A DNA stretch of 59,817 nt from a virus (Duplodnaviria; Caudoviricetes). The notes beneath the pieces are model-generated. The model had not been told where the DNA came from. It worked only from the letters and a program-made list of their open reading frames with translations, and ran no database searches. The position numbers and the translations under genes are program-made. Positions within the stretch are counted from its first letter, which is position 1, and every line of letters starts with the position of its first letter. The DNA lies in IMG/VR virus record IMGVR_UViG_3300012920_000042, positions 1 through 59,817 of that record; one strand, given 5' to 3'. Positions 1 through 59,817 of this stretch are shown here, in pieces.

Positions 1-641
1 TGAGCAACATAATCTATTGTCTCAGTTTCACCTCTTCTAAATGTTCCGCCCTCATCAATAGTGATAACTTCAACACCTTTTGCTCTAAGGTCATTTACTG
101 CTTTGTCTAATACTGCTAACTGATCTCTGAGTCTATCAATTTGTCCTTGTGCATAGTCTATGTCTCCTTGTACTCTTGCCCATGCACCATCTCTGATTTC
201 TTCTTGTTGTTTAATACTTTCACTAACATCTAATCCGCCACCTGTTTGTAAACTAGCAATACGATCTTCAAGTATTTCTATTTTGTTTTCTTCTCTTGCA
301 ATTTGTCCATCAAGTCTTTCTACAATAGCAAAAGCATCAGCACTACTGCCTGATACTTCTTGGTGTGCTTTACTGAGATAACCGAATATGCCTATACTTG
401 TAATGAGCATTAAAAATAGTACGGCCGTAGACAAATACGTCTTTACAAGTAATGAAGTTTCTTTCCAATACCTATAAAGCCAACTAACTGTGACTAATTT
501 ACCAACTTCTAGTGCGCCTGCCATAATAGCAATACTCATTGCCGCTCCTTGGAAGAACGTCATAAGACCCACTATACTAAACCATGCGGCCACGCCTGCA
601 ATAGCCAAAGCGGTAAACAATGTTAATAATCCGAATAGCAT
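1..641 (-). CDS. Membrane protein with N-terminal TM helices and coiled coil (runs off window edge; not in ORF track)
   Basis: Minus-strand frame MLFGLLTLFTALAIAGVAAWFSIVGLMTFFQGAAMSIAIMAGALEVGKLVTVSWLYRYWK... open to the window edge; ATG 5 nt after an ATAAATA box. Confidence 0.8.
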   Translation of the reverse strand, partial: MLFGLLTLFTALAIAGVAAWFSIVGLMTFFQGAAMSIAIMAGALEVGKLVTVSWLYRYWKETSLLVKTYLSTAVLFLMLITSIGIFGYLSKAHQEVSGSSADAFAIVERLDGQIAREENKIEILEDRIASLQTGGGLDVSESIKQQEEIRDGAWARVQGDIDYAQGQIDRLRDQLAVLDKAVNDLRAKGVEVITIDEGGTFRRGETETIDYVA

Positions 642-709
642 ATACATATTTATCGCTTATCAGTGCCAGGAGTCAAGAATTCTAGTATGTGTTAATAATA
701 AATATAGGC

Positions 710-1894
710 ATGATACACTTAGAAAAGATATCTACAAAAAGATCTAAAACATACAATAAGTTACAGTATGCTTTCAGTGATGCAATGGATCACCCAGGAT
801 TAATAGGTATTTTTTACAATAATCCAGAGTTTGGTGACGAAATCAAAAAGCAATGCAAACAAAAAGGCATTGGATTTGGAGAAAGGTTTGGTGCAGAAGG
901 TGTAAGTGTTGATGCATTATTACAACTACAAGAGCCAATGGAAGACTTTTGGTTTGAAATAACACCTTTTGATTTTATGTCTCTGCCTGTAAAACAACGA
1001 GAGCAATTGATATCAATATATAATATCATTGTGTTCGACTACATAGACGGAGGCTATCACGTAGAACTTGTATTACCTAAGCAATATCTAAATGACAACA
1101 GGATACTAAATGCCAGTGGAGCAATGGATAAGTTTGGCAATGAAACATTAAACATTCCTGTGTTTCCGCATATTACATATATGGAGGCTGTTAGAACAGG
1201 AAACGTTGTTCCTGAAAGTGTAATTGACAATGTAAAGAAAAAGCAATGCTTGTTTCCAAATCATAAACCACGTCCTGGTAGACTTGCAACTTTGGCAAGA
1301 CTAGATGAACTACAAGTGTTAGATCACAATGTTGAATGGAGTCTAACTGTTAATTGGGAAGAAGAAGGACAGCATGGAGACTTTTTTAAAAGTCCTAATG
1401 TAAGTTTAGGAAGATATGGGCATTCTCTGATACAATCAGAATCTGTTAAAAAGTTTGTAAGCAGAAATAGACATGCATTACCCAAAGTATTAGAAGATAG
1501 CACAATAGAACTTTTTAAAGATTGTATACCACTTAATAAAAGATATGCTGGAAACTATACGTGGAAAATTGCTTGTGAAACTTATCCACACATTAAATTT
1601 AATACTGAAAAAACATTCAAAGGATTTATGGCTGGTCTGCCTGTTCTTACACTAGGTCCTAAGAATTTGAATAAATGGCTTACTGATGTAGGCTTTCAAA
1701 TGGAATACTCTGATCTCTATGATCATTTAGAGTTTGGTGAGGAAAGAATCGAAGCAGTTATAGATACCATGCTTTCAAAACAACCTGACTTATACAAAGC
1801 AAAAGTCAATCACAGGTTGATGCATGATGTAGAATTTTTAACAAGTTTGATTGTGAAGCCTTTGTCTGAAAGACTAGTACCTAAATATTTGTAG
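710..1894 (+). CDS. Putative glycosyltransferase-like protein (GT10/fucosyltransferase-like C-terminal motif)
   Basis: ACETYPHIKFNTEKTFKGFMAGLPVLTLG resembles the E..TEK..K motif; likely start ATG 710, 5 nt after ATAAATA (698-704). Confidence 0.5.
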   Translation: MIHLEKISTKRSKTYNKLQYAFSDAMDHPGLIGIFYNNPEFGDEIKKQCKQKGIGFGERFGAEGVSVDALLQLQEPMEDFWFEITPFDFMSLPVKQREQLISIYNIIVFDYIDGGYHVELVLPKQYLNDNRILNASGAMDKFGNETLNIPVFPHITYMEAVRTGNVVPESVIDNVKKKQCLFPNHKPRPGRLATLARLDELQVLDHNVEWSLTVNWEEEGQHGDFFKSPNVSLGRYGHSLIQSESVKKFVSRNRHALPKVLEDSTIELFKDCIPLNKRYAGNYTWKIACETYPHIKFNTEKTFKGFMAGLPVLTLGPKNLNKWLTDVGFQMEYSDLYDHLEFGEERIEAVIDTMLSKQPDLYKAKVNHRLMHDVEFLTSLIVKPLSERLVPKYL

Positions 1895-1963
1895 ACTGAG
1901 GACCTAACTCGTCAGTTAGGAATCTCTCATATTCAACACTCTTCATATATTTCTCATTGTATT

Positions 1964-2003
1964 GACAGCATTCGTTCGTCAACTAGGCCACTGTCGGGAC
2001 CTA
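1964..2003 (-). ncRNA. Candidate H-type pseudoknot in tRNA-Ser 3' trailer
   Basis: Minus strand TAGGTC-CC-GACAGT-GGCCTA-N14-GCTGTC; both stems contain G-U pairs valid only on this strand. Confidence 0.4.
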
Positions 2004-2012
2004 TTTGGTTAA

Positions 2013-2102
2013 TGGCGGAAAGGGAGAGATTCGAACTCTCGGTACAGTTACCCGTACTCTTCCTTAGCAGGGAAGTGCTTTAAGCCACTCAGCCACCTTT
2101 CC
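2013..2102 (-). tRNA. tRNA-Ser(GCT)
   Basis: Cloverleaf, anticodon arm CTTCC-CTGCTAA-GGAAG, long variable arm, GTTCGAATC, encoded CCA. Confidence 0.95.
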
Positions 2103-2107
2103 AAAAC

Positions 2108-2182
2108 TGGTACCCTGTAGGAGAATCGAACTCCTGTTGCCGGGATGAAAACCCGGTGTCCTCACCACTAGACGAACAGGGC
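2108..2182 (-). tRNA. tRNA-Glu(TTC)
   Basis: Anticodon arm CCGGG-TTTTCAT-CCCGG, GTTCGATTC, encoded CCA. Confidence 0.95.
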
Positions 2183-2185
2183 ATG

Positions 2186-2290
2186 TGTGAGATATAGTAC
2201 ACTCTGGGAAATTTAACAAGGGAAACGGCTCTTGCTACTCTGTCCTCTTACCCTAACCCAATTTACGAAATACCACTCGGATATCTCACA
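2186..2290 (-). ncRNA. Candidate structured ncRNA (long irregular hairpin) abutting tRNA-Glu
   Basis: 10-bp closing stem TGTGAGATAT/ATATCTCACA plus internal pairing; noncoding. Confidence 0.4.
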
Positions 2291-2471
2291 TGCTCTCTAC
2301 AACCTGTAGTTTATAGTCCATAAAGGTTTAGGACTCTATATAGTTTTTATTTAAAGTCACTTAACTATTAAAAAATTGACTCGCAAATTATGTTGTAAGT
2401 TTTATAGTGCAGTAAACACCCGGGCACCCGGGAAAAGTTACACTCCCCTACTCTCTCGTTTTCAGTCAACA

Positions 2472-2960
2472 CTAGTCCGAGTAACGTGTCTTCTGATGGT
2501 CAGCAAGTTCACATGTTGCACTATTGGCCTCATGCTCTCTTACTGTCACCTTTTGAACCCAGCAACGACCATCTGTTAAATCTTTAACAATACGATCTGC
2601 TTCGTCAAAAGCCTGTTCGGCAAATCTTTCACAACCTACTGCTCCAACTACTCTCAAATCTATTAGATTTTTATCTGCTAGATCTTGGAATGTTTGAAAC
2701 TCCGGGTCATCACTTGCCAATAAATATGTGTGGTCAAACATAAACTTCAACCACTCTTTAAGTGGCTTTAGTCCGCCAAAGTCTACTGCCCAGTTACGAT
2801 CATCTAATTCATCGCAACCAAATGTAAACTCAAACTGTAATGCGTAACCATGTATCAAATTGCAATGGCTGTCTGCTCTCCATTGTCTAAATGCACAGGA
2901 ATGACCTGTGTTATGTGTATAAGTTTTACCTGAATAAAATCTCTTTGGTATCATGTTCAT
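2472..2960 (-). CDS. queD: 6-carboxytetrahydropterin synthase (QueD/PTPS family)
   Basis: HCNLIHGY, WAVDFGGLK..FDH, CERFAE, VREHEANSA T-fold motifs. Confidence 0.88.
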   Translation of the reverse strand: MNMIPKRFYSGKTYTHNTGHSCAFRQWRADSHCNLIHGYALQFEFTFGCDELDDRNWAVDFGGLKPLKEWLKFMFDHTYLLASDDPEFQTFQDLADKNLIDLRVVGAVGCERFAEQAFDEADRIVKDLTDGRCWVQKVTVREHEANSATCELADHQKTRYSD

Positions 2961-2979
2961 GCCTCTAAAATATTTGTAT

Positions 2980-3008
2980 ATTATACGGTCTATTTAGACG
3001 TATGTCAA
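2980..3008 (-). promoter_or_regulatory. sigma70-type promoter with a late TAAATA box in the spacer, upstream of queD
   Basis: TTGACA-17nt-TATAAT perfect consensus; TAAATA at 2991-2996. Confidence 0.8.
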
Positions 3009-3030
3009 CCTAAATCTTAATTTTATTGGA

Positions 3031-3234
3031 TTACTTCTGATGCTTGGGTAGTTTGGCTTCAATAAACATTTCGTGTACTCTTTTAACAGGATTGTACTTT
3101 CTTAATTTAAGTTTCCTGTTTTCAGATACTAATGTTTTTGTTTTAACTGCTGTATAATGATAAGTGTGACTATCCCTAGTTTCTCCTTCAGGGATAAGAT
3201 ACACTATGGTTTTTCTTTTATCCTTTTTTGCCAT
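3031..3234 (-). CDS. rpmG: Ribosomal protein bL33 homolog
   Basis: MAKK..R.IVYL..YHYTAVK..KLKLRKYNPVKRVHEMFIEAK matches the bL33 pattern; no Zn cysteines. Confidence 0.8.
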   Translation of the reverse strand: MAKKDKRKTIVYLIPEGETRDSHTYHYTAVKTKTLVSENRKLKLRKYNPVKRVHEMFIEAKLPKHQK

Positions 3235-3281
3235 GTGTCTTACTGTTTGTGTAATGCCCTACTTGGTAGGGCAAATACGGG

Positions 3282-3779
3282 TTACTTTTTCTTTTTATTT
3301 TTCTTTTCCATTATTGCTACGGCTTTTTCATAATCACTTTTTGCAACTATACCTTCACGCAATAACTTCTTTCTGTTGGCCAAATGTTTTTGTTCGATCT
3401 CTTCTTTGCTACCTCCAAAGTATGCTACTGCATGTCCTTCTTCAATTAGCACGTCTGTGGCCATTCTTCTCTTTCCATTCTTCTCAACTTCAAAGTCACC
3501 TAAGATACGTCCAAATTTACCTTTCATATCTTCGCCGTCTTTGTTAATCTGTGTCTTGAGGATAGGTCCTGATCTTCCTGCAATAAGTTCTTTCAGTCTA
3601 ACTTTACTTGCATTGCCAAAAACTTTTTCAACTTTATCACTTGTTCTGCTTTCTGGAGTATCTATACCCATTAGCCTAACACGTTCATCACTGAGGATTA
3701 TTCCAAATCCTAAATCTATATCTACGTCTGCTGTGTCTCCATCGACAACTTTCAAGACTTTACATCTATATTCATACAT
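3282..3779 (-). CDS. Thermonuclease (SNase-like) family protein
   Basis: VVDGDT, RVRLMGIDTPES, GKFGRILG motifs. Confidence 0.9.
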   Translation of the reverse strand: MYEYRCKVLKVVDGDTADVDIDLGFGIILSDERVRLMGIDTPESRTSDKVEKVFGNASKVRLKELIAGRSGPILKTQINKDGEDMKGKFGRILGDFEVEKNGKRRMATDVLIEEGHAVAYFGGSKEEIEQKHLANRKKLLREGIVAKSDYEKAVAIMEKKNKKKK

Positions 3780-3847
3780 ACCTACTACTCCTACATAATT
3801 GTGTGTATTAAAGTAGTATTTATCGTATGTTGCTAAAAAAACACGGT

Positions 3848-4471
3848 TTAATAAATGGTTGTTTGTCTGTGAAAAACGTGATTATCTATTTGTGCAACTT
3901 TAACATAAACATCTGCCCAAAAAGGATCTGCAATTTTATCATTGTAATAGTGTGTTGCACCTGATGTTATATCTTGTATGTCATGTTTCAGTAATGCTGT
4001 GGCAACATCAAGACTGTCTTCCCAGGCTTCCATATTTTTTTGAATAATTTTTCCTGAGGAAGTTTTCAAAACTATGTCGTCACTCTTACCATCACAGAAC
4101 CAACTGAACTGACACCTATGACGTTTAGGCACCATGTTGCCTTTCCAGTTCTCTCTAAGTTCCGCTTGATATACAACTCCGCATATACTATTCGGATATC
4201 TTTCGCTGTTTACTCTGTTTAGTGTTACGTGGCCTACTGCAAATTTTCCTTCTATGCTTTCTCCACGTGCTTCGTGATATATGTTTGTGGCTAGACAATG
4301 CATTTGATCAATGTCTATTGCTTTGGCTTTTGGTAATGGTAAAGGTTTAGGAACCTGTTTTACTTTTACCTCTGCGATTTCGATTGTTGGCGCAAGTGCT
4401 TCGGAAGTCTTACTGACTATCACATTACCTGCTATTAACACCAACCCAGTTATAATAATTATTCGTCTCAT
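3848..4471 (-). CDS. Cell wall hydrolase (SleB/Hydrolase_2)
   Basis: CLATNIYHEARGES, VTLNRV, CQFSW, GATHY; N-terminal hydrophobic anchor. Confidence 0.9.
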   Translation of the reverse strand: MRRIIIITGLVLIAGNVIVSKTSEALAPTIEIAEVKVKQVPKPLPLPKAKAIDIDQMHCLATNIYHEARGESIEGKFAVGHVTLNRVNSERYPNSICGVVYQAELRENWKGNMVPKRHRCQFSWFCDGKSDDIVLKTSSGKIIQKNMEAWEDSLDVATALLKHDIQDITSGATHYYNDKIADPFWADVYVKVAQIDNHVFHRQTTIY

Positions 4472-4501
4472 TTCGGTCTCCCTAATTTGATTCTAGCAAT
4501 C

Positions 4502-4789
4502 CTATACTAGTTTTATATCAGTGGTATTCTCCTGATATGATTTAGCGATCTCCTCGTCTGTTGGTGTGTATGCTACCACTGTAGATTTATTTATTGAAAT
4601 TGTTGCTGTTTGAGATGTCATCATCCAGGGGATAATACCCAAACCTTGCTGTCCATGTGCAACTGTTCTAACCTTAGAGATGTTCAACGAATCATCATCC
4701 TCAGACTCAAACCTTGCAACTAGTTCCTCTCCACTGTTTAATTTAACAGTTACAATACTTCCTTTCTTAATGGGTTTTTCTAATAACAT
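4502..4789 (-). CDS. Sm/LSm-like fold protein
   Basis: IVTVKLNSGEELVARF resembles the Sm1 motif. Confidence 0.55.
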   Translation of the reverse strand: MLLEKPIKKGSIVTVKLNSGEELVARFESEDDDSLNISKVRTVAHGQQGLGIIPWMMTSQTATISINKSTVVAYTPTDEEIAKSYQENTTDIKLV

Positions 4790-4815
4790 ATAGTTCTATT
4801 CCGTTTTAATATACT

Positions 4816-4843
4816 ATTATATACTGTTTTAAGTTATTGTCAA
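4816..4843 (-). promoter_or_regulatory. sigma70-type promoter
   Basis: TTGACA-16nt-TATAAT upstream of the LSm-like gene. Confidence 0.7.
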
Positions 4844-4907
4844 CCTTAAATTTGGCTAAAAATACCATGTTTTGAATGTCAAAAATAGTAAGATAGTAAA
4901 TATTAGT

Positions 4908-4999
4908 ATGGACAGACTTAATTCAGTCTAACAAATTAAAAATATTGCCTCCCTCTTAGAAAAGGCTAGATAGCAGAAGAGTACTGCAATATCTGTCCA
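4908..4999 (+). ncRNA. Candidate late-expressed structured ncRNA
   Basis: Begins at predicted +1 of GTAAATA box; nested stems TGGACAG/CTGTCCA, ATATTGC/GCAATAT, CTCTT/AAGAG, GCT/AGC. Confidence 0.5.
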
Positions 5000-5033
5000 G
5001 AACTTTAATAAAGTTATGTGGCGCCACTATACT

Positions 5034-5786
5034 TTATAAAAATAGAGTTTCTTCAGTTTGTGGAATGCGATTTTCTGCAAAGTTTTCCATCAAGGTTAAT
5101 CTATCCGAACTTCCTCGACTTCCATGCACATGAACAGCACATGCTTCTTGCAAATCTATTTGATTGAATTGCTTGTTTATCCTGTTGCCTTGTATGTGCT
5201 GAGGATCATGCAATAGTTGATATGCAAGTCTTGGATTATAAACATCATCTGGTTTGATATTTTGGCTCCACAGCATTGCATTGTAAATAATTTGTTCACT
5301 ATCCCATCTTTCAGGATTCCAATTTTCTAACATTTTAAATCCTAAGTCCCAAACTTCTTGGCTCATATCTTTTGGATAGTATCTAATACCACAATTAAAA
5401 TATGTTTCGAATTTTAAATCATAATGTTCGCAAACAGTTTTAACAGGGTCTGTGAGATTATACATTCTAAATATCTCACTATTCTCAAAATAGTTTACAG
5501 GTTGAGTAAACACAACATCTAAGTCTGCATATAAAACATTGTTACCTTCTTTCCAAAGGTAATACAACTCTGAAAAGTTTTCCTTAAAAACATCTCTGAT
5601 ATTGTCTGCTTCTCCTCGGAACACTCTAATTTCATTTATGTTCTCAAGATTTTTCATTGCTGAAGAAACACAAACCTTTTCCATTTTTAAATAGTTTTCG
5701 GCAAGGTTGGCTTCGTTGGTACGATCGTTGTACCACTTAGAATTGTCTTTTATATTGTAATTTTTTAATGCTAGGAAATTAGCCAT
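5034..5786 (-). CDS. Nucleotide-diphospho-sugar transferase (GT-A fold)
   Basis: VLYADLDVV DxD motif, FNCGI, EQ..N, VHVHG. Confidence 0.7.
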   Translation of the reverse strand: MANFLALKNYNIKDNSKWYNDRTNEANLAENYLKMEKVCVSSAMKNLENINEIRVFRGEADNIRDVFKENFSELYYLWKEGNNVLYADLDVVFTQPVNYFENSEIFRMYNLTDPVKTVCEHYDLKFETYFNCGIRYYPKDMSQEVWDLGFKMLENWNPERWDSEQIIYNAMLWSQNIKPDDVYNPRLAYQLLHDPQHIQGNRINKQFNQIDLQEACAVHVHGSRGSSDRLTLMENFAENRIPQTEETLFL

Positions 5787-6423
5787 CGTGTGTCCAAATG
5801 TAAGAATTCAAATCATCTTCTTGTAATGTGTAATTCATCATGTCCATGAATTCTTTGATATCCTCAGATTCCATATTTTTGTCTTCCACAAAAATTGTAG
5901 GCTTATATTTCTTGATTGTTTTTTGAGCACCTTCTAATATTTCTAGTTCCCAACCCTCTACAACAATTTTAATAAAGTCAATGCTTTCAGCACCTTCAAC
6001 AGGATCATCTAACATTTCTTCTACAAATTTATCTAGTGTATATTCAGTTGATTGTTCTTCGCATTGATAATCTGCTGTGGTTGTAAGTGTTGAGTTTGTT
6101 TTTACTCTATCTACGTCTAGCACTCTTTCATTTTTACTACCTAGTCCTAAACCGTGTATTTCTATTTTATGTTCCCAGGTTGCTGTATTCTTTTCGAGAC
6201 ATCTAATATAGTCTTCAACAGGTTCTATAGCAATAACTCTATCAAACTCAGGTGCTAATCTGTGTGTCCAAAAACCAACATGGGCACCAACATCAATAGC
6301 AACACTATTGTTTTTAAAGAAAGGCTCTGCCATTTCGAATTCTTCTTTCTTGTATGAAGGTTTGCCTGGTAGGAATGTGTCACCTGTAGGAATATAAAAG
6401 TTTGTGTTCTTAATTTTTTTCAT
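5779..6423 (-). CDS. FkbM-family methyltransferase
   Basis: IDVGAHVG, AIEP, IDFIKIVVEGWELEILEGA. Confidence 0.85.
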   Translation of the reverse strand: MKKIKNTNFYIPTGDTFLPGKPSYKKEEFEMAEPFFKNNSVAIDVGAHVGFWTHRLAPEFDRVIAIEPVEDYIRCLEKNTATWEHKIEIHGLGLGSKNERVLDVDRVKTNSTLTTTADYQCEEQSTEYTLDKFVEEMLDDPVEGAESIDFIKIVVEGWELEILEGAQKTIKKYKPTIFVEDKNMESEDIKEFMDMMNYTLQEDDLNSYIWTHDG

Positions 6424-6442
6424 ATCGTTACCCTAATAGCAA

Positions 6443-7501
6443 CTATTTATTTGTGGCTAATGCTCTTTCATATAATTGTTGGCTAGCCAAGTTTTTAGCC
6501 TTAGCCTCACATTGTATGTCAAAGTCGTCCCAGAATGACAATGCCCAATCGTTAGCATCGTCATTTGGATAGTAGTCTGAGTGTGCTCTAAGTTTTTGTT
6601 TCTTAGCACCAGACTCTAAAAGGTCAGGTATGGAATGTAAGGAATCATGCCTGTTTCCTTCATCAATTCTGCTTGATTGATCCAGCCATTCATCTCTGCT
6701 GTAACTGTAATGTAGAGTAGGCCTAACACCGCGCCAACTATCAATGACCCTTTTAACACGGTCATCATCTGCTTGAATATATTCTTCATTTCTAATCCAA
6801 TGGTGATGTATATCTAATACAAGTGCCAAATGTTTTTCAAGTTTAAGACTTTCATCTAAGCCATGGCACATTTCATCATTCTCGATAGTAATGATGTTTC
6901 TGGCCTCAGGTGATAGCCTCGGTAATACTTCTATAAGTCCTTCAGCACCTTTCCTGCCGGAAATGTGTACATTGCACTTGAAGTCTTGGAACTCTTTGCC
7001 ATAGCCCATCCAACGTGCCATGTTCACGTGATACTCAAATTCGTCAATGCTACGTTCTACTACGTCATCATTGTCCGAAGCAAGGACACAAAACTGACCA
7101 GGATGAAAACTGAGCTTAACGTCATGCTTACGAGCATGATCACCAACTCTTCGGAATCCACGTTCAAGTTCTGAAAGAACTGTTTTATCTTCGAATACAT
7201 AACGCCAGTTAGGCTCTGTAGCCATAGGAATCTGATTGCTACCTAACCGGACCATTCTCCTTTCAGCAGGCAATGAGCCTACATAATCCACTAGATTGTA
7301 TGCACTCTGCATATTATGTCGTGCAATTTCTAGTAATCTGTCTTCAGCAACAGAACGCTCTTGTCTGTTACACCATGCAACTGTAGTCTGCCTTTCTGTG
7401 TAGTTCTGCTGTATTTCTTTGAGGATTTTGGGTTTCTGTGTTTGATCGCTGTCTAAATATTTACAACAGAAGCCAATTCTTTTAACGTTATTGTTAAACA
7501 T
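6443..7501 (-). CDS. uvsE: UV damage endonuclease UvsE/UVDE
   Basis: RIGFCCK, LSFHPGQFCVLAS, ITIENDE, LVLDIHHHW, RAHSD, EAKAKN. Confidence 0.92.
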   Translation of the reverse strand: MFNNNVKRIGFCCKYLDSDQTQKPKILKEIQQNYTERQTTVAWCNRQERSVAEDRLLEIARHNMQSAYNLVDYVGSLPAERRMVRLGSNQIPMATEPNWRYVFEDKTVLSELERGFRRVGDHARKHDVKLSFHPGQFCVLASDNDDVVERSIDEFEYHVNMARWMGYGKEFQDFKCNVHISGRKGAEGLIEVLPRLSPEARNIITIENDEMCHGLDESLKLEKHLALVLDIHHHWIRNEEYIQADDDRVKRVIDSWRGVRPTLHYSYSRDEWLDQSSRIDEGNRHDSLHSIPDLLESGAKKQKLRAHSDYYPNDDANDWALSFWDDFDIQCEAKAKNLASQQLYERALATNK

Positions 7502-7769
7502 TTTTCTTTAGTAGTCCAAGTGTTGTGTCAATTGTTTTCTTAGGATTCTCATCTTTCTCAAATATTTTAGCATCTAATACAGGCTTTGTCAATGCTTGTA
7601 GCATATAAATCATGCTGTGACTTAGCTCTTCTAAATTTTCGCCAAAAGGTGTTATTCCTTTCTCAGTGATCATGTCTGGCTGTTCGTTTTTATAGAATAC
7701 TTCATGTATTTGATAAAATTCTTCGCCATCTTCATGTGTGTGTTTTACCACACGATAGTTCCAAGTCAT
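7494..7769 (-). CDS. Hypothetical phage protein (WNYRV...HEVFY type)
   Basis: ORF with GGAG SD; first gene after a sigma70 promoter. Confidence 0.7.
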   Translation of the reverse strand: MTWNYRVVKHTHEDGEEFYQIHEVFYKNEQPDMITEKGITPFGENLEELSHSMIYMLQALTKPVLDAKIFEKDENPKKTIDTTLGLLKKNV

Positions 7770-7789
7770 ATGTACTCCTAGTTAGAACT

Positions 7790-7817
7790 ATTATACAACA
7801 TATTATCTTTATGTCAA
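7790..7817 (-). promoter_or_regulatory. sigma70-type promoter of the uvsE operon
   Basis: TTGACA-16nt-TATAAT. Confidence 0.7.
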
Positions 7818-7874
7818 TCATTAATTTTAGAAAAATATGTTATGTAAAAACATTCAATTTTAGGAATTATAACT

Positions 7875-8480
7875 ATGGCAACAGTAAAGAAATACAATTT
7901 AGCAGGTTTAAATGCTAATGTTGAACTAGGTAAACAAGGTTCTTACATCACTGGCGCATCAGGAAAAGTTGGCTTTTATGCTAACGGTGGTGCATTAACT
8001 AAGTTAGAGATTGCAGATGCGACAGCGGCCACAGAAGCAGTAACTAAAAGCCAGTTAGATGCAGTAGCGGCAGAACTTATTCAGCATATTACTTTAGATT
8101 TTGATTACGATTCAGCAGATTCAAACATTGCCAGTATCTCGGCAGGCAGTAGAATAATCAGTGTTACAGTTGATATTCCTACAGCATGGACGGCTCCGAA
8201 CAATACTGCAACATATATTGAAGTAGGCGATTCATCAAACAACAGCAGATTTATCCGAGCAGGTGATGTTGATGTGCTTAAAGCAGGTCAATACCATTCT
8301 CAATATCAATACGAATACCAAACAGCAGATAACTTACAGATTAACATTGTTGAAGGTACTGCGTCAGCAGGTACTGGAACAGTTAGTGTTGTACTAGCAA
8401 GTGATAGTGTTACAGTTACTGATTACGGTTCAATTACACAATCGCAAAATAGTAACAGCGATCTTGGTAACATATCTTAA
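7875..8480 (+). CDS. Putative virion decoration/spike protein (paralog A)
   Basis: Beta-rich; IADATAATEAVTKSQLD neck-like motif; similar to 8493-9035. Confidence 0.55.
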   Translation: MATVKKYNLAGLNANVELGKQGSYITGASGKVGFYANGGALTKLEIADATAATEAVTKSQLDAVAAELIQHITLDFDYDSADSNIASISAGSRIISVTVDIPTAWTAPNNTATYIEVGDSSNNSRFIRAGDVDVLKAGQYHSQYQYEYQTADNLQINIVEGTASAGTGTVSVVLASDSVTVTDYGSITQSQNSNSDLGNIS

Positions 8481-8492
8481 TAGGAGTTTAGT

Positions 8493-9035
8493 ATGGTAGA
8501 TGCAGTAAAAAATTATGGCTTAACAGGTGTAGCAAAAGAAGTTGAACTTGGAAAGTCAGGCAACAAGATTGATGGTGAAACAAGCAGTTCAAAGATTAGT
8601 CTTAGAAATAATTCCGATGCCTTGATAAGAGCCGAGATTGCCGATGGAACTGAATCTACCCATGCTGTAACTCAAAGCCAATTAGATTCCATACAGTCCA
8701 GTAAAGTAGGTGTTAGCGAACATACAGTTAATTTTGATGACAGCAGTCCAGTAACATTATGTACTGTGAATGCTGGTACAAGAGTATTAAGTGTAACAAT
8801 GGAAAAAGGTACAGGTAACTGGACCAATGCAACTGCAACTACAAATATCACAGTAGGAGATGCGGCAGACCCAGATAGACTGTTTACTTCATTTGATTAT
8901 GAAGGTGCTCAAGTAATTGATCAAACAGATCATACTTACTCTGCACAAACAGCCTTAATTGCTACTATTACACAAGGTGGTGCAACAGCAGGTACGGCTA
9001 CAATATTAGTTAGATACGCAGGTTCATTAGCATAA
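8493..9035 (+). CDS. Putative virion decoration/spike protein (paralog B)
   Basis: VELGKSG and IADGTESTHAVTQSQLD shared with paralog A; AGGAG SD. Confidence 0.55.
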   Translation: MVDAVKNYGLTGVAKEVELGKSGNKIDGETSSSKISLRNNSDALIRAEIADGTESTHAVTQSQLDSIQSSKVGVSEHTVNFDDSSPVTLCTVNAGTRVLSVTMEKGTGNWTNATATTNITVGDAADPDRLFTSFDYEGAQVIDQTDHTYSAQTALIATITQGGATAGTATILVRYAGSLA

Positions 9036-9038
9036 GAT

Positions 9039-9695
9039 ATGAAGTTGTCGGACATCAAACTCGAGGCCAAGAAACCTAAGCAGGTTAAAGCCAAAAGTAA
9101 AAAGCCAAAGATAGTAAAACCAAATAAGGGTGGTAGTTCAAAACACCCTTATAGAGGTTCGCTTGTTGGTGAAGATTTAACTAGACGTCAAGCAATTAAA
9201 GGTTTAAGAGATGCTATAGGAGACTTCCTTGATTTTACAAAAGGTCAAGGCATGATATCTATTGCAGATGTACAACAAAACTTTGATCAGTTAGCATTAA
9301 AGTTTTATAATTTAACAGGCACAAACTTTACAGAAGGTAAAAAGCCTGAACTTCCAAAACAAAACAATCCAGTAGCAAAACACTCTCGCAATAAGAGTGG
9401 TGCTGGTGCTCACAAATCACCAAAAGATTATGACAGAAGAAAGGAAAAGCAGGATCTAAGAAAACAATTAGACGAAGCACCTTTAGTCATGCATCTAAAA
9501 GACGCAGACAATATTGCCATAGATAAAACAGATAAGTGGTTAAAATCACACTATGAAAAAGGCAATCCAGAGAAAAAAATGTCTGCGTACAAAAAACTAG
9601 GGAACCTAGTTGGTTATGAGATATCCCCGAGAGGCGAGGATACTGTTATTTTCAAAAGATTTTTCACACAGACAGAGAATAAAAAAAATAAATAA
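9039..9695 (+). CDS. Basic modular protein with capsid-targeting-like N-terminus
   Basis: MKLSDIKLE|A; internal LVGE, FTE, LDE boundaries; NNPVAKH..NKSGAGAHK module. Confidence 0.6.
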   Translation: MKLSDIKLEAKKPKQVKAKSKKPKIVKPNKGGSSKHPYRGSLVGEDLTRRQAIKGLRDAIGDFLDFTKGQGMISIADVQQNFDQLALKFYNLTGTNFTEGKKPELPKQNNPVAKHSRNKSGAGAHKSPKDYDRRKEKQDLRKQLDEAPLVMHLKDADNIAIDKTDKWLKSHYEKGNPEKKMSAYKKLGNLVGYEISPRGEDTVIFKRFFTQTENKKNK

Positions 9696-9710
9696 TTAAG
9701 GAGTGCAATC

Positions 9711-9896
9711 ATGAATTATTTAAATTTAGCAAAAGACTGGGTCATGGCTAGACTCGGTGAAAGAACATCATGGGACGGCGGTGTTATTATAGCAGTAAGT
9801 ATACTGGCTCTAATCGCAAGTCCAATGATTAAGTGGGCCGCATGGGCAGGTTTGCTCTACGGTGCATGGGCCATCTATAAGGAAGAATCTAAATAA
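9711..9896 (+). CDS. Small two-TM membrane protein
   Basis: ERTSWDG followed by hydrophobic helices; AAGGAG SD. Confidence 0.75.
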   Translation: MNYLNLAKDWVMARLGERTSWDGGVIIAVSILALIASPMIKWAAWAGLLYGAWAIYKEESK

Positions 9897-9929
9897 AATT
9901 AATTTTTCCTTTCTTTGATAAATACTACT

Positions 9930-12605
9930 ATGAACCTCAAAGACATAGTAGTATTATCAGAGACACCAGAAGACGAAGCCTTACTGGATAAGGCCGAGTC
10001 TGCATTTGCTCAGGTCAGAGCAACAACCAAAGATATAAAATATGATGATACAGCCATTGAGATATTATCTAAAGTGGGTACTATTGCTGATGAACTAAGT
10101 CAAGAGGAAGTATTGCAAGAACTTGAATACTTAGAAAGAGCAGTATTCGACGCAAAAAACAAATTAGAATCTACAGTATACGGATTAGAAGAACCTTTTG
10201 AGGATTTAATTCGCACACTAAGAAATAAAATCGACGATGAAGAATTAGATCGAGAGTATAACGAAGAAAGTAAATTTGCTCAACCACAACCAAAAGGCAA
10301 AAGCATGTTAGATTTCATGCGTGAGCCTCCGCAAGAAAAGTTCCAATATAAAAAACACGAAAGTCCTTTAACAAACTTTGACAAGTATTTTAAATATTTC
10401 TTAGTTCCAAGAGGACTTAAAGTAGATTATCAAGAAGCATGGAATGACTTTAAAAAGGAATTTGGTCACATGTTTCCTCAAGATGATAATCCAAACTTCA
10501 TGGACGAAACAGCAATGGCAAACCCTGCCTTAGATGCCGAGTTTATTCAGTGGTTAGCAAAGAAAGGTGAAAACAGCCTATTCGCGTATAGATTAGGTGA
10601 TATAGATGACCCTGAGATAATGAACTTATTAAAGCAAGAGTATTATCAAGAGAAAGGACTTTATCCAGGTGATGGTGGTGCTACTGCCACTGATGCCGCA
10701 AAAGCAAGAGCAAAAGCGGCTGGCGATAGTTTACAAACTCACAGTATGCACGAAGATGAAGAAAACATGATTGGCGAGCCTGATGATTACTATGATGCTG
10801 AAGAAAGAAAAGAAGCATACCAAGAACTTAAAGATGCATTACAAGGCAACTACATGGACGACTATATCAAAGTTGGGGCATGTCCTAACTGTGCTGGTAC
10901 TGGTTATCAAGATGCTGAAGATGAAGTATGGGACGATGAAGAAGGCGAGTACGTTGAAGGAAACGAATGTGATGGCTTTGGTAGATACGGTTGTGATGAA
11001 GGTGAAATGATGGGTGCTAGTTGGGTTGACATTGTTAAACATGATGAACGTCAAGCAGAACGTAAAGCATTAAGAGACAAACCACAACCAAGCGACGACT
11101 TGCTGTACAAGTCTGCAAAACATTTACATAAAGAATACGTTATCGACAGAGGTACACATAACGCATTTGAAATAAGCAATTTATTAAGACAGATGTACCC
11201 AGAAATAAGTAAGCCGAAGGCTAGGGAAATAGGTGCTAAAGTGTTAGGTGATTATAAACAAGAAAGTATACAAGAAGGTGTTAAAAGTGAGAAAGCAGTA
11301 AGAATATTAGTAGACATGTTCGATGATGGTCTTGATAATTTTAGCAGTGAAGAAGAATTAGAATCAGCAGTAAGCTCAGAAGCGGGAAGATTAACATACC
11401 AACTAGGCGACTTCGATATAGGTAAAGCAACTGAAGATGCTTTGACTATACTCAGAGACTATAACATGGATGACTATCCAGGCTCCATTGACAGAGATTA
11501 CGATGCTAGATATGAAGATGTAGCACAAGGCTACATAACATTTTCTGATTTTATTAAAAAAGCAAAACAGACTCAAGAATTTAAAGTAATTAGAGATAAA
11601 GAACTTATGCTAAAAGCATATGAACTATTTTCAAAAGGTGTTGCTAAAACACCAGACGAAGCAATTGGTATGGCACAGGCACACATGGATAATATGGCTT
11701 ACGAAGGTAAGTCACCACATAAAAAAGGCACAAAGAAATATAAGAAACACATGGCGGCTATGCATGCCGGTGAAAGTGTATTAAGTGGACCTACAAAGAA
11801 GAATATGAGACTTAAAGAGTTAAGTCCTGCAAGAGATAATAGTGCAAACGAACAGAAAGTTGCTGAACTAATTAAAAAAGCAATCAAAGATCCTAAAGGT
11901 GAAGATGCATATGATTTATATGCAGAACTAGAAAGTGAGAATCCTGAACTTGCTGACTTATACAAAGATGTAGCATTACATCAATACGAAGTTAATCTCG
12001 AAGAAGGCAAAGGTGCAATCAGAGGCGGACTTGCCGCTTTATTGCTTTTACTAGGATTGAATACAGCGAACGAATTCACAAGTGCTAAGAATACACCATT
12101 AGGACAAGACTTAAAAGTAGCGGCACAACAAGCCGGAGAACATGCCGACATTGCTAAGTTTTATTACAAGAACTTAGATCTCTATGTTGAAGAAAACGAC
12201 ATGAGAACATTAGTAAACTTAAAAATAATGTTCGATAATGATGACCCAAGATTCGATCCAGCAAGAGATGATGTTGAAGATTTTCTCAGAAATCAAGCAA
12301 GATTGCCTGAGCCAACTAACGAAAGAAAGTTTAGAGATCAAGGTGTAATGGATGTTGTTACAGACAGAAGAGGCAAAGAGTTTAAGTTTGATAAAGATAG
12401 CAAACAGTTCAAATCATTAGATGGTGAAATAGCAGATCCTAAAACTCCATTAGGTAAAGATTTGATGAGACTTAGAAAAAATCAAATGAAGAGAACAACA
12501 CCAAGTTACAATGCAAAACTTAAAACACCGGGTGGACTTAAAACTGTAAGCAAAGAAGGTTGGAGTCCAGAGCAAGCCGGAAGAAAGTATTGGTGGTCTA
12601 AATAA
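9930..12605 (+). CDS. Large acidic modular protein (putative head-internal polyprotein)
   Basis: Start ATG 9930 at ATAAATA-N5; MNLKDIVVLSE|; CxxCxGxG module; GKSPHKKGTKKYKKHMAAMHA module. Confidence 0.65.
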   Translation: MNLKDIVVLSETPEDEALLDKAESAFAQVRATTKDIKYDDTAIEILSKVGTIADELSQEEVLQELEYLERAVFDAKNKLESTVYGLEEPFEDLIRTLRNKIDDEELDREYNEESKFAQPQPKGKSMLDFMREPPQEKFQYKKHESPLTNFDKYFKYFLVPRGLKVDYQEAWNDFKKEFGHMFPQDDNPNFMDETAMANPALDAEFIQWLAKKGENSLFAYRLGDIDDPEIMNLLKQEYYQEKGLYPGDGGATATDAAKARAKAAGDSLQTHSMHEDEENMIGEPDDYYDAEERKEAYQELKDALQGNYMDDYIKVGACPNCAGTGYQDAEDEVWDDEEGEYVEGNECDGFGRYGCDEGEMMGASWVDIVKHDERQAERKALRDKPQPSDDLLYKSAKHLHKEYVIDRGTHNAFEISNLLRQMYPEISKPKAREIGAKVLGDYKQESIQEGVKSEKAVRILVDMFDDGLDNFSSEEELESAVSSEAGRLTYQLGDFDIGKATEDALTILRDYNMDDYPGSIDRDYDARYEDVAQGYITFSDFIKKAKQTQEFKVIRDKELMLKAYELFSKGVAKTPDEAIGMAQAHMDNMAYEGKSPHKKGTKKYKKHMAAMHAGESVLSGPTKKNMRLKELSPARDNSANEQKVAELIKKAIKDPKGEDAYDLYAELESENPELADLYKDVALHQYEVNLEEGKGAIRGGLAALLLLLGLNTANEFTSAKNTPLGQDLKVAAQQAGEHADIAKFYYKNLDLYVEENDMRTLVNLKIMFDNDDPRFDPARDDVEDFLRNQARLPEPTNERKFRDQGVMDVVTDRRGKEFKFDKDSKQFKSLDGEIADPKTPLGKDLMRLRKNQMKRTTPSYNAKLKTPGGLKTVSKEGWSPEQAGRKYWWSK

Positions 12606-12620
12606 CATATAAATAGTAGC

Positions 12621-13160
12621 ATGTTGCATGTTACTGAATTAGATTACAAAACAAACCCACAACGTTTAAAAGAAGAACTAGATAGTTTACTAGAGGACGT
12701 TGGATTTGCAAATCCTAATCAACTAACACTAACTAGTGTACTTGGTAACAATCAATGGACAGAAAGCACAGGTAAAATACAGCATTTACAATATCCTGAA
12801 AAAGCATACAGCCAAATAAACGAACGTCTCAAAGGCACTTACTTTGAAGAAATCATAAACCAGTTTCCATCATATACACGTTGGAGATTATTAAAATTAC
12901 CTTCCCACAATAACTACAGTATTCATTCTGATAGCGACAATGGTAAAATGAATATTAGATGTCATATACCAGTTGTTACTAATCCTGATGCATACTTGAT
13001 GTTTTTTGATGAAAGAACAAAGCCAAAGATGTATCATTTAGAAGTAGGCAATGCATATGAAGTAAACACAACAGGTTTACATAGTGCAATTAATTTTGGA
13101 TGGCAAGATAGATATCACATAGTTGGAGTAAGATATGAAAATAGCAATAACAGGACATAG
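12621..13160 (+). CDS. Aspartyl/asparaginyl beta-hydroxylase-like 2OG-Fe(II) oxygenase
   Basis: HSD, RCHIPVVTN, HSAIN, DRYH motifs. Confidence 0.8.
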   Translation: MLHVTELDYKTNPQRLKEELDSLLEDVGFANPNQLTLTSVLGNNQWTESTGKIQHLQYPEKAYSQINERLKGTYFEEIINQFPSYTRWRLLKLPSHNNYSIHSDSDNGKMNIRCHIPVVTNPDAYLMFFDERTKPKMYHLEVGNAYEVNTTGLHSAINFGWQDRYHIVGVRYENSNNRT

Positions 13161-13674
13161 TAAAGGCATAGGTAAAGCATTATACGATACTTTGTCTGCT
13201 GAACATGAAGTCGAAGGCTTTAGCAGAAGCAATGGATTTGATATACAGAATACAAACCTCATTGTGAGAGCAGTAAAAGGTTTTGATGTATTTGTAAACA
13301 ATGCTTACTTTGATTTAAAGCAGGTAGACATACTTAATAGTTTATGGCAGAAATGGAAATATGATGAGACTAAAACTATTGTAAACATCAGTAGTATGAG
13401 TAAGTATCCAGGACTCAGTGGAAACGAAACAGGTTATTCTGCACACAAGGCCGCACTATCACATCAAGCATTTTTATTAATGTTTTCTGACAGGCAACGC
13501 AAGTGCAGAATGATAAATGTAAATCCAGGTTATGTAGAAACAAACATGACTTCTAGTAATCATGGAAAAGTAAACATGCTAACACCCGAAGAGAGTGTAC
13601 AGCCGATTGCATTTGCAATAAATCAACCACAACATATAGAAATAGGCGAATTAAGTATCTGGCGACCTTTCTGA
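13135..13674 (+). CDS. Short-chain dehydrogenase/reductase
   Basis: TGHSKGIG, NNA, NISS, YSAHK, NPGYVET. Confidence 0.9.
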   Translation: MKIAITGHSKGIGKALYDTLSAEHEVEGFSRSNGFDIQNTNLIVRAVKGFDVFVNNAYFDLKQVDILNSLWQKWKYDETKTIVNISSMSKYPGLSGNETGYSAHKAALSHQAFLLMFSDRQRKCRMINVNPGYVETNMTSSNHGKVNMLTPEESVQPIAFAINQPQHIEIGELSIWRPF

Positions 13675-13685
13675 TAAATAGTAAT

Positions 13686-16124
13686 ATGAGAAAGGTTATT
13701 ATATATCCAGGAAGATTCCAACCAATGCTACCGCATCATGCGGAAGTGTTTAGGCAACTACAAAGCCAAAATCCAGATGCTGAAGTATATATTGCAACTG
13801 CAAACAAAGTAGAGGCAGGTAAGTCTCCTTTTGATGCACAGGAAAAAATCAGCATCATGACTCAACAGCATGATATTCCAGAAGATAAAATTATAATACC
13901 TGCAGGTAATAATCTATACGCAAAAGACTCGTATATAGATGCTTTTTCACCAGCAGATAAAACTGTATTGATATTTGCAGTAGGTGAAAAGGATATGGAA
14001 TCTGGAGATCCTAGATTTCAGTTCAAACCATTAAAGAATGGTGATCCAAGTTATTTGCAAAAAGCACCTGAAAAGATAAATAGTAATAACGTAACTCACA
14101 TGCTCAAACATGGTTATGTAACAACAGCACCAAATGTACCAGGGGTAGACGGTGAAGTAGCAAGTGCAAGTGCATTTAGAAATGCTTTACTTAGTGCTCC
14201 AGACTTAGAAAGTGCTAAAGAAACATATTCAAAGTTTATGGGTGAGTTCAATCAAGAAATATTTGATTTAGTATACGATAAAATAACAGGTAAAATTATG
14301 AAAGAGAACATCGAAATTTTAAAGAAACTGGCAGGTTTGCTAGATGAAGCGCCTGTTGTTTTCAAACCAGGTAAAGGCGGAATGGACTACGAACCTGGCA
14401 TCAGCAAAAAAGATCAAAAGGCGGCCGCAGAAAGGCCAGCCAAAGCGGCGGCTAGTGATCCTAACACAGTAGGATTTAGCAAAATTGCTCCAGAAGATAT
14501 GATTAGTGTTGACACAGGTAAGCCTATCAACAGTAGACAAAGAGCAAGAAGCATGGCTAATCAGTTCCCAGCAGGTGCTGATGTAAATGATCCAGCAGTT
14601 AAAAAAGAAATGTTCCTCAAACTTTTAGCAACTTCTCCAGGCTATGTGCTTGGTGAAATCAATGCTAGACTGGCAACAGATGATGAAGGATTAGCGGCAA
14701 GTGACAGACTAAGTGGTATTGTAGATAACTTACCAGAAGGTGGTATAATGGCACTCAACGATGAAGATCGTAAATGGACATTATCACTTGTAAACAATGC
14801 AATCAACAACATGGAGTTGGCAAGAAAAGATGCAGAACTAGATAAGTTTGATGATTTAGAAGCAGAGCCTGAGCCAGAAATGGACGAGCCTGAAATGGTA
14901 AGCATGGATGATCCAGAGTTTGATGCTCCAGAAGATGAATTAGAAATGGAAGGCTTAGAAACAAAAGAAATGAAAAACTGTGGTTGTGGACTTAGAGTTT
15001 GCAAGACTACAGGATATGTTGATAAATCATTACCTGAATCAATAGAAGAAGCAGATAAGAAAATAGTATCATTTAAAACAAGTGTTGGTATAATGCCTGG
15101 CTATAGTGATCATACTCCATTAGATTTCCAAGACTATTATGATTGGGAAATGAAAACTTCTAAAGACAAACCAAAAGCAAATATTGTTAGTCAAAGATAC
15201 GGAATATACAAATCAGACTTCCAGGCACATCTAAGCGAAAGTGCAAGACAATTAGCAGAACTTAGAAAACTTTCAGGACTTAATGAAGGTGGCGAATGCT
15301 ATCAATGTGATGGCAATGACGAAGATTGTCCACAATGCAAAGGCACAGGATATGTACAATACGATGACGATCCAAATGAACCAAGTGATGAGGAAATACA
15401 GGCTCATGCAGATGCATATGAAATATACAAGAAGCACAGAGATAAAAAAGAAGAATCTGTAGACTTAACATCTGTTATAGAAGACATTGTTGGTGAAGAT
15501 GATTATGATAATAAATATGATTCAGAACCTACAGTAGGTCAAATGAGTTTTGAAGATTTATGTGATTATTTAAATGTTACACCTGAAGAGTGTGAAATGG
15601 ACATCAAAGACTACTACGATGTTGATGAAGTAACAGACGAAGTAATGGACAAGTACAAAGACGATGTATTAATACCAGCGGCAAATGACGTTAGTATGGA
15701 CCATGCAGAATTTGAATCATTAGAAGAATTTGAAACACCAGTTGTTGATGCACCAGAAGAAGATCCAGATGATTTATTCTTAATTATTGACAAAGAAGGA
15801 AATGAAGTAAAAGCAGGTGCTAAATTACCAACAAATCCACCAGCAACAATTTTAAGTGCAATACCACCTACTAAATTAGATCCAGGTGGGATATTAACAA
15901 CAAATGGTAAATTAGGTATTCCTAATGTGTTTGGTTTTGAAGTTAAGAGAAAAGATCGACCAGAACCGAGACAAGGCGAATTAAATTTACCTAAACCAGA
16001 TCCAAAACAACCAGACTTACCTGGTATGAACCCTAAACAACCAAAAAGCGAAGACATAGATACAGCAATAGATAATGCTTTAGAAGAAACTATGTTAGAA
16101 CTTAAGAAACTAGCAGGATTATAA
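13686..16124 (+). CDS. HIGH-superfamily cytidyltransferase-like domain fused to a long acidic modular tail
   Basis: IIYPGRFQPMLPHH, SPF, AVGEKD, SASAFR in the first ~200 aa; three L-x-x-L-[AS]-G-L motifs in the tail. Confidence 0.75.
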   Translation: MRKVIIYPGRFQPMLPHHAEVFRQLQSQNPDAEVYIATANKVEAGKSPFDAQEKISIMTQQHDIPEDKIIIPAGNNLYAKDSYIDAFSPADKTVLIFAVGEKDMESGDPRFQFKPLKNGDPSYLQKAPEKINSNNVTHMLKHGYVTTAPNVPGVDGEVASASAFRNALLSAPDLESAKETYSKFMGEFNQEIFDLVYDKITGKIMKENIEILKKLAGLLDEAPVVFKPGKGGMDYEPGISKKDQKAAAERPAKAAASDPNTVGFSKIAPEDMISVDTGKPINSRQRARSMANQFPAGADVNDPAVKKEMFLKLLATSPGYVLGEINARLATDDEGLAASDRLSGIVDNLPEGGIMALNDEDRKWTLSLVNNAINNMELARKDAELDKFDDLEAEPEPEMDEPEMVSMDDPEFDAPEDELEMEGLETKEMKNCGCGLRVCKTTGYVDKSLPESIEEADKKIVSFKTSVGIMPGYSDHTPLDFQDYYDWEMKTSKDKPKANIVSQRYGIYKSDFQAHLSESARQLAELRKLSGLNEGGECYQCDGNDEDCPQCKGTGYVQYDDDPNEPSDEEIQAHADAYEIYKKHRDKKEESVDLTSVIEDIVGEDDYDNKYDSEPTVGQMSFEDLCDYLNVTPEECEMDIKDYYDVDEVTDEVMDKYKDDVLIPAANDVSMDHAEFESLEEFETPVVDAPEEDPDDLFLIIDKEGNEVKAGAKLPTNPPATILSAIPPTKLDPGGILTTNGKLGIPNVFGFEVKRKDRPEPRQGELNLPKPDPKQPDLPGMNPKQPKSEDIDTAIDNALEETMLELKKLAGL

Positions 16125-16125
16125 A

Positions 16126-16557
16126 ATGAACGAAATAGAAAAGTTACAACAGTTAGCGGGTATTACCCCTACAATTATAGAGCAACCTCGTTCAACTACA
16201 CTATTAGACGAAGTTGATCTCAATGAGAAAGACGCAGGTGATAGTGACAATGCTAAATTAGCCATAGGTCATGTAGACAATGAAAGAGATATGATCAGAC
16301 GTGATCTATATGAGATGGGCAAATATAGTGTTGAGTTATTCCAAATGCTTAGTGAATTACCAGATTCAGACTTTCCACATTGGTGGCAAGCAAAACTTAC
16401 AAAAGCAAAAACATATATCGGCGATTGCAAACATTACTTAGAAAATTCTTTAGAAGTATCACCAGGTGATGATATGACTGACGATGGTTCACAAGGTACA
16501 GTTGATGTTGTTGACCCAGACTATCAAGACGATTTAGACCCAAGCGGCGTAAGTTAA
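16126..16557 (+). CDS. Hypothetical head-associated protein
   Basis: KLQQLAGI motif; PHWWQAKLTKAKTYI helix. Confidence 0.6.
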   Translation: MNEIEKLQQLAGITPTIIEQPRSTTLLDEVDLNEKDAGDSDNAKLAIGHVDNERDMIRRDLYEMGKYSVELFQMLSELPDSDFPHWWQAKLTKAKTYIGDCKHYLENSLEVSPGDDMTDDGSQGTVDVVDPDYQDDLDPSGVS

Positions 16558-17396
16558 CCTTTATTCTTAACTAATTCAGCACCATATTCAGGCCAAAATC
16601 TGCCTGCTCTTGGACCACCATTTCCTGTACCATCTGATTCTCCAGGTATCTTTATCCACAAATAAGCATCACATTCTGGTAAACCAGTGTCTGTAGTAGG
16701 TGGCTCTCCTAGTGCTCTTCCCGGAGGATTACACCACTCGTTTCCATAAGGACCATTGCCATTACGACTCGTATCGACTACAAAATGTTTGTTAGACGTG
16801 TTCTCTGTAACTCTAAGAGCCCATTTAATACTCTCTTCTGTAGTTCTAAAGTTACTTACATTTACACTAAATCCGCGTACATGTTTATTAGTAACCGAGT
16901 TTAAAAGTCTACCTGCAACATCTGGTTCTAGCCAATTACTATGTCCTATATCAACATAGACTAATGCATTGCTGTTTGTAGTTAAAACTTCTATGCCTGC
17001 TCTCATTAGCCTAATACGAAACTCTTTATCCTCTTTGTCCATTAGTGTACTATGAGGTAAAGCATCGGGCTCAAATATAACAATAGGTTTATGATCACCT
17101 ATTCCATTACAAAATTGATATAAAAAATCTATGTATTCTTGCTCACCACTTGCACCACCTTTACTGTAGTGTCCCATATCACGTGAGGGTAAATTATAGA
17201 TTACAAATACAGGAAGTTGAGGAAGTGTTCTTTTAAGTAAACGTTCTATGCCTTTGTGTAGATCTTTACAGGCTTTGCCATTACGTTGCCCATACCAAAA
17301 AGATACAGGGTGTTTAAATATTTCGCTTACTTCAGGGTGTGTTAGTTTGTGATCTTTAACTCTGTCGAAGTTATTAACAAAGAATGGATAGTCCAT
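16554..17396 (-). CDS. Glycoside hydrolase family 6 (cellulase-like)
   Basis: YNLPSRD, IFEPDAL, YVDIGHSNW, NVSNF, VDTSRNG, WCNPPG, WIKIPGESDG. Confidence 0.92.
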   Translation of the reverse strand: MDYPFFVNNFDRVKDHKLTHPEVSEIFKHPVSFWYGQRNGKACKDLHKGIERLLKRTLPQLPVFVIYNLPSRDMGHYSKGGASGEQEYIDFLYQFCNGIGDHKPIVIFEPDALPHSTLMDKEDKEFRIRLMRAGIEVLTTNSNALVYVDIGHSNWLEPDVAGRLLNSVTNKHVRGFSVNVSNFRTTEESIKWALRVTENTSNKHFVVDTSRNGNGPYGNEWCNPPGRALGEPPTTDTGLPECDAYLWIKIPGESDGTGNGGPRAGRFWPEYGAELVKNKG

Positions 17397-17405
17397 AAAC
17401 TATCC

Positions 17406-17711
17406 TTACTCAAATAACGGTGCTAGTTCGTTGCTGTTATGCATTTCAGTAATAATATCACAACCGCCAACTAGTTCACCTTTAATAAACAGTTGAGGGA
17501 AAGTAGGCCAATCGCTCACACTAGGCAAGTTTGCTCTGATACCTGGGTCTTCTAACACATCTACATAACTAAAAGGCTTACCTACTTCAATAAGTATTTG
17601 AATTACCTTACCACTGAATCCACACTTTGGTTGATGTGGAGTACCTTTCATAAACAAGATTGCATCATTATCGGCAATCATTTCTTTGATTTGTTCTTTA
17701 ACTGTTTCCAT
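17406..17711 (-). CDS. grxD: Monothiol glutaredoxin (Grx4)
   Basis: LFMKGTP..PKCGFS, WPTFPQLFIKGELVGGCDI. Confidence 0.93.
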   Translation of the reverse strand: METVKEQIKEMIADNDAILFMKGTPHQPKCGFSGKVIQILIEVGKPFSYVDVLEDPGIRANLPSVSDWPTFPQLFIKGELVGGCDIITEMHNSNELAPLFE

Positions 17712-18243
17712 TTTTTTGCATTCTCAATAGTTTTTTAACTGTTTTTTCTCTCTTTGCTATCGCACGTTGCAATTTCATATCACTTGCATACTCTAAGAAT
17801 AGTAATCCTTCTAGGTGGTCATATTCGTGCTGAAAGCATTGAGCGTCAGTGCCTGTTAGTTCCATTTCATGTTCTTTTTGAAATTGGTCTTGAAACTTAA
17901 CTACACAACTTGCTGGTCTTGTAACCATAAAAAACAGCAAAGGAAATGTTAAACAACCTTCTTCTCGACAAGCAGTTTCTTCTGATCTAGAAATTATTTC
18001 AGGATTGTAAACACCAATATCTCCTAGTGTAGAATGTGTCATTACAAACATTCTGTAACTTGCACCTAACTGAGGAGCCGCTAAACCTAATCCAAACTTA
18101 TCATGCATAAGTTGGAGCATTTCTTTTTGTCTTTCTGCCCAATCTACATTTTTATCAGTAAACGGATCTATGTCCGCTCTCTGGTGTAGTGCTTGGTGAT
18201 TTGGTTGTACTAACATACTTTTATTTATGCTGTATGTTTGCAC
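17698..18243 (-). CDS. def: Peptide deformylase
   Basis: GLGLAAPQLG, EGCLT, QHEYDHLEG. Confidence 0.93.
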   Translation of the reverse strand: MQTYSINKSMLVQPNHQALHQRADIDPFTDKNVDWAERQKEMLQLMHDKFGLGLAAPQLGASYRMFVMTHSTLGDIGVYNPEIISRSEETACREEGCLTFPLLFFMVTRPASCVVKFQDQFQKEHEMELTGTDAQCFQHEYDHLEGLLFLEYASDMKLQRAIAKREKTVKKLLRMQKNGNS

Positions 18244-18539
18244 TTACCTCTAAACGTGAACCCAGGGCAAGAACATTTACCATCTTGTATGTAGTAAATT
18301 TTACCATTACTGCCCTCAACTTGTACAACATCCTGTGCAAGTTCTTCTGGACGCTCGCCTATCTTCACGAATTTTCTTCGCGACTTGGAGAACTGTTTGC
18401 TAGGCGATTTAAGAACTTGCACCTCAGAGTCTTGGTTAATTTGATAGGCAACTAATTGGCCTGCACCATTTACATGATACACACCATTGTTTACTTTGAA
18501 TCTACCCCAATCAGTAGTTTCTTGCAGTATTTCTATCAT
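18225..18539 (-). CDS. SWIM zinc-finger protein
   Basis: C-terminal CSCPGF..RGKCKH. Confidence 0.7.
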   Translation of the reverse strand: MIEILQETTDWGRFKVNNGVYHVNGAGQLVAYQINQDSEVQVLKSPSKQFSKSRRKFVKIGERPEELAQDVVQVEGSNGKIYYIQDGKCSCPGFTFRGKCKHTA

Positions 18540-19036
18540 TACTTGCCTTCCATAATTTGTGCAAATGCTCTTGCTTTAAGAGTCTCATCTGCTTTATCCA
18601 ACATGTTCAAAGTGTTCAACTTCTCCATTTTGTATGTTCTCCAAAACCTCGGATCATGTGAGGCAATGTCCATACTGTTATGAATTAAGTCTGCAACTTT
18701 AATTGTTTGTGCTTCTGCAGGACCTTTAGCATTGTGCTCTGCATCTAATTGCTTTCTGTGAGCCCTGTTACCATCTTCTGGCTTGCTGACATCAGTTAAA
18801 AAGTGTACCAACTCTCCAACCTTTGTGCCAAACTCTTCGACAATTTCTTCAAGGGTAACAGGTGTATCTTCAACAACATCATGCAGGACAGCCGCCACTA
18901 ACATCTCTTCGGTATGCGGAACTGACTTAACAATTTCTGCAACTGCCAAAGGATGCGAAATGTACGGAGTGCCATGGTACTTTCGTACCTGGCTTCCGTG
19001 TGCCTTAGTGGCAAATGTAACTGCTCTGTCTAACAC
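18539..19036 (-). CDS. Stand-alone RelA/SpoT-type HD hydrolase (Mesh1/SAH-like)
   Basis: H..QVRK..PYISHP..VA, AVLHDVVEDT, IKVADLIHN. Confidence 0.85.
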   Translation of the reverse strand: MLDRAVTFATKAHGSQVRKYHGTPYISHPLAVAEIVKSVPHTEEMLVAAVLHDVVEDTPVTLEEIVEEFGTKVGELVHFLTDVSKPEDGNRAHRKQLDAEHNAKGPAEAQTIKVADLIHNSMDIASHDPRFWRTYKMEKLNTLNMLDKADETLKARAFAQIMEGK

Positions 19037-19468
19037 TTATGCTGACTCCTGCTTAATTTTTGCAAGACGCTCGTCTCTGTAATCCAGAGCACCTTCGCCT
19101 AAGTAGATGTTACCATCTGTGTGTCTGAACAAAGTGTCCAGTGATGCTGATTGATCCTTCTGCTTTTGCAGTAAAGAAAATTCTGCTTGTTCAAAAGTGA
19201 TAGCACCAATTTGAACAAAGTCCAACAGCATGTCTGCAAAAGGAACTTCACCGTTTGATTTCCAAACTGTAAGTCCATCAACCTGAGCAGTATCTTCGAA
19301 TTTCATCTCAATACTCTTATTCCAAATGTTACCATTTGGATCTGCTCTAAGTTCACTTGTGAAAAGAACATCGCCTGTAAACGTCTTGTTCTCGTCATGA
19401 ATACTAGCCATTCCAAAACGTTGCTTACGAACTGTTTCTCCTGCTATTTTTACTTCATTTGCTAACAT
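19037..19468 (-). CDS. Hypothetical early protein
   Basis: Strong SD (AGGTAGGAG); first gene after a consensus promoter. Confidence 0.7.
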   Translation of the reverse strand: MLANEVKIAGETVRKQRFGMASIHDENKTFTGDVLFTSELRADPNGNIWNKSIEMKFEDTAQVDGLTVWKSNGEVPFADMLLDFVQIGAITFEQAEFSLLQKQKDQSASLDTLFRHTDGNIYLGEGALDYRDERLAKIKQESA

Positions 19469-19501
19469 AAAAACTCCTACCTTTTTATTTAATATGCTAT
19501 T

Positions 19502-19529
19502 ATTATAGCAAATTCTGGCAGTTTGTCAA
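19502..19529 (-). promoter_or_regulatory. sigma70-type promoter with extended -10
   Basis: TTGACA-16nt-TATAAT preceded by TGn. Confidence 0.75.
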
Positions 19530-19558
19530 CCATTTTAGTGGGGTGTAACCGCTTGTTT

Positions 19559-20317
19559 TTAGTAGGTTTTTGTATTTGTTTTAGTAGATTTTGGCTCAGA
19601 AACGAGCATTTGAGCCCATTTTATCATCAGATAATACGTTCCATCCAGCATACCAAACCTAGCATTACCTGGCTTCCAATGGTGATTTGCATGGTATAAT
19701 TCGCCCATCCACGGTATAGCAAGTAGCCAATTGTTGCGTGGTTTGAGCTCGTTTGTATGCCCTACAAGATTAAGTCCTACTTGATATAGGTAAGACATAG
19801 CAATAAGTGATACCATTACTTGCCAACTTAATAGATATGATAAAATGATATTAAGTACGATTGCTATTTCCCAATAGTATTTAGATTGCTTTGCATATAA
19901 TCTGTCTCTCAACATCCAACGTGGTATGTGTCGCAAAGGTGGTACTTTATTAAACACACAAAAATTATCCCATATACTATGAATGTGACCATGAGGATCT
20001 CCCTCTTTATCCGTGTGCTTGTGGTGAGATAAGTGTATTGCCGCCCAACCCATTGCAGGTTGATTTAGTAAAGCAGTTGTACTTCCTAATAGAAATACTT
20101 CAAGCCATCTTGGCATACGCCAACTTCTATGAGAACAGTATCTGTGTAGGAAACCTGATGTGGTAAAGCCTGTGAATATTGTTCCACCTACAAATAGTGC
20201 TAACCATTCTGCAAGTGTAAAATGGAAAAATGTTAGGTATGCAAATGTGGCACTACACAACATGAAGATTGTTGTGTGTATAGGTCCGTTGTTTTTTCCA
20301 AAAAGTTTAAAAAGCAT
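19559..20317 (-). CDS. Membrane fatty acid desaturase (delta-9-like)
   Basis: His boxes HRYCSH, HLSHH, GELYHANHH; DPH motif; TM segments. Confidence 0.88.
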   Translation of the reverse strand: MLFKLFGKNNGPIHTTIFMLCSATFAYLTFFHFTLAEWLALFVGGTIFTGFTTSGFLHRYCSHRSWRMPRWLEVFLLGSTTALLNQPAMGWAAIHLSHHKHTDKEGDPHGHIHSIWDNFCVFNKVPPLRHIPRWMLRDRLYAKQSKYYWEIAIVLNIILSYLLSWQVMVSLIAMSYLYQVGLNLVGHTNELKPRNNWLLAIPWMGELYHANHHWKPGNARFGMLDGTYYLMIKWAQMLVSEPKSTKTNTKTY

Positions 20318-20320
20318 CTA

Positions 20321-20500
20321 TTAGTCCAATTTAATGAATTCAATAATGCCTTCCCTCCCTTTCTTCCATTTCAAGTAACCTTTTTCCATTAGTGTATCAA
20401 TTGTTGCTTCAGAACCGTTTCTGACTCCGCTTTTGAATCCCCAATGTAGTCCTAGTAATGTACCAATAACATATGGTATAAAAAATAAAACTGGGTCCAT
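20321..20500 (-). CDS. Small membrane protein, 59 aa (not in ORF track)
   Basis: MDPVLFFIPYVIGTLLGLHWGFKSG...; GAGG SD; fills the operon gap. Confidence 0.65.
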   Translation of the reverse strand: MDPVLFFIPYVIGTLLGLHWGFKSGVRNGSEATIDTLMEKGYLKWKKGREGIIEFIKLD

Positions 20501-20528
20501 ATTTTTACCTCTGTGAAGTTAAAAGCAT

Positions 20529-20557
20529 ATTGTAACAGTATTTATGCATTTTGTCAA
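20529..20557 (-). promoter_or_regulatory. sigma70-type promoter with ATAAATA in the spacer
   Basis: TTGACA-17nt-TACAAT; ATAAATA at 20539-20545. Confidence 0.65.
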
Positions 20558-20886
20558 TCTCGAAATAAATTACTTCGGCTGTAAGTAATGTTTTTAATTT
20601 TTTTCCACCATCTAGCAAATGTTTGTTGCCAAGTTTCACCCGAGTCATACTTTTCTTTGAGGCGAAGGTAATCTTTATCCCAAGACGGCAAAGTAATAAC
20701 ATCACCTTCTTTGCCTTTTGTGCCTTCGTATTCACTATCTTTGTGGAATGTTATTTGCTTGCCACCATGATAATAATGTACAATCATCATGCCATCACGT
20801 GCTTCTAAGGCAGAAACTCCTTCATAGTATTCTATTTCAGCAAAATCTTGTGCAATTTTGTTTATCTTATCCGTATATTGACTCAT
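20554..20886 (-). CDS. Hypothetical protein
   Basis: ATGA overlap with the upstream exonuclease. Confidence 0.65.
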   Translation of the reverse strand: MSQYTDKINKIAQDFAEIEYYEGVSALEARDGMMIVHYYHGGKQITFHKDSEYEGTKGKEGDVITLPSWDKDYLRLKEKYDSGETWQQTFARWWKKIKNITYSRSNLFRD

Positions 20887-21419
20887 TGAGTAACGTTAAA
20901 GTGCTTGTATGACTGCTGTACGCATACTGCTTGGTAGTATGCATCTTCATCAGCACTATGTAAATTTTGCTGTATTGCTTTACGTGGATCTACAGGCATA
21001 ATATTAAATAATGTTCTGCAATCCATTATTTGCCAAAAAGCCCACCCTTTATGATGTTTGAATTGTGTAAACAAGTTTTCAAGTATAACCATATCAAACT
21101 GTGGTCCTTGACACCATATCTTATCACAACCTACTAAGTATTTGTTTAGTTCTCCCATAAAACTATTTAGTTCTATACGGCCTTCATCACTAAATGCTTC
21201 TGCTTGTATATGCTCTGGTTGTTTTGCCCACCATTGTAAAGTATCTTCTAATACACTACGTTCATTATCCATTTGTACACTTGCATCAGGACGCCATAAT
21301 TTTTTAGCATGAGGTTCGTGTAATGTCCACGGATCAAACTTTACTGCACCTACAGACAGTACAACACAATCTGGCTCTGTGCCTAGTGTTTCTATATCAA
21401 TCATTGCATGTGTGGCCAT
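20883..21419 (-). CDS. DEDDh 3'-5' exonuclease (RNase AS / Exo VIII-like)
   Basis: AMIDIETLG, WCQGPQFD, DCRT, HSADEDA. Confidence 0.85.
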   Translation of the reverse strand: MATHAMIDIETLGTEPDCVVLSVGAVKFDPWTLHEPHAKKLWRPDASVQMDNERSVLEDTLQWWAKQPEHIQAEAFSDEGRIELNSFMGELNKYLVGCDKIWCQGPQFDMVILENLFTQFKHHKGWAFWQIMDCRTLFNIMPVDPRKAIQQNLHSADEDAYYQAVCVQQSYKHFNVTQ

Positions 21420-21440
21420 ACGAATACTCCTTAATTAAGT

Positions 21441-21468
21441 ATTATAGCAGAATGCGTATAAAAGTCAA
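21441..21468 (-). promoter_or_regulatory. sigma70-type promoter
   Basis: TTGACT-16nt-TATAAT with TGn extension. Confidence 0.65.
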
Positions 21469-21471
21469 GTG

Positions 21472-22137
21472 TTATTTTTGTATAATTTTAGGTGGTACTT
21501 GCTGTTTTAATATTTGTCTTGATAGTGTTTTAGCAAATTTTTTGTGTGATTCTATGCCTGCATGTCCATCATCTGTGCGGTCAGTAGGAGTAAATCTTAA
21601 TACTTGTAGGTCATTCCAATGTGTTCTCTTTATGTTTTGCCATGGAATCATTGCGTGTACAACAATGCTTATACCTATATGCTTTAGGTACAAATCAATA
21701 TGAGACATGTATAATTGTGTACTAATCTCTGCATCTTCTTCTGTGTGTATGTGCTTATAGTATGCTTTTGAATCCTCAGTATCTTTCCAAGTACCTATTG
21801 CTGTTTGATGTTCTGTCCAAAACTTTCCTGTGATACGATCAGCAATTAACCATTTTTCTGTGGTATAAGGATCTTGTTGTGGCGTGTTAATTACACATGT
21901 TCTTGATGGATGTGACCACATAATAACTACAGCATCAGCAGGACTAAGTTTTGTTTGTAGTATGATATTCCAGATCTCTTTGTTACTTGCTCCTGGCGAG
22001 CCATAGTTTAGTGCAGAAGTTTTAAATTTTTCTGCTAGTAACTGAGGATAAGCATATAAACTAGGAGGACCGTGTTCTTGATAATCCGGCATGCCTACAC
22101 CGTAAGTAAAACTATCACCAAAACATAATATCCTCAT
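21472..22137 (-). CDS. SGNH/GDSL hydrolase-like protein
   Basis: FGDSFTYG, NYGSPGASN, DDGHAG. Confidence 0.8.
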   Translation of the reverse strand: MRILCFGDSFTYGVGMPDYQEHGPPSLYAYPQLLAEKFKTSALNYGSPGASNKEIWNIILQTKLSPADAVVIMWSHPSRTCVINTPQQDPYTTEKWLIADRITGKFWTEHQTAIGTWKDTEDSKAYYKHIHTEEDAEISTQLYMSHIDLYLKHIGISIVVHAMIPWQNIKRTHWNDLQVLRFTPTDRTDDGHAGIESHKKFAKTLSRQILKQQVPPKIIQK

Positions 22138-22146
22138 TGGAGGTCC

Positions 22147-23031
22147 TTACAACTCTATAATTTCATCGTCTGGTATTTCTGGCTCTTCTGCTTGTAATTG
22201 TCCTGCGCCTTTTACATCTTTAGGCCATACCATTTTCTCAAATGGATCTTGCTCACCTGCTTGTACTCTGTCCCACCAATGTGAATGTTGTCCTATTCTA
22301 TCAAGGAACCAAGCAATTTTATATGCACTACGCACTCTGGCTTGTTGAGCATCTGGGTGCGAAAAGTCTGCAGGGTCATCTGGATTACCTTCCATGTACT
22401 TTCTGTTTTGGAAAGTTTCATCATTGTTGTTGCCTGTTAAGTCTGCTCTGTCGTGTAAAAATTGAATATCTATTCTTTCAAAAATATCTAGCATGTATGC
22501 AATATGACTTAGCCAAGCATCGTTTTGTGCATTCAAACTTAAATGGTCCATAAGTCTAAACCAATCCATAGGAAGTATAGGCAGTATTGCATAAGGGTGT
22601 CCATTGTGATTATCTTTTGGTGCAAATAATTTGAACTGACCATTTTTACTTTCAATGACATCGTCCCAACCTTCTGTTTCCATTAGTGCATCATCGTTCC
22701 AAAAGAATATCCAAGAACCAGTTGCCGAAGAGGCTAATGTGTTTACATAGATGTTTAGTTTTTCATATCCCAATGGCTCAAAGATATTTGCTCTACATTC
22801 TACGTTGTTTTCTCTCATCATAGGAGCAATATGTTCTTCTATGTAAGGTCTTACTTCTTCATCATCGTCATCAAGTCCTAAAAGTATTTCAAGTCTACTT
22901 GGATCACTTGCTGTAGTAATTAAACTCTCTATACTTTTCTTTAGTACTTCTGTTCTACCTCTTGTTGGTAATAAAATAGATATAATTGTTTTGTCTATTT
23001 TACTTTCTATTGTTTTTACTTCTTCTGACAT
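22147..23031 (-). CDS. Glycosyltransferase family 2
   Basis: ISILLPTRGR, LDDDD, FFWNDD. Confidence 0.8.
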   Translation of the reverse strand: MSEEVKTIESKIDKTIISILLPTRGRTEVLKKSIESLITTASDPSRLEILLGLDDDDEEVRPYIEEHIAPMMRENNVECRANIFEPLGYEKLNIYVNTLASSATGSWIFFWNDDALMETEGWDDVIESKNGQFKLFAPKDNHNGHPYAILPILPMDWFRLMDHLSLNAQNDAWLSHIAYMLDIFERIDIQFLHDRADLTGNNNDETFQNRKYMEGNPDDPADFSHPDAQQARVRSAYKIAWFLDRIGQHSHWWDRVQAGEQDPFEKMVWPKDVKGAGQLQAEEPEIPDDEIIEL

Positions 23032-23927
23032 TAGTATGCTTCTCCAGTTAATAGTTTTCTAATGTTGCCTCTGAAGGTATAATGTCCAACATGGTTAAGT
23101 GCTGTACGAGGATCTAACCAAACTTCGCCACCCATTTCTTGCCAACGCCTACAGAATGTGTAATCCTCTGACAAGTAACGTCTGCTTTCTGGGTCAATCA
23201 TTGTGTCAAACAATGCGTACATGTGTTTCTCAAATTTTTGGTCAACATTAATATCATTAGCATACTTTAAGTCTTGATGTGCATCAAACATTTGCTGTAT
23301 AGTTTCTTTTTTGATACACATAAAACCTGTGCCAGCATCTTTTAGTTTAATTAAATTATCTGCAATCTGTACCTGTGGTGTTCTATTGCCTTCCTCATCT
23401 TTTAAGAAGTCAAAGTTTACAACATAGTTTGAACTATGTCCTTCAATTGTATGTGCTGTTTCTTCTGGATTTGCTCTAGCGGCATTAATAATGCTATCCC
23501 AATTTACTGCCTTTTTAGGATATGCACCAACTGTAATAGGCTTATCATATGCAACCATTCGTAGTAAATCTTCTGGTTCAAACTCAATGTCAGCATCAAT
23601 AAAGAACAAGTGTGTTGCATCTGGATTTTCCATAAAGAAACTTACAAGTGTATTTCTGCCTCTTGTAATTAAACTTTCATTTGCTAGTGTGCTAATAGTA
23701 TAAGGAATATCATACTTGTTACACATGATTGCAGTTCTCATCATGCTTCTAAAATAAGGCTCGCCTAGTTGTCCACCATAACAAGGTGTTGCAATAAAGA
23801 TATGTTTCTTTCTAAGTAATCCAACAGGAATCTCAATCTTTTGATCAAGTAACCTATGCATTATTTCATCTGATGCTTGTTGAGGTTTTTTATTTGTTTG
23901 AGATTTTGCTTTATTTTTCTTTGCCAT
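23031..23927 (-). CDS. GT-A fold glycosyltransferase
   Basis: IATPCYGG, ESLITRGRN, FFIDADI, GTGFM, LSEDYTFC. Confidence 0.8.
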   Translation of the reverse strand: MAKKNKAKSQTNKKPQQASDEIMHRLLDQKIEIPVGLLRKKHIFIATPCYGGQLGEPYFRSMMRTAIMCNKYDIPYTISTLANESLITRGRNTLVSFFMENPDATHLFFIDADIEFEPEDLLRMVAYDKPITVGAYPKKAVNWDSIINAARANPEETAHTIEGHSSNYVVNFDFLKDEEGNRTPQVQIADNLIKLKDAGTGFMCIKKETIQQMFDAHQDLKYANDINVDQKFEKHMYALFDTMIDPESRRYLSEDYTFCRRWQEMGGEVWLDPRTALNHVGHYTFRGNIRKLLTGEAY

Positions 23928-24004
23928 TGTGTCCTACTATAAAGTATGTGTTAAATGTATTTAATGATCTGCATGTATATTTTGCGGTGATTTTGGTAAC
24001 AACA

Positions 24005-24080
24005 TGGTGGAGGTGACAGGGGTCGAACCTGCGACCTTCTGGATGCAAACCAGACGCTCTCCCAACTGAGCTACACCCCC
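24005..24080 (-). tRNA. tRNA-Ala(TGC)
   Basis: Cloverleaf, G3:U70, anticodon arm TCTGG-TTTGCAT-CCAGA, CCA. Confidence 0.95.
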
Positions 24081-24088
24081 ACGGACAA

Positions 24089-24164
24089 TGGAGCTCTGAG
24101 TCAGGTTCGAACTGACGACCTATGGTTTACAAAACCATTGCTCTACCAACTGAGCTATCAGAGC
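24089..24164 (-). tRNA. tRNA-Thr(TGT)
   Basis: Anticodon arm ATGGT-TTTGTAA-ACCAT, GTTCGAACC, CCA. Confidence 0.95.
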
Positions 24165-24225
24165 CTTTTATTGTTCATTAGTATTTACAATGGAGGGTTT
24201 TGATGCGTGTAATATTTTGGTATGA

Positions 24226-24393
24226 TTACCTTTCGCCGAATGGCTTTTTGGATACAAACTGATTTAGTTTTTCTGCTTCTTCTAGTACTTGTTCAGTTGT
24301 AGGCATATCCTCAGGGTTTTTTGCTTTTGCCTGAAGTATCTCTTTTGCTTCTTTTACTAAGTCCAACCTAATTTCATAAGGTGTCTTTGACAT
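24226..24393 (-). CDS. Small phage protein, 55 aa (not in ORF track)
   Basis: MSKTPYEIRLDLVKEAKEIL...PTTEQVLEEAEKLNQFVSK; AAGGA SD, late box upstream. Confidence 0.75.
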   Translation of the reverse strand: MSKTPYEIRLDLVKEAKEILQAKAKNPEDMPTTEQVLEEAEKLNQFVSKKPFGER

Positions 24394-24539
24394 GTTTTTT
24401 AAATCCTTTATAATAAATGATAAACAATTATTCTATACCAATATTTATCGTGTTGTGCCATTTAGGTTAAGCATAGTGTTAAGTTTTGATAAATATTCGC
24501 AACTACAATAATAATTTTGTAGTGTAACCAAGAAGGAAC

Positions 24540-24746
24540 ATGCCAACAAAATTTAAACCAAGCCAAACAACGTTTGTAAAAGGACAAGGTAAAGTTACCA
24601 ATCACTTTTACATCAAAAACACACCTAAAGAAGAATTAATAGATTATATCAACAAAGGCCAAAAGAAAAAGATAAAACAGAAGTGCAGGAATGAACTACA
24701 CAGACGTGGTATCAATTTAGTTTGGAAAACACCCGAAAATGATTGA
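24540..24746 (+). CDS. Small basic hypothetical protein
   Basis: AAGGA SD; GATAAATA upstream. Confidence 0.7.
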   Translation: MPTKFKPSQTTFVKGQGKVTNHFYIKNTPKEELIDYINKGQKKKIKQKCRNELHRRGINLVWKTPEND

Positions 24747-24915
24747 TGGAGTAATACTTCTAGCCATAGTGATACCAGGTTTAATTGCTATCTGTCAGAT
24801 GATGTTTAATGTTATAAACAATGAAGGTGGCACAAAAGGTATTACTAAACCTTACAAAACAAAAAGCGGAAAGATGCATACTGCTCGTAAGGACAGAGAA
24901 AACTTTATAGTTTAG
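24739..24915 (+). CDS. Small membrane protein, 58 aa (not in ORF track)
   Basis: MIDGVILLAIVIPGLIAICQMMF...; overlaps the upstream stop. Confidence 0.6.
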   Translation: MIDGVILLAIVIPGLIAICQMMFNVINNEGGTKGITKPYKTKSGKMHTARKDRENFIV

Positions 24916-25298
24916 TTCCAATACATATCATACAAATCATACTCTAAGTTATATGCCTCAAACTCTCTTTTAGGGCATGTTACTTCCTCTTTTCTAATAT
25001 GTTGTTTTGCATGTACTAGTTCGTGTGCAAGTGTTACAATAACTTCTTTGTAATCATATGGAGTGTAGTGTTGATTAGGTATTTGAAATCCTTTTGCTAC
25101 TTCTATAACAATGTGTTCATCGTCACCATAGCAACCACCTGCAGAATTATCCTCTAATGATTTAGATATCCTAACTTCTATATCAATTTCTCTTTTTAAT
25201 CTACCTTTAAAAAAATGTTCTAAGCAGTCATGGCAAAATTGTTCTACTTTTCTTTTGTTTCTAATTTGCCCTGAAAGATAGATGTGTATCATTACCAA
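24912..25298 (-). CDS. Putative zincin metallopeptidase
   Basis: TLAHELVHAKQ..EFEA. Confidence 0.75.
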   Translation of the reverse strand: MVMIHIYLSGQIRNKRKVEQFCHDCLEHFFKGRLKREIDIEVRISKSLEDNSAGGCYGDDEHIVIEVAKGFQIPNQHYTPYDYKEVIVTLAHELVHAKQHIRKEEVTCPKREFEAYNLEYDLYDMYWN

Positions 25299-26389
25299 TC
25301 AAAGTTATAAGTATTGCATACTTTTGGTTGACATTCTTGTACACTATTTAGAAGTGCTGTTTCTATTTCTTCATCATCACCGTGAAAAGTTAAGTTGTCT
25401 ACTTTTCTTGATTCTGCTCTTCTATCATAAGGATTGAATAGTTTAGGATTATACCAAGCAGTTTCTTTGGCAATATTCAATAAAGGTATTCTATACCTCT
25501 CATCAAATTCATCAAAGTTTCCTGTATGTGATGCAAGATGAAACTTTAAGTTTTCAAAGCCTGTACGTTTTGCAATAGGAAACAAATATTCAAAATCTTC
25601 AAAAGACTTATAGTAATTTTCTTTGTACCTGTGAGGGTTACGTTTTTGCCCACTTGATACTTGTAAACATTCTCCAAAAGACTCTATTGCATATTTGTTC
25701 TGATAATAACCTGCATACAATATTTCAGGTGTAAGCAAAAATGGATCTTTTATAATGTGCAATCCATGTTGTTGCTCTAAGTTAATAAATGGTGCATTGT
25801 AAATAAAATAAAATGCTGATGTAGAAAATCCTAATGCAACTTTCCTGTCGCCGTCAAAATAAAGTTTACGTTCTAAATAAACTGCACTTTGGTCTTGACT
25901 TACATAAACATATGGTGCCTCACCACCTAGCAAAAGTATTCTATCATTGAATTTAGAATTTTTAATTGCCGCTAATTGTAAAGATATTTGAGGACTGAGT
26001 GTGGCATATTTTCTTGTGTACTCTACTAGATTATTTTCAAAATGATCTCTTGCATCAATGTCCTCATAGTGTAATTCTAAATCTATCTTATCAGCAAACT
26101 GTTGTGCTGTAACTACATCGTCTGTGTTTAGAACTACTCCGTCCCATATAAATCTAAAGCAAACAGCATTCACATCTTTGCAAAATCTTTTTGCCAAGTT
26201 TGCTGAAAACTGGCTGTCAAGTCCTCCGCTCAAACATACAGTGACTCCTTCGAGACTGCCTAACTGTTCTTCAAATAAATCCATTAGGTTAGGTTGGCTA
26301 GGTTTAGTTAAGTAAACATCAGTAGAGCCCGACTCAAAGTCTAGTTCTATTGTTTTTGTGTTGCCGATTGATACAGTTGTATTTTCCAT
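25292..26389 (-). CDS. PP-loop ATP pyrophosphatase / asparagine-synthase-like protein
   Basis: VCLSGGLDSQ, LLGGE, KRTGFE. Confidence 0.6.
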   Translation of the reverse strand: MENTTVSIGNTKTIELDFESGSTDVYLTKPSQPNLMDLFEEQLGSLEGVTVCLSGGLDSQFSANLAKRFCKDVNAVCFRFIWDGVVLNTDDVVTAQQFADKIDLELHYEDIDARDHFENNLVEYTRKYATLSPQISLQLAAIKNSKFNDRILLLGGEAPYVYVSQDQSAVYLERKLYFDGDRKVALGFSTSAFYFIYNAPFINLEQQHGLHIIKDPFLLTPEILYAGYYQNKYAIESFGECLQVSSGQKRNPHRYKENYYKSFEDFEYLFPIAKRTGFENLKFHLASHTGNFDEFDERYRIPLLNIAKETAWYNPKLFNPYDRRAESRKVDNLTFHGDDEEIETALLNSVQECQPKVCNTYNFDW

Positions 26390-26469
26390 TAAAGGTTTAA
26401 TTCCTTGACGTTTATGATAAATACTTAGTATAAATTAGTTTCAACAAAGAACTTTATTGGAGATAAAAC

Positions 26470-28029
26470 ATGGCAAGATACTTAGTTAGCATGAATAGTG
26501 CCGATGATACGGCGGCTCAGAGTGCGATTACTACAGCAGGTGCCACCGTTGTTCAAACGTTAGGATTTAACTTAACATATGAAATTGAAGCAACCGAGGC
26601 ACAAAAAGATGCTATAGTTGGTGTAACTGCCAGCCAAGATGCATCGGAATCAGTAACAGTTTCTGTACAAGCGGGAGCCACATTTGCAAAGACTCACTTA
26701 GATAGATGTATTCACTCTTCAGGTGAAAGACCTTGGAATCCAGCAAGAACTGGTGGTGGTAAGTTTGTATACCTAATAGACACAGGTATCAACTCTGCTC
26801 ACGCAGAATTTGACGGAAGACAAATTCAAAACTTATGGACAAACTTCGGAGACGATGATGCAGTAAGTGACTATGGTGATGAAGCAGGACACGGAACAGC
26901 AGTTGCGTCTATGATCATTGGTAAGAATATTGGTTCAGCACCAGATTGTATTTTGCAGAACGTAAAACTGTTTAACAGTAATGGTGGTTCTGTAACAATA
27001 GGTGAAATAATTAATTCTTTAAGTGCTGTACTTGTACACCACAAGGCTAATACACAATCAAATGTAAAATCAGTTTGTCTGCCATGGACAATACCTACTA
27101 ATACATTTGTTGATGCTAAAATTTTAGAAATGAATGCCGCAAACTTAGTTGTTGTAGCGGCGGCGGGTAACGACGGTGTCAATGTTAATACTAAATCTCC
27201 AGCAGGTGTTGACCAAATTGTTACAGTAGGTTCATTTAATTCAGACGAACAAGTAACATCATTTACTAACGCACCATACAGTTCAAGTAATAGTTTTATT
27301 AACTACGGTGCAGAACTTGATATTTTTGCATACGGTGTGAACATTGATGTTGCAGATTATTCAAACGTATCAAACTATGTTGCAAGTACAGGAACAAGTT
27401 TATCAGCAGGACTAGTTGCAGGTATTACTACACATTATGTAGAAAGAGATACATCAGCAACTTCAAGTGAGATTAAAGAAGAAATGCTAATGTCAGGTCA
27501 CGCCACAGGTATTTTCAACTTAACTTTTGATAACTCAGATCCAAATGTAGATTATACAGGTGTTTATAAGTCGGCTATCACAACTAAAAATGTTGACTCA
27601 AGAGTATTAACAACTGTACCATCAGGTAGAATTGCAAACGTTAAATATGGCGATGCGGCTAGTACAGTTGACTTAGGACTTAATTCTAATGCTACAAACA
27701 AGAAAGTATTAGACTTTGCTCCATTACCACCTTGGGTATCAATTGATTTAGATACAGGTATTGTAACTATTGATACAACTGATTCATCTAAGTGCCCGGC
27801 AGATAGAGCACCAGGTATTTACTTGTTTGCTATCAGAGGTAGTGTTGCAGGAACAGGTACTGATACTACAGCGGCAACAATGGTAGAAGAGTTTGCTATA
27901 GGACTTTATGCAAGTAATGTAAGCGAATTAGACATTGATCAAAACCCTAAAACATTCTATTACGATACAGATGACACAACGTACGACGAAGTTGTAAACT
28001 ACGAGAGTGCTTGTTTGTTTAAACCGTAA
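26470..28029 (+). CDS. Subtilisin-like S8 serine protease with propeptide and Ig-like C-terminal domain
   Basis: LIDTG, GHGTAVA, AAAGN, GTSLSA catalytic motifs; LPPWVSIDLDTG. Confidence 0.9.
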   Translation: MARYLVSMNSADDTAAQSAITTAGATVVQTLGFNLTYEIEATEAQKDAIVGVTASQDASESVTVSVQAGATFAKTHLDRCIHSSGERPWNPARTGGGKFVYLIDTGINSAHAEFDGRQIQNLWTNFGDDDAVSDYGDEAGHGTAVASMIIGKNIGSAPDCILQNVKLFNSNGGSVTIGEIINSLSAVLVHHKANTQSNVKSVCLPWTIPTNTFVDAKILEMNAANLVVVAAAGNDGVNVNTKSPAGVDQIVTVGSFNSDEQVTSFTNAPYSSSNSFINYGAELDIFAYGVNIDVADYSNVSNYVASTGTSLSAGLVAGITTHYVERDTSATSSEIKEEMLMSGHATGIFNLTFDNSDPNVDYTGVYKSAITTKNVDSRVLTTVPSGRIANVKYGDAASTVDLGLNSNATNKKVLDFAPLPPWVSIDLDTGIVTIDTTDSSKCPADRAPGIYLFAIRGSVAGTGTDTTAATMVEEFAIGLYASNVSELDIDQNPKTFYYDTDDTTYDEVVNYESACLFKP

Positions 28030-28045
28030 ACAGTTTTAAATATAT

Positions 28046-28083
28046 AAAAACCGTGCTAAATAAAAAGACAGCACGGTTTTTTT
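28046..28083 (+). terminator. Intrinsic terminator-like hairpin with a late promoter box at the loop
   Basis: AAAAACCGTGCT-loop-AGCACGGTTTTTTT; TAAATA at 28057-28062. Confidence 0.65.
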
Positions 28084-29124
28084 ATGAATATAGATCCTAC
28101 AACACACAGCACAGTTTATAATCCATTAAGTTCGCAAGGACAATGGGCACAACACCGTTTCGGTAAAAGAAACTACCCAGAATTAAACTTAGACTTAGAG
28201 ACTGTATTACATTCATTAGACAGTATCTCTGAAGGTTTCTTTGTGTTCGATCAACCTATATATTTGAAAAGTACTTATGGTGATGCTGGGCTATGGAAAG
28301 ATGCAACAAGGATATCTAAACTAGTTGGTGGTATGTTGACTATTTCAACTTACGGAATGATACCATCTAAAACTGTTGAAACACTTAAACAACATCAAGC
28401 AATGATACATGTATTTTGTGACGGCTTTGAACAAGAGTGTGGTAAAATATTCCAGGGACAAACATGGGAGTCTGTTGCTAATGTGCTTAGTTTAGCCAAC
28501 TCTAATGCAATGGTAGAGTTTTTTGTATACGAACACAATCAACATCAAATACCTTTTATTGCAACATTCTGTGCTCAAAGGAGTGTAAAAATAAAATTTA
28601 CACCAGGCATACAAAATGATAACATAGGATCTGTAGTAATTGATCAAGATGGTAATTGGCTATATGATGTTATTCCTGTTGACTTAGAAACAGAAATGCT
28701 TGATGATGATTATGATCATGTACAATTACGAGATATAAAAGATAGATTTAGTAATTTAAAACCTAAGAAGTTAAAGAGGCATTTGTCTAATTACAATAGT
28801 TTGAGAACATTTGTAGGACAAAAACAAGGCAGAGGATTATTGCAATCTCCTATGGTAAGTCACCTAATCAAACATCCACAATTACAAAAATTTGACAACC
28901 CAAACAAAGATGATATACACATCACACCTTCAGGTCATGTAACTGAAAATGGCGAAGAGTATTACATGTTTCTAAACATGTTGAGCCCAGATTGGCAAAT
29001 GACAAATAAGACAGTATCTAAAATAGACCCAACTGACGAATACGCACTTAAAACACTTTACTATGCACAAAAGTTTGATGATGTGTTTTTAAAAGATAGA
29101 CAAGTAAGAAATTACTTTACTTAG
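28084..29124 (+). CDS. Degenerate radical-SAM-like protein (no CxxxCxxC)
   Basis: YGDA, ISTYG, FCDG, W.SV.N, EFFVYEHNQHQI resemble phage rSAM barrel segments. Confidence 0.5.
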   Translation: MNIDPTTHSTVYNPLSSQGQWAQHRFGKRNYPELNLDLETVLHSLDSISEGFFVFDQPIYLKSTYGDAGLWKDATRISKLVGGMLTISTYGMIPSKTVETLKQHQAMIHVFCDGFEQECGKIFQGQTWESVANVLSLANSNAMVEFFVYEHNQHQIPFIATFCAQRSVKIKFTPGIQNDNIGSVVIDQDGNWLYDVIPVDLETEMLDDDYDHVQLRDIKDRFSNLKPKKLKRHLSNYNSLRTFVGQKQGRGLLQSPMVSHLIKHPQLQKFDNPNKDDIHITPSGHVTENGEEYYMFLNMLSPDWQMTNKTVSKIDPTDEYALKTLYYAQKFDDVFLKDRQVRNYFT

Positions 29125-29407
29125 GATTTACTATAACAGTAGGCGAACCTGCCATTACAGGATGTATACAAGTAGCCTTAGAAGCCGTCATAACTGTAAC
29201 AGGTTTTCCCATTGCTAATACTCTTAGAGCACAAGAAGTAGGATCTATATTTGGTTTGGCATGCAAGTTCTCACCATGAGGTGTAACTTCGTCTCCTGCA
29301 ACACTTATTGGTGAGCCTTCTACTAAAACAGTAGGTGCACCAGGACCTAATATAATACCACCTGGTCCTGCAAATGAAACTCCAACTTTTCCTGCTCCTG
29401 TAATCAT
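29117..29407 (-). CDS. PAAR-like baseplate spike tip protein
   Basis: TVLVEGSPISVAGD..PH..H, GKPV..ATCIH..GSPTV; likely start ATG 29407 at ATAAATA-N5. Confidence 0.85.
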   Translation of the reverse strand: MITGAGKVGVSFAGPGGIILGPGAPTVLVEGSPISVAGDEVTPHGENLHAKPNIDPTSCALRVLAMGKPVTVMTASKATCIHPVMAGSPTVIVNPK

Positions 29408-29420
29408 ACTATTATTTATC

Positions 29421-29448
29421 AAAGGAAAAGGGACCGAAGTCCCTTTTC
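29421..29448 (-). terminator. Intrinsic terminator with a UUCG loop
   Basis: GAAAAGGGAC-TTCG-GTCCCTTTTCCTTT. Confidence 0.85.
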
Positions 29449-29456
29449 TAGTATCC

Positions 29457-29612
29457 TTAAGGATAGTAAGGATTGTTTGTGATATAGTCAGGTAGTTCGG
29501 TTTTTTCATAGCGAACACCTCTGTAAACATATTCCACAGTTTTGCCTTGATCTTTCTTAAGTTGTTGTTTTACAGCACGTCGAATGAGTGCTTTCTCTTG
29601 ATACTTAGTCAT
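29457..29612 (-). CDS. DUF4278-like small protein, 51 aa (not in ORF track)
   Basis: MTKYQEKALIRRAVKQQLKKDQGKTVEYVYRGVRYEKTELPDYITNNPYYP; YRGV-x-Y motif; AAGGAG SD; followed by a terminator. Confidence 0.8.
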   Translation of the reverse strand: MTKYQEKALIRRAVKQQLKKDQGKTVEYVYRGVRYEKTELPDYITNNPYYP

Positions 29613-29633
29613 ATCATCTCCTTTTACAAAGAT

Positions 29634-29692
29634 GCGTTCCTTCGGATTAATTTCCTACTTCCGTTCACTGCTACATTTAGAGTGAATGAACG
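29634..29692 (-). promoter_or_regulatory. Glutamine-I riboswitch (glnA RNA motif), aptamer 2
   Basis: CGTTCA-[TTCACT..AGTGAA]-CGGAAGTA-[GGA..TCC]-GAAGGAACGC. Confidence 0.88.
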
Positions 29693-29698
29693 AGTTCG

Positions 29699-29748
29699 GC
29701 GTTCCTTCGTCACTTGTTTGACTACTTCCGTCCAATACTGGATGAACG
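29699..29748 (-). promoter_or_regulatory. Glutamine-I riboswitch (glnA RNA motif), aptamer 1
   Basis: CGTTCA-[TCCA..TGGA]-CGGAAGTA-[GTCA..TGAC]-GAAGGAACGC; GATAAATA box at 29756-29763. Confidence 0.88.
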
Positions 29749-29822
29749 TATATATTATTTATCTACAAATATATTGTAAAGCGAAGTAAATGAGGATTAC
29801 TGCTATACCTAGGTGCGTACCA

Positions 29823-30134
29823 TTAATCTTCTTCAAGAGATTCTTTAGCATCTGTTTCTTCTTTTACAGATTCTAAATAATCTTTTTCTGCTTCTGGTAG
29901 AGTAGAAACTATACATAGTATATTATTTAGTTGCATAGGTACCATGTCTGCCTCAGCAGTTAATAAAAAAGGACTTAAAATTACATCTGGACCATTTATT
30001 AATACTGCTCTTGGATGTTCTATAATGATAAAGTCTTCTGAAAAACTTAGCAATTTGCCAACAAATTCATCATTGTTGATGCTTCTGACTGTAACAACTT
30101 TATCTACAAGTGGAGTTAAATTTTCTGTGTACAT
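29823..30134 (-). CDS. Sm/LSm-like fold protein (similar to 4502-4789)
   Basis: KVVTVRSINNDEFVGKLLSF..IIIEHP. Confidence 0.55.
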   Translation of the reverse strand: MYTENLTPLVDKVVTVRSINNDEFVGKLLSFSEDFIIIEHPRAVLINGPDVILSPFLLTAEADMVPMQLNNILCIVSTLPEAEKDYLESVKEETDAKESLEED

Positions 30135-30376
30135 TAAATGTCACCTAACTTACTTGCGTCTACTAACTTCTTATAGTCTTGAAAACCGCCAATCTTTTCA
30201 CCATCAACAATAATTTGTGGGAAAGTTCTAGCACCTGGAAATGTTTCCATTAATGTTTCTCTATCAAAATCTTCATCTAACATTTTGTATGTTAGTTCAT
30301 GACCTTCTACTTCTGCTAAACGTTTTGCCATATCACAATATGGGCATTGTGGTTTGCTGTAAATTTCTACTTTCAT
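30134..30376 (-). CDS. Dithiol glutaredoxin (NrdC-like)
   Basis: CPYC, RTFPQI, IGG. Confidence 0.92.
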   Translation of the reverse strand: MKVEIYSKPQCPYCDMAKRLAEVEGHELTYKMLDEDFDRETLMETFPGARTFPQIIVDGEKIGGFQDYKKLVDASKLGDI

Positions 30377-31503
30377 TATAAACTTAAACCTTTAAATGTG
30401 TCTTCTGTTACGTCTTGTTTGGTACCTCCAATAACGTAACTACTAATTTCTGTCTCTTGTGGTGCTACTTGTACCTCGCCACCACTAATCCATTTTTGTG
30501 TCCATGGTAAAGGATTACTTGCACTAACTGTATAAGGACACGTTAATCCAACTGCTCTCATACGTTTTGCACCTATCCACTCAATGTAGTTCTTTAATAG
30601 TTCTGCATTCAAACCAATCATTGAACCATCTGTAAATAAGTAATCTGCCCAGCCTTTCTCTTGCTGTATGGCTTCCATAAACATCTCTACGCAGGCATCT
30701 TCAGTTTCATTTGCAATCTTGGCAAAGTCTTTGTCGTCTGTTTTTAACAGTTTCAACATTTGCTGAGTACTTGCTAAATGCACGTTTTCATCTCTTGCAA
30801 TAAGTTTAATGATCTTTGCATTACCTTCCATCTTTTTAAGTTCTGCAAATGCCCAACTACATGCAAAGGATACATAAAAACGTACACCTTCAAGTATATT
30901 TACACTCATTAGACATAACCACAGTTTCTTTTTGATATCATATAAGTCTACTGTTACTTTTTTACCATTAACTGTATGCGTACCTTCGCCTAATAAATTT
31001 AAGTAACTAACACTTTCTATAAGTTCATCATAGTGTTTGCTGATAGTATCAGAACATGCAACAATTTCTTTCATGTTTAACATGTTATCAAAAACAGCAC
31101 TTGGATCGGAATATATATTTCTAATAATATGTGTATAACTTCTGCTGTGAATTGTTTCTGAGAACGCCCAAGTTTCAATCCATGTTTCTAATTCAGGAAT
31201 ACTAACAATAGGCAACAAAGCCAAATTAGGGGAGCGGCCTTGTACACTATCTAAAATAATTTGTCTTTTTAAATTACTTGTAAAAATGTGTTGTTCATGA
31301 TCTGTTAAATCTCTAAAGTCCTTTGTGTCTTTAGTGATATCTACTTCTTCTGGTCTCCAGAAAAATCCTAACTGTTTATCAGTTAATTTATCAAATTGTC
31401 GATACTTAAGAGTATCATATCGTTGAACGTTTACTCCACCGGAGGTGTCAAGAAACATAGTAGCCTTGGTATGATCCTTCGGCTTTGAATTAAATACTGA
31501 CAT
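30376..31503 (-). CDS. nrdB: Ribonucleotide reductase class Ia beta subunit
   Basis: [42 protein letters not shown]. Confidence 0.97.
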
Positions 31504-31513
31504 TGTCTATTCC

Positions 31514-33826
31514 TTAAATCTTACAACTGTCGCAATCTTCGTCATCATCTACTGACGTGATAAAGTTGGCTTCAACATTCTTACGAGGTTCTTCCTTGTC
31601 AATGTCAATCTCGCCTTGTCCATCATATGTATTGTTGTAGTATAACTGCTTGCCACCATATTTATAAAACATGATGATGTGCTGTAGTAGAACACTCATT
31701 GGAATCTTTTCATCTTCAAAGTGTTCAGGGTTATAACTTGTGTTCACAGAAATACCTTGGTCAATGTATTTTTGTAGAACTGCCATAATTTTTAAGTAAC
31801 CCTCGGGAGATGCCTGGTCCCATAATAGGTCATACTTATTTTTGAGTTTAGCATATTGTGGAACTACTTGTTTAAGTACTCCATGCTTACTTTGTTTTAC
31901 ACTAACGAAACTTCGCGGAGGCTCAATTCCGTTTGTACTGTTACTTATCTGAGCAGACGTTTCTGCTGGCATTAATGCCATCAAAGTTGAGTTTCTGATG
32001 CCCGTATCTTTTAATTGTTTACGCAACCCTTTCCAGTCCATTCTTTCTTTGTGTTTGACTAGTTCGTCAACATCTGCTTTATATGTTTGGTTAGGTGTTA
32101 GTCCGTCACCGTATTTTGTCTCATCATTACCAGGACATGCACCTTTTTCAACTGCCAAGTCGGCACTTGCTTTAATTAAATAATAACTCCATGCTTCTGC
32201 ATATTCATCTACAAGTTCTAAATTAGGATTTTGATATGTGCTATCATTCTTTGCCAACCAAAATGCAAAATTAATAATACCAACACCTAAAGGCCTACGT
32301 TTTTCTGTGGCTAATTGTGCCGCTATTACCGGGTACTTTTGGTAGTCTAAGAGTGCGTCTAAGCCTCTTACAGCAAGTTCACAAGGCTTCTGGAACTCTT
32401 GTGGGCTCTTAATTCTACCCCAGTTAATAGCACTTAAAGTACACAATGCTATTTCACCTTCAGCATCGTCACTACTCATTAATGGCTTTGTAGGTAAGTC
32501 AATTTCACAGCATAAATTACTTTGTCTTACAGGTGCTACTTCTTCTTTAAATGCTCCATGGGTATTAGCATGGTCAACATTCATTAAATAAATTCTGCCT
32601 GTATCTTTTCTTTCTGTAACAAAGGCACTAAACAAATCGATTGCTTTTACTGTTTTCTTTCTAATACTAGTTTTACGTTCTGCGGCTTCATATAACTCTT
32701 GAAACTTGTCTTGATCTGCGTAAAAGGCCTCATACAGTCCTGGAACATCATGTGGAGAGAATAAAGTTATATCTCCTCCTTCAATAAGTCTTTCATACAT
32801 TAACTTATTGAATTGCACACCATAGTCCATATGTCTAACACGATTTTCTTCTGTACCTTTATTGTTCTTTAATACCAACATGTCTTCTATTTCTGCATGC
32901 CAGATAGGATAGTATAGTGTAGCGGCTCCGCCTCTTACACCACCTTGTGAACAACTTTTTACAGCACTTTGGAATAATTTATAGAAGGGGATAACTCCTG
33001 TGTGAGTTGCGTCTCCACTCCTAATAGGTGATCCAATTCCTCTAATCTTTCCTGCACCAATTCCTATACCTGCTTTTTGACTTACATACTTTACAATACT
33101 AGTTGTTGTAGCATTGATGCTATCTAAACTATCATCAGTTTCAATTAGTACGCAACTACTGAATTGTCTTTGTGGTGTACGCACACCAGCCATAACAGGA
33201 GTAGGCAAACTAATATAATGTAAACTAACTGCATCATAATATTCTTTAACAGTTTGCAATCTTGTTTCTTTAGGATATGCACTAAACAATGTTGCAGAAA
33301 TCAACATATAAGCAACTTGAGGAGTTTCAAATATCTCCCCTGTTGTACGATTTTGCACCAAATATTTTCCTCTAAACTGTTCCATCGCGGCATACGTTAA
33401 ACCTTCGTCACGCTCGTGTACGATGTAATTGCTTAGTTCGTCGATTTCATCTTTAGTGTAAAGTTCTAAGATTTCAGGATCATAAAATCCTCTGTCTATA
33501 TTACCTTGAATAATATCACATAAACAAGGAGGTTCAAATGTTCCATAAACCTCTTTACGCAGATGATAGTTAATTAATCTACCTGCAACAAATTGATAGT
33601 TTGGAGTTTCTTCTGTGATTAAATCAGCGGCACTTTTGATAAGTGTTTCTTGTATTTCTGCACTAGTGATTCCAGTATAGAACTGTATATGCGATTTAAT
33701 CTCAACTTCTGATTCACTTACACCCGTAATACCTTCACAGGCATGAAAGACGACTTTATGTAACTTGTCAAGTTCTAATGGTTCTTTTCTTCCGTCTCTC
33801 TTTGTGATTAAAATTTCTTTTGACAT
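31514..33826 (-). CDS. nrdA: Ribonucleotide reductase class Ia alpha subunit with ATP cone
   Basis: ITKRDG ATP-cone, QFSSC, SNLCCEI, C-terminal CDSC; no intein or intron evident. Confidence 0.97.
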   Translation of the reverse strand: MSKEILITKRDGRKEPLELDKLHKVVFHACEGITGVSESEVEIKSHIQFYTGITSAEIQETLIKSAADLITEETPNYQFVAGRLINYHLRKEVYGTFEPPCLCDIIQGNIDRGFYDPEILELYTKDEIDELSNYIVHERDEGLTYAAMEQFRGKYLVQNRTTGEIFETPQVAYMLISATLFSAYPKETRLQTVKEYYDAVSLHYISLPTPVMAGVRTPQRQFSSCVLIETDDSLDSINATTTSIVKYVSQKAGIGIGAGKIRGIGSPIRSGDATHTGVIPFYKLFQSAVKSCSQGGVRGGAATLYYPIWHAEIEDMLVLKNNKGTEENRVRHMDYGVQFNKLMYERLIEGGDITLFSPHDVPGLYEAFYADQDKFQELYEAAERKTSIRKKTVKAIDLFSAFVTERKDTGRIYLMNVDHANTHGAFKEEVAPVRQSNLCCEIDLPTKPLMSSDDAEGEIALCTLSAINWGRIKSPQEFQKPCELAVRGLDALLDYQKYPVIAAQLATEKRRPLGVGIINFAFWLAKNDSTYQNPNLELVDEYAEAWSYYLIKASADLAVEKGACPGNDETKYGDGLTPNQTYKADVDELVKHKERMDWKGLRKQLKDTGIRNSTLMALMPAETSAQISNSTNGIEPPRSFVSVKQSKHGVLKQVVPQYAKLKNKYDLLWDQASPEGYLKIMAVLQKYIDQGISVNTSYNPEHFEDEKIPMSVLLQHIIMFYKYGGKQLYYNNTYDGQGEIDIDKEEPRKNVEANFITSVDDDEDCDSCKI

Positions 33827-33864
33827 AGTGTTCCTGTGTGTTAGATGTAAAAATTCTATACTTT

Positions 33865-33893
33865 ATTATACATGCTATTATTTAGTTTGTCAA
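33865..33893 (-). promoter_or_regulatory. sigma70-type nrdA promoter with TAAATA in the spacer
   Basis: TTGACA-17nt-TATAAT; TAAATA at 33879-33884. Confidence 0.8.
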
Positions 33894-34327
33894 GCATATA
33901 ATTTATCTAGTGTTATTATACTGGAATGGAATGTAACTGAGTTATCTCTGACGTATTTTTCACTTGCAATCTCGCCAGGAATGAAGTTAAAAAAGGAGCC
34001 TTCTACTTCAAATATTGCACCCTCGGTTCCAGTTATGTGATTACTTATCATCTCAAATTTTACTGATTCTGAGTTTATGAAGTTAAAATGATGAAGGGTA
34101 GAAGCCATTACAATAGATAATCCTGTTTGACACAAATAGCCTTCTCTAACTATCTCAAATACGTTAGGCCAATTGCCTGGAGTATAGTAATCTATGTAAC
34201 GTGATTTAGGTTTGACGTCTTTGAAACCTTCAGCAATATGAAGCATAGTTCCGTCTTTTGGAAAGTTGTTTCTGAAGTGTCGCCATGCACGAAGTCGGGC
34301 GTCACCGTCCTGTGTGTTTGTGAACAT
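33890..34327 (-). CDS. Hypothetical protein
   Basis: RLRAWRHFR..DYYTPGNWPNVFEI; follows the virion gene. Confidence 0.7.
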   Translation of the reverse strand: MFTNTQDGDARLRAWRHFRNNFPKDGTMLHIAEGFKDVKPKSRYIDYYTPGNWPNVFEIVREGYLCQTGLSIVMASTLHHFNFINSESVKFEMISNHITGTEGAIFEVEGSFFNFIPGEIASEKYVRDNSVTFHSSIITLDKLYA

Positions 34328-34336
34328 TTAACCTTC

Positions 34337-37300
34337 TTAACTGGTTGCAGACCAACGGTCTTGGACGTATTTAACTTTTAATTGCACTCCTAAATTGTGC
34401 GTAATATTTGTATTTGATTCTGCTTCTAACTGATCGTTTACAAGGAATATTTTGATTAATCCTGAACTATCCATTTGTGCTCTAAACTTAGGCTCAACTA
34501 ATTGGTTAGTATGAGTAGTAATCTCTGAGTGACTTGAGAACGAGTCATTAAATATAACAGCATTTGCTTGATCTGTAAAGTCTGATCTACCTGCTATAGT
34601 CCAAACACCTGCTCTAATATATTTGTTAGCAGATGCACTTGCACTTTCAGATATACTGTAGTCTACTTTAAACACATTGTATGTACTACTAGCATCAAAT
34701 GAAGCAACTAACTTAGCCGCACTCAATTGTGATTGTGTAACTGCCCCTACTCCTGGAATACCGTTGTCTCCTGGTATGAGAACTGTTTGTTCCATACTAT
34801 TGAAACTTGTAACCTTGTTACCAAATGTTGCGGCCTCTCTAGTAGAGATTTCAATGTTGTTTTTGAGATTTACAAGTCCTCTTGAACCTTTGTTACTGTC
34901 TAGTAACTTGTCATATAAACTTGTACCATAAATTCTGTTTGTAATGTTGTTAAAGATACCTGCTTCTTCTCTACTACCAAAAGTAATCTCGTTAAATGTA
35001 TTGTCTATAGATAAACTGTACTGCGTAGACATGTTTGTACTCTTAGGACTTAGTGTTGCATAAGTTGAACTGTCTCCTGGGAATACGTTACTGAATAAGT
35101 TTACATCTCTGCTGTTTACTGTACTGTTTAACCATTGCTCAAACTTTGCTTTAACTGTGTTATTTGCTCTGTCATATAGTTTATCTTCTAAACCTAAAAC
35201 AGACAATGTGTTTACTTTCTTATCTTCAAATAAAGTAAATTCTAAACCACCAGTTGCTACAGACGAGTATGCTGGTCTTTGAGAAATGTATACTGCATTT
35301 TTGGCTCCATCGTCTTGAGGTATCCAATTCATTTGTGGATAAATTTGTACGTTTGAACCTGCTATCTCAACTAAATTTTTGTTTACTGTAACAATAGCAC
35401 TTTCTACTGTTGTGTTAGAGGATAACTTAATGTTAAGTACTGGTACTGCTTTAAATGATGTTGAACCAAAGGTTAATGAAGATATTGGTCTAACTCCTGC
35501 ATCTCCATTTGATATTGTTCCACCTGCACCTGATTCTGTTAATAGTGTTGCCGCTGTTGACATGTTAAATGGATAGTTTTCTACATAGAATGTATCTTCT
35601 GTAATATCACTAGCAGAACTCTTGATGTCATATGCTGTTGGAGGTGAACCTAATGGGAATACAGCAGGACCGCTTATTCTTACTGCTGATATGCCTGGAC
35701 CAATACCATGTGCTTTAGATTGTACTTGTATTGTTGTGTTCACATCACTTGCTGAACTACCGTGGTTAACATACTTAATACCATCGTGTGCAATATTTGA
35801 AGTAAATGTAACATTACTGTTGCCTGCAAGTATGTCATTTGTATCAACTCTAACAGTAAAGTGACTGCCTACTTTACTTGAAACAACTTTAAATACTGTA
35901 TCGTGTAATTCACAAGCACCTGCATTGCCTAAGTTATCTATAATCCTAACATGGTCTCCTGCTTGTACCTCACCTGCTTTTAATGTGTTATCATAAATTC
36001 TAATAACACATGTTGTAGGTGAAGCATTTGTAAAGCCGTTACCTGGGAAGTTTGGATCTACTTCAACGTTTGCACTTGCAGATCTTGAAATTGTGTATGG
36101 TAATGAAGGCATTGCTATTGTTACTGCTGAGCCACTTACACCTGCAACTCCAAATCTTGCTCTGTGTAAATATTCATCATCATTACCTGCGCCACCAATA
36201 AACATCATTGAATCATATTTGTAAACACCTGAGGCGGCTTCTGTTTGGAACTTACCTGCATCATTTGACGAACTAAATGTTACTACATAAGTTTCGCCAT
36301 CATTTGATGAGATAACATTTGCTAAACCTAATTGCTCATCTTCTCTTGCAATATATAAATTTCCAAGTGTAAGTCCTGTTGTTGCTGTAATATTTGCACC
36401 ATCGGCTGTTGCGGCAATATGAATCAAATCCATACCAACGTAACCAACTCCAGTTGACTTACTTATTTGGATATTTTCTTTCTTAAAATGTTTGTAAGAA
36501 GGTAATAGTCCTGATCCCCATAGTGTTGTATTTTGATAAAAACTTGGCATAGGAACACTTGCAGAAATATTTCCTTTATGTGATCCTGATTGCACACCTT
36601 CTATTGCTGAAATAACATTTGCATTTGAATAGTATGTTAATGCTAATGAATCATAGACTGAAGGTGCTGTTCTTAATGTTAAACTATGAGAACCTGTACT
36701 TGATACGTTACTTCCATCAATAGCAAAATCAACATTTGCTGATGGTGTATATGTTGATAACCCTGACTCACCTGTAAGTTCAATAGAATTCTTAACTACT
36801 GTTACGTCTTTAGAGTTGAAAGGTTGATCTGTAAAAATGTTCTTTTGATGTTTTGGAATAAATTGTACTGCTGTTCCACTTGATATTTCTGAAATAGATT
36901 GGTCTATAGTAACTGTATAATAAGTTCCGCCACTGTGCCTACTTACTGTATTAACTTTTGGTCTTGTTCCATTGTATCCAGCAATAATTATTTCGTCATT
37001 GATTCTAATATTACCTGTAGCATCTAAACCAGATACTATTGAAATTTGCATTTCAAAACTACCAGCGGCCTTTGTTGAATGTAATGTACTAGAAACTGAT
37101 GCTGTTGATACTGGGGAGAAAACAGGGTATGTGGAATCAGAAAATGCACTAGCAGTTGAACCTGCTAAAATGCTTCTAGCATCTGTTGGTTGCCAACTTT
37201 TAACTTTGCTGGTACCGTTAAATTCACCTTCAACATATCTAATTGAAGGAACGTTAAATGCAACAATATTATTGTTGGCAATACTTGCCACATGGTCTTT

Positions 37301-37498
37301 TGCACTTAAAGTATTTTCATAGTAACTTACACTATGATAATCTGCTGTTGCAGGGTTAGTTGGATCACCACCGATATAGAGTTGTCTACTATCTGTAGCC
37401 AATCCTATTTCACCAGGACGTAAAGGCTGAGGAAGATCCTGCTTTAGTCCTCTTCGGTGTTGGATTCTAGATACTATTGTTTTATCGTTTTCTGCCAC
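34337..37498 (-). CDS. Large beta-rich virion structural protein (tail/baseplate fibre-like)
   Basis: N-terminal RIQHRRG..LPQPLRPGEIGLATD..LYIG (Mtd/hyaluronidase N-terminal type); S/T/G/N-rich; late box and GGAG SD. Confidence 0.75.
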   Translation of the reverse strand: MAENDKTIVSRIQHRRGLKQDLPQPLRPGEIGLATDSRQLYIGGDPTNPATADYHSVSYYENTLSAKDHVASIANNNIVAFNVPSIRYVEGEFNGTSKVKSWQPTDARSILAGSTASAFSDSTYPVFSPVSTASVSSTLHSTKAAGSFEMQISIVSGLDATGNIRINDEIIIAGYNGTRPKVNTVSRHSGGTYYTVTIDQSISEISSGTAVQFIPKHQKNIFTDQPFNSKDVTVVKNSIELTGESGLSTYTPSANVDFAIDGSNVSSTGSHSLTLRTAPSVYDSLALTYYSNANVISAIEGVQSGSHKGNISASVPMPSFYQNTTLWGSGLLPSYKHFKKENIQISKSTGVGYVGMDLIHIAATADGANITATTGLTLGNLYIAREDEQLGLANVISSNDGETYVVTFSSSNDAGKFQTEAASGVYKYDSMMFIGGAGNDDEYLHRARFGVAGVSGSAVTIAMPSLPYTISRSASANVEVDPNFPGNGFTNASPTTCVIRIYDNTLKAGEVQAGDHVRIIDNLGNAGACELHDTVFKVVSSKVGSHFTVRVDTNDILAGNSNVTFTSNIAHDGIKYVNHGSSASDVNTTIQVQSKAHGIGPGISAVRISGPAVFPLGSPPTAYDIKSSASDITEDTFYVENYPFNMSTAATLLTESGAGGTISNGDAGVRPISSLTFGSTSFKAVPVLNIKLSSNTTVESAIVTVNKNLVEIAGSNVQIYPQMNWIPQDDGAKNAVYISQRPAYSSVATGGLEFTLFEDKKVNTLSVLGLEDKLYDRANNTVKAKFEQWLNSTVNSRDVNLFSNVFPGDSSTYATLSPKSTNMSTQYSLSIDNTFNEITFGSREEAGIFNNITNRIYGTSLYDKLLDSNKGSRGLVNLKNNIEISTREAATFGNKVTSFNSMEQTVLIPGDNGIPGVGAVTQSQLSAAKLVASFDASSTYNVFKVDYSISESASASANKYIRAGVWTIAGRSDFTDQANAVIFNDSFSSHSEITTHTNQLVEPKFRAQMDSSGLIKIFLVNDQLEAESNTNITHNLGVQLKVKYVQDRWSATS

Positions 37499-37541
37499 TG
37501 TTAATGTCTCCTGACTTAACAGTATTTATCACATTTAGCAG

Positions 37542-38216
37542 TTAAACTTTATTATAGTAGTCGGCTAGTCTGCTGGCCCATTTATTGCAGTATTCTTCGA
37601 ACTCATCGCCTTCTATAACAAAGTCTGCATATTTGCCTTCTCTGTCTATCATTAGAATAGCAACTTGTTTAATATCTGTGCCAAACATTTCGTTATGTGC
37701 TAGTGCGTATGCACAGCCTTGTAGAAAATAATCTTCAATCCATTCGCGTTTTTTAATTTTCTTTGCTGTCTTGAAGTCAATTATACTAGGTACACCGTTA
37801 AACATGCCTACTGCATCGCTTGTACCTGCATATAGTCCTTTGGCAATAAGTGCCACTTCAACACCCCAAAGTTCGTCAATTTGACTGAGTCCTTGTGCAA
37901 CCATTTCATTTACCATGTTGCGAGCCATAATACTTATATGATTATTACCTTTAATTTGCCATTCTTCTTGTAATACAAATTTTTCTAAAGCATTATGTAC
38001 TTTAGTTCCAAGTCCTGCTGACTCTGTGCTTATACGAGTTGCTTCTGCTTCTCCTACACGTTTACGCCAGGCAATTAAGGCTGTTTTATCTCCTGTATCT
38101 GATAATACTGTTGTAACACTTGGGACGCCTGCTTCACCGTCTTCGCTGTATTGTCTCTGACCGTTTTTGGCTGTTACCCTCTTTAAAGCAGGGTATTCAT
38201 ACTTTTCTACTAACAT
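37542..38216 (-). CDS. PD-(D/E)XK exonuclease
   Basis: PSVTTVL, GTKVH, YAGTSD, IIDFKT, Q..AYA. Confidence 0.85.
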   Translation of the reverse strand: MLVEKYEYPALKRVTAKNGQRQYSEDGEAGVPSVTTVLSDTGDKTALIAWRKRVGEAEATRISTESAGLGTKVHNALEKFVLQEEWQIKGNNHISIMARNMVNEMVAQGLSQIDELWGVEVALIAKGLYAGTSDAVGMFNGVPSIIDFKTAKKIKKREWIEDYFLQGCAYALAHNEMFGTDIKQVAILMIDREGKYADFVIEGDEFEEYCNKWASRLADYYNKV

Positions 38217-38226
38217 AAATTAGATC

Positions 38227-38991
38227 TTATTGTAGTTTGTTATTAATTATATATTCCGCTATGCGTTTGTGACCGTCTTTATTTGGATGGCATTCATTTG
38301 GTGAGATGTAATCATATTGGTGTATTTGCTGTATAATATCTATATTACTAAGTTCAGATGTATCAACACCACCATCTGGAAAAACATTGTCTCCAAAAAT
38401 TTCTTTTAACATATTTGTGTTTGGATCACACATAAATTTACCATTAGGTACAAAATTAACTTCCGGTAACAAATTAATACCTGTCCATAAAGGAACAACT
38501 CTAAGTTTAATATAGTGAGACTTACAAAAACTCCATATAGCATTTAACATCAAGTTAGCATCAAAATCAGAAAACTCTGGTAGTCCTTTTGATTTTTGAA
38601 AGTCGTGTAAAGGACCAGTTTGGTAATTTTTTATGCCTTGGAAATGATGCCTTTTGTAATTATAGTCAATGCCAAATCCTCTAGTAGATGCTGTTGTTTG
38701 TAACCAAAAAGTATATTCATTTTCTGATTTCATTTTGTTATTATTGTACCAATTGCACATTTGAAAGTATGCAAACTCATAACTGCCACCAGACACAGCA
38801 TAGTTTTCATACTTGTTGCCTCTATGCTTTGTAATTAAGTAAGGATATGCTAAGAAAGGATTCTGTGAATTATCACGTAAATTAGGGATAGTTGTTTTTT
38901 TGTATTCTCGTATCTCTGACGTAGTCAGGTCTAATTGCAGTTCACTACCAATAGTCCAACTGTCACCAAACCATATGTCGACTCTATCCAT
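38227..38991 (-). CDS. SGNH hydrolase-like protein
   Basis: FGDSWTIG, NYAVSGGS, CHPNKDGH; leaderless late start. Confidence 0.75.
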   Translation of the reverse strand: MDRVDIWFGDSWTIGSELQLDLTTSEIREYKKTTIPNLRDNSQNPFLAYPYLITKHRGNKYENYAVSGGSYEFAYFQMCNWYNNNKMKSENEYTFWLQTTASTRGFGIDYNYKRHHFQGIKNYQTGPLHDFQKSKGLPEFSDFDANLMLNAIWSFCKSHYIKLRVVPLWTGINLLPEVNFVPNGKFMCDPNTNMLKEIFGDNVFPDGGVDTSELSNIDIIQQIHQYDYISPNECHPNKDGHKRIAEYIINNKLQ

Positions 38992-39015
38992 ACATATATT
39001 TATATGTACGTTATA

Positions 39016-39336
39016 TTACCAACTAATATTCCAGGTTATTGTATCTGTGGTTGTTAAGTTTTGTGCTATTTTGACACCATATCCTAAGTCTTTAAAATAC
39101 TTAGCAACATAGTCTACTTGATCTTTTTTGGTTGCATCTGTTGTTACACCAAAGTATGCTTTATAATAAGCATTGCTGTCTGTCATTGTAGTGCCTGTGG
39201 ATATGTTTGCATACAATACTCCAGCATCTACATTCCCTAAAACAGCGGTTTCAATACTGCGAACTTCAGCATGAATAACTGAATTATTCCTAGTATCTTT
39301 ACGAGCCGTTGCCGCATTAGAGAATATACTTGCCAT
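39016..39336 (-). CDS. Hypothetical protein
   Basis: ORF in the late operon, ends YF..LGY..ITWNISW. Confidence 0.7.
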   Translation of the reverse strand: MASIFSNAATARKDTRNNSVIHAEVRSIETAVLGNVDAGVLYANISTGTTMTDSNAYYKAYFGVTTDATKKDQVDYVAKYFKDLGYGVKIAQNLTTTDTITWNISW

Positions 39337-39683
39337 TATAAATCTGCCTTAATATCTTTCATGGCTTGATTACCAGCCATTTTACTAACATCAACTGTTT
39401 GTTCTGCGTCAGTATTAACATTTTGATCTAGGTCGCCTTTTGCTCTAATTCTGTTTTTATCAAAACTAACAGCAAACTCGCTATCATCGATTGCTTTGAG
39501 CAAAGTATCAATGTTTACTTTTCTGCCTATTTGTGCTTCTACTTCTGCTTTGAAATCATTTGTAGGAATATCTACATCGTCCTGATCGTCTGCGGCATAT
39601 ATACCCAGTAAATCTTTTACGGCATTAACTAACTCTTCCGCAGTTCCCTGATCTTCAGAAACTATGACTTCTGAAATCAACAT
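39336..39683 (-). CDS. Hypothetical head-associated protein
   Basis: MLISEVIVSE|D capsid-targeting-like start. Confidence 0.65.
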   Translation of the reverse strand: MLISEVIVSEDQGTAEELVNAVKDLLGIYAADDQDDVDIPTNDFKAEVEAQIGRKVNIDTLLKAIDDSEFAVSFDKNRIRAKGDLDQNVNTDAEQTVDVSKMAGNQAMKDIKADL

Positions 39684-39686
39684 TTT

Positions 39687-40994
39687 TTAGACCTCTGCTC
39701 TACCTAGTGGCTCTTCTTCTGGTCCTGACATTGCAGGTACATTATCAGCAACTGGCTCTTCCATTCCTAAATCGTCTAATGCAGGCTCTTCAGCACCCAT
39801 GTCTGCACCCATATCAGCAGTATCACCTATGCCTCCTGGCATTTGTCCACCTGCTAGTGCATCTATTTGTGCATCCATTCCTTGCTTAACACCTTTAACT
39901 GCTTCTAAGTGTGCTGATAGTAATTGGGAAACAGCATCTGAGAATGATTGAGCAACATCGGCACCCATTTCATTTCTCATTGAATCTGCTATTGCAGGCA
40001 AATCTTCATTTTGCATTCTGCCAACTCTTTCAACTTGATCTTGAATATCGTCTGCTAATGCTCTAACTGCCATAACAACTTCTGCTTCTTCAACATTTAC
40101 TTCTTCTGCAAGTATTTCGTTGATGAGGTCATCAAACATTGAATCTTTGCTTTCTTCAACTGACTCTTCTGTTTTAGACATTGCATCTCTTACCTCTTCT
40201 GGCTTCATGTCAAGTTCTTTAGCAATTTCTTCAACACTCTTGCCGTCGTCTTTTAGTTTGTACATATACTGAATGCTGTCATTTAATTTCTTTTCAGCAA
40301 TCTTTCTACCAAACATTTGAATACCGCCAGCAACTGCATCTTCATCTAAACCGTTTAAGAAACCAACAACTGCATCTCTGCTTTTGCCACTGACTTCTGC
40401 AAAACCATTTAGTTTTTCTTCGATAGCATTGTAGTCATCCATAGTGGAAAGATCCATTTCCATTTCTTTGGAAAGTTCTCTTAACAATGCTGGACTTAGA
40501 TCTGTAACTGGTCCTTCTTCAATTGATTCATGCTTAGAACCGCATGACTCTTCAAACTTTTTAATTGCCGCCATAACCATACCTTCTGTGCAAGAATCTT
40601 CATAGCAATGAGATGGGTCTTTTCTGACTTCATTCATGCATTGACTTCTTGCCTCTTCGGCAGTATAGCCTGAATTACAAAGTTCCATAATTCTTTCGTA
40701 TATCTTAGCCTCTAGTGCCTTGTACCCTGGGCTTGACTCGTAATATCCTTCAACAATCATAGTTTCTGAAAGATCCTTTAAACCAAGATACTTAGCATAT
40801 TCTGGCTCTAATTGGAACTTCTTCTTACTTCCTCTAATTTTATACAAAGCAGTCTTGGCTGTCTCGTTAATTTTCATTAACTTTTGGAGGTTGACTGTTC
40901 CTGGATTAATTTTAATACCGAATTGTTCAAAGAGCATTTTATTCAAAGTTGCTACTCTGGTAATCGGTGTCTGATTAAATTCATTCAAAAACAT
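39687..40994 (-). CDS. Putative prohead core/scaffold-like helical protein
   Basis: Acidic, helical, many x-x-E boundaries; late box at ~41028. Confidence 0.55.
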   Translation of the reverse strand: MFLNEFNQTPITRVATLNKMLFEQFGIKINPGTVNLQKLMKINETAKTALYKIRGSKKKFQLEPEYAKYLGLKDLSETMIVEGYYESSPGYKALEAKIYERIMELCNSGYTAEEARSQCMNEVRKDPSHCYEDSCTEGMVMAAIKKFEESCGSKHESIEEGPVTDLSPALLRELSKEMEMDLSTMDDYNAIEEKLNGFAEVSGKSRDAVVGFLNGLDEDAVAGGIQMFGRKIAEKKLNDSIQYMYKLKDDGKSVEEIAKELDMKPEEVRDAMSKTEESVEESKDSMFDDLINEILAEEVNVEEAEVVMAVRALADDIQDQVERVGRMQNEDLPAIADSMRNEMGADVAQSFSDAVSQLLSAHLEAVKGVKQGMDAQIDALAGGQMPGGIGDTADMGADMGAEEPALDDLGMEEPVADNVPAMSGPEEEPLGRAEV

Positions 40995-41060
40995 AGTGAT
41001 TTCCTGTTATAAGTTAGTTATTACACTTATTTATCATTTAAGTGAAATTTATGAAAAGTT

Positions 41061-41522
41061 TTATAACTGGTGTTTTAGTTCTTTAGAGACGTACTTCAAT
41101 TTAAGTATAGTTTCATGGAGTCTTACAAATGCAACATCACGCATGAATTGTTTCTTAGTTGTTTTAATTGTGTACTTGTGGAAAATAGATTCTGTGTACA
41201 AATCAGCATATCTGTCTAATAGTTTCTGTACACGTTCTAACTGTGTTTCGCTTACAGGTTCATAGGCGTTCTTGGGCTTATTTCGGGCGTTTAGACTTGC
41301 ACAGAGCGTCTGTGCTACACTTTTTTGAAATATATGTGTCAATACAACCCTTTGGTTCTTTAATGCGTTTACAATGCAATAAAAGTCCTTATTTGGGGAC
41401 TGCATAACCACATAGGCACCACGTTTAGACACATTTTGAGCAAGTTTATCTAGTTTTACTGCTAGTTGTTGCTTTTGTGCTTTATTAAACTTTGGTTTTT
41501 TGCGGGTATGTCTTGTAGCCAA
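41061..41522 (-). CDS. Hypothetical basic protein
   Basis: ORF track; operon context. Confidence 0.6.
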   Translation of the reverse strand: MATRHTRKKPKFNKAQKQQLAVKLDKLAQNVSKRGAYVVMQSPNKDFYCIVNALKNQRVVLTHIFQKSVAQTLCASLNARNKPKNAYEPVSETQLERVQKLLDRYADLYTESIFHKYTIKTTKKQFMRDVAFVRLHETILKLKYVSKELKHQL

Positions 41523-41709
41523 CTTTTCCTTCCTTTGTAGTTATTTTACGAATGACGTTTTGCTTATACATCTCCTCGCATTGATGTAAAGTTCTTTCGT
41601 CAAGTGTATTTATATCTAAAAATTTGTCAAAGTCGATTTTGTTGAAGAGTGTTGCGTCATGCGAACTGATAAAACTTAAATGTCCATCTTTGCATTTAAC
41701 GGCTTTCAT
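41485..41709 (-). CDS. Hypothetical protein
   Basis: ORF track; operon context. Confidence 0.65.
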   Translation of the reverse strand: MKAVKCKDGHLSFISSHDATLFNKIDFDKFLDINTLDERTLHQCEEMYKQNVIRKITTKEGKVGYKTYPQKTKV

Positions 41710-41711
41710 GA

Positions 41712-42050
41712 TTAACCTTCAGGTTGATATGACCAGTTCCAAGCACCTGCACCTATGTAACCATCTCGAACATAACCTGCAAGACACATAGCATCATCGC
41801 TGTCAATACCTTTCTTTTCGGCCCATTTCATAATATAGTAAGGCCTATTTTTTTCAGGGATAACGTCGGCAAATTTTGCAACAATTTCTGGATCTGCTTT
41901 AGGGTCCATATCTTCCTTTACCTTTTTCTTCTTACCTTTGCTAACAAAAACACTAGGGTTAGGCCTTTTATGCATAGGGCCACCGCTAACTCCCCCAATG
42001 GCTATTGCACCACTAGTTGTTGTTTCCTTTATGATATCATTAATTAGCAT
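41712..42050 (-). CDS. Small head-associated protein
   Basis: Likely start ATG 42050: MLINDIIKE|TTTSGAIA. Confidence 0.65.
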   Translation of the reverse strand: MLINDIIKETTTSGAIAIGGVSGGPMHKRPNPSVFVSKGKKKKVKEDMDPKADPEIVAKFADVIPEKNRPYYIMKWAEKKGIDSDDAMCLAGYVRDGYIGAGAWNWSYQPEG

Positions 42051-42076
42051 TTTTGTCAACCTTTATTTTATAGTAT

Positions 42077-45000
42077 TTATCTTGTTTCCTTGGCTTTGTC
42101 TATAAAGTAATTTGGATTTCTTTGCTTCATTGCCCAAATCATTCTTTTTGCTTTGTCTTCTCCGTGCTTACTAATAAACTTTTGTAATGTACGCCTTTCT
42201 AATTCTTCCGGAGAAATTTGCTTACGCATTTGTGCGTATGCTAAATCTCCTAAACTTTCAATTTGTTTTTTGATGTCGTGTTTTAATTCTTCTTTTTTGG
42301 ATTTTTTCTTGCCTGCTTTCATGTTAGCACACCAGTGATACATCTTGCCACGTTCACCACTATACTTTTTAGCCTTGGCTCTTAAACTGGTAACTGAACC
42401 TTTACAACTTGCACCACTACGTTTTACTCTGCCTGGACGACTTTTGCCTTTCTTTTTGCCGTCAGCAAAGTTTTCGTCTATAATTTCTGCTGGTATTACA
42501 TCTCTGCCAACACGTTTTGCTTGATACACTCTGTGAAAGCCATCAAGTATTGTTTTGCCATCTATATCTATCAGTATTGGTTTATCTAAATCAACACCCA
42601 CATCTGGATCAACATCTATAACTCTTCCGAAACGGTCATCAATTGCCTCGTCATCTAAGTCTGCTACTTTAACTTTGATTAGTTTAGTCTTTTTACCTTT
42701 TATATAATCTTTAACATCAGGATTTAGATTTCTTTCATTTACATTTTTGTAAACACTATACAACACAGGATTATTTTCACAGCCAAGTTCGTCATACGCA
42801 ACACCTCTAACTAATGCTTGTTGTCCTTGTCTGCTATCAAAATCTCTATAAGCATTTGCATACTGATTGTCTATAGACTCATCATCATGCCCATCATTGC
42901 ATTCATCTGTAAATCCTTCGTAGTGTACAATATATTCGCCAACTTTGTCCTTACCAACATCATCTGGTCTTAAACTTTTAACAAACTGTTGTACTTCTGG
43001 CGGAAGTTGTTGATTTTCGTTTATTTCATTTGGATCATCAGGATAATGTCCTGTTGCACTATGATAGTATAATAGTTCTGCGGCATCTGGATAGCCTTCT
43101 GTGTCTATGTAGTTAGGATCTGTAAGTCCTTGTAAAAATACTTCACCATCTTCAAAGTGTTGATTGCCGTAACTGGTCATTATGCGATATTGTTTACCGT
43201 CTGTGCCTTTTATAATTACACCATCTTCTTGATCTACCTGTGCTTGGTTTACCCATTCATCATTGGCTCTGTTTGCTTCTTCTGGTGAGAAGTATGGTTT
43301 TACAGCCTGTGGATTCATGCCCACAACATCTTCCTCTAACTCTGGATGATATTTCATTGTAACTTTTTTAGCATCTTTTTTAATTGATACTCCGTCTACT
43401 AATACTTCTACTGGATAAGTTTTAAACTCATCATACCAATATGCCATATCGTATCCGCCGTCTTCAAGTAATTCTATAAGTACACCTCTGTCGTAATCAT
43501 TATCTTCTGCTTTAAGAACTTTAATTTTACCTCTTGGTAATACTAAGTCTACACCTTCATTGTTTGATTTCTTTTTACTTTTTGGATGATCCTCAGGATT
43601 TTCATGCTCTTTTGTTTTTTTCTTTTTTGGTAATCCTTTGTGCTTTGTTCCTGCAAAGTCTTTGACATCTGAAACTTTCATATCTTTGGCTACTTCACCT
43701 GCTTCTCCGCTTTTAGGCATGTCACCTTTTTGCATAGCTCTTACTACACCAAAGAATTTTTGTTGTTGTTTGCTGACTGCTTTCTCATTATAGATACTTG
43801 CTTTCATTCTTTTCTTGAGGTCTTTTTTACGTTGTGCCAAGTCTGAATCAATGCCTTTCATCAATGCTCGAATATCTTGTGCGGCTTCTATACTTTCGTT
43901 AAGTGTTGCTAGTCTAATAACACCACAACCTAATCTATCTCCAGCATTACCTGTTTTAAGACTTTCTGCATCTCCGCCTTTGCCTAAATCATCTCTGTCA
44001 GCATGTACAATTAATGCTCTACCTACAACACTTCTATCACCGTGTAAGTCTACACGTTTTAGTACTAAACTAACATCTGCAATACCATCTTCATTAGCAA
44101 CTATATTACCTAAGTCCCCCACATGGCCGTTATCTAAATCGCCATGATCCACATTATCTGGATTGTAATGTCCTCCTGCAGTTGTACAGCCATCACTTAA
44201 ATCACCAAATTCGTGTATGTGGAAGCCATGCTCTCCTGGAGTTAAACCTGTTACTCTGCCTACTAATAATGTTGGCTTTCCTGGGTCCTGTCTAAATAAA
44301 AACTGTCCTTCTCCTATTTCGCCTTCAGTGTGTTCAAACTCACACTTAGCAAACACAGTTTTTGTTTGTGCTTCATAAACACCTTTACCAAATTTTACGT
44401 TCGATGACTTTTTCTTTTTCTTCTTTTTCTTTTTCTTAGATTTGCTGTATGCTGGCATAGAACCAATATAATAAAATCCTCTTGCTGGTGCTGGTGTACT
44501 GTCACCACTGTCTGTGCTACCACCTGCATCACTGCTACCTGCAGAGCCACCATCTCCACCAGATGATCCTCCACCGTCTCCACCACCTGCACTTGCACCT
44601 GCTCCAGCACCGCCTCCAGCGGCACCTCCGCCTCCAGCACCACCACCGGCTCCACCTCCGCCGCCTCCGCCGCCTCCGCCGCCTCCGCCGCCACCTTCAG
44701 CATCTAATCTGATGCGTTTTTCTAAGGCAACTTTAAGTTTGCGTTGGAACTCTGCGATTTCGACATCTTCGTCGACAACTGGAGTGTTACTGGTTGTATT
44801 AGGAAACATTTTAATAAGATCTTCTATAGACGCATCAATTATAATTGCTGGAACTACATTTATATCTAGCATTCTAGCGGCATCATATCGATGATGTCCG
44901 TTTACTAAATATCCGTCTTTGTCTAATATGAATGGTTTGTCTTTTCCGTGAAAATCTTGTGCAACTTTTCTTGCAAGTCCTGGTACACGTTGAGTCTGTA

Positions 45001-45163
45001 CAGGTTTGATAGAATCTGTTCGTACTGTGGCTTTGCGAAATTTTAATTTGGATTTTTGAAGGTCAGGTAATTTAAGTTGAGGCATTACATTGCGATCAAA
45101 ATGCTTATCGCCTACATTACTTGGCAATGTACTTGCTATTGCTTCAAATATTGATATTCTCAT
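42077..45163 (-). CDS. Polyprotein-like: ParB/Srx + Gly-rich linker + Cu/Zn SOD + DUF3008-like + acidic modules + ParB/Srx + basic Cys module
   Basis: [10 protein letters not shown]; [29 protein letters not shown]; [22 protein letters not shown]; ILDGFHR. Confidence 0.85.
43910..44371 (-). other. sodC: Cu/Zn superoxide dismutase domain embedded in the polyprotein
   Basis: Metal-ligand His/Asp residues, the disulfide Cys pair and the active-site Arg all recognisable. Confidence 0.92.
44480..44700. repeat. GC-rich low-complexity (CCGCCGCCT)n repeat encoding a poly-Gly/Ala/Ser linker
   Basis: Direct reading of 44560-44700; encodes GGGGGGGGGGGGGGGAGGG... Confidence 0.9.
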
Positions 45164-45303
45164 CTAAATCTTCTTCCTATGTTCATTAACTTTTTAGTTG
45201 CACATTTAGGACAAAGTGTTTTACCATATATAAATGCAAAGTGTAATACTGGTCCAGTATATTTACACTTGTGACACTTTATGTGGTCTTTGCCATTCTC
45301 CAT
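45160..45303 (-). CDS. Small zinc-ribbon protein, 47 aa (not in ORF track)
   Basis: [15 protein letters not shown]...LCPKCATKK; stop overlaps the next ATG (ATGA). Confidence 0.6.
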
Positions 45304-45394
45304 TCCTGTATACCGCAACCTCACCTTTATTACAAAGTGTGAACTCTCCTTCTGTTGGTTTTTGTGGTTCTCTGACCCTTATTTCCTCGCTCAT
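45263..45394 (-). CDS. Small hypothetical protein, 43 aa (not in ORF track)
   Basis: [27 protein letters not shown]; ATG overlaps the upstream TGA. Confidence 0.5.
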   Translation of the reverse strand: MSEEIRVREPQKPTEGEFTLCNKGEVAVYRNGEWQRPHKVSQV

Positions 45395-48300
45395 TTACTC
45401 AATTGTTTTTTAAGAGAGTCATGCAATTTTAATTTAGCATAACTTCTCACTATACTTCTTAAATCGTGTTCGTCACCATAACTTGCTCTAGCGGCTCTAA
45501 AATCTCTTATCATGCTAGGATCTGGTATAGCCACATAAGCATCCATTTGTCCTTTAATATCATTTGTAAGTAAAGGTTTGGCAAATATTTCTCTTAACTT
45601 TCTTATAGTATCGTTGTTAGGTACAGCACCTTCTCTGATGCTTTCTACTTTTTTACGCATACCTGAACCTCTTACTTTAGTTAAATCAACTAATCCTTTT
45701 TCTTTTTCAATGTAGTTTCTTATGTATCCACTACCTGCTTGATACATTCTTATTGATAAAAAGTCCTTGTTTGTGACTTTATTAAAAATTGTAATCTTAG
45801 GATGTTTAGCAGTTTCAATCATTTTTGCTTCTAAGTCAACTTTATCTTTGTCAAACATTCTATTTAACTTTTTAAAATCCAGCACATAGTATCCACCTGC
45901 TTTGAGATCTGTAAACTGTACTAGTTTTACTCTATCATCATTTAGTGTTGCAAAGAACTTGATAGCATTCAATAAAGTCAATAAAAATTCTTCTTCTTTT
46001 TCTTCACTTGTTAAATGAGAATTGAGTTGTCTTACTGCTTCTGTGTAAGCAATCTTATATCCTTGTTCTACGGTTTCTGCATTTAAAAAGTCTTGTTCTA
46101 TGTTTGAAATATCAACATCAAACCTTTGCCACATTTCTGCAAGTATGCCGTAACGTACACTTAATGGTTCTGTTTGCTTGCCTCCGCCTACTTGTCCCAT
46201 TTGTTTTGTGCTACCTACTTTAACACTCATGTCAAAATGTTGTAGTGTTTTTTCTGGACCACCATCTAAACTGTGTGTTAAGAATACATCTACTTTAGTA
46301 TCTGTTTCTCCACTAACACCATCAGCAATAACTTTTACAGTATCTACTTTACCATTTGCTTGGAAATAGTTTGTGTACTTTTCTAAATTATCATTTACAT
46401 AATCAACTACACCGCTTGTAATACTTTGCATTACACTCCATTTTTGAGGATCAATAAAGTCTTGATAAGTATCTGACTTTAAATTAAGTGTAAGTGTAAA
46501 GAAGTCAGCAATAGGATTATCTACTTCTTGAGCAGTAAGTGTTAGTTCATGCCAACCACCTTGATCCGGTGCATCTGTTGGTAACTGTTTAATAACATTC
46601 TCTATGTCTGCCGCTGTAACAGGCGCACTTGGACGTACTAATAAACGTGCAAATGTACCACAACCTAATATGCCTTCTGCTACTTCTCCTTTGTTGGAAA
46701 CTTTCACTGGTGCATCATCACCTGCAGGGCCTCCTGTCCTAGCACCAAACTCTGCTGTTTTTTCTAAAGTGCCATATGAAACTTGTTCGCCATCTGCTGT
46801 TGTAAGTTTTGCAGGAAGTTGTCCAGCATTCTCGGCATTGTCAAAAGCATCTGCCATACTTGGGTCTAACTTTATAGAGCCTTCGCCACCTGCAAGTGTA
46901 AAGTCTCCATCTGCTCTTAATTTATCTGCAAAATTTTGTCGCCTGTCAGGTGTTTTTAAATCTGCTCTACCTAATGCTTTCTCATGTAGTTGATTTATTT
47001 TAGTAACATCTATATTTTCTAATTTTGCTATTTGTTCTTGCAATGGCAGTTTGTCAAATCTATCAAACACACTTTCATTTTGACTTTGCAGTACCATTCT
47101 ACCTCTTGCTAATGCACCCTGGAAATCATTTGGTTCTTCGCCTGAGTTTTTATCAAAAATTAATTTTTGTATAACAGCATGTTTAAACTCTTCATCATTG
47201 TCTGGATTTTTTAAGAATGCTACAAATCTATTTACATCAGGTCTAAGCAAATAATTTTGCATACCTGTAATCATCATGTAATCAAATTTTTGGTATTTTC
47301 TTCGCATAGCATCATAATCGTCTTCTGATACATCATCGCCAGGCCTTTCTCCTCTTAAATCACTTACTGAAGGACCTGATGCGTTTCCATAAACATCGCT
47401 TACATCATCACCTGGATTGCCGTCAGCATCTTTTCTAAAGTAGTTTCCGCCTCCGCTAGTGTAGTTTGCATTGATATATTTTCTGGCATCTCTTACAGCC
47501 TGTAACCATCTTTGTAATCCTATTACAGGAACTTCATCTGGTCCTGATCTATACTTTGTTGAATCACTTTGGAATTGATCAACTACTTTTTTAAGTAAGT
47601 TTACACCTTGATTATTTACACCCGGTTCTATACCTATTGCAGGTGCTAATAGATCATATTTTGCTTGAGTATGTATTGTTTCAGATGATTCGCCATCTAG
47701 ATGATCAACTCTAGCGGCTTTGGCTATTGCATTACTTGTAGCATCATCTACAGGATCAAACTCATCACCATCTTTGTTTTGTGTTTCTTCATGAGGTATT
47801 AGAGGTGCATCATCTATACTGGAACCTTTTCTGGTAACTTCAATACCAGCCTTTTTCATCTGATTATATAAATTACTTGAATAAGAATCTGTCATTATAT
47901 ATTCATCAGTATCCATTCTATTCCAGGATATCTTATACATCAACATAAACTTTTTAATAATCTTGTTAGCAATAGGTTCACGCCATAACTGAGAAGTTTT
48001 TAATGGTGCATCATCTGGTAAATCATTTAGCATTGCTAAAGTGTCATAAGCCTGTCTGACTTGATCTACATGAGGACCAGGAATAATATATACACCTGCT
48101 TGATTTATTTTTCCTAAAAACTTGCTTCTATCTTGAACCTGAGCACTTTGTCTCTGAGCCTGAGTTATATCTGGATCTATACACCTATCATAAATGTCTT
48201 TCCTAATAACTAACACAGAATGTTCTGGAACGTTAATTGATATAGGAGGTCTGTTTTGTACTGCTTTTTTAAAGTTTGTTTCTCTTTTATCCACACGTTG

Positions 48301-51300
48301 CTTGTCTGCAATCTCATCTGCTTGGCTATCAAATCCCATTTTCTTAGCAATACTATCAAAACCAGTCATCCAATCTTTAATACCAGACCAACGATTTTCT
48401 ATAACATCTTCCAGTCCTTTATAATAATTAGAATCTTTTTCTTTACGCCCATAATAAGAGCCAAGCATTTCTCTTAAAGCATCGCTCATTCTTTCGTTGA
48501 GTCTCATTACAATATTTTCACCGAATGGACTTTCAAACTCTCCTTTTGCAATACTGTCAAGAATTTCGTTTAATTTTTCTAACGGATATTCATTGATTGC
48601 TAGATATCTAGAGTTGTCTTTGTAGCCTTCATGTTGTGTACCTTCAAAATCACTATCATAATCTTCCCAATACATATCGTGTAAAGGCTTGTTTGTTCTA
48701 ACAAACTGTTCTGTTAGTACACCTAACTGTTTAACAGCATCATAATATAGTTGAGGATTTATGTTTTTCATTTCTTCTAAGTATGATAAACGTTTTCTCA
48801 ACTTCATGGTATATGTGTTTAAATAGTTTTCCACGTAAGTATCATCGCTGTGAAAATTTCTATTATAGTTAGGCGACACAGGTTCTTTATAATCTTTAAA
48901 AGTTCCTAGAAACTCCATTAATTCTTTGTAATATTCTTCGTTGTATATATTACCTACTTGCACAGGAGGATTAGATACATCGTAACTTCCTTTAGTCATT
49001 CTAGTATAGAATAAATTGAACTCTCTGGTATCCATTGTATTATTAATAGACACCTTCATATTGTGTGGTTCATTATCTGAGAAGTCAATATCATCACCAT
49101 AATTAAATTTTAATAACAAGTCAGTTATTTTTTCATACTGTTCTCTGGTAAGATCGCTACCAACAGCATTCCACAATCCAGTTATAACTTTTTCTGCCAT
49201 TGGCGTTTTAATAAAACTAGGTGCTTTAATAATGTCTTTCTTGAAAAGTTCGTCAATACCTTTTTTAACTACATTAATTTTTTGATCTAATCTGTCGTTT
49301 TGAGTAGGTATGTTTACTCCGTCTATAGAACGTACTATACGTCTACTAAGTTCATCAGCATCTAAGTCAAAGTCTTTTAAACTGTTTCTAAGTGTGCCAA
49401 TAACTTTAACAGTAACGTTACCTCTGTTCATTTCGGTTGCAACGTCTACTGCTAGTATACCTAATGCCTGTAAATAGTATTTTTGTGCTTCTTGCAATTT
49501 TTCTGGAGCTCTTTTACTTGGAGGATTTCTTGGTGGTTCAATATAACCAGTTATTTCTTCTTCTGTAATACTTTCACCCATCCAACTTGGATCTCGGCCA
49601 GTTCCCTTTCTATAATCTTCTATATCCTGCTTCCATTCATCGTCTGCCTCTGGACGAGATAGTTCTTCGTATTCTGACTTAGAACTGTATGCATTTACAA
49701 TTTTGCCAATGCCATCAAAATAGTTATCTTTGCTTAATAATGTTTTGAATACATCTACAATAGGCTCTTTGATATTATCTATATCAAATCTATCTTTTGT
49801 TGCTTCTATGTCTGCTTTGCTGATATTTCCCGCGGTATTAACAATTCTGTAGAGCATAGCATTGTAGTCTGCTTTATACTTGTCCTCGTCATAACCTGCC
49901 TCCATGATAGTTGCATATCTTATAACTGCTTTAACAATTTTACCCATGTCTCTATGGTAGTCTTCGCCGCCACCTATTCTAAACTCTATGAGTTGATTTT
50001 TGGAATCTCTATCTACTTCGCCTTTAAAATTAATACTGCTAAATTTGTCTCTGCTCAAAGACTTTGAAAGTACAGCCTCTATTTCTTTTCTTCCTTCTTC
50101 GCCTTTGCCTATTTCTCTAGTAAGTTGTTTTGCGGCTTTTCGTAATCTTTCGCTTTGTTGCTTTGTGTAACTATTTCTTTCTCTACCGAAAGTACTGAGT
50201 AGATAAGTATCTCCTAATAGTGCCGCCATTTTTAATTTGTTTGGACCTGCGGATTCTGAATCGGAAATGGCTCTTGTTGTATCTTCTGCACCATTCCAAC
50301 TCATTGTAACATGCAAACCTGTAGAATTATTAGTTTCCATATCTGCACCTTCAAAAAACTTGAACATAGAACGCATTTCATCTAACATTTCTCTAGGAGT
50401 ATTAAATACTGGCGATATAATTTCTGCTCCAGTACCATAACTGTCAATACTGCTATCTGATTCTACGGCATAACCGCTAGTAGTACTTGTATACCCATAA
50501 TCACCTGTTTCTGGATATTCATTGAACTTACTGTTATCTTCTATCCAGCCACCATACAATGTTGAAGCAACTTCTTCTAAGCCGCCACCTTGTAGTTCAG
50601 AATAGTCAATGCCATAATCATCTAAAAATGAAGTCATTGTGTAGTATGCATCACTAATCCAGTCGTCCATGCTGTAATCACCATATGCTTCATCAAATGC
50701 TTCTTGGAAAACATCACCGTCAGCATCTAAATCCTCACGCAACCAATCAATGTATTCCGGTTCGTAATTTTCGTCAATGTACTCTCTTATCCAATTAATT
50801 TCGTCCCAACCATCCTCTTCTCTGTTTTGAAACTCTGCAGGATCGTTTTCTTTCATCTCTTCTTTGTAATCTTCAACTGCTTCATAAGTAGGTGCATCAT
50901 CGCTTTCATCCATATAACGTGTATAAGTATCGTCGTCATCTCTGGCATTTTCAATGGCAGTATCCATAGCATCTTCATAATAGTCAGGTGCTTTATTTTC
51001 TCTTATCCATTCATCAAAGCCTTCATCGATGTAACCTGCGTCACCGCTACCTATGTATAATGTACCTTCAACTTCACTCCAACTCATTTCATCTACATCT
51101 TCATTACTTCCGCTGATGTATTCCCATGATGTTTCTGCTTCGAACCCGCACTTGATAGGCAAGTCTAATGCTTTGTTTACAATTTCTTTACTGTTAAAGT
51201 TTATTTCTGCTAGATACTCGCCTTCTCTTAATCGGCTTCTTGAGAGTCTTTTAATTTTTTTAGCAATGGAGTTTTTCTTTGTGGTTTGTTGTTTTGTAAC

Positions 51301-51780
51301 TTTTTTAAGTATGTCATGACCTATGTCCTCATCTATCATAACTTCTACATTAGGATCATATAATTCGTATTCGCCTTTAACATTTTGTACAACAATCTTA
51401 TCTGGATTAGGTGACATACCTACTTTACTAATTACTGTACCTACTGTATTACCGTCCTTGTCTTTGAATACAGCACCATCGTCTAGGCCTTTTGCTGGTA
51501 CGCCAACCATTTTAGGTGCCGCACTTTTACCTGTTGTATTAGGACTTGCTTTTTGTCTTGCATTAGGACTTGCTTTTTGCATGGTATTTGGTGATGATGA
51601 TTGTCCCATAGCACCTTTTATATCACCTTGTGCTAGATCTGATCCTGCTTTTACTCTATCCTTAACAAATTTTGCGGCGGCTTTTGCTTTTTGACCAAAA
51701 GTACTATACGCAGGAGCACCTGGTGTAGACCCATATTCTTTTAAAAAATGTTCTAAAGTTTTAATATCATTAAACTTCAT
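45391..51780 (-). CDS. Giant modular protein with a putative amidoligase (COOH-NH2 ligase) domain and a C-terminal PD-(D/E)XK-like module
   Basis: CGFEAE, VESDSSI, GAEIISPV, TNNSTGLHVTMS, KFSSIN, IEFRIGGG; NKGEVAEG..TKVDV..MSVK. Confidence 0.75.
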   Translation of the reverse strand: MKFNDIKTLEHFLKEYGSTPGAPAYSTFGQKAKAAAKFVKDRVKAGSDLAQGDIKGAMGQSSSPNTMQKASPNARQKASPNTTGKSAAPKMVGVPAKGLDDGAVFKDKDGNTVGTVISKVGMSPNPDKIVVQNVKGEYELYDPNVEVMIDEDIGHDILKKVTKQQTTKKNSIAKKIKRLSRSRLREGEYLAEINFNSKEIVNKALDLPIKCGFEAETSWEYISGSNEDVDEMSWSEVEGTLYIGSGDAGYIDEGFDEWIRENKAPDYYEDAMDTAIENARDDDDTYTRYMDESDDAPTYEAVEDYKEEMKENDPAEFQNREEDGWDEINWIREYIDENYEPEYIDWLREDLDADGDVFQEAFDEAYGDYSMDDWISDAYYTMTSFLDDYGIDYSELQGGGLEEVASTLYGGWIEDNSKFNEYPETGDYGYTSTTSGYAVESDSSIDSYGTGAEIISPVFNTPREMLDEMRSMFKFFEGADMETNNSTGLHVTMSWNGAEDTTRAISDSESAGPNKLKMAALLGDTYLLSTFGRERNSYTKQQSERLRKAAKQLTREIGKGEEGRKEIEAVLSKSLSRDKFSSINFKGEVDRDSKNQLIEFRIGGGEDYHRDMGKIVKAVIRYATIMEAGYDEDKYKADYNAMLYRIVNTAGNISKADIEATKDRFDIDNIKEPIVDVFKTLLSKDNYFDGIGKIVNAYSSKSEYEELSRPEADDEWKQDIEDYRKGTGRDPSWMGESITEEEITGYIEPPRNPPSKRAPEKLQEAQKYYLQALGILAVDVATEMNRGNVTVKVIGTLRNSLKDFDLDADELSRRIVRSIDGVNIPTQNDRLDQKINVVKKGIDELFKKDIIKAPSFIKTPMAEKVITGLWNAVGSDLTREQYEKITDLLLKFNYGDDIDFSDNEPHNMKVSINNTMDTREFNLFYTRMTKGSYDVSNPPVQVGNIYNEEYYKELMEFLGTFKDYKEPVSPNYNRNFHSDDTYVENYLNTYTMKLRKRLSYLEEMKNINPQLYYDAVKQLGVLTEQFVRTNKPLHDMYWEDYDSDFEGTQHEGYKDNSRYLAINEYPLEKLNEILDSIAKGEFESPFGENIVMRLNERMSDALREMLGSYYGRKEKDSNYYKGLEDVIENRWSGIKDWMTGFDSIAKKMGFDSQADEIADKQRVDKRETNFKKAVQNRPPISINVPEHSVLVIRKDIYDRCIDPDITQAQRQSAQVQDRSKFLGKINQAGVYIIPGPHVDQVRQAYDTLAMLNDLPDDAPLKTSQLWREPIANKIIKKFMLMYKISWNRMDTDEYIMTDSYSSNLYNQMKKAGIEVTRKGSSIDDAPLIPHEETQNKDGDEFDPVDDATSNAIAKAARVDHLDGESSETIHTQAKYDLLAPAIGIEPGVNNQGVNLLKKVVDQFQSDSTKYRSGPDEVPVIGLQRWLQAVRDARKYINANYTSGGGNYFRKDADGNPGDDVSDVYGNASGPSVSDLRGERPGDDVSEDDYDAMRRKYQKFDYMMITGMQNYLLRPDVNRFVAFLKNPDNDEEFKHAVIQKLIFDKNSGEEPNDFQGALARGRMVLQSQNESVFDRFDKLPLQEQIAKLENIDVTKINQLHEKALGRADLKTPDRRQNFADKLRADGDFTLAGGEGSIKLDPSMADAFDNAENAGQLPAKLTTADGEQVSYGTLEKTAEFGARTGGPAGDDAPVKVSNKGEVAEGILGCGTFARLLVRPSAPVTAADIENVIKQLPTDAPDQGGWHELTLTAQEVDNPIADFFTLTLNLKSDTYQDFIDPQKWSVMQSITSGVVDYVNDNLEKYTNYFQANGKVDTVKVIADGVSGETDTKVDVFLTHSLDGGPEKTLQHFDMSVKVGSTKQMGQVGGGKQTEPLSVRYGILAEMWQRFDVDISNIEQDFLNAETVEQGYKIAYTEAVRQLNSHLTSEEKEEEFLLTLLNAIKFFATLNDDRVKLVQFTDLKAGGYYVLDFKKLNRMFDKDKVDLEAKMIETAKHPKITIFNKVTNKDFLSIRMYQAGSGYIRNYIEKEKGLVDLTKVRGSGMRKKVESIREGAVPNNDTIRKLREIFAKPLLTNDIKGQMDAYVAIPDPSMIRDFRAARASYGDEHDLRSIVRSYAKLKLHDSLKKQLSK

Positions 51781-52128
51781 TTACTTTTTCCTGTTTGGGA
51801 ATCTGTTTGTTTTTGCTTTGAAAGGACTCTTTTTAGGTTTAAATCTCGTAGGCTTGTTCATTTGTGCTACCCTACGACTAATTGGATTATACTTCTTAGA
51901 CCTTTTAGCCTTACGAGCAATCTTGGCTCCAAATTTTGCTTTTGTTTTTTTAAGTGTTAAACGTTTTTTGAAGTCTATAGGAGCACCACATTGGCTAGCC
52001 TTTGAGACTACCCTACCTTTACGCCTACCAGATGTACACCTGACAGCACGTTTTACTTTGTTGCCCATTTTACGCCAGACCATTCTGGCTTCAAATATTT
52101 CGCTATCGTCGACTTCGTTAAATCTCAT
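51781..52128 (-). CDS. Highly basic small protein with capsid-targeting-like start
   Basis: MRFNEVDDSEIFE|A then K/R-rich RCTSGRRKGRVV..C. Confidence 0.7.
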   Translation of the reverse strand: MRFNEVDDSEIFEARMVWRKMGNKVKRAVRCTSGRRKGRVVSKASQCGAPIDFKKRLTLKKTKAKFGAKIARKAKRSKKYNPISRRVAQMNKPTRFKPKKSPFKAKTNRFPNRKK

Positions 52129-52129
52129 T

Positions 52130-52576
52130 TTACCACTTCTTACATGACCAGTATCTTGCTTTAGTCTTTGGACCTGGATTATCGCAATTATGTCTTGCTC
52201 TAAAACTCTTTCTTGCTTTAGGATTGTTTTTGCGAATTTTCATAGCCTTACCTTTTACACTTGAACCGCCGTGTCCAAAGTTTACTTTTTTAACGTTTCC
52301 TGTTTTAGGATCTTTCACATAAACTTTAAACTTCTTAACATCGCCTTGCATAGGTTTGTTAAGTTTAACTTTACGTCCGCGGTATTCTGCTTCTTCTAGG
52401 TTATCTTCAATCCATCCGTAGTCTTCAAAGAAAGCATTGTCGTCATCATAATCATATTCTTCGAGACCTTCTTTTTTGACACAGTTTGGTACACGTTTTC
52501 CGAACATGGTTTTCATGCCCTTCTTCTCGTAACCTTTCCAACAACGTGTGCCTTCTTCAATTTCTCTTATATTCAT
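52130..52576 (-). CDS. Basic modular protein (DUF6321-like C-terminus)
   Basis: Likely start 52576 MNIREIEE|G; CWKGY..VPNCV module; RKSFRARHNC..ARYWSC. Confidence 0.7.
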   Translation of the reverse strand: MNIREIEEGTRCWKGYEKKGMKTMFGKRVPNCVKKEGLEEYDYDDDNAFFEDYGWIEDNLEEAEYRGRKVKLNKPMQGDVKKFKVYVKDPKTGNVKKVNFGHGGSSVKGKAMKIRKNNPKARKSFRARHNCDNPGPKTKARYWSCKKW

Positions 52577-52824
52577 AATAATATACTTCCTAATAGTGTT
52601 CCTACTGTGGCTAAAAGTGTAGTTACAGTAATACCAACAATAGCAACTATCCAACCTTCTAGTTTATCAAGTCTTGATTTAGTATCATCTTTGAATTCTC
52701 TTAGTTCAGCAGTAATGCTTTCTATACGCAACATATCTGCAATAATATGTGCTTCAACACCACCCTCTTGAATATACTGCTCTGGTTGTGGTACTTCTTT
52801 AGTTTCTACCTTTTTTCTAGCCAT
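52573..52824 (-). CDS. Coiled-coil protein with a C-terminal TM helix
   Basis: RLDKLEGWIVAIVGITVTTLL. Confidence 0.7.
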   Translation of the reverse strand: MARKKVETKEVPQPEQYIQEGGVEAHIIADMLRIESITAELREFKDDTKSRLDKLEGWIVAIVGITVTTLLATVGTLLGSILL

Positions 52825-52838
52825 TTTTTAGTCTACTC

Positions 52839-53255
52839 TTATAATAAATCTTGTTTAGTGAATTCCATATTCACTGTACTTTTAGTATCTATGGTTCCAC
52901 CATTTAATACTATACCATTTAATTCATCTTTGAGAGTATCTATTGTGTGAACGCCTTCACGTTCAAATGCAAATTTAAAAATCCACCCTGCTCCTGTAAG
53001 TGTAGGTGCCCCATAGTTTTCTAATACTAATGCACCACTTCCACTTAGTGCTACAGGGTTATTCATAACAACGGGCATAGCCCTTAGTCCTATAACTTGC
53101 ACTATACTTTCAAAGTCTTTTTGTGTGTTGTCATTGAAATCACCTGTTCTAGTGATGTCTAACGACGTAAACAATGAATAAAATTCTATATTACCAGATA
53201 AAACCTCCTGGTTATTCATTGCTCCTGCTCTTGTTAATGCCATGTGTGTCTCCAT
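52839..53255 (-). CDS. Hypothetical late protein
   Basis: GATAAATA upstream; ORF track. Confidence 0.7.
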   Translation of the reverse strand: METHMALTRAGAMNNQEVLSGNIEFYSLFTSLDITRTGDFNDNTQKDFESIVQVIGLRAMPVVMNNPVALSGSGALVLENYGAPTLTGAGWIFKFAFEREGVHTIDTLKDELNGIVLNGGTIDTKSTVNMEFTKQDLL

Positions 53256-53316
53256 TGCAAGACATTAGTGTCCTTGCTTACACTATTTATCAGTTTTTGG
53301 ATTATTGTTTTGGAGT

Positions 53317-54378
53317 CTAGAATGGCACGTCTTTAGAACGTGTAGTAATAGGTGTGTAAACTTCTTCTTTTGGTAATGATTTATTTTCTAATGCACGTTG
53401 TACAAATGCTTTTCTCAGTATTTGGAAATCTTTCATTATTTCAGATTTGGTTCTTGTTATTTCAAAGTTACCATACCAGACACCCAGTACTTCTATTAGC
53501 ACTTGTATTATATCATTGTGTATGTGTAGTCCTTTGTCTCTGTAATCTGTGAAGTATTCTTGTATTAATTCATACAAAGGAAAGTAATTTTCACGCATTG
53601 TTTCTTCTACTGCAACACGAATGCTGGATTTTGCAACAAAGGATAGTGCTAAAGGAGGGTGATCCTCTGGGAAAGATTGGCTTGCAAATCCAAAAGGACT
53701 GAGTATAAAGAGTACATCTTTACAAATATATTTGTGTATTAATTCTAATACTTCTTTGTGTGACTGCAATGTTTCTTCATGAGACATTCTGCGTATAATA
53801 TGTCTTTCATGATCTAAGTGTGCTAATGGCGGTGCCGCATGTAGGTCCTGCCCTGTTACTTTGTCATGATAAATGTCTGTGGTGCCACTAAATAATACCA
53901 TTTTATTAAAGTCAAGCATTTTTAGTTTCAAAAACTCTTTGTCTCTTTTGCTGATTTTAAATTGCTTAGGACTGTAATCTTCCCAGATGCTTTCTTGATA
54001 CATATCACCATCTTCAAAAAGCCAACGTAAGTTCATAGCAAGTGTTTTCATATTAAATACACCTTGTCCATATCTAAAAACTTTGTTGGTTGTCCACATT
54101 TTCTTTTCAAATATACTAGCAAAGTCTGTTACTATACAACTGCCTGCCCATAGTACAGTATCACCTTGTTCAAAAAAGTCAGTGTTAAATGAATGGAACC
54201 ATTCATAATTGAAGAATTCTTTGGATTTTTCAAAGCCAGGTGTAGATGTAGTAATTAATTTACCTGGTCTTGCATTAGCAACTTCCATAGGAATTTTGAA
54301 GTTGCCAAACACAGATTCTGTGGAACTCATTTCCAGGATGTGTTGGTTTATGATTAATGGGTCGTCTAGTATTGCCAT
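53317..54378 (-). CDS. GSCFA-family (SGNH-like) protein
   Basis: WAGSCIV, ILSP, AKSSIRVA, YFPLYE, LH; leaderless late start. Confidence 0.75.
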   Translation of the reverse strand: MAILDDPLIINQHILEMSSTESVFGNFKIPMEVANARPGKLITTSTPGFEKSKEFFNYEWFHSFNTDFFEQGDTVLWAGSCIVTDFASIFEKKMWTTNKVFRYGQGVFNMKTLAMNLRWLFEDGDMYQESIWEDYSPKQFKISKRDKEFLKLKMLDFNKMVLFSGTTDIYHDKVTGQDLHAAPPLAHLDHERHIIRRMSHEETLQSHKEVLELIHKYICKDVLFILSPFGFASQSFPEDHPPLALSFVAKSSIRVAVEETMRENYFPLYELIQEYFTDYRDKGLHIHNDIIQVLIEVLGVWYGNFEITRTKSEIMKDFQILRKAFVQRALENKSLPKEEVYTPITTRSKDVPF

Positions 54379-54390
54379 ACTAGTATTTAT

Positions 54391-54960
54391 TTAGGCGTCG
54401 AACTTACTGGCTACGTCTTTGGCGTCACTACCTACTTTATCTAAATATGATTGAACTTCGCCTTTGCCTAATCCAACCACCTCTTCACCTTTATTAACAA
54501 TCTTTCTAAGTGCTGTTTTGATTAGATCCATTCCTGGTATTTCAGGATCGTCGGGGGACTGTCCAGCCGTCTTTGAGTATTTTCTTAGTGGCTTTGCTCT
54601 TTTTTCAGCATCTGCCGCCGCCTGAGCCGCTGATTTCCAATCACCTGCTTTACCACCAGTTTTTCTAATATGTCTATCAACAGCATCTTGGTCTCTGGTT
54701 TTTAGTGCCGCTAATTCCGTGTTAGCATAACTGATTGCTTGTTGCATGGTCTGTATGTGAGGCATCATTAAAGCAACTTGTACAAGATTCACAAACTCTG
54801 GATTGTCTTTGTATGTTTGACGCATTTGGGTAAGTTCGTTTTGATCCCAACCTTTGTCTTGTGCTTGTTGTCTAAAATCTTTAGCCCTAGCAGGTTTTAC
54901 GTTGCTAGACGGTTCAACATCGTCAAGATCTGGTGCTTCTGTTATTTCATAAATCTTCAT
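54391..54960 (-). CDS. Hypothetical head-associated protein
   Basis: MKIYEITE|A start. Confidence 0.65.
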   Translation of the reverse strand: MKIYEITEAPDLDDVEPSSNVKPARAKDFRQQAQDKGWDQNELTQMRQTYKDNPEFVNLVQVALMMPHIQTMQQAISYANTELAALKTRDQDAVDRHIRKTGGKAGDWKSAAQAAADAEKRAKPLRKYSKTAGQSPDDPEIPGMDLIKTALRKIVNKGEEVVGLGKGEVQSYLDKVGSDAKDVASKFDA

Positions 54961-55781
54961 TTCTGTCTCTTTCTACCACTTGCCCAGTAGCCTGCTATTG
55001 CTCCTATGCCTGTACCTATCTTATCTTGTGTAGAAGGTTTTGCTTTTCTTAACTTATCTATAGCATATTTACCTGCTATGGCACCTGCAACTGTACCCGC
55101 GGCTCTAGTGGCAAATGATGGTCTTTGTGCATCAGCCGCCGCTTTGTTAGCCTTTCTCTCAAGATCTCTGTAACCTCTTTTCTTGAGAAATGGTTCTAGT
55201 GCAGGAACTAATTCGCTACCTCTACCTGCTCCACCACCTATTCTTTTAATTTCAAATACCAGTTGAGCATATATGGCATTTCTTTGTGCAAATTTTAAGT
55301 TCTTATATGTACTTATCAATCTACGCCATCTTTTATAACGAGAATCTTTTATTTTTAACTGATTTTCTAGTCTATAAAAATACATATTTGCATATTCTCT
55401 GCCTGCTCTTGATTGTGCAACCATACGCAAATATTTAATGTACATGCCTTGATCAAACTGTAAACCTTCCATGAATTTTTTACTTTCTGAATGTTTTGTA
55501 AAAGTCATGTTTTGATTGTCTGGATGTAAAAGTGCGTATGCTAATAGATATAAATCTGAGGCCGCTGTTCTAAACAATGCAAAGTTACCATATGCAACTG
55601 TTATTTTTGCATAATCTTTTGCTCTCTTTACTGTTTTATCTTCGAGATAAAGTAAGTGTAGTGCTAACGTATTCAAGAACAATAAGTCAGCAATTTGTCT
55701 ACCTGTAAAGGCACCAAAACTTCTAGAGTATCTAAATAGTCTTGCTTCTGCTATTTCTTGATTTATTAATTTTAAATCCAT
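54957..55781 (-). CDS. Helical protein with a C-terminal glycine zipper
   Basis: INQEIAE|A; AAGTVAGAIAG and IGTGIGAIAG. Confidence 0.65.
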   Translation of the reverse strand: MDLKLINQEIAEARLFRYSRSFGAFTGRQIADLLFLNTLALHLLYLEDKTVKRAKDYAKITVAYGNFALFRTAASDLYLLAYALLHPDNQNMTFTKHSESKKFMEGLQFDQGMYIKYLRMVAQSRAGREYANMYFYRLENQLKIKDSRYKRWRRLISTYKNLKFAQRNAIYAQLVFEIKRIGGGAGRGSELVPALEPFLKKRGYRDLERKANKAAADAQRPSFATRAAGTVAGAIAGKYAIDKLRKAKPSTQDKIGTGIGAIAGYWASGRKRQK

Positions 55782-56905
55782 TATCTTGTTACCGCCCTGT
55801 TTGCCGCACTAAATGTTGCCCTTGGCACTAATTTAATATCACCGTCTGGGTGTGCTAATACATATCCTTCGCCACCACTATTACCATTTATATTCTGTTG
55901 TATATCACCACCTTGATTTTCAAACTGTGATATAACTTTATCTTTAACCTGCATAATAGCAGAAACTGTTTTCCACATTGCCGAATAGGCTTTACTGTGT
56001 TTTTGTATATAGTCTGCTATACGTTGTTTCTTTACAGCACTGACATTTGATGTTTGTAACCAATCTATAAAGTCAACTCCTAATTCATCTAAGCCTGTAT
56101 CTACTTTAGAATTAATATATCTATACAGTATCTGAGGAAAGTCCTTCATTTTTAATATAGATAATTCTGTTGTACTAAGCAACTCATCTATAAGACCTGC
56201 ATTTTGTTTTACCATTGCTTCTAATTTATTTAATGCAGGACTAATCTTTTGTGCAGGTTTCTCGACACTGATAGGTGGTACAACAAGTACATTATCACCT
56301 GTAAATATATCATAATTTTGTAAAGGTGATTCATTGCCTTCTTCATCTACCATCCTATGAATAACTATACCAGCATTACTTTGTCTAATTTTTTGTCCTA
56401 ATTCTGATTCTACGTCAACAGCATATTCCACAATGTTAGGTTTAAAAACATAGTTATTATTTTGTACAGGAGGTGTTTGACTGTAAAGTAAGTCTCCTTT
56501 AAAATAACCTTTAAAATTTTCTGGAACTATTAATTCAAATTGATTGAATAAATCCGCCATTGTGTTAGCAAATTCTATTTGTGCTGGATCTTCTCTTCTG
56601 GAACCTCCACTACGTGATAAAAACATGTTTCTAACTTCTTCAGCAGATGTTGTTTTACCATCATATCCTTTTGCTGTCCAACCACTTTTATCAGTGAACA
56701 CAAATTGTCCTTGTGGATTCCTACCAAATATAACAGCAGGAGAGCCGTCCCATTTTATTGTGACGTCTTTGTGCCCATCTTTTTCTAAACTTTTTAAACT
56801 GTTTACAACACGCATGGCACCTTTTGAACCTTCCCAAAAGATAATATCTTCAGCATGTTGAATCCTTGCGGCTTCCATTAGCAATTTGATTTCTCTAAAC
56901 CTCAT
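55781..56905 (-). CDS. DUF6267-like, ATP-dependent ligase/covalent nucleotidyltransferase fold
   Basis: TIKWDG (motif I KxDG), KGDLLY, EGYV (motif IV), IKLV (motif V). Confidence 0.7.
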   Translation of the reverse strand: MRFREIKLLMEAARIQHAEDIIFWEGSKGAMRVVNSLKSLEKDGHKDVTIKWDGSPAVIFGRNPQGQFVFTDKSGWTAKGYDGKTTSAEEVRNMFLSRSGGSRREDPAQIEFANTMADLFNQFELIVPENFKGYFKGDLLYSQTPPVQNNNYVFKPNIVEYAVDVESELGQKIRQSNAGIVIHRMVDEEGNESPLQNYDIFTGDNVLVVPPISVEKPAQKISPALNKLEAMVKQNAGLIDELLSTTELSILKMKDFPQILYRYINSKVDTGLDELGVDFIDWLQTSNVSAVKKQRIADYIQKHSKAYSAMWKTVSAIMQVKDKVISQFENQGGDIQQNINGNSGGEGYVLAHPDGDIKLVPRATFSAANRAVTR

Positions 56906-57777
56906 GCTAGTTTCCTCATGTACATTAATATATCTTCAGACATTTCTAGTTCGGAAGGAATGCCCATGTCTTGTATTTGTTTATTATCCCTGATACTGTC
57001 AAGTATTTTATTTACTAGTTCAGCAGGATAGTTTTTTTCTATTGCATTTTTTAAACTTTCAAAACTGTTTAAATCTGCTTTGTTGTCTAATCCTAATACT
57101 TTTACAATTTCTTCTGGTGTAAGCCAAGGACCATCAATGATAACATTATTGTTTTGTTTTGTATACCCGTCGCCATTCTTCTTAGGCACTGGTGTTCTTT
57201 TAACTCTTACTAAACCTTTTGTAGGAGAAAACAAAAATTGTTCTGACTCTAAACTTCTACCATCCTCTGTTTGCTCTTCTGAATCTTTTCTATTATATAA
57301 TGCGGCAACTGTGGCTAACATTATGTTTCTGTATACACCTTTGTATTGACTTTCTCCTTCGCCCGGCGAATGGTAATAAGTTTTCATCCAACCTGGATTA
57401 CCTGGCATAAAGTCTAATTGTACAAAACCTGTTCTTGCTCTATCTGATTTTTTATTAGGATCATAGTTTGCTATTTTTACTTTTGTCATTATAACACTAC
57501 TCTTAGCAATGTCTATGATATCAGGATTAGTTTTTAATTTGTCTAGTAGTTCAGGCATTGCATCAGGCTCTACATCTATAGCAACATCTATGTCTCCTGA
57601 AAATTCCTTTTTACCCACTGAACCTAACACGTTGTTTTTCAATTCCATTCCCAAAGATTTTTCTAAGTAATCTAAAGTAGGTTCAATTTCGTCAATGTGA
57701 ATAGCACCCACGCCAGACATACTTCCACTTTCGTTAAGTGTTTCAAGCCGTTCTTTGGTAACTTCAAACAAACGCAT
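56902..57777 (-). CDS. Pol-beta superfamily nucleotidyltransferase
   Basis: LGSVGKK..SGDIDVA..VQLDFM. Confidence 0.75.
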   Translation of the reverse strand: MRLFEVTKERLETLNESGSMSGVGAIHIDEIEPTLDYLEKSLGMELKNNVLGSVGKKEFSGDIDVAIDVEPDAMPELLDKLKTNPDIIDIAKSSVIMTKVKIANYDPNKKSDRARTGFVQLDFMPGNPGWMKTYYHSPGEGESQYKGVYRNIMLATVAALYNRKDSEEQTEDGRSLESEQFLFSPTKGLVRVKRTPVPKKNGDGYTKQNNNVIIDGPWLTPEEIVKVLGLDNKADLNSFESLKNAIEKNYPAELVNKILDSIRDNKQIQDMGIPSELEMSEDILMYMRKLA

Positions 57778-58292
57778 TATTTTTTCTTCTTGGATTTATT
57801 GCCCCAATTCTTAGCACCCTTCTTTCTGCATTGTACCAATGCACCACTGGCGTAAGCACTAGGCCATATTTTATACCTGCTTTTTACTTTGTGATAGCAG
57901 GCATCTCTTTTTGGTTTTTTCTTTTTCTTTGCTTCATCTAAGCCTTCAATAGGCCCACCGCATTGTGGACATTGATCAAAAGGAATCTCTAAATATAAAC
58001 TTTCATTGCTTACATTTTTTGCTTTACCTTTACGATTTTTGTTGCCGTCTTTTCTACGTTTTCTATTAACTGCTTTGGCTATTTCTTTTTTGCCACCTTT
58101 TGCTCTTAACTTTGCGGCTTTTGATTTACTTAAACACTTAGGTTTGCCTTCACCTTTTTTGCTGTCGCCACACTTACCAATTCTTTCACCTTTAGAATTG
58201 TATCTATCCCAACCGCCGCCTCCGGCTCCACCTTTTTTGCCTTTGCCAAACCATGCTCTTAGGTCTTCTGATAGGATATCATTTATTAACAT
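57777..58292 (-). CDS. Basic modular protein (DUF5872-like)
   Basis: MLINDILSE|DLRAWF..KPKCL; CPQCGG; DACYHKVKSRYKIWPSAYASG. Confidence 0.65.
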   Translation of the reverse strand: MLINDILSEDLRAWFGKGKKGGAGGGGWDRYNSKGERIGKCGDSKKGEGKPKCLSKSKAAKLRAKGGKKEIAKAVNRKRRKDGNKNRKGKAKNVSNESLYLEIPFDQCPQCGGPIEGLDEAKKKKKPKRDACYHKVKSRYKIWPSAYASGALVQCRKKGAKNWGNKSKKKK

Positions 58293-59245
58293 TAGGCGGC
58301 TCCTGCCCTCGCATCGTTCCTTGCTTTGATTGCCGATGTTAATTGTGCTCTTTGATCTGCTGATAAGTTAAAAATTCTATCAACTATATCATTTAGTTGA
58401 GGGTCATCTACTTGTCCTGGTCCATCATCTATTGGCTCGCCTGTTTCATCGTCTCTGCCATTGTTATCTCTGTCTCTAGGATTAGTGCCGTCTCCTGCGC
58501 CGGCGTCCCGAGCTGATTCACCTGCATCTGCAAAAATTTCTTTTGCAAGTACTTTTGGCTCTGTTGCTGTTTGAGGTAGCACTAAGTTTTGTAATGCAGA
58601 AGGCTGTCTCATCTGAGCCTGTAGAGCGGCTTTTACAACTTCATTTCTTCCCTTAGCAGTTAATATCGAAGCACCTCCAACACCTTTTCCGCCGGAACCA
58701 AATTGTGTGCCGCCTTGATTGCCTGGTCTAAATTGTCCTACTAGAGCATCGGGTATTGGTTTATTAAAGTTTGGATTTTGTACTGGTTGTCCTGGTACAA
58801 ATTTCTGGAGGTCCACATCACCATTTTCACCTGGAGTTGGCCAACCATAAATAGCGGCCTGTTGTTTTCTTTTTGCCATATCTTTATTAACAACTATTTC
58901 TTTTCTATCATCAACATCACCAGGGTTCCATCTTTTTAAATCGATGTCTACTTCTACTTTTGCTGTTTGAAATGCTTTTGTGAGTATCTGCGGACTAATA
59001 CCTGCATCTAATAAAAATTGTGCAAGGTCCTCTGCTTTGATTTGATTTTCTTGGACACCTGCTGATTTCATTGATGCTGTAAATCTGCTCTGCAACTCAG
59101 TCTGATAAGTGTTTACAAAGAGTTTCATTTGGGCCTCTTCAAAGCCCATAGAGGCTAATGCCGCATTTCCTAAATTAAGAAAATTATTTTTAAGACTTTG
59201 TTTCCAATCTTCGTTGGTTTGTTTAGTTACTTCTGAGATTTTCAT
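58292..59245 (-). CDS. Hypothetical head-associated protein
   Basis: MKISEVTKQTNE|D start. Confidence 0.65.
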   Translation of the reverse strand: MKISEVTKQTNEDWKQSLKNNFLNLGNAALASMGFEEAQMKLFVNTYQTELQSRFTASMKSAGVQENQIKAEDLAQFLLDAGISPQILTKAFQTAKVEVDIDLKRWNPGDVDDRKEIVVNKDMAKRKQQAAIYGWPTPGENGDVDLQKFVPGQPVQNPNFNKPIPDALVGQFRPGNQGGTQFGSGGKGVGGASILTAKGRNEVVKAALQAQMRQPSALQNLVLPQTATEPKVLAKEIFADAGESARDAGAGDGTNPRDRDNNGRDDETGEPIDDGPGQVDDPQLNDIVDRIFNLSADQRAQLTSAIKARNDARAGAA

Positions 59246-59501
59246 CTTGTTTTCCCTGGGCTTCTTTAATTACTTTTCTAATACCACGGGAAAACTTCTT
59301 TGTGTCTTTACTGCGAATGCTGTTGATAAGCCTGTTTGTTAAATCTTTAGAAACTTTTTCATCATAGTTGCTTTCAATTTGCTCTATTAAATTAATTGCA
59401 CTATTGATAACATGCTCACCACGATTTTCTACAACATAATCTTTCGATCTGTCGATAGAGATAGAGTTGAGTTCCTCTAATATGCTTTTTGTTTTTCGCA
59501 T
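59223..59501 (-). CDS. Hypothetical protein, first gene of the late operon
   Basis: AAGGA SD; GATAAATA at ~59530. Confidence 0.7.
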   Translation of the reverse strand: MRKTKSILEELNSISIDRSKDYVVENRGEHVINSAINLIEQIESNYDEKVSKDLTNRLINSIRSKDTKKFSRGIRKVIKEAQGKQDENLRSN

Positions 59502-59535
59502 TATTTTCCTTTCGTGATATTACTATGAGTATTTA

Positions 59536-59817
59536 TCACTTTTTATTCTTAAGGAAGTCTCTTAATTGCAACCCTGCCTCTACAACATCCTGTGCTGACT
59601 CCTCATCAGCATTAATTGAGCCTGTACGTTTGAGTTGACTAACCAAAGAATTGGTTGTCATTGTTAAAGTATCCTCATCACCTTCATCTAAATCTTCAAT
59701 ACGCAACGTATCTGGATTAAATTTTAAGTCTACTTTACTGCCTACACCACTACTAGAACGTGTTTTCATAAATTGTATCTGATATCTACCACGTTCCCTC
59801 ATAGCATTACTTGTAAA
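59536..59817 (-). CDS. DnaB/gp41-like replicative helicase, C-terminal end (truncated by window)
   Basis: FTSNAMRERGRYQIQFMKTRSSSGVG..F..DTLRI (SF4 K-x-R motif). Confidence 0.7.
   Translation of the reverse strand, partial: FTSNAMRERGRYQIQFMKTRSSSGVGSKVDLKFNPDTLRIEDLDEGDEDTLTMTTNSLVSQLKRTGSINADEESAQDVVEAGLQLRDFLKNKK

What the first reader, a model, noticed from the sequence alone, without database searches (positions are those of the whole stretch)
29421..29763. Tandem glutamine riboswitch controlling an unannotated DUF4278-like microprotein under a phage late promoter
Seen: a complete unit of GATAAATA, two aptamers each CGTTCA-hairpin-CGGAAGTA-hairpin-GAAGGAACGC with different but paired stems, a CATCT/AGATG hairpin covering the AAGGAG SD, a 51-aa ORF with YRGVRY, and a UUCG terminator. 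Established: the glnA motif is the glutamine-I riboswitch, often tandem; in cyanobacteria it controls gifB (glutamine synthetase inactivating factor IF17), and DUF4278 genes are associated with it. Inference: a phage with no cyanobacterial markers in this window senses host glutamine late in infection and tunes nitrogen assimilation through a small protein.
Basis: partly seen in the sequence, partly recalled or inferred. Interest (0 to 1): 0.86.

Follow-up and report, generated by a model that had tools for sequence, protein, structure and literature searches.

The report
Phage glutamine riboswitch gating microprotein
A large uncultured ocean phage carries a small stand-alone gene in which two glutamine-sensing RNA switches in a row most likely allow a conserved 51-residue protein to be made only when glutamine is plentiful; the RNA class is known, but the protein family is undescribed and is shared with small marine Gammaproteobacteria, not cyanobacteria.

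Summary
Observation confirmed. Rfam RF01739 (glutamine-I) matches twice, side by side, on the minus strand (52 and 56.9 bits against a cut-off of 35). The pair is followed by a 7-bp hairpin that buries the SD, a 51-aa ORF and a terminator-like hairpin, and is preceded by GATAAATA.

The unit is a conserved cassette. Of 74 loci with enough upstream DNA, 73 have two aptamers. There are 63 distinct proteins, with synonymous variation under an invariant C-terminus.

The protein is not a recognisable DUF4278. One of 63 members hits PF14105, at E 0.08, and YRG occurs in only 19 of 63.

The window is a fragment, about 19%, of a large phage that is not a cyanophage by the markers tested. The same cassette, without the phage box, sits in chromosomes of 0.9-1.8 Mb marine Gammaproteobacteria. 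There it is the only RF01739 target, and GlnE was not found.

Glutamine synthetase as the target is inferred. One complex prediction gave weak support: 0.52 against a best control of 0.07.

This scan had already found the same cassette on at least six other genomes. My results agree with those reports.

The parts
29756..29763 (-). GATAAATA, a T4-late-type promoter box about 6 nt upstream of aptamer 1
   Evidence: Sequence; ATAAATA match. In the window, 14 of 29 ATAAATA lie within 60 nt upstream of a co-oriented ORF start, against 5.4% of positions. An NATAAATA box is present in 54 of 58 distinct leaders, and within 45 nt of aptamer 1 in 61 of 70 distinct cassettes. The transcription start and timing were not measured.
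29696..29750 (-). Glutamine-I aptamer 1 (short P2, CCAGUAUUGG)
   Evidence: RF01739, 52.0 bits against a cut-off of 35, model positions 1-53.
29631..29694 (-). Glutamine-I aptamer 2 (long P2, UCACUCUAAAUGUAGCAGUGA)
   Evidence: RF01739, 56.9 bits against a cut-off of 35, model positions 1-53.
29615..29634 (-). Expression platform: hairpin CAUCUUU-GUAAAA-GGAGAUG. It starts at the C that ends aptamer 2 and buries the SD GGAG (29621-29618).
   Evidence: Folds at -6.3 kcal/mol, z -2.5. The pairs covary across 53 leaders: CG 49/UA 3; UA 39/UG 13/CG 1; UG 25/UA 14/CG 14. Variant stems CAUUUUCC/GGAGAAUG and CAAUCU/AGAUUG occur.
29457..29612 (-). 51-aa basic microprotein gene (MTKYQE..., basic helix, YRGVRY, C-terminal LPDYITNNPYYP)
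   Evidence: ORF. There are 11 clusters at 75-94% identity, 107 metagenome relatives and 63 distinct proteins. The C-terminal residues are invariant while their third codon positions vary. AlphaFold2 gives pLDDT 77.8, with helix 3-22 and a hairpin at 27-36.
29421..29448 (-). Terminator-like hairpin with a UUCG loop and a U-rich tail, directly after the stop codon
   Evidence: Folds at -16.5 kcal/mol, z -2.95. It was not called by the simple scan. Of 54 distinct downstream sequences in the family, 52 have a GC-containing stem of at least 6 bp within 15 nt of the stop, and 44 of 54 also have a U-rich end.

Best explanation
This is a self-contained phage transcription unit. Its parts, in order, are a T4-late-type promoter box, two complete glutamine-I aptamers 1 nt apart, a hairpin that buries the Shine-Dalgarno sequence, a 51-aa basic microprotein gene, and a terminator-like hairpin.

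Proposed mechanism (inferred). Without glutamine, the aptamer's last C and the following AUCUUU pair with GGAGAUG and block ribosome binding. When glutamine binds, that C is taken into the aptamer's long-range G-C pair, the short helix melts, and the SD is freed. This is a translational ON switch, as proposed for the Synechocystis gifB leader. With two aptamers the response should be steeper.

The microprotein belongs to an undescribed family. It has an invariant N-terminus MTKY and an invariant C-terminal motif P.YIT.NP.Y.

The family is shared between large uncultured marine phages and the chromosomes of streamlined marine Gammaproteobacteria. These bacteria are probably the host or donor lineage (inferred). 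An earlier report of this scan and one paper point to SAR86; I did not name the genomes myself.

The protein's target is not shown. My leading guess, at about 25-30%, is that it binds the host's glutamine synthetase or another nitrogen-assimilation protein. That would make it a functional analogue, not a homologue, of cyanobacterial IF7/IF17.
For: RNA:
- Two RF01739 matches above the cut-off.
- Compensatory variation in P2 (32 of 32 distinct sequences) and P3 (42 of 42).
- The SD hairpin is predicted in the window, covaries, and is present in the ensemble of 53 of 53 leaders, or 43 of 53 when 60 nt of coding sequence are added.
- Passages of Klahn 2018 (PMC6212724) describe the same logic: the conserved C and the nucleotides after it pair with the RBS, and glutamine binding is postulated to melt that helix. 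IF17 synthesis needs an intact aptamer.

Cassette:
- 73 of 74 loci have two aptamers.
- 4 of 4 related IMG/VR contigs have tandem RF01739 directly upstream.

Gene:
- Synonymous variation under invariant residues.
- 29 clusters at the 50% identity level.

Phage:
- The window is an IMG/VR virus record, 19% complete. Related records are 5-27% complete at 17.7-97 kb.
- It encodes PAAR, nrdA/B, glutaredoxin, a virion protein and a tail-fibre-like domain.

Host link:
- L007, L045 and L079 carry the gene beside tRNA-Ile, pssA and ilvC/H/I.
- 6 of 61 relatives of that genome have it.
- In 5 of 5 of these the tandem pair is the only RF01739 above the cut-off.
- The 8 chromosomal cassettes lack the phage box and form one group (100/98 support) apart from 61 box-bearing ones.
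- GC is 36% in the window against 37-38% in the chromosomal loci.

Nitrogen link:
- In more distant relatives RF01739 precedes a glutamine synthetase gene, confirmed by Pfam.
- GS family 5 of 5, PII 5 of 5, GlnE 0 of 5.
- Complex prediction of the microprotein with two copies of the 323-aa GS of G037: weak support. The score was 0.52 (runs 0.01, 0.53, 0.52) against a best control of 0.07. The mark was reached by 58 of 80 solved complexes and 2 of 110 mismatches, but at 0.60 or under by only 7 of those 80 and by both mismatches. Partner pLDDT was at least 38, and the runs agree in at least 34% of contacts.
Against: - No ligand binding, transcription start, translation or protein target was measured.
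- The complex score is in the band that the tool calls 'more often wrong than right unless the guess was likely beforehand'. One of the three runs scored 0.01.
- The GS came from a relative of the presumed host, not from a proven host.
- The microprotein has no detectable similarity to IF7/IF17 or DUF4278, to any PHROG, to any ESM Atlas cluster or to any PDB fold.
- PII is present in these bacteria and is an equally plausible target.
- The host assignment rests on a shared cassette and on composition only. The direction of transfer is not resolved, because the tree is unrooted.
- The P1 strands of the two aptamers are identical. RNAalifold pairs them crosswise, so the fold of the ligand-free RNA is uncertain.
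- The simple scan does not call the terminator.
- ATAAATA is not over-represented in the window as a whole: 29 against 26.5 expected.
Confidence: 0.62

Rival explanations
1. One reading: the peptide is a DUF4278/IF17-type protein, a homologue of the cyanobacterial glutamine synthetase inactivating factor, carried by a phage.
For: - The window protein has YRGVRY, predicted as a beta-hairpin.
- In cyanobacteria the glnA aptamer lies upstream of DUF4278 genes in 25 of 28 genomes (PMC6212724, passages).
- In one gammaproteobacterial relative (G063, locus L122) a tandem RF01739 precedes a 54-aa protein with three YRGT repeats. It scores 23 bits, E 1e-4, on PF14105, just under the 25.3-bit cut-off.
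Against: - PF14105: no hit for the window protein at E<=1 or in six frames. Only 1 of 63 members hits it, at E 0.08, no better than chance hits to unrelated families.
- The profile search returned no DUF4278 protein.
- YRG occurs in only 19 of 63 members, whereas the invariant parts are MTKY and P.YIT.NP.Y.
- No cyanophage marker was found.
Confidence: 0.08
2. The riboswitch works as described, but the microprotein acts on something other than glutamine synthetase. Candidates are PII (GlnK/GlnB), the NtrB-like kinase, an ammonium or amino-acid transporter, or a phage process for which glutamine serves as a read-out of the cell's state late in infection.
For: - PII genes are present in 5 of 5 cassette-bearing genomes, two copies in 4 of them.
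- An NtrB-like kinase gene (by eye) lies beside the 323-aa GS gene.
- In relatives RF01739 also precedes outer-membrane (Gcw_chp) genes and other genes.
- The strictly conserved C-terminal motif looks like a short docking peptide (inference).
- The GS complex prediction is only weak.
Against: - No test of any of these partners was run; only one complex job was allowed.
- The parallel with cyanobacteria points to GS: both lack GlnE, and in both the riboswitch's sole target is a small protein (PMC6212724).
Confidence: 0.3
3. The switch is an OFF switch or acts on transcription, not a translational ON switch.
For: Riboswitches of one class can be wired either way (general knowledge). In relatives where RF01739 precedes GS or porin-like genes, the sequence after the aptamer is a different hairpin, GUUAAAC...GUUUAAC.
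Against: - In this cassette there is no terminator-like hairpin between aptamer 2 and the ORF. The 20 nt in between are the SD hairpin itself.
- The hairpin's 5' strand starts at the aptamer's ligand-dependent C, as in the gifB ON switch.
- The arrangement is kept in 53 of 53 leaders.
Confidence: 0.07
4. The ORF is incidental and the RNA itself is the product, for instance a glutamine-binding decoy or an sRNA.
For: The aptamers are more conserved than the middle of the peptide.
Against: - The residues Y-I-T-D-N-P-F/Y-Y-P are invariant or nearly so, while their third codon positions vary: ATC/ATA/ATT, GAC/GAT, CCT/CCG, TTC/TTT.
- The length varies in whole codons, from 46 to 56 aa.
- The start codon and SD are always present.
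Confidence: 0.03

Closest known systems
Type-1 glutamine riboswitch in the Synechocystis gifB (IF17) leader (Klahn et al. 2018, PMC6212724; passages read)
   Same: - The aptamer family is the same (RF01739).
- The conserved C at the aptamer's 3' end and the nucleotides after it pair with the ribosome binding site.
- The switch controls a small protein.
- It is the main or only riboswitch target in the genome.
- The organism lacks GlnE (for cyanobacteria this is recalled).
   Different: - Here there are two aptamers, not one.
- The promoter is a phage box, not an NtcA-controlled promoter.
- The product is not DUF4278 by HMM.
- The carriers are large marine phages and Gammaproteobacteria, not cyanobacteria.
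Glutamine riboswitches annotated in T4-like cyanophages (S-CREM1, PMC9964418, passages and Table 4; McCown et al. 2017, PMC5473149, passage: two aptamers in two cyanophage genomes)
   Same: RF01739 carried on a phage genome.
   Different: - Those are cyanophages with single annotated matches (S-CREM1: 44 bits) and no described downstream gene.
- This cassette found nothing in GenBank phages: megablast-distant and tblastn gave no match or only short chance-level pieces.
- Table S7 of PMC9964418 could not be read because supplements are closed.
Glutamine riboswitch of OM43 phage Melnitz and of pelagimyophage contigs (Buchholz et al. 2022, PMC9004378; passages)
   Same: A marine phage of a streamlined heterotroph that carries a glnA-type riboswitch, where the authors argue the phage regulates its own genes.
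   Different: There the riboswitch is described as part of, or next to, a two-piece tmRNA gene, and the host lacks glutamine riboswitches. Here it fronts a conserved microprotein gene that also occurs, with its riboswitch, in bacterial chromosomes. I did not examine the Melnitz sequence.
GS inactivating factors IF7/IF17 of cyanobacteria (PMC7760959 and PMC6212724, passages)
   Same: A small basic protein whose synthesis is gated by glutamine, in organisms without GS adenylylation. There is weak in-silico support for contact with GS.
   Different: No sequence similarity was found, and the conserved parts differ (MTKY... and ...YITDNPFYP). The GS tested is a short 323-aa form, not the GSI of Synechocystis. 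The function is untested.
Tandem riboswitch aptamers (Weinberg et al. [quoted passage not shown]
   Same: Two complete aptamers of one class ahead of one expression platform.
   Different: - Cooperativity is untested.
- In 28 of 53 leaders the linker repeats the anti-SD CAUCU. In the window it is CCGAACU.
- The two P1 helices are identical, so strand swapping is possible.

Membership tests
Glutamine-I riboswitch (glnA RNA, Rfam RF01739) | Covariance-model score at or above the curated gathering score of 35 bits over the full model | tested here: met
   52.0 and 56.9 bits, model positions 1-53 of 53 for both.
Glutamine-I riboswitch (glnA RNA, Rfam RF01739) | Three-stem architecture (P1, P2, P3) with invariant joining sequences CGUUCA, CGGAAGUA and GAAGGAACG, supported by compensatory changes | tested here: met
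   The core is invariant in 53 leaders. All 32 distinct P2 and all 42 distinct P3 sequences keep at least 3 closing pairs. P1 never varies, so it says nothing either way.
Glutamine-I riboswitch (glnA RNA, Rfam RF01739) | Selective binding of L-glutamine | not testable with these tools
   Needs in-line probing, ITC or a reporter.
Tandem (two-aptamer) riboswitch | Two complete aptamers of one class on one leader with a single expression platform | tested here: met
   The aptamers are 1 nt apart in the window. 73 of 74 loci have two. One SD hairpin follows aptamer 2.
Tandem (two-aptamer) riboswitch | Cooperative or steeper ligand response | not testable with these tools
   No assay was possible.
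DUF4278 / IF17-like proteins (Pfam PF14105) | Match to the PF14105 HMM at or above 25.3 bits | tested here: not met
   The window protein has no hit at E<=1, and the six-frame search found 0. Of 63 members, 0 are significant; the best is E 0.08 in one member.
DUF4278 / IF17-like proteins (Pfam PF14105) | YRG motif (recalled as the family's hallmark) | tested here: inconclusive
   It is present once in the window protein but in only 19 of 63 family members. It is not part of the family's invariant core.
DUF4278 / IF17-like proteins (Pfam PF14105) | Inhibition of glutamine synthetase through a C-terminal IF7-like region | not testable with these tools
   There is only a weak complex prediction with a 323-aa GS (0.52 against a best control of 0.07). 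No sequence similarity to IF7/IF17 was detected.
T4-type late promoter | TATAAATA-like box a few nucleotides upstream of the transcript start, recurring ahead of phage genes | tested here: met
   GATAAATA lies 6 nt before aptamer 1. 14 of 29 ATAAATA in the window lie within 60 nt upstream of co-oriented ORF starts, against 5.4% of positions, binomial P about 6e-11. The box occurs in 61 of 70 distinct cassettes. AT-rich intergenic DNA inflates this test.
T4-type late promoter | Late timing and dependence on a gp55-type sigma factor | not tested
   No gp55 search was made and no transcript data exist. The metatranscriptome material was contigs only.
Phage auxiliary gene (moron) taken from or shared with the host | Own promoter and terminator, variable position in phage genomes, and a homologue in cellular chromosomes | tested here: met
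   The box and terminator-like hairpin flank the unit. The neighbours differ among loci: nrd genes lie nearby in only 4. Chromosomal copies lie beside tRNA-Ile, pssA and ilvC.

The most novel reading that the evidence does not exclude
The microprotein is a non-homologous counterpart of cyanobacterial IF7/IF17. It would be a glutamine-induced peptide that docks, through its invariant C-terminal P.YIT.NP.Y motif, onto the short glutamine synthetase of GlnE-less, streamlined marine Gammaproteobacteria. Giant phages of these bacteria would have captured the whole sensor-plus-effector unit and rewired it to their late promoter, so as to control host glutamine synthesis during virion production. This would be a second, independent invention of 'riboswitch plus inactivating peptide' control of GS, and a first host link for an abundant group of uncultured large marine phages.
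Probability: 0.2. Interest if true: 0.8.

Novelty: new variant of a known kind. Interest (0 to 1): 0.58.

Why it matters
Riboswitches are regarded as rare in phages. McCown et al. 2017 found only two glutamine aptamers, in two cyanophages (PMC5473149, passage).

Here a complete sensor-to-effector unit is conserved in more than a hundred marine metagenome loci and on large phage contigs. Its product is a protein family that none of my six literature searches found described. I searched for glutamine riboswitch with cyanophage, with jumbo, and with SAR86; for glnA RNA with Downstream-peptide and phage; for RF01739 with phage; and for 'selectively bind glutamine'.

The finding gives three testable things:
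- a peptide that may regulate nitrogen assimilation in abundant uncultured Gammaproteobacteria that lack GlnE;
- a natural tandem glutamine switch with many sequence variants for studying two-aptamer logic;
- a sequence link between large uncultured phages and a candidate host lineage.

Tried and rejected
**Searches that found nothing**

- GenBank phages. The 1.1-kb region by blastn found nothing. The window peptide by tblastn at E<=1 found nothing. Another family member at E<=10 gave one chance hit. A relative's cassette by blastn at E<=10 gave only pieces of 23-34 nt. The tool warns that records near the window may be left out.
- PHROGs had no family for the peptide. The ESM Atlas had no usable hit. 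Foldseek against the PDB had no match at E<=0.001.
- The Gp23 Pfam model hit none of 5 virus records, but its control rang nowhere, so this says nothing.

**Ideas dropped**

- *A fixed genome position for the cassette.* Rejected: the window's neighbours recur in few loci (PAAR 0, orf346 0, nrdB 3, nrdC 2).
- *A second lock, in which aptamer 1's UAGUCA pairs with the start region UGACUA.* This was suggested by the MFE fold and by the near-invariance of codons 2 and 4 at synonymous sites. The helix appears in 48 of 53 leaders that end 12 nt into the ORF. With 60 nt of coding sequence it appears in only 24 of 53, and in the window it falls to 0.1 expected pairs. There is no covariation. I kept it only as a lead.
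- *N-terminal MTKYQE as a T4 IPIII-like capsid-targeting tag.* The resemblance is recalled.
- *A fused form of the family.* The only long hit, P0038 (1246 aa), is a repeat translation artefact.

**Methods that misled**

- RNAalifold on the MAFFT alignment paired the outer and inner P1 strands crosswise, because the strands are identical. I therefore counted P2 and P3 by a script instead.
- My first terminator count used a poor rule and gave 20 of 55. I replaced it.

**Sequencing runs**

- Twenty rows from 11 studies of marine, seawater or estuary metagenomes hold part of the stretch.
- When laid, RNA-library contigs of one study cover only 29596-29688 at about 90% likeness and then run on into unlike sequence. 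They therefore come from relatives' cassettes. One 152-nt contig covers 29775-29919.
- All were contigs, DNA may be present in such libraries, and nothing can be said about transcription, starts or the uncovered parts.

**Papers**

- Ames and Breaker 2011 is not held; what I say of it is recalled.
- Supplements were closed. Three could bear on my statements about what has been described, and I did not see them: Klahn 2018 Tables S1/S2, PMC9964418 Table S7 and PMC12379486 Table S5.
Full report
**1. What is there**

Rfam's glutamine-I model RF01739 matches twice, at 29750-29696 (52.0 bits) and 29694-29631 (56.9 bits). The gathering score is 35, and both matches cover all 53 model positions. The E-values for the whole window are 1.4e-8 and 6.3e-10. 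These are the only such matches in the record.

GATAAATA (29763-29756) ends 6 nt before aptamer 1.

Directly after aptamer 2 the sequence CAUCUUU-GUAAAA-GGAGAUG folds into a 7-bp hairpin (29634-29615). It folds at -6.3 kcal/mol with z -2.5, and 4 of 200 shuffles fold as well. The hairpin contains the GGAG of the SD. The AUG follows at 29612.

The ORF (29612-29457) encodes 51 residues, MTKYQEKALIRRAVKQQLKKDQGKTVEYVYRGVRYEKTELPDYITNNPYYP.

A hairpin with a UUCG loop (29448-29425; -16.5 kcal/mol, z -2.95) follows the stop codon. It is followed in turn by CUUU and then by the next GATAAATA box and the PAAR gene. The simple consensus scan did not call this hairpin a terminator.

**2. It is a conserved cassette with a real gene**

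- The peptide has 11 close clusters in the protein collection, at 75-94% identity.
- It has 4 relatives on IMG/VR contigs and 107 on metagenome contigs, of which 80 were kept.
- All 4 IMG/VR loci have two RF01739 matches directly upstream, at 49-62 bits.
- By a motif script, 73 of 74 loci (window included) with at least 200 nt upstream and an MTKY ORF have two aptamers, and one has a single aptamer. Five further loci were cut too short, and seven did not fit the ORF pattern because they were cut or start with MTNQ.
- Among 79 coding sequences there are 66 distinct DNAs and 63 distinct proteins.
- The last nine residues are invariant or nearly so, while their third codon positions vary freely.
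- Lengths run from 46 to 56 aa in whole codons, and net charge from +4 to +9.
- The invariant columns are M1, T2, K3, Y4, R12, P41, Y43, I44, T45, N47, P48 and Y50.
- AlphaFold2 with this alignment gives pLDDT 77.8: a confident helix at 3-22, a less confident hairpin at 27-36 around YRG, and a short turn at the end.

**3. RNA structure**

In an alignment of 53 distinct leaders the aptamer cores are invariant. All 32 distinct P2 and all 42 distinct P3 sequences keep at least three closing pairs, with many compensatory forms such as UCUC/GAGA, UCUG/CAGA, UCCU/AGGA, CCCA/UGGG, GUC/GAC, GAC/GUC and GGU/ACC.

The SD hairpin covaries: CG 49/UA 3, UA 39/UG 13/CG 1, and UG 25/UA 14/CG 14. Whole-stem variants such as CAUUUUCC/GGAGAAUG and CAAUCU/AGAUUG also occur. 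The hairpin is present in the thermodynamic ensemble of 53 of 53 leaders, and of 43 of 53 when 60 nt of coding sequence are added.

The hairpin's first base is the C that ends the aptamer. For the Synechocystis gifB leader, Klahn et al. report three things (PMC6212724, passages):
- this C and the nucleotides after it can pair with the ribosome binding site;
- glutamine binding is postulated to melt that helix;
- IF17 is not made when the aptamer is disrupted.

I therefore read the cassette as a translational ON switch. That reading is inferred, not shown.

What the first aptamer adds is open. In 28 of 53 leaders the linker repeats the anti-SD CAUCU, whereas in the window it is CCGAACU. The two P1 helices are identical, so a crosswise fold is possible.

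A terminator-like hairpin follows the stop codon in 52 of 54 distinct downstream sequences, and 44 of the 54 also have a U-rich end.

**4. Promoter**

ATAAATA is not more frequent in the window than in shuffles: 29 against 26.5. However, 14 of the 29 lie within 60 nt upstream of a co-oriented ORF start, where only 5.4% of positions lie (binomial P about 6e-11). AT-rich spacers inflate this figure.

An NATAAATA box precedes aptamer 1 within 45 nt in 61 of 70 distinct cassettes. In many relatives a small hairpin (UGUAAC...GUUACA, with covarying variants) sits between the box and aptamer 1. The window lacks it.

That the box resembles the T4 late promoter is from established knowledge. Timing was not measured.

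**5. What carries it**

The window is an IMG/VR virus record judged 19% complete. The four related records are 5-27% complete at 17.7-97 kb, which implies genomes of roughly 315-370 kb if CheckV is right.

The window encodes the following:
- nrdA, whose best tblastn hits, at 58-62% identity, are Stenotrophomonas, Xanthomonas and Escherichia jumbo phages;
- nrdB and glutaredoxin;
- a PAAR protein;
- a virion structural protein, a protease and an endonuclease;
- a tail-fibre-type N-terminal domain;
- four tRNAs.

psbA was found in none of the five records. GC is 36%. The cassette's neighbours differ among loci, so it behaves as an independent unit.

**6. The cellular counterpart**

The single hit in species-representative genomes (L007) is titled as an uncultured Gammaproteobacteria MAG. 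It lies beside tRNA-Ile(GAU), pssA, ilvC, ilvH and ilvI. Metagenome loci L045, L079 and L044 share that context, and L064 has another bacterial context.

- These copies encode a 46-aa form and have the same two aptamers and SD hairpin, but no NATAAATA box.
- Of 61 relatives of that genome (0.9-1.8 Mb), 6 have the gene.
- In 5 of 5 examined, the tandem pair in front of it is the only RF01739 match above the cut-off.
- In a tree of 70 distinct cassettes, the 8 chromosomal ones form one group (100/98 support) apart from the box-bearing ones. The ninth box-less row, L008, is of the phage type. The tree is unrooted, so the direction of transfer is open.

RF01739 is above the cut-off in 24 of the 61 genomes. 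I fetched 20 places in the more distant ones and applied a simple rule for the first ORF after the aptamer. The downstream genes were:
- a Gcw_chp outer-membrane family protein (6 places; one checked by Pfam);
- a 326-aa glutamine synthetase (3 places, one truncated; one checked by Pfam);
- proteins that look by eye like glutamate synthase, a TonB-dependent receptor and an ATP-grasp enzyme (one each, not checked);
- other microproteins (4 places);
- nothing found by my simple rule (4 places).

One of those microproteins (L122) has three YRGT repeats and scores 23 bits, E 1e-4, on DUF4278, just under the cut-off.

One paper reports RF01739 inside structural variants of SAR86 genomes (PMC12379486, passage). 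An earlier report of this scan names SAR86. I did not classify the genomes myself.

**7. Function of the peptide**

It is not a recognisable DUF4278, and YRG occurs in 19 of 63 members only. No PHROG, Atlas or PDB relative was found.

The context suggests nitrogen control:
- The cassette-bearing genomes have GS-family genes: 5 of 5 have a 323-327-aa form, which in G037 lies next to an NtrB-like kinase gene (by eye), and 3 of 5 also have a 464-471-aa form.
- They have PII (5 of 5).
- No GlnE was found (0 of 5). The control rang in E. coli, Caulobacter and Corynebacterium.
- The genomes may be incomplete, although G020's matches lie on a contig of at least 1.57 Mb.

This parallels cyanobacteria, where a glutamine riboswitch gates a small GS inhibitor.

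I ran one complex prediction, of the window peptide (as alignment A3) with two copies of the 323-aa GS of G037. It returned 'weak support':
- The score was 0.52 (runs 0.01, 0.53, 0.52) against a best control of 0.07.
- The mark was reached by 58 of 80 solved complexes and 2 of 110 mismatched pairs. At 0.60 or under it was reached by only 7 of those 80 and by both mismatches.
- Partner pLDDT was at least 38, and contact agreement at least 34%.
- My own alignment and a three-chain job differ from the calibration.

I take this as a lead, not a finding, and put GS or another nitrogen-assimilation protein at about 25-30%.

**8. Comparison and novelty**

The aptamer class, its tandem form, its ON logic and its presence in some phages are all in print:
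- PMC2864571, section 'glnA and Downstream-peptide motifs';
- PMC6212724;
- PMC5473149;
- PMC9964418;
- PMC9004378.

My six literature searches did not find any of the following: this peptide family, its cassette in large non-cyano phages, or the chromosomal counterpart in Gammaproteobacteria. Supplements were closed, and Ames and Breaker 2011 is not held.

Within this scan the same cassette had already been reported on at least six other genomes, with matching conclusions. Cyanophage cassettes with nested aptamers are a different arrangement.

I file it as a new variant of a known kind.

**9. Verdict**

- Confidence is about 0.9 for the RNA and gene architecture, about 0.7 for the ON switch, about 0.6 for the gammaproteobacterial link, and about 0.25 for the GS target.

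Noticed in passing
window 641-710, 9918-9930, 12609-12621, 13674-13686, 29407-29419, 38991-39003, 54378-54390: ATAAATA boxes stand only about 5 nt before the ATG of several genes. My count shows that the box is concentrated just upstream of ORF starts (14 of 29).
   Followed up: partly
window 29655-29677 (minus strand); L003-L087 aptamers: A conserved P2 insert, UUCACUCUAAAUGUAGCAGUGAA, is the commonest P2 sequence (58 aptamer copies). It sits in aptamer 2 in the window but in aptamer 1 in most relatives, and in both in some. Its loop sequence is conserved and its role is unknown.
   Followed up: no
L003, L005, L006 and many others, between the box and aptamer 1: A 5' hairpin (UGUAAC-loop-GUUACA, with the covarying variant GAGUAA/UUACUC) starts about 5 nt after the promoter box in most relatives but is absent from the window's leader. 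It may be a 5'-end stabiliser.
   Followed up: no
window 29601-29612 (minus strand) and all family members: Codons 2 and 4 are almost invariant at their synonymous sites: ACT in 65 of 66 and TAT in 65 of 66. The same amino acids near the C-terminus use several codons. Pairing with aptamer 1's UAGUCA is one explanation, but it is not robust.
   Followed up: partly
L129 1195-2166 (G037) and L110, L120: The short 323-326-aa glutamine synthetase of these Gammaproteobacteria starts MTKYEYIWLDG, or MSDIKTYEYIWLDG where a glutamine riboswitch precedes it. The first five residues are the same as those of the chromosomal microprotein (MTKYEE...). This may be coincidence or a trace of common origin.
   Followed up: no
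G044-G065, loci L105-L124: In streamlined marine Gammaproteobacteria RF01739 precedes a varied set of genes: GS, a Gcw_chp outer-membrane protein, and putative GOGAT, TonB receptor and ATP-grasp genes. It also precedes at least three other microprotein types, one of them nearly DUF4278. The GS-like ORF at L112 stops after 116 aa.
   Followed up: partly
window 42077-45163 (minus strand): A 1028-aa protein combines ParB-like and Cu/Zn superoxide dismutase-like PHROG matches.
   Followed up: no
window 25292-26389 (minus strand) and 26470-28029 (plus strand): Just upstream of the cassette region lie a PP-loop ATPase with weak Asn-synthase and NAD-synthase matches and a subtilisin-type protease (phrog_3677). 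The former family includes glutamine-dependent amidotransferases (recalled).
   Followed up: no
window 2016-2182 and 24008-24164 (minus strand): Two pairs of tRNA genes, at 62-73 bits. I did not determine their anticodons.
   Followed up: no

What the first reader, a model, noticed from the sequence alone, without database searches (positions are those of the whole stretch)
42077..45163. Cu/Zn SOD and two ParB/Srx domains embedded in a cleavable cargo polyprotein
Seen: module borders coincide with E sites: IFE|A[ParB/Srx]VDE|D..VYE|A[complete SOD]LNE|S..YNE|K[DUF3008-like]..NNE|G..LEE|D..INE|N..VNE|R[ParB/Srx]IDE|N[basic Cys module]. The SOD has no signal peptide. Inference: maturation would release a free SOD inside the capsid, protecting packaged DNA or the infected cell from superoxide, with ParB/Srx NTPase/nuclease modules as possible anti-defence cargo. 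The match between SOD boundaries and E sites is the best internal evidence for processing.
Basis: partly seen in the sequence, partly recalled or inferred. Interest (0 to 1): 0.82.

Follow-up and report, generated by a model that had tools for sequence, protein, structure and literature searches.

The report
Phage cargo polyprotein carrying superoxide dismutase
An uncultured marine giant phage encodes one long protein that strings an intact animal/plant-type copper-zinc superoxide dismutase, two ParB-like domains and several small modules between glutamate joints of the kind T4-type head proteases cut, so it is probably loaded into the capsid and cut into separate cargo proteins, though no cutting or packaging has been measured.

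Summary
The ORF is real: 42077-45163, minus strand, 1028 aa. It holds a complete Cu/Zn SOD (Pfam 8e-43, all ligands kept, SOD1 fold at TM 0.95). It also holds two ParB/Srx-like domains, a DUF3008-like module and a very conserved basic Cys module.

Of 725 internal homology breakpoints, 354 lie within 3 residues of the 17 hydrophobic-x-Glu sites (random expectation 85, p about 1e-4). The closest relative, P0123, lacks exactly the stretch between VYE| and LNE|. In relatives, modules recombine directly after Glu: 146 of 146 basic modules are preceded by Glu.

Homologues start with a T4 CTS-like tag, and most end in the basic module, which occurs in 1442 protein clusters.

T4-type S77 prohead protease genes occur in 8 of 57 related viral records, and in 6 of the 8 records that are at least 30% complete. 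The window itself has none, but it is a fragment estimated at 19% complete.

My best reading is a capsid-targeted, protease-processed cargo polyprotein (confidence 0.55). Packaging, cleavage and SOD activity are all unmeasured.

The scan has noted the same system before in at least 11 other genomes. I found no paper describing it.

The parts
42077..45163 (-). Whole ORF, 1028 aa (P0001), about 112.6 kDa, no internal stop
45143..45163 (-). N-terminal tag MRISIFE|A (residues 1-7), like the T4 capsid targeting sequence. pLDDT is below 50 for residues 1-18
44768..45142 (-). ParB/Srx-like domain 1 (residues 8-132, folded about 20-124, motif NGHHRY), ends in VDE|D
44372..44767 (-). Helix, then Gly-rich and poly-Lys low-complexity linker (residues 133-264; pLDDT below 50 at 156-265), ends in VYE|A. 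The same module is present in P0123 and P0025-type relatives
43895..44371 (-). Complete eukaryote-type Cu/Zn SOD cassette (residues 265-423), bounded by VYE| and LNE|. Exactly this stretch is absent from the closest relative P0123
43784..43894 (-). Basic helix module (residues 424-460), ends in YNE|K. Homologous to the stretch that directly follows VYE| in P0123
43331..43783 (-). DUF3008-like basic module plus poorly predicted region (residues 461-611), ends in LEE|D. The DUF3008-like core is shared with the T4-like cyanophage S-PM2 gene p146
43016..43330 (-). Folded acidic module DVVGMNPQ... (residues 612-716), fold not identified, ends in INE|N. In P0051 it follows an N-terminal tag directly
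42734..43015 (-). Folded alpha/beta module (residues 717-810), no clear fold match, ends in YKNVNE|R. In relatives this end is joined to at least 6 different downstream modules
42473..42733 (-). ParB/Srx-like domain 2 (residues 811-897, motif DGFHRV), ends in IDE|N
42290..42472 (-). Basic Cys module [17 protein letters not shown]...[10 protein letters not shown] (residues 898-958, pI 10.7, 2 Cys). It is found in 1442 protein clusters and is C-terminal in most
42077..42289 (-). Helical basic C-terminal tail (residues 959-1028) plus stop codon. Shared only with the L003 relative
45160..45324 (-). Small upstream ORF with CxxC...CxxC. Its stop overlaps the start codon of P0001 (ATGA), which suggests translational coupling

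Best explanation
P0001 is a capsid-cargo polyprotein of an uncultured marine giant phage with a T4-type head.

Proposed mechanism (inferred):
1. The protein is made late in infection.
2. It is recruited into the prohead core through its short N-terminal tag (MRISIFE), possibly helped by its basic modules.
3. A T4 gp21-type (S77) prohead protease then cuts it after Glu in hydrophobic-x-Glu motifs at the exposed joints between folded modules.
4. This would free about ten pieces: two ParB/Srx-like domains of 14 and 10 kDa, a 16.8-kDa eukaryote-type Cu/Zn SOD beginning AQTKTVF, two acidic folded modules, and small basic pieces (pI 9.6-10.7) that could stay with the packed DNA as T4's basic internal proteins do.
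5. The pieces leave the capsid with the DNA at infection. The SOD would then lower superoxide around the incoming genome or in the virion.

Shown here: the domains, their intact catalytic residues, the cassette borders at Glu, the tag, the shuffling of modules among relatives, and the presence of T4-type protease and capsid genes in related records.

Inferred: packaging, cutting, ejection, metal loading and the physiological role.
For: 1. Borders within P0001. There are 17 hydrophobic-x-E sites. Of 725 internal BLAST breakpoints, 354 fall within 3 aa of them (random placement gives 85 +/- 50, p about 1e-4). Per-site counts are highest at 132, 264, 423, 611, 716, 810 and 897.

2. AF2. Low-confidence stretches (1-18, 125-133, 156-265, 452-614, 901-913) and dips (711-720) lie at these same sites. 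The sites at 285, 318 and 743 sit inside blocks with pLDDT above 90.

3. Exact cassette indel. P0123 reads ...KFGKGVYE|TVEASQDINAL..., while P0001 reads ...KFGKGVYE|[SOD]...LNE|[11 protein letters not shown]....

4. Combinatorial joints in relatives. YKNVNE| is followed by GDVV, SVNP, RNLN, NYKS, NFAD or NKRN. KSIY.E| is followed by at least 6 different modules. Glu precedes the basic module in 136 of 146 cases, the DVVG module in 36 of 48, and ends the SOD in 97 of 110.

5. Best 150 cluster representatives of the basic module. The start motif was found in 146 of the 150. All 146 have Glu before it, and 123 have a hydrophobic P3. Some read tag-E|module directly (MRISEITE|NFADGK).

6. Tag. Homologues start with M-[KR]-hydrophobic-x-[DE]-hydrophobic. 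A loosened form of that pattern (extra residues allowed at positions 2 and 5) picks 14 of 75 window ORFs, clustered at 39336-59245 and 9039-12605; P0001's own MRISIFE does not match it. The T4 CTS is MKTYQEFIAE, is cut off by gp21, and is carried by diverse basic internal proteins (passages of PMC8442874, PMC3012670, PMC5694885).

7. Protease. PF03420 is found in 8 of 57 related records, and in 6 of the 8 that are at least 30% complete. All 5 protease-bearing records tested also have gp23-type MCP genes (a sixth, G002). G047 has a portal-protease-scaffold-MCP block plus a tagged cargo cluster with a stand-alone SOD.

8. Precedent for a packaged SOD. The PBCV-1 Cu/Zn SOD is a late protein packaged in the virion (passage of PMC7019647).
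Against: - No S77 or S78 protease gene lies in the window.
- G001, G003 and G004 are 25-28% complete; G001 and G003 hold the longest matches to P0001, G004 only its basic module. They also show no S77 gene. Only 11 of 69 window ORFs have a homologue in protease-bearing G047, so the link from this phage to a T4-type protease is indirect.
- There are no proteomic or expression data.
- P1' residues at the joints are very varied (A, D, S, K, N, R).
- T4 internal proteins are cut only once, next to the CTS (PMC8442874), so multi-site release goes beyond the T4 IP model.
- Ten of the 17 hydrophobic-x-E sites are not at module borders.
- The conserved Glu could simply be the first or last residue of conserved modules.
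- BLAST breakpoints come from related sequences and are not independent.
- Pfam does not call either ParB domain in this protein. The ParB fold matches are middling, Z at most 6.2.
- A Cu/Zn SOD made in a bacterial cytoplasm needs copper and a disulfide. The Cys motif (CPRTK...CxC) that precedes the SOD in most relatives is missing here.
Confidence: 0.55

Rival explanations
1. Packaged, but not cut apart. Only the short N-terminal tag is removed, or nothing is. The 112-kDa protein then acts as one intact injected 'polyvalent protein', and the Glu joints are leftovers of gene fusions between formerly separate tagged genes.
For: - Polyvalent phage proteins with 2-15 domains, often including ParB/Srx domains, are described as packaged effectors, some of them unprocessed (passages of PMC5512222).
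- Fossil tags are visible inside relatives (IYEAIK..CPRTK compared with the N-terminal MKIFDAIQ..CP.TK).
- T4 internal proteins are cut only once.
Against: - Most joints (YKNVNE|, KSIY.E|, IDE|NFADGK) do not look like decayed start tags, yet they keep hydrophobic-x-E across very many contexts.
- The joints sit in exposed or low-confidence segments.
- The cassette indel is exact at Glu on both sides.
Confidence: 0.22
2. Not a virion protein. It would be a cytoplasmic multi-domain enzyme made during infection. The shared N-terminal motif would serve another purpose, such as translation start context, assembly or turnover, and the SOD would protect the infected cell from within.
For: - No capsid, portal or protease gene lies in the window.
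- The neighbours are enzyme-like (DUF6267, GSCFA).
- Auxiliary metabolic genes such as NrdAB and UvdE are nearby.
Against: - The tag matches the T4 CTS in length and pattern, and it is carried by unrelated proteins clustered in one block.
- The system co-occurs with T4-type head genes in relatives.
- Tiny basic tag-plus-module proteins such as P0149 make little sense as enzymes.
Confidence: 0.13
3. A scaffold-like core protein. It would be loaded and cut as proposed, but the pieces would mostly be degraded and expelled during head maturation, as with T4 gp22, gp67 and gp68. On this reading the SOD and ParB domains would not be delivered cargo.
For: T4 gp21 cuts core proteins into short fragments that leave the head (passage of PMC5694885). 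The long Gly-rich and Lys-rich disordered parts could be scaffold-like.
Against: Intact catalytic residues in the SOD, and strong conservation of folded modules across 1442 clusters, argue for function after cutting. Folded 10-17 kDa domains are not typical expelled peptides.
Confidence: 0.07

Closest known systems
Phage T4 internal proteins IPI, IPII, IPIII and Alt: capsid targeting sequence (MKTYQEFIAE) removed by prohead protease gp21 (S77)
   Same: A short N-terminal tag on unrelated, often basic, proteins. The cut motif ends in Glu. T4-type protease and gp23-type capsid genes are present in related records.
   Different: Here many modules are strung in one chain, with Glu joints between all of them. 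T4 IPs are single-module and are cut once. A conserved C-terminal basic Cys module has no T4 counterpart that I know of. No experiment exists for this lineage.
Polyvalent proteins of phages and conjugative elements (Iyer et al. 2017, PMC5512222), including phage P1 DdrB and DarA
   Same: Multi-domain mosaic proteins of phages with ParB/Srx-type domains, proposed to be packaged and injected, some of them processed. One relative (P0093) carries the DdrB-like ParB Pfam family PF18763.
   Different: That paper never mentions superoxide (0 occurrences). Its processing examples use in-built metallopeptidase domains. I did not search the paper for a T4-like tag or for Glu-joint cassettes.
Ejection and inner-body proteins of giant phages phiKZ, 201phi2-1 and SPN3US, processed by a gp21-related prohead protease after Glu
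   Same: Giant phages carry many head-internal proteins that are cut C-terminal to Glu (A/S/G-x-E), sometimes at several sites in one protein.
   Different: The P3 preference differs (small residues there, hydrophobic here). Those phages use long propeptides rather than a 7-10 aa tag. No SOD or shuffled cassette chains are reported in the passages read.
Virion-packaged Cu/Zn SOD of chlorovirus PBCV-1 (A245R)
   Same: A eukaryote-type Cu/Zn SOD expressed late and packaged in the virion. Superoxide was lower in PBCV-1-infected cells than in cells infected by NY-2A, which lacks the gene (passage of PMC7019647).
   Different: PBCV-1 is a eukaryotic virus, its SOD is a stand-alone protein, and the packaging route is unrelated.
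Prophage-borne periplasmic SodC (Gifsy-2, Fels-1, Stx phages)
   Same: The same enzyme family, and it is phage-encoded (32-37% identity).
   Different: Those are annotated as precursors, that is, made with an export signal. From recall, they act as secreted lysogenic-conversion factors of the host. P0001 has no signal peptide, is closest to eukaryotic SOD1 and is embedded in a tagged mosaic protein.

Membership tests
Cu/Zn superoxide dismutase (Pfam PF00080) | Full-length domain match above the curated cut-off | tested here: met
   146.5 bits against a cut-off of 28.9; model positions 3-133 of 133
Cu/Zn superoxide dismutase (Pfam PF00080) | Copper and zinc ligands (six His, one Asp), the disulfide Cys pair and the catalytic Arg | tested here: met
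   All are aligned and identical to human SOD1 in the printed alignment. The roles of the residues are recalled from SOD1 knowledge.
Cu/Zn superoxide dismutase (Pfam PF00080) | Greek-key beta-barrel fold | tested here: met
   Foldseek TMt 0.95, rmsd 1.0 A over 153-154 columns against SOD1 chains. pLDDT is 88-97 for most of residues 271-420.
Cu/Zn superoxide dismutase (Pfam PF00080) | Dismutase activity with bound Cu and Zn | not testable with these tools
   Needs an activity gel or assay on expressed protein or virions
ParB/Srx superfamily (ParB N-terminal or sulfiredoxin fold) | ParB/Srx alpha+beta fold | tested here: met
   Domain 2: the top 8 VIA rows are PadC, Srx, KorB, pNOB8 ParB, SerK, human Srx, SbnI and Atu1540, Z 4.6-6.2 over 68-75 residues. 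Foldseek gives ParB and Srx rows with probability 0.84-1.00 but E at least 0.014. Domain 1 was not searched separately by fold.
ParB/Srx superfamily (ParB N-terminal or sulfiredoxin fold) | Conserved Arg of the G-x-x-R / GGCHR active-site loop | tested here: met
   NGHHRY (domain 1) aligns to the GGSHRY loop of the sulfiredoxin chain. DGFHRV (domain 2) aligns to domain 1. The sulfiredoxin Cys is not present (recalled motif), so sulfiredoxin chemistry is unlikely.
ParB/Srx superfamily (ParB N-terminal or sulfiredoxin fold) | Significant match to the Pfam ParBc model PF02195 | tested here: not met
   No PF02195 row even at E up to 1 for P0001. Homologues of the same module do carry PF02195 or PF18763, and PHROG ParB-like families hit domain 1 at E 1.8e-8.
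T4-type CTS-tagged, gp21-processed head cargo | Short N-terminal tag ending in a hydrophobic-x-Glu site, shared by unrelated proteins of the phage | tested here: met
   MRISIFE|A. A loosened tag regex picks 14 of 75 window ORFs (P0001 itself falls outside it); homologues carry the tag; compared with the T4 CTS.
T4-type CTS-tagged, gp21-processed head cargo | S77 (gp21-type) prohead protease encoded by the same phage | tested here: inconclusive
   None in the window, which is a fragment 19% complete. Present in 8 of 57 related records and in 6 of the 8 that are at least 30% complete.
T4-type CTS-tagged, gp21-processed head cargo | Presence in virions and cleavage after Glu | not testable with these tools
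   Needs virion proteomics or N-terminomics
Polyvalent proteins (Iyer et al. 2017) | Two to 15 unrelated domains in one phage polypeptide, with mosaic architectures among relatives | tested here: met
   About 10 modules. Module order and content vary among relatives.
Polyvalent proteins (Iyer et al. 2017) | Gene context next to portal, terminase or virion structural genes | tested here: inconclusive
   The window has a tagged-protein cluster, one weak 'virion structural protein' PHROG hit (39687-40994) and an Mtd_N tail-fibre-like gene, but no portal or capsid gene.
DUF3008 (Pfam PF11450) | Match above the curated cut-off | tested here: not met
   16 bits against a cut-off of 24, E 0.014. Related PHROGs 28725 and 30268 match at 5e-21 and 1e-19.

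The most novel reading that the evidence does not exclude
Marine T4-type giant phages may run a general, plug-and-play capsid cargo system. Its parts would be a 7-10 aa loading tag, enzyme cassettes joined head-to-tail by hydrophobic-x-Glu joints that the head protease cuts, and a near-invariant basic Cys module that stays with the DNA.

On this reading P0001 is a true phage polyprotein. After cutting, it would release a free eukaryote-type Cu/Zn SOD and two ParB-like enzymes inside the capsid, and these would be injected with the genome. That would be the first virion-delivered antioxidant enzyme of a bacteriophage. The Glu joints would double as the recombination points at which cassettes are swapped between phages.
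Probability: 0.4. Interest if true: 0.85.

Novelty: new variant of a known kind. Interest (0 to 1): 0.7.

Why it matters
If the reading holds, tailed phages can make polyproteins of cargo enzymes that the head-maturation protease cuts apart. That strategy is known from RNA viruses, not from phage capsid contents.

It would also show that the T4 'capsid targeting sequence' principle is used on a large scale in the ocean. The basic module alone marks 1442 protein clusters at 50% identity.

It gives a directly testable prediction: free SOD starting AQTKTVF in virions. It also offers a ready list of natural tags and joints for loading foreign proteins into T4-type heads.

A packaged SOD would point to oxidative stress at the moment of DNA entry, or during the free virion stage in sunlit water, as a selective force on marine phages.

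Tried and rejected
- Close DNA relatives. Megablast of 39000-55000 against GenBank phages found nothing. tblastn of the whole protein found only SOD and DUF3008-like pieces. tblastn of the basic Cys module found nothing, though the low-complexity filter may have hidden it.
- Protease in the window. Neither PF03420 nor PF04586 matched. The window does encode a subtilase. I did not pursue it as the processing enzyme: from recall, subtilases are not known to be Glu-specific. It remains untested.
- T4 late promoter idea from the same-genome notes. TATAAATA occurs 4 times against 6.8 expected. Sigma-70-like promoter and terminator scans around the gene were at chance level. No transcription claim is made.
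- I at first took the 353-aa ORF 53317-54378 for a capsid protein. Pfam says GSCFA family.
- Relatives of the neighbouring 2129-aa protein gave only three short contigs, so they could not be used to reach the head genes of this lineage.
- Fold of modules 612-716 and 717-810. Foldseek gave no match at E up to 0.001. VIA rows for these ranges were Z at most 4.3 and of mixed folds. The fold is left unnamed, not declared new.
- Literature. No paper in the library joins polyvalent proteins, bacteriophages and superoxide dismutase, other than one N4-like phage paper seen only as a listing. 'superoxide' occurs 0 times in PMC5512222, PMC7824862 and PMC12619734. Searches found no description of a tagged SOD polyprotein. 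Supplements were not opened.
- Complex prediction, the look-up of sequencing runs and read laying were not used, because they cannot show protein cleavage.
Full report
**What is there.** The stretch 42077-45163 holds one uninterrupted minus-strand ORF of 1028 aa, P0001. The window is the whole record: a linear IMG/VR virus contig of 59,817 bases that CheckV rates 19% complete. It is therefore a fragment of a much larger phage genome. Nothing similar at the DNA level is in GenBank phages.

**Domains.**
- SOD. Pfam finds a complete Cu/Zn SOD at residues 286-416, covering model positions 3-133 of 133, E 8e-43. By sequence it is closest to eukaryotic SOD1, E about 1e-44. The printed alignment keeps the metal-binding His and Asp residues, both disulfide cysteines and the catalytic Arg (residue roles recalled). 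The AlphaFold model superposes on whole SOD1 chains at TM 0.95 and 1.0 A.
- ParB/Srx 1. The N-terminal domain (about 20-124) hits seven ParB-like PHROG families, best E 1.8e-8. All seven of its weak PDB hits are sulfiredoxin or Spo0J. Pfam PF02195 does not reach E 1.
- ParB/Srx 2. The second ParB-like domain shares the DG.HR core with the first (E 1e-6 over 37 aa). In a separate model of residues 612-900 its range matches PadC, sulfiredoxin, KorB, pNOB8 ParB and others as the top eight rows, Z 4.6-6.2.
- DUF3008-like module. It is below Pfam's cut-off but strong against PHROGs. It recurs in the T4-like cyanophage S-PM2, where it also follows a hydrophobic-x-Glu (VLHE|KSVSKKQQKFF).
- Modules 612-716 and 717-810 fold confidently but match no known fold clearly.
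- There is no signal peptide and no membrane segment.

**Borders and Glu sites within P0001.** P0001 has 17 hydrophobic-x-Glu sites. I compared it by BLAST with 1080 proteins: 128 database homologues plus the ORFs of the loci held at that point.
- Of 725 internal alignment breakpoints, 354 lie within 3 residues of those 17 sites. Random placement gives 85 +/- 50, and only about 1 in 10,000 placements reaches the observed value.
- The AlphaFold confidence profile tells the same story independently. Low-confidence stretches or dips lie at 1-18, 125-133, 156-265, 452-614, 711-720 and 901-913. The hydrophobic-x-Glu sites at 285, 318 and 743 lie inside well-folded blocks.
- A cut after E264 would leave [10 protein letters not shown], the same register as the mature N-terminus of SOD1. 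The site at E423 lies seven residues after the conserved C-terminal CGVI motif.

**Comparative evidence.**
- The closest relative of the N-terminal part, P0123 (72% identity over residues 1-150), has the same tag, ParB domain, Gly-rich and poly-Lys linker. It then reads ...KFGKGVYE|TVEASQDINAL.... P0001 reads ...KFGKGVYE|[159-aa SOD]...LNE|[11 protein letters not shown].... The SOD is thus a cassette present or absent exactly between two Glu sites.
- Across relatives the joints are combinatorial. The end YKNVNE| is followed by at least six different modules, and KSIY.E| by at least six. The DVVG module is preceded by Glu in 36 of 48 cases. The SOD ends in Glu at the aligned position in 97 of 110 cases.
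- At the SOD start, Glu is at the aligned position in 43 of 94. In many of the rest it lies one residue later (for example RLRQLS|EAEK 15 times and SLHTIN|EAEE 8 times), so that count understates the pattern.
- Glu precedes the basic Cys module in 136 of 146 cases. In a search of 1.84 billion cluster representatives, the module is found in 1442 clusters at E up to 0.001. Among the best 150, the module's start motif was located in 146. All 146 are preceded by Glu, 123 with a hydrophobic P3, and the module is C-terminal in 129.
- Some small proteins read tag-Glu-module directly (MRISEITE|NFADGK). The Glu that ends the N-terminal tag and the Glu at internal joints are therefore the same element.

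**Tag.**
- The homologues returned mostly begin M-[KR]-hydrophobic-x-[DE]-hydrophobic. The three eukaryote-like SOD proteins do not. I did not count the tag in this list.
- In the window, a loosened form of that pattern marks 14 of 75 non-overlapping ORFs, clustered at 39336-59245 (-) and 9039-12605 (+). My rough estimate, not computed, is that chance would give fewer than one. P0001's own MRISIFE is a one-residue variant that the strict regex misses.
- The T4 capsid targeting sequence is MKTYQEFIAE. [quoted passage not shown]

**Which phages, and is there a protease?**
- The window has no S77 or S78 protease and no recognisable capsid gene.
- Among related IMG/VR records that share modules of P0001, PF03420 (T4 gp21 family) was found above its cut-off in 2 of 5, 3 of 41 and 3 of 11. 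That is 8 of 57 in all.
- Most records are small fragments. Of the 8 records at least 30% complete, 6 have the protease. The exceptions are G049 (31%) and G046, a small record with only a weak ParB match.
- Six protease-bearing records were tested for a gp23-type capsid gene, and all have one.
- Three protease-bearing records (G047, G048, G051) are 31-55% complete at 111-197 kb, which implies genomes of roughly 355 kb.
- G047, fetched whole, has a portal-protease-scaffold-capsid block. About 100 kb away it has a cluster of tagged genes, including a stand-alone SOD with the Cys motif and a flavodoxin-like protein ending in the basic Cys module.
- Only 11 of 69 window ORFs have a homologue in G047. 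G001, G003 and G004, of which the first two hold the longest matches to P0001, show no protease in their 25-28%. That this particular phage has such a protease is therefore an inference, though I consider it likely.

**Mechanism and rivals.**
- The best-supported reading is a capsid-loaded polyprotein that the head protease cuts at the exposed Glu joints. This would release the SOD, the two ParB-like domains, two acidic modules and several small basic pieces, which travel with the DNA.
- The main rival is that it is packaged but stays whole, like the polyvalent proteins of Iyer et al. (PMC5512222, passages), with the joints being scars of gene fusion. Fossil tags inside relatives (IYEAIK...CPRTK) show that fusion did happen. 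But most joints do not look like decayed tags, and they keep the motif across very many contexts.
- Less likely readings are a purely cytoplasmic role, or a scaffold-like protein whose pieces are expelled.
- The physiological role of the SOD is not testable here. The only precedent I could read is the late-expressed, virion-packaged Cu/Zn SOD of chlorovirus PBCV-1 (PMC7019647, passage).

**Novelty.**
- The polyvalent-protein paper, the jumbo-phage comparative review and the 'moraphage' paper never mention superoxide. My other searches found no description of tagged SOD polyproteins in phages. Supplements were closed, so a mention there cannot be excluded.
- Within this scan the system has been noted before. 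I re-derived the evidence independently here.
- I class it as a new variant of a known kind: T4-type CTS and gp21 cargo, crossed with polyvalent proteins.

**Limits.**
- All evidence for packaging and cutting is comparative.
- BLAST breakpoints come from related sequences.
- The ParB fold matches are middling.
- The full-length model has pTM 0.32, so nothing can be said about how the modules sit together.

Noticed in passing
relatives P0002-P0121 (for example P0008 residues 8-30); absent from window 42077-45163: In most homologues the SOD is preceded by a conserved Cys motif, CPRTK-x3-C-x-C, then ...[IL][ST]E|AE. P0001 and P0060/P0061 lack it. It recalls (from memory) the CxC copper-transfer motif of the eukaryotic SOD1 chaperone CCS, and could be a built-in metal-loading device.
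   Followed up: partly
window 45160-45324 (-): A small ORF with CxxC...CxxC (zinc-ribbon-like). Its TGA stop overlaps the ATG of P0001 (ATGA), suggesting translational coupling. A second 43-aa ORF (45263-45394) fills the rest of the gap after the 2129-aa gene.
   Followed up: no
window 26470-28029 (+): A 519-aa subtilase (Peptidase_S8, E 3.8e-23) without the N-terminal tag. Its role is unknown, and it was not tested as a processing enzyme.
   Followed up: no
window 53317-54378 (-): A 353-aa protein inside the tagged-gene cluster. It belongs to the GSCFA family (E 6.9e-11) and lacks the tag. It is not a capsid protein, as I first guessed.
   Followed up: partly
L014 10192-10818: In a T4-type record (G005), an Fe/Mn-type SOD-like ORF lies directly after a gene ending in the basic Cys module. 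I named it Fe/Mn-type by eye, from its motifs. It suggests that a second SOD class also sits in cargo clusters.
   Followed up: no
window 6443-7501 (-) and 30376-33826 (-): The window carries a UV-damage endonuclease UvdE (E 6e-37) and a likely ribonucleotide reductase pair (named by eye only). UvdE shares 64% identity with the G047 copy. UvdE, like the SOD, would fit a phage of sunlit water.
   Followed up: no
G047 173495-175831 (-): A 778-aa ORF whose N-terminus looks ClpA-like by eye. The 'moraphage' paper (PMC12619734) lists ClpA and a prohead core protease among that lineage's core genes, so G047 might belong there. Not tested.
   Followed up: no
window 44372-44767 (-): About 100 residues of nearly pure Gly/Ala/Ser followed by eleven Lys. 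The same stretch is conserved in P0123 and forms the first module after the tag in P0025, P0053 and P0108. It is therefore a real, reused module rather than an assembly artefact. Its function is unknown.
   Followed up: partly

Follow-up and report, generated by a model that had tools for sequence, protein, structure and literature searches.

ASFV encodes a base-excision-repair set composed of a Pol X (O174L), a DNA ligase (NP419L), and an AP endonuclease (E296R), in which a minimal Pol X is combined with a dedicated ligase inside the particle. The packaging of these repair enzymes in the virion has been suggested to allow repair of the viral DNA before replication starts (PMC12172490). In Phaeocystis globosa virus, PgVPolX naturally combines a Pol X core and a ligase in one protein and was reported to fill and seal single-nucleotide gaps (PMC5537341). 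Bacterial LigD/NHEJ follows the same logic, in that breaks are processed and sealed by a small polymerase coupled or fused to a ligase, and the polymerase domain of LigD was reported to favour ribonucleotides (PMC7072297, PMC6547435). For phage T4, the targeting sequence was described as the first 10 residues, with gp21 cutting after L/I-x-E (PMC9026906). IPII and IPIII of T4 start with MKTYQEFIAE/A, and IPI starts with MKTFKEF...ITE/A (a slash before the last residue marks the cut here and below).

In this study, a stretch of phage DNA of 59,817 nucleotides (hereafter the window) was analysed, which corresponds to about 19% of a genome according to CheckV. The phage is large and marine. As the initial annotation had described, two overlapping genes with the motifs GS..DID..D and KWDG..EGYV..K were present. 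ORF A (56902-57777, minus strand) encodes 291 aa and is a putative minimal, family-X-polymerase-like nucleotidyltransferase, and ORF B (55781-56905, minus strand) encodes 374 aa of a DUF6267, ligase-superfamily-like enzyme. These were exactly the two minus-strand ORFs in the ORF list at these coordinates, and they overlapped by 4 nt (ATGA). The flanking genes on both sides were also chained by 1- or 4-nt overlaps. Two upstream genes with the same N-terminal tag (171 aa and 317 aa; 57777-59245, minus strand) were joined to ORF A by overlapping stop and start codons, and the 171-aa protein matched phrog_727. Downstream of ORF B lay a third gene of the module (54957-55781, minus strand), whose 274-aa product is helical with a Gly-rich C-terminus; it had no match in Pfam, PHROGs, or NCBIfam, and an Atlas search gave no usable lead. 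This was followed by a tagged gene for 189 aa (54391-54960, minus strand) with the N-terminus MKIYEITE/A. Among the other genes of the window are those for UvdE (E 6e-37) and an exonuclease.

Our preferred reading, to which we give slightly less than an even chance, is that the pair forms a module which fills gaps and seals nicks in DNA and which is packaged and ejected with the genome. The genes, their motifs, the likeness of the folds, the coupling of the genes, and the statistics of the tag are observations, and we infer packaging, cleavage, DNA as the substrate, and catalysis. The likeness to the ASFV set lies in the kind of enzymes and in AsfvLIG fold matches to ORF B, not in sequence homology. 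ASFV differs in being a eukaryotic virus with a canonical ATP-dependent DNA ligase; furthermore, no AP endonuclease was found in the phage module, and loading would here use a T4-type propeptide. LigD is likewise compared by logic, not by homology: its polymerase is of the archaeo-eukaryotic primase type, unlike the Pol X-like ORF A, and no Ku homologue was identified in the phage.

The ORF A motifs, LGSVGKKEFSGDIDVA and VQLDF, include the palm of family X (G-S ... D-x-D ... D carboxylates). The palm motif G52-S53 ... D62-I-D64 is encoded at 57586-57624 and the third carboxylate, D122 of VQLDF, at 57412-57414, both on the minus strand. G52, D62, D64, Q120, D122, and R150 were invariant in all 66 diverse homologues compared, and 600 cluster representatives were found for ORF A at E<=1e-3. 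The best profile-to-PDB sequence match was the Pol lambda palm CGSYRRGKATCGDVDVA, which aligned to the palm motif (E 0.09). When the AF2 model was compared with the PDB using Foldseek, 147 matches were obtained at E<=1e-3 (best 1.6e-5), and the best 50 of these 147 were all Pol lambda, beta, or mu. The alignments covered ~220-270 columns, but the TM-scores were only about 0.3. The initial annotation had taken ORF A for a generic Pol-beta enzyme, naming the CCA-adding enzymes and cyclic-nucleotide synthases; since the best 50 PDB matches were exclusively family X DNA polymerases, we rejected both the generic reading and these two kinds. Two features of ORF A count against the preferred reading, namely the moderate quality of the model (pLDDT 74.7, pTM 0.54), with its TM-scores of about 0.3 to Pol X, and the lack of any match above a Pfam threshold, DNA_pol_B_palm and DNA_pol_B_thumb included. 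A PHROG family was not matched either. Weak contact with PF14792 (DNA_pol_B_palm) was seen in 4/66 homologues (best E 0.023), and with AbiEii in one. Neither the sequence nor the model contained an 8-kDa dRP-lyase domain or a helix-hairpin-helix domain; only ~35 residues of mature ORF A precede the G-S motif, which leaves no room for them. In this respect, ORF A also differs from PgVPolX, in that a dRP-lyase domain is not evident. Judging from the model, ORF A is probably a stripped-down family-X-type polymerase, in which a palm with three Asp residues, presumably catalytic, is followed by a thumb-like region.

ORF B was a full-length match to Pfam DUF6267 (PF19782; E 1.4e-35, 123.9 bits against a cut-off of 27), residues 15-370 corresponding to model positions 4-372 of 376. 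DUF6267 was matched by tblastn in 71 phage records with best identities of about 23-34%, and a full-text literature search for 'DUF6267' found no mention. Members from T4-like cyanophages, pelagiphage HTVC008M, and Methylophilales phages belong to the same Pfam family; unlike ORF B, these cultured-phage proteins carry no tag, have no ORF A partner, and often adjoin or are fused with a cytidyltransferase-like domain. Since the cyanophage proteins have neither tag nor ORF A partner, the ligase can work without both, which counts against the preferred reading.

The KWDG, FKGDLLY, EGYVL, and DIKLVPR motifs of ORF B contain, in the right order, what we take to be motifs I, III (acidic, D138), IV, and V of covalent nucleotidyltransferases. 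Motif I, K51-W-D-G54, with the candidate nucleotidyl-lysine, is encoded at 56744-56755, motif IV, E346-G-Y-V349, at 55859-55870, and the motif V lysine, K358, at 55832-55834, all on the minus strand. K51, W52, D53, G54, D138, E346, G347, Y348, V349, K358, and R362 were invariant in 25/25 homologues. By inspection, K-x-D-G was also present in P-HM1, PA5oct gp228, Phosso 446, Atu 878, P0252, and P0253; furthermore, hhalign aligned motifs IV and V with PA5oct gp228, which has EGYVIR (E 8.7e-4). A helical insert of ~110 aa precedes motif IV.

The initial annotation had named Foldseek as a check. This gave the Pol X result described above for ORF A, whereas the ORF B model (pLDDT 84) had no PDB match at E<=1e-3, which counts against the preferred reading. 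The best PDB match was T4 Rnl1 (2c5u_A; E 9e-3, TM 0.18), which is also 374 aa long. RNA or DNA ligases made up 23 of the 40 PDB fold matches listed (hand count), and archaeal Rnl3, fungal Trl1, and AsfvLIG chains were among those listed. In BFVD, ORF B matched PA5oct gp228 (E 3.5e-5), an 'ICP-46/RNA ligase' (E 7.9e-4), and an Atu_ph07 'RNA ligase' (E 4.5e-3), many viral 'RNA ligase' entries lying between E 8e-4 and 5e-2. The RNA-ligase likeness that had been noted initially is thus consistent with both the motifs and the nearest annotated folds. That these folds are RNA ligases, not DNA ligases, counts against a DNA substrate; a LigD-like preference for ribonucleotides would reconcile such a fold with DNA repair. 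ORF B differs from T4 Rnl1, in which the helical block follows motif V. No match to T4 Rnl1 or Rnl2 was found with hhalign, and a Pfam search at E<=0.1 returned DUF6267 as the sole match and no ligase family, including PF09511; both results count against the preferred reading. ORF B as a canonical DNA ligase (PF01068 or PF01653) was rejected on the basis of the same search and of the secondary structure of the model, in which no OB-like block was evident. From the motifs and the weak fold matches, most of them to RNA ligases, we provisionally place ORF B in the ligase superfamily.

The two genes had been regarded as coupled in the initial annotation, and their co-occurrence bore this out. A same-strand ORF A-like gene was located upstream of ORF B in 72 of the 80 related viral loci. 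ORF B was at the contig edge in three of the eight loci without a linked ORF A. Counting against the coupling, L048, L050, L054, L070, and L071 carry a tagged ORF B with no ORF A-like gene within ~5.8 kb upstream. In-frame ORF A/ORF B fusions were found at four loci (L024, L027, L028, and L082), and three proteins (P0254, P0258, and P0263) are fusions of ORF A and DUF6267, which parallel PgVPolX. The ligase domain of PgVPolX is of the NAD+-dependent LigA type, whereas the phage ligase part is DUF6267 or PF09414-like; PgVPolX is not known to be packaged. In P0253, ORF A is fused with a weak PF09414 match, and P0252 is a triple fusion of ORF A, a ligase-like part with K-A-D-G, and a HIGH domain. 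In 54/80 viral loci, jackhmmer detected a homologue of the third gene that follows ORF B in the same orientation, and Phosso and Atu_ph07 keep the trio of ligase-like, ORF A-like, and g274-like genes. ORF A and ORF B are a coupled pair, as their conserved adjacency and natural fusions show.

A third nucleotidyltransferase, of the HIGH type, had been pointed out at 13686. This gene (13686-16124, plus strand) encodes an untagged 812-aa protein with an N-terminal NMN-adenylyltransferase-like domain, and matched PHROG 395, 'cytidyltransferase' (E 1e-6). Its NCBIfam NMNAT match was weak (E 2e-4, far below the cut-off), and it was similar to PHM1_162 of P-HM1 (E 4e-5). The HIGH-type gene is tied to the pair only via fusions in other phages, namely P0252 and the DUF6267 fusions with a cytidyltransferase-like domain seen in BFVD.

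Both ORFs start with a tag and a following Glu site, as had been seen initially. The tag, ^M-x-[ILFVMY]-x-[DE]-[ILFV], was present on 13 of the 72 called genes of the window (binomial P = 7e-13), compared with 0/48 shadow ORFs, 4/424 internal Met positions, and a composition-based expectation of 1%. Because its synonymous codon positions vary, the signal is at the protein level. The predicted propeptide of ORF A comprises residues 1-16 (57730-57777, minus strand; MRLFEV, a linker, and L-N-E/S), and that of ORF B residues 1-11 (56873-56905, minus strand; MRFREI, a linker, and L-M-E/A). Both junctions were kept in relatives despite the variable length of the linker. Among the 66 ORF A homologues, 30 were untagged, and their starts, M-G/S-G-N, coincided with the cut predicted after Glu; the junction Glu was present in 26 of the 36 N-extended ones. 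The ORF B tag was found in 59/74 related loci, and nearly all 74 had hydrophobic-x-E ahead of the conserved ARIQHAED block, including those with long in-frame upstream extensions. The tag carriers in the window form a series of large or uncharacterised proteins, whereas the recognised metabolic and replication enzymes (ribonucleotide reductase subunits, the exonuclease, UvdE, and the HIGH enzyme) are all untagged. One tagged protein has a superoxide dismutase domain. The likeness to IPI, IPII, and IPIII of T4 consists of about six conserved N-terminal residues, a hydrophobic-x-E-hydrophobic core, an optional linker, and a hydrophobic-x-E cut followed by A, G, or S. The T4 proteins differ in having the hydrophobic residue at position 4 instead of position 3; moreover, the proteins to be carried here are enzymes that act on DNA or RNA strands, and cleavage and packaging are predictions from sequence. 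The tag and Glu site thus behave like a removable capsid-targeting propeptide of the T4 type.

A T4 gp21-type Peptidase_S77 protease (E 2e-26) is encoded by G001, a related contig of 262 kb, and the N-termini near this protease may be read as portal-like. The PF03420 model was run on G001 and four smaller related fragments, and Peptidase_S77 was absent from the latter; no protease gene was recognised in the window, a small part of its genome. Two properties of G001 count against the packaging of the module: it shares only 18 of the 72 window genes, and its fused protein has only a five-residue pre-sequence (MILKE/S). As for the virion itself, the ORF A homologue gp231 of PA5oct is annotated as 'structural protein, ESI-MS/MS'. 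It is in virions according to this annotation, yet untagged, which counts against tag-based packaging, and the ligase-like gp228 of the same phage has a tag-like N-terminus but no structural annotation, which counts against a packaged module. For the phage of the window, we infer that ORF A and ORF B are present in the virion.

In the preferred reading, ORF A, ORF B, and the downstream helical protein would act as one conserved module. Both enzymes would be made as precursors with an M-R-[FL]-x-E-[IV] targeting peptide and a hydrophobic-x-Glu cleavage site; the tag would bring them into a T4-type prohead, where a gp21-type protease may cut after Glu16 of ORF A and Glu11 of ORF B. The mature enzymes would then be ejected together with the DNA and could repair the incoming genome, at nicks, gaps, or ends, ahead of all phage gene expression. 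In this way, the phage may bring its own tools for mending breaks into the host. For this, the module would fill short gaps or add a few nucleotides, and the resulting nick would be sealed by ORF B as a nucleotidyl-lysine ligase.

The same enzymes might instead process intermediates of replication or repair within the infected cell, with DUF6267 as a general nick-sealing ligase, ORF A as its gap-filling partner, no delivery by the virion, and the peptide serving as a propeptide or sorting signal for another purpose. We consider this unlikely, albeit the foremost alternative. An annotated replicative helicase or primase-helicase is found a few genes upstream of the module, or of its ligase, in P-HM1, Phosso, and Atu_ph07, in keeping with such a role. 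P-HM1 has no match to PF01068, PF01653, PF09414, or PF09511, so that DUF6267 is its only ligase-like gene; G001 likewise lacks matches to all four, and PF01068 was absent from G001-G005. The untagged state of the cyanophage DUF6267 proteins points in the same direction, as does the label 'virion structural protein' in P-HM1, which is on a nearby gene and not on the DUF6267 gene. However, a tag that avoids the recognised metabolic and replication enzymes of the window, sits on large or unknown proteins, and matches the T4 internal-protein targeting pattern speaks against this reading, as does the annotated detection of PA5oct gp231 in virions. Furthermore, canonical DNA ligases are already present in PA5oct, Phosso, and Atu_ph07, so the linked ligase is extra there.

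The initial annotation had proposed a pre-made RNA/tRNA end-repair kit. In such a kit, ORF B would reseal tRNAs cut by anticodon nucleases, and ORF A would rebuild 3' ends in the way of CCA-adding enzymes or terminal transferases. RNA ligases (T4 Rnl1, archaeal Rnl3, and fungal Trl1) are the nearest annotated relatives of ORF B by fold, no OB domain was obvious, weak matches to PF09414 (RNA_ligase; E 6e-4 and 2e-3) occur in relatives that adjoin or are fused with ORF A-like genes, and the window has four tRNA genes, all of which agree with this proposal. Nevertheless, the best 50 of the 147 ORF A fold matches included no RNA nucleotidyltransferase, whether CCA-adding, poly(A), or of another kind, and RNA-ligase-type enzymes can also serve in DNA-damage repair, as described for DraRnl (PMC5397189). 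In the seven genes at 53317-59245, Pfam and PHROGs showed no recognisable kinase, phosphatase, or 2H end-healing domain; the pair as an RNA repair set of the Rnl and Pnkp kind, which in T4 includes a Pnkp-like partner, is unsupported on this ground. The jumbo phages Phosso and Atu_ph07, which have the pair, keep separate, bona fide Rnl1- and Rnl2-type ligase genes elsewhere in the genome. Given the Pol X fold matches of ORF A, the missing end-healing enzyme, and these separate ligases, gap filling and sealing of DNA fits better than either tRNA repair, which we regard as improbable, or the protein nucleotidylation that had been offered beside it. DNA as the substrate is also favoured by the helicase or primase-helicase genes near the module, by UvdE and the exonuclease in the window, and by the precedents of PgVPolX and the packaged ASFV set. 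Finally, a function other than strand repair (nucleotidylation of proteins or DNA ends, nucleotide-signal synthesis, a capping-type reaction, or a structural role of degenerate enzymes) appears very improbable, as catalytic residues invariant across wide divergence argue against degenerate enzymes and no capping enzyme, cGAS/CD-NTase, or AbiEii-type structure was among the leading fold matches listed, even though simple gap filling and sealing leaves the NMNAT-like HIGH-type link unexplained and T4 Rnl1 sets a precedent for a second role, acting non-catalytically in tail-fibre attachment as well (BFVD entry D9I6G0). Taken together, the pairing, the ligase likeness, and the tag with its Glu site of the initial interpretation are supported, and the HIGH-type gene that it pointed out is linked to the pair through fusions, while its generic Pol-beta reading and its tRNA repair or nucleotidylation are not supported.

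The preferred reading of a packaged DNA gap-filling and sealing module can be taken further, although we find the wider form doubtful. Marine jumbo T4-type phages may load a complete strand-break repair kit by means of T4-style peptides. In this kit, a minimal Pol X and a DUF6267 ligase would be joined by a helical accessory protein, alongside a tagged protein with a superoxide dismutase domain; injected with the genome, it would mend UV- or oxidation-damaged DNA before the genes are read. DUF6267 would also supply the ligase that has long been missing from T4-like cyanophages, and its frequent fusion with an NMN-adenylyltransferase-like domain may hint at a self-regenerated nucleotide cofactor.

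Two coupled genes, one for a Pol-beta-type nucleotidyltransferase and the other for an RNA-ligase-like enzyme, had been proposed in the initial annotation, and the ORF listing gave both at exactly the same positions on the minus strand: ORF A at 56902-57777 (291 aa) and ORF B at 55781-56905 (374 aa), with an overlap of 4 nt. They belong to a minus-strand chain joined by 1- or 4-nt overlaps (58292-59245, 57777-58292, ORF A, ORF B, 54957-55781, and 54391-54960). The window, which spans the entire record, is AT-rich (GC near 0.36) and was estimated by CheckV to represent ~19% of a genome. Its phage content includes a ribonucleotide reductase and a match to a 'virion structural protein' family, and an exonuclease and four tRNA genes are also encoded. 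At 6443-7501 (-) lies a gene for UvdE (Pfam E 6e-37), a repair endonuclease that nicks UV-damaged DNA; the resulting nicks would have to be filled and sealed. The adjacent genes 7875-8480 and 8493-9035 (+) have similar N-termini (…KKYNLAGLNANVELGKQG… and …KNYGLTGVAKEVELGKSG…) and are probably tandem paralogues; the former has no PHROG match.

The coupling was examined in 80 viral loci encoding a relative of ORF B, with a search profile derived from a diverse set of ORF A homologues. This search detected an ORF A-like gene upstream of ORF B, in the same orientation, in 72 loci. Of the remaining eight, three have ORF B at the very end of the contig (L032, L040, and L056), and the other five (L048, L050, L054, L070, and L071), two of which were inspected, have no ORF A-like gene within ~5.8 kb upstream. 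These five form a sub-lineage in which ORF B is 410 aa long and tagged, with the module's third gene after it and, before it, a Cys-rich ORF and one of 464 aa. ORF A and ORF B are continuous in a single reading frame in four loci (L024, L027, L028, and L082) and, among database representatives, P0254, P0258, and P0263 are ORF A-DUF6267 fusions. P0253 joins ORF A to a domain weakly matching Pfam RNA_ligase (E 6e-4), and P0252 combines ORF A, a ligase-like part with K-A-D-G...E-G-V-V, and a HIGH-type domain in one protein. The pair is also present in the cultured jumbo phages Phosso (446/447), Atu_ph07 (878/877), and PA5oct (gp228 and gp231); in the first two, the ligase-like gene weakly matches PF09414 (E 2e-3). 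The proposed linkage was thus borne out in relatives, and the coupling is strongly supported. Complex prediction with the mature ORF A and ORF B proteins gave 'no answer' (score 0.00), which speaks neither for nor against binding.

The gene downstream of ORF B (54957-55781, (-), 274 aa) is part of the same module: a homologue follows ORF B in 54 of the 80 loci and adjoins the pair in Phosso and Atu_ph07. This protein gave nothing in the ESM Atlas and no match in Pfam or PHROG, and NCBIfam had no matches for it, ORF A, or ORF B.

ORF A had no family match in Pfam or PHROG, Pfam scans of its near-identical homologues gave nothing useful, and direct sequence searches with ORF A and ORF B found no match in the PDB. 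Profile searches of the PDB added only a chance coiled-coil match (profile A1) and weak chance matches (profile A2). The family is nevertheless large, comprising 1228 proteins at E<=1e-4 in a word-indexed search and 600 cluster representatives at E<=1e-3 in an exhaustive one. Across 66 diverse members with 25-48% identity to ORF A, G52, D62, D64, Q120, D122, and R150 are invariant; Pol-beta-fold transferases are marked by this signature, G-S...D-x-D...D. With 25 sequences as input, AlphaFold produced a model (pLDDT 74.7, pTM 0.54) that gave 147 PDB matches at E<=1e-3, and the best 50 of these were all family X DNA polymerases (lambda, beta, or mu). The best E was 1.6e-5, the probability was 1.0, and alignments covered ~220-270 columns, with TM-scores of only ~0.3. 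Echoes in sequence are weak but point in the same direction: the top PDB match of the 66-sequence profile was the Pol lambda palm (E 0.09), and Pfam DNA_pol_B_palm was touched by four of the 66 members (best E 0.023). Since the G-S motif begins at residue 52, there is no space for the 8-kDa and helix-hairpin-helix domains. Judging from these echoes, the fold matches, and the missing domains, ORF A is best labeled a minimal Pol-X-like enzyme, short of proven family membership.

Pfam assigns ORF B to DUF6267 as a full-length member (E 1.4e-35); the family search gave 1867 database proteins at E<=1e-5. A tblastn search hit 71 phage records, mostly T4-like cyanophages together with HTVC008M, Melnitz phages, and DLP_6; the best identities were ~23-34%, and all matches are annotated as hypothetical. 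A full-text literature search found no paper mentioning 'DUF6267'. K51-W-D-G54, D138, E346-G-Y-V349, K358, and R362 are invariant in all 25 homologues compared. In the structural model (pLDDT 84), beta strands surround these motifs and a helical block (224-330) precedes E-G-Y-V. The model had no PDB match at E<=1e-3; among the matches listed, T4 Rnl1 came first (9e-3), followed by archaeal Rnl3, fungal Trl1, and DNA ligases IV, III, ASFV, and PR1, and by our count 23 of the 40 were polynucleotide ligases. Against BFVD, DUF6267 relatives led, then PA5oct gp228 (E 3.5e-5) and an Atu_ph07 'RNA ligase' (E 4.5e-3), with some twelve RNA ligases of viruses (8e-4 to 5e-2) and a single DNA ligase also among the matches listed. 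By hhalign, motifs IV and V of ORF B aligned with PA5oct gp228 (E 8.7e-4). The ORF B alignment did not match T4 Rnl1 or Rnl2, and alignments with Atu_ph07 878, P0253, and P0252 were non-significant, although that with P0253 still placed K-x-D-G in register. The ESM Atlas offered only sub-threshold leads, one cluster carrying PF09414 on 48% of its members (score 0.75). The motifs and the enrichment of ligases among weak fold matches suggest that ORF B belongs with the ligase superfamily, and the label 'RNA-ligase-like' is fair at the fold level. A capping-enzyme reading was rejected, as no capping enzyme appeared among the PDB and BFVD fold matches listed.

DUF6267 is often fused to, or adjoins, a cytidyltransferase-like HIGH domain. 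The BFVD matches listed include a 591-aa S-PM2 protein containing both, and the gene next to DUF6267 in P-HM1 is annotated as cytidyltransferase-like. The HIGH-type gene noted at 13686 in the window is indeed present (13686-16124, (+)) and resembles that P-HM1 gene (E 4e-5); its matches to NMN-adenylyltransferase are weak (E 2e-4) and far below the cut-off. Given this association, the HIGH domain could conceivably regenerate the cofactor of the ligase. Neither P-HM1 nor G001, a 262-kb contig related to the window, has any of PF01068, PF01653, PF09414, and PF09511; with these four ligase families tested, no ligase-like gene other than DUF6267 was seen in either. A review lists the gp30 ligase with several other replication genes that at least one marine cyanophage lacks (PMC2993671). 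With DUF6267 as the sole such gene in P-HM1, it can be tested directly which enzyme seals DNA in T4-like cyanophages.

The initial annotation had proposed RNA/tRNA end repair or protein nucleotidylation; we place tRNA repair behind DNA strand repair, without certainty. The closest annotated folds of ORF B, among the matches listed, are RNA ligases, and an OB domain was not seen in ORF B, both of which would suit an RNA substrate. However, the listed fold matches of ORF A are Pol X only, and Pfam and PHROG scans of the module neighbors revealed no end-healing domain; both points argue for DNA. Furthermore, other parts of the Phosso and Atu_ph07 genomes encode distinct ligases of the Rnl1 and Rnl2 types as well as NAD-dependent DNA ligases, and PA5oct has its own ATP-dependent DNA ligase, so the partner ligase is additional and dedicated, which again favors DNA. 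The DNA reading is also supported by gene order in Phosso, Atu_ph07, and P-HM1, where a gene annotated as a replicative helicase or primase-helicase lies a few genes upstream of the ligase-like one, and by UvdE and the exonuclease in the window. Pol X plus ligase is, moreover, a known viral repair pairing: accessible text describes a natural fusion of the two in PgV (PMC5537341) and the packaging of both in ASFV (PMC12172490). RNA-type ligases can serve DNA-break repair when a polymerase adds ribonucleotides, as described in the available parts of reports on LigD (PMC7072297, PMC6547435) and DraRnl (PMC5397189); by analogy, a ribonucleotide-adding polymerase with an RNA-type ligase could bridge the DNA and RNA readings. 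On motifs and models, the pair is best read as a putative Pol-X-like gap filler with a DUF6267 ligase.

The tag, M-x-[ILFVMY]-x-[DE]-[ILFV] at the protein N-terminus, occurred on 13 of the 72 called genes of the window, on none of 48 shadow ORFs, and at four of 424 internal Met positions, with 1% expected from composition (binomial P = 7e-13). It was absent from all recognized metabolic enzymes of the window when N-termini were compared with annotations; near-matches by eye are 42077-45163 (MRISIFE) and 54957-55781 (MDLKLI). An RNA-level or translation-initiation signal was rejected, because synonymous positions of the tag codons vary freely and few internal Met positions carry the motif. The N-termini of T4 IPII and IPIII (MKTYQEFIAE/A, slash at the cut) and IPI (MKTFKEF...ITE/A) share with the tag a core of hydrophobic-x-E-hydrophobic, located one position earlier in the window. 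According to the available part of PMC9026906, head targeting of IPIII needs only the first 10 residues, gp21 cleaves after L/I-x-E, and T4-like phages may generally load diverse proteins via a targeting sequence.

In the window, the tag is followed by a variable-length linker and then a hydrophobic-x-E junction. Thirty of the 66 ORF A members start with M-G/S-G-N exactly at the predicted cut; the other 36 have an N-terminal extension, ending in Glu at that cut in 26. The conserved ARIQHAED block of ORF B was found in 74 of the 80 loci, of which 59 are tagged, 11 have long in-frame upstream sequence, and four lack a strict tag; the junction precedes the block in nearly all 74, fusions included. 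P-HM1 DUF6267 is untagged and begins directly at the block. These comparisons provide strong evidence for a removable propeptide. Thus the tag statistics and the conserved junction uphold the tag and E site on both genes; the tag is real and, on sequence grounds, behaves as a propeptide.

A second conserved propeptide element, H-P-x-[RH]-G-x-L-V-G-[EA], follows the tag in a 218-aa protein of the window (9039-9695, (+); …KHPYRGSLVGE) and recurs as …HPARGKLVGE… in long linkers of some ORF B homologues (L037-L046, L021), where the last x-E junction comes after it. The element may serve for docking or as an additional cleavage site. At 45391-51780 (-), a tagged protein of 2129 aa (MKFNDIK) matches PHROG 3560 in its C-terminal third only and no Pfam family; a 453-aa protein of G001 is homologous to one part of it. 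The tag-like 1028-aa protein at 42077-45163 (-) has N-terminal matches to a ParB-like nuclease PHROG and a complete Cu/Zn superoxide dismutase domain (Pfam E 8e-43). Sod_Cu is also fused to some DUF6267 homologues (P0028, P0040, P0041, and others, ~561 aa). Small tagged proteins at 52130-52654 and 57777-58292 (both (-)) carry short Cys-/Lys-rich motifs (C-W-x-G-Y-x-K-x-G…V-P-N-C-V and …W-P-S-A-Y-A-S-G…), which recur in P-HM1 PHM1_163 (L004, 5763-7070); proteins with these motifs match phrog_727 and phrog_7595.

We infer that ORF A and ORF B are capsid cargo. G001 has 18 of the 72 window genes in common, with local synteny around the module, and encodes a Peptidase_S77 (T4 gp21) homologue (E 2e-26) whose adjoining ORFs have N-termini that look portal-like by eye. 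The tag occurs on 16 of its 312 genes (P = 3e-7), and its fused ORF A-B protein has only MILKE/S in front. The window encodes an untagged 519-aa subtilase (26470-28029, (+); Peptidase_S8 E 4e-23; PHROG 3677 'protease'), which differs from the T4-type prohead protease. The ORF A homologue of PA5oct, gp231 (tblastn E 1e-9), carries the annotation 'structural protein, ESI-MS/MS'. The paper on this phage reports 93 virion-associated proteins (PMC7318152), and its main text mentions neither gp231 nor a ligase. Since gp231 is untagged, whereas the tag-bearing gp228 has no structural annotation, the correspondence between tag and virion is imperfect. The 81-aa virion protein gp230 of PA5oct (3657-3902 of locus L001) has a tag-like start (MRLDEIQ), and its end coincides exactly with the start of gp231; it may be a detached propeptide-bearing piece. 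Virion delivery of the pair is plausible but unproven.

The observation from which the analysis started is confirmed. Pol X-ligase repair and T4 capsid targeting are of known kinds; what is new is how they are combined, along with both protein families and the occurrence in a phage. DUF6267 and the ORF A family are both abundant in ocean metagenomes, and confirmation would give a function to two large families (1867 proteins and 600 representatives, respectively) and establish DUF6267 as a ligase of T4-like cyanophages. The short tag can be used directly to predict which proteins of uncultured jumbo phages are capsid cargo. Literature on related themes yielded no phage case of head-carried DNA-repair enzymes, and this would be, to our knowledge, the first phage known to carry such enzymes in its head. 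If confirmed, a phage with DNA-repair enzymes in the head would parallel the virion-packaged repair enzymes of ASFV and would have implications for phage survival of sunlight damage in surface waters.
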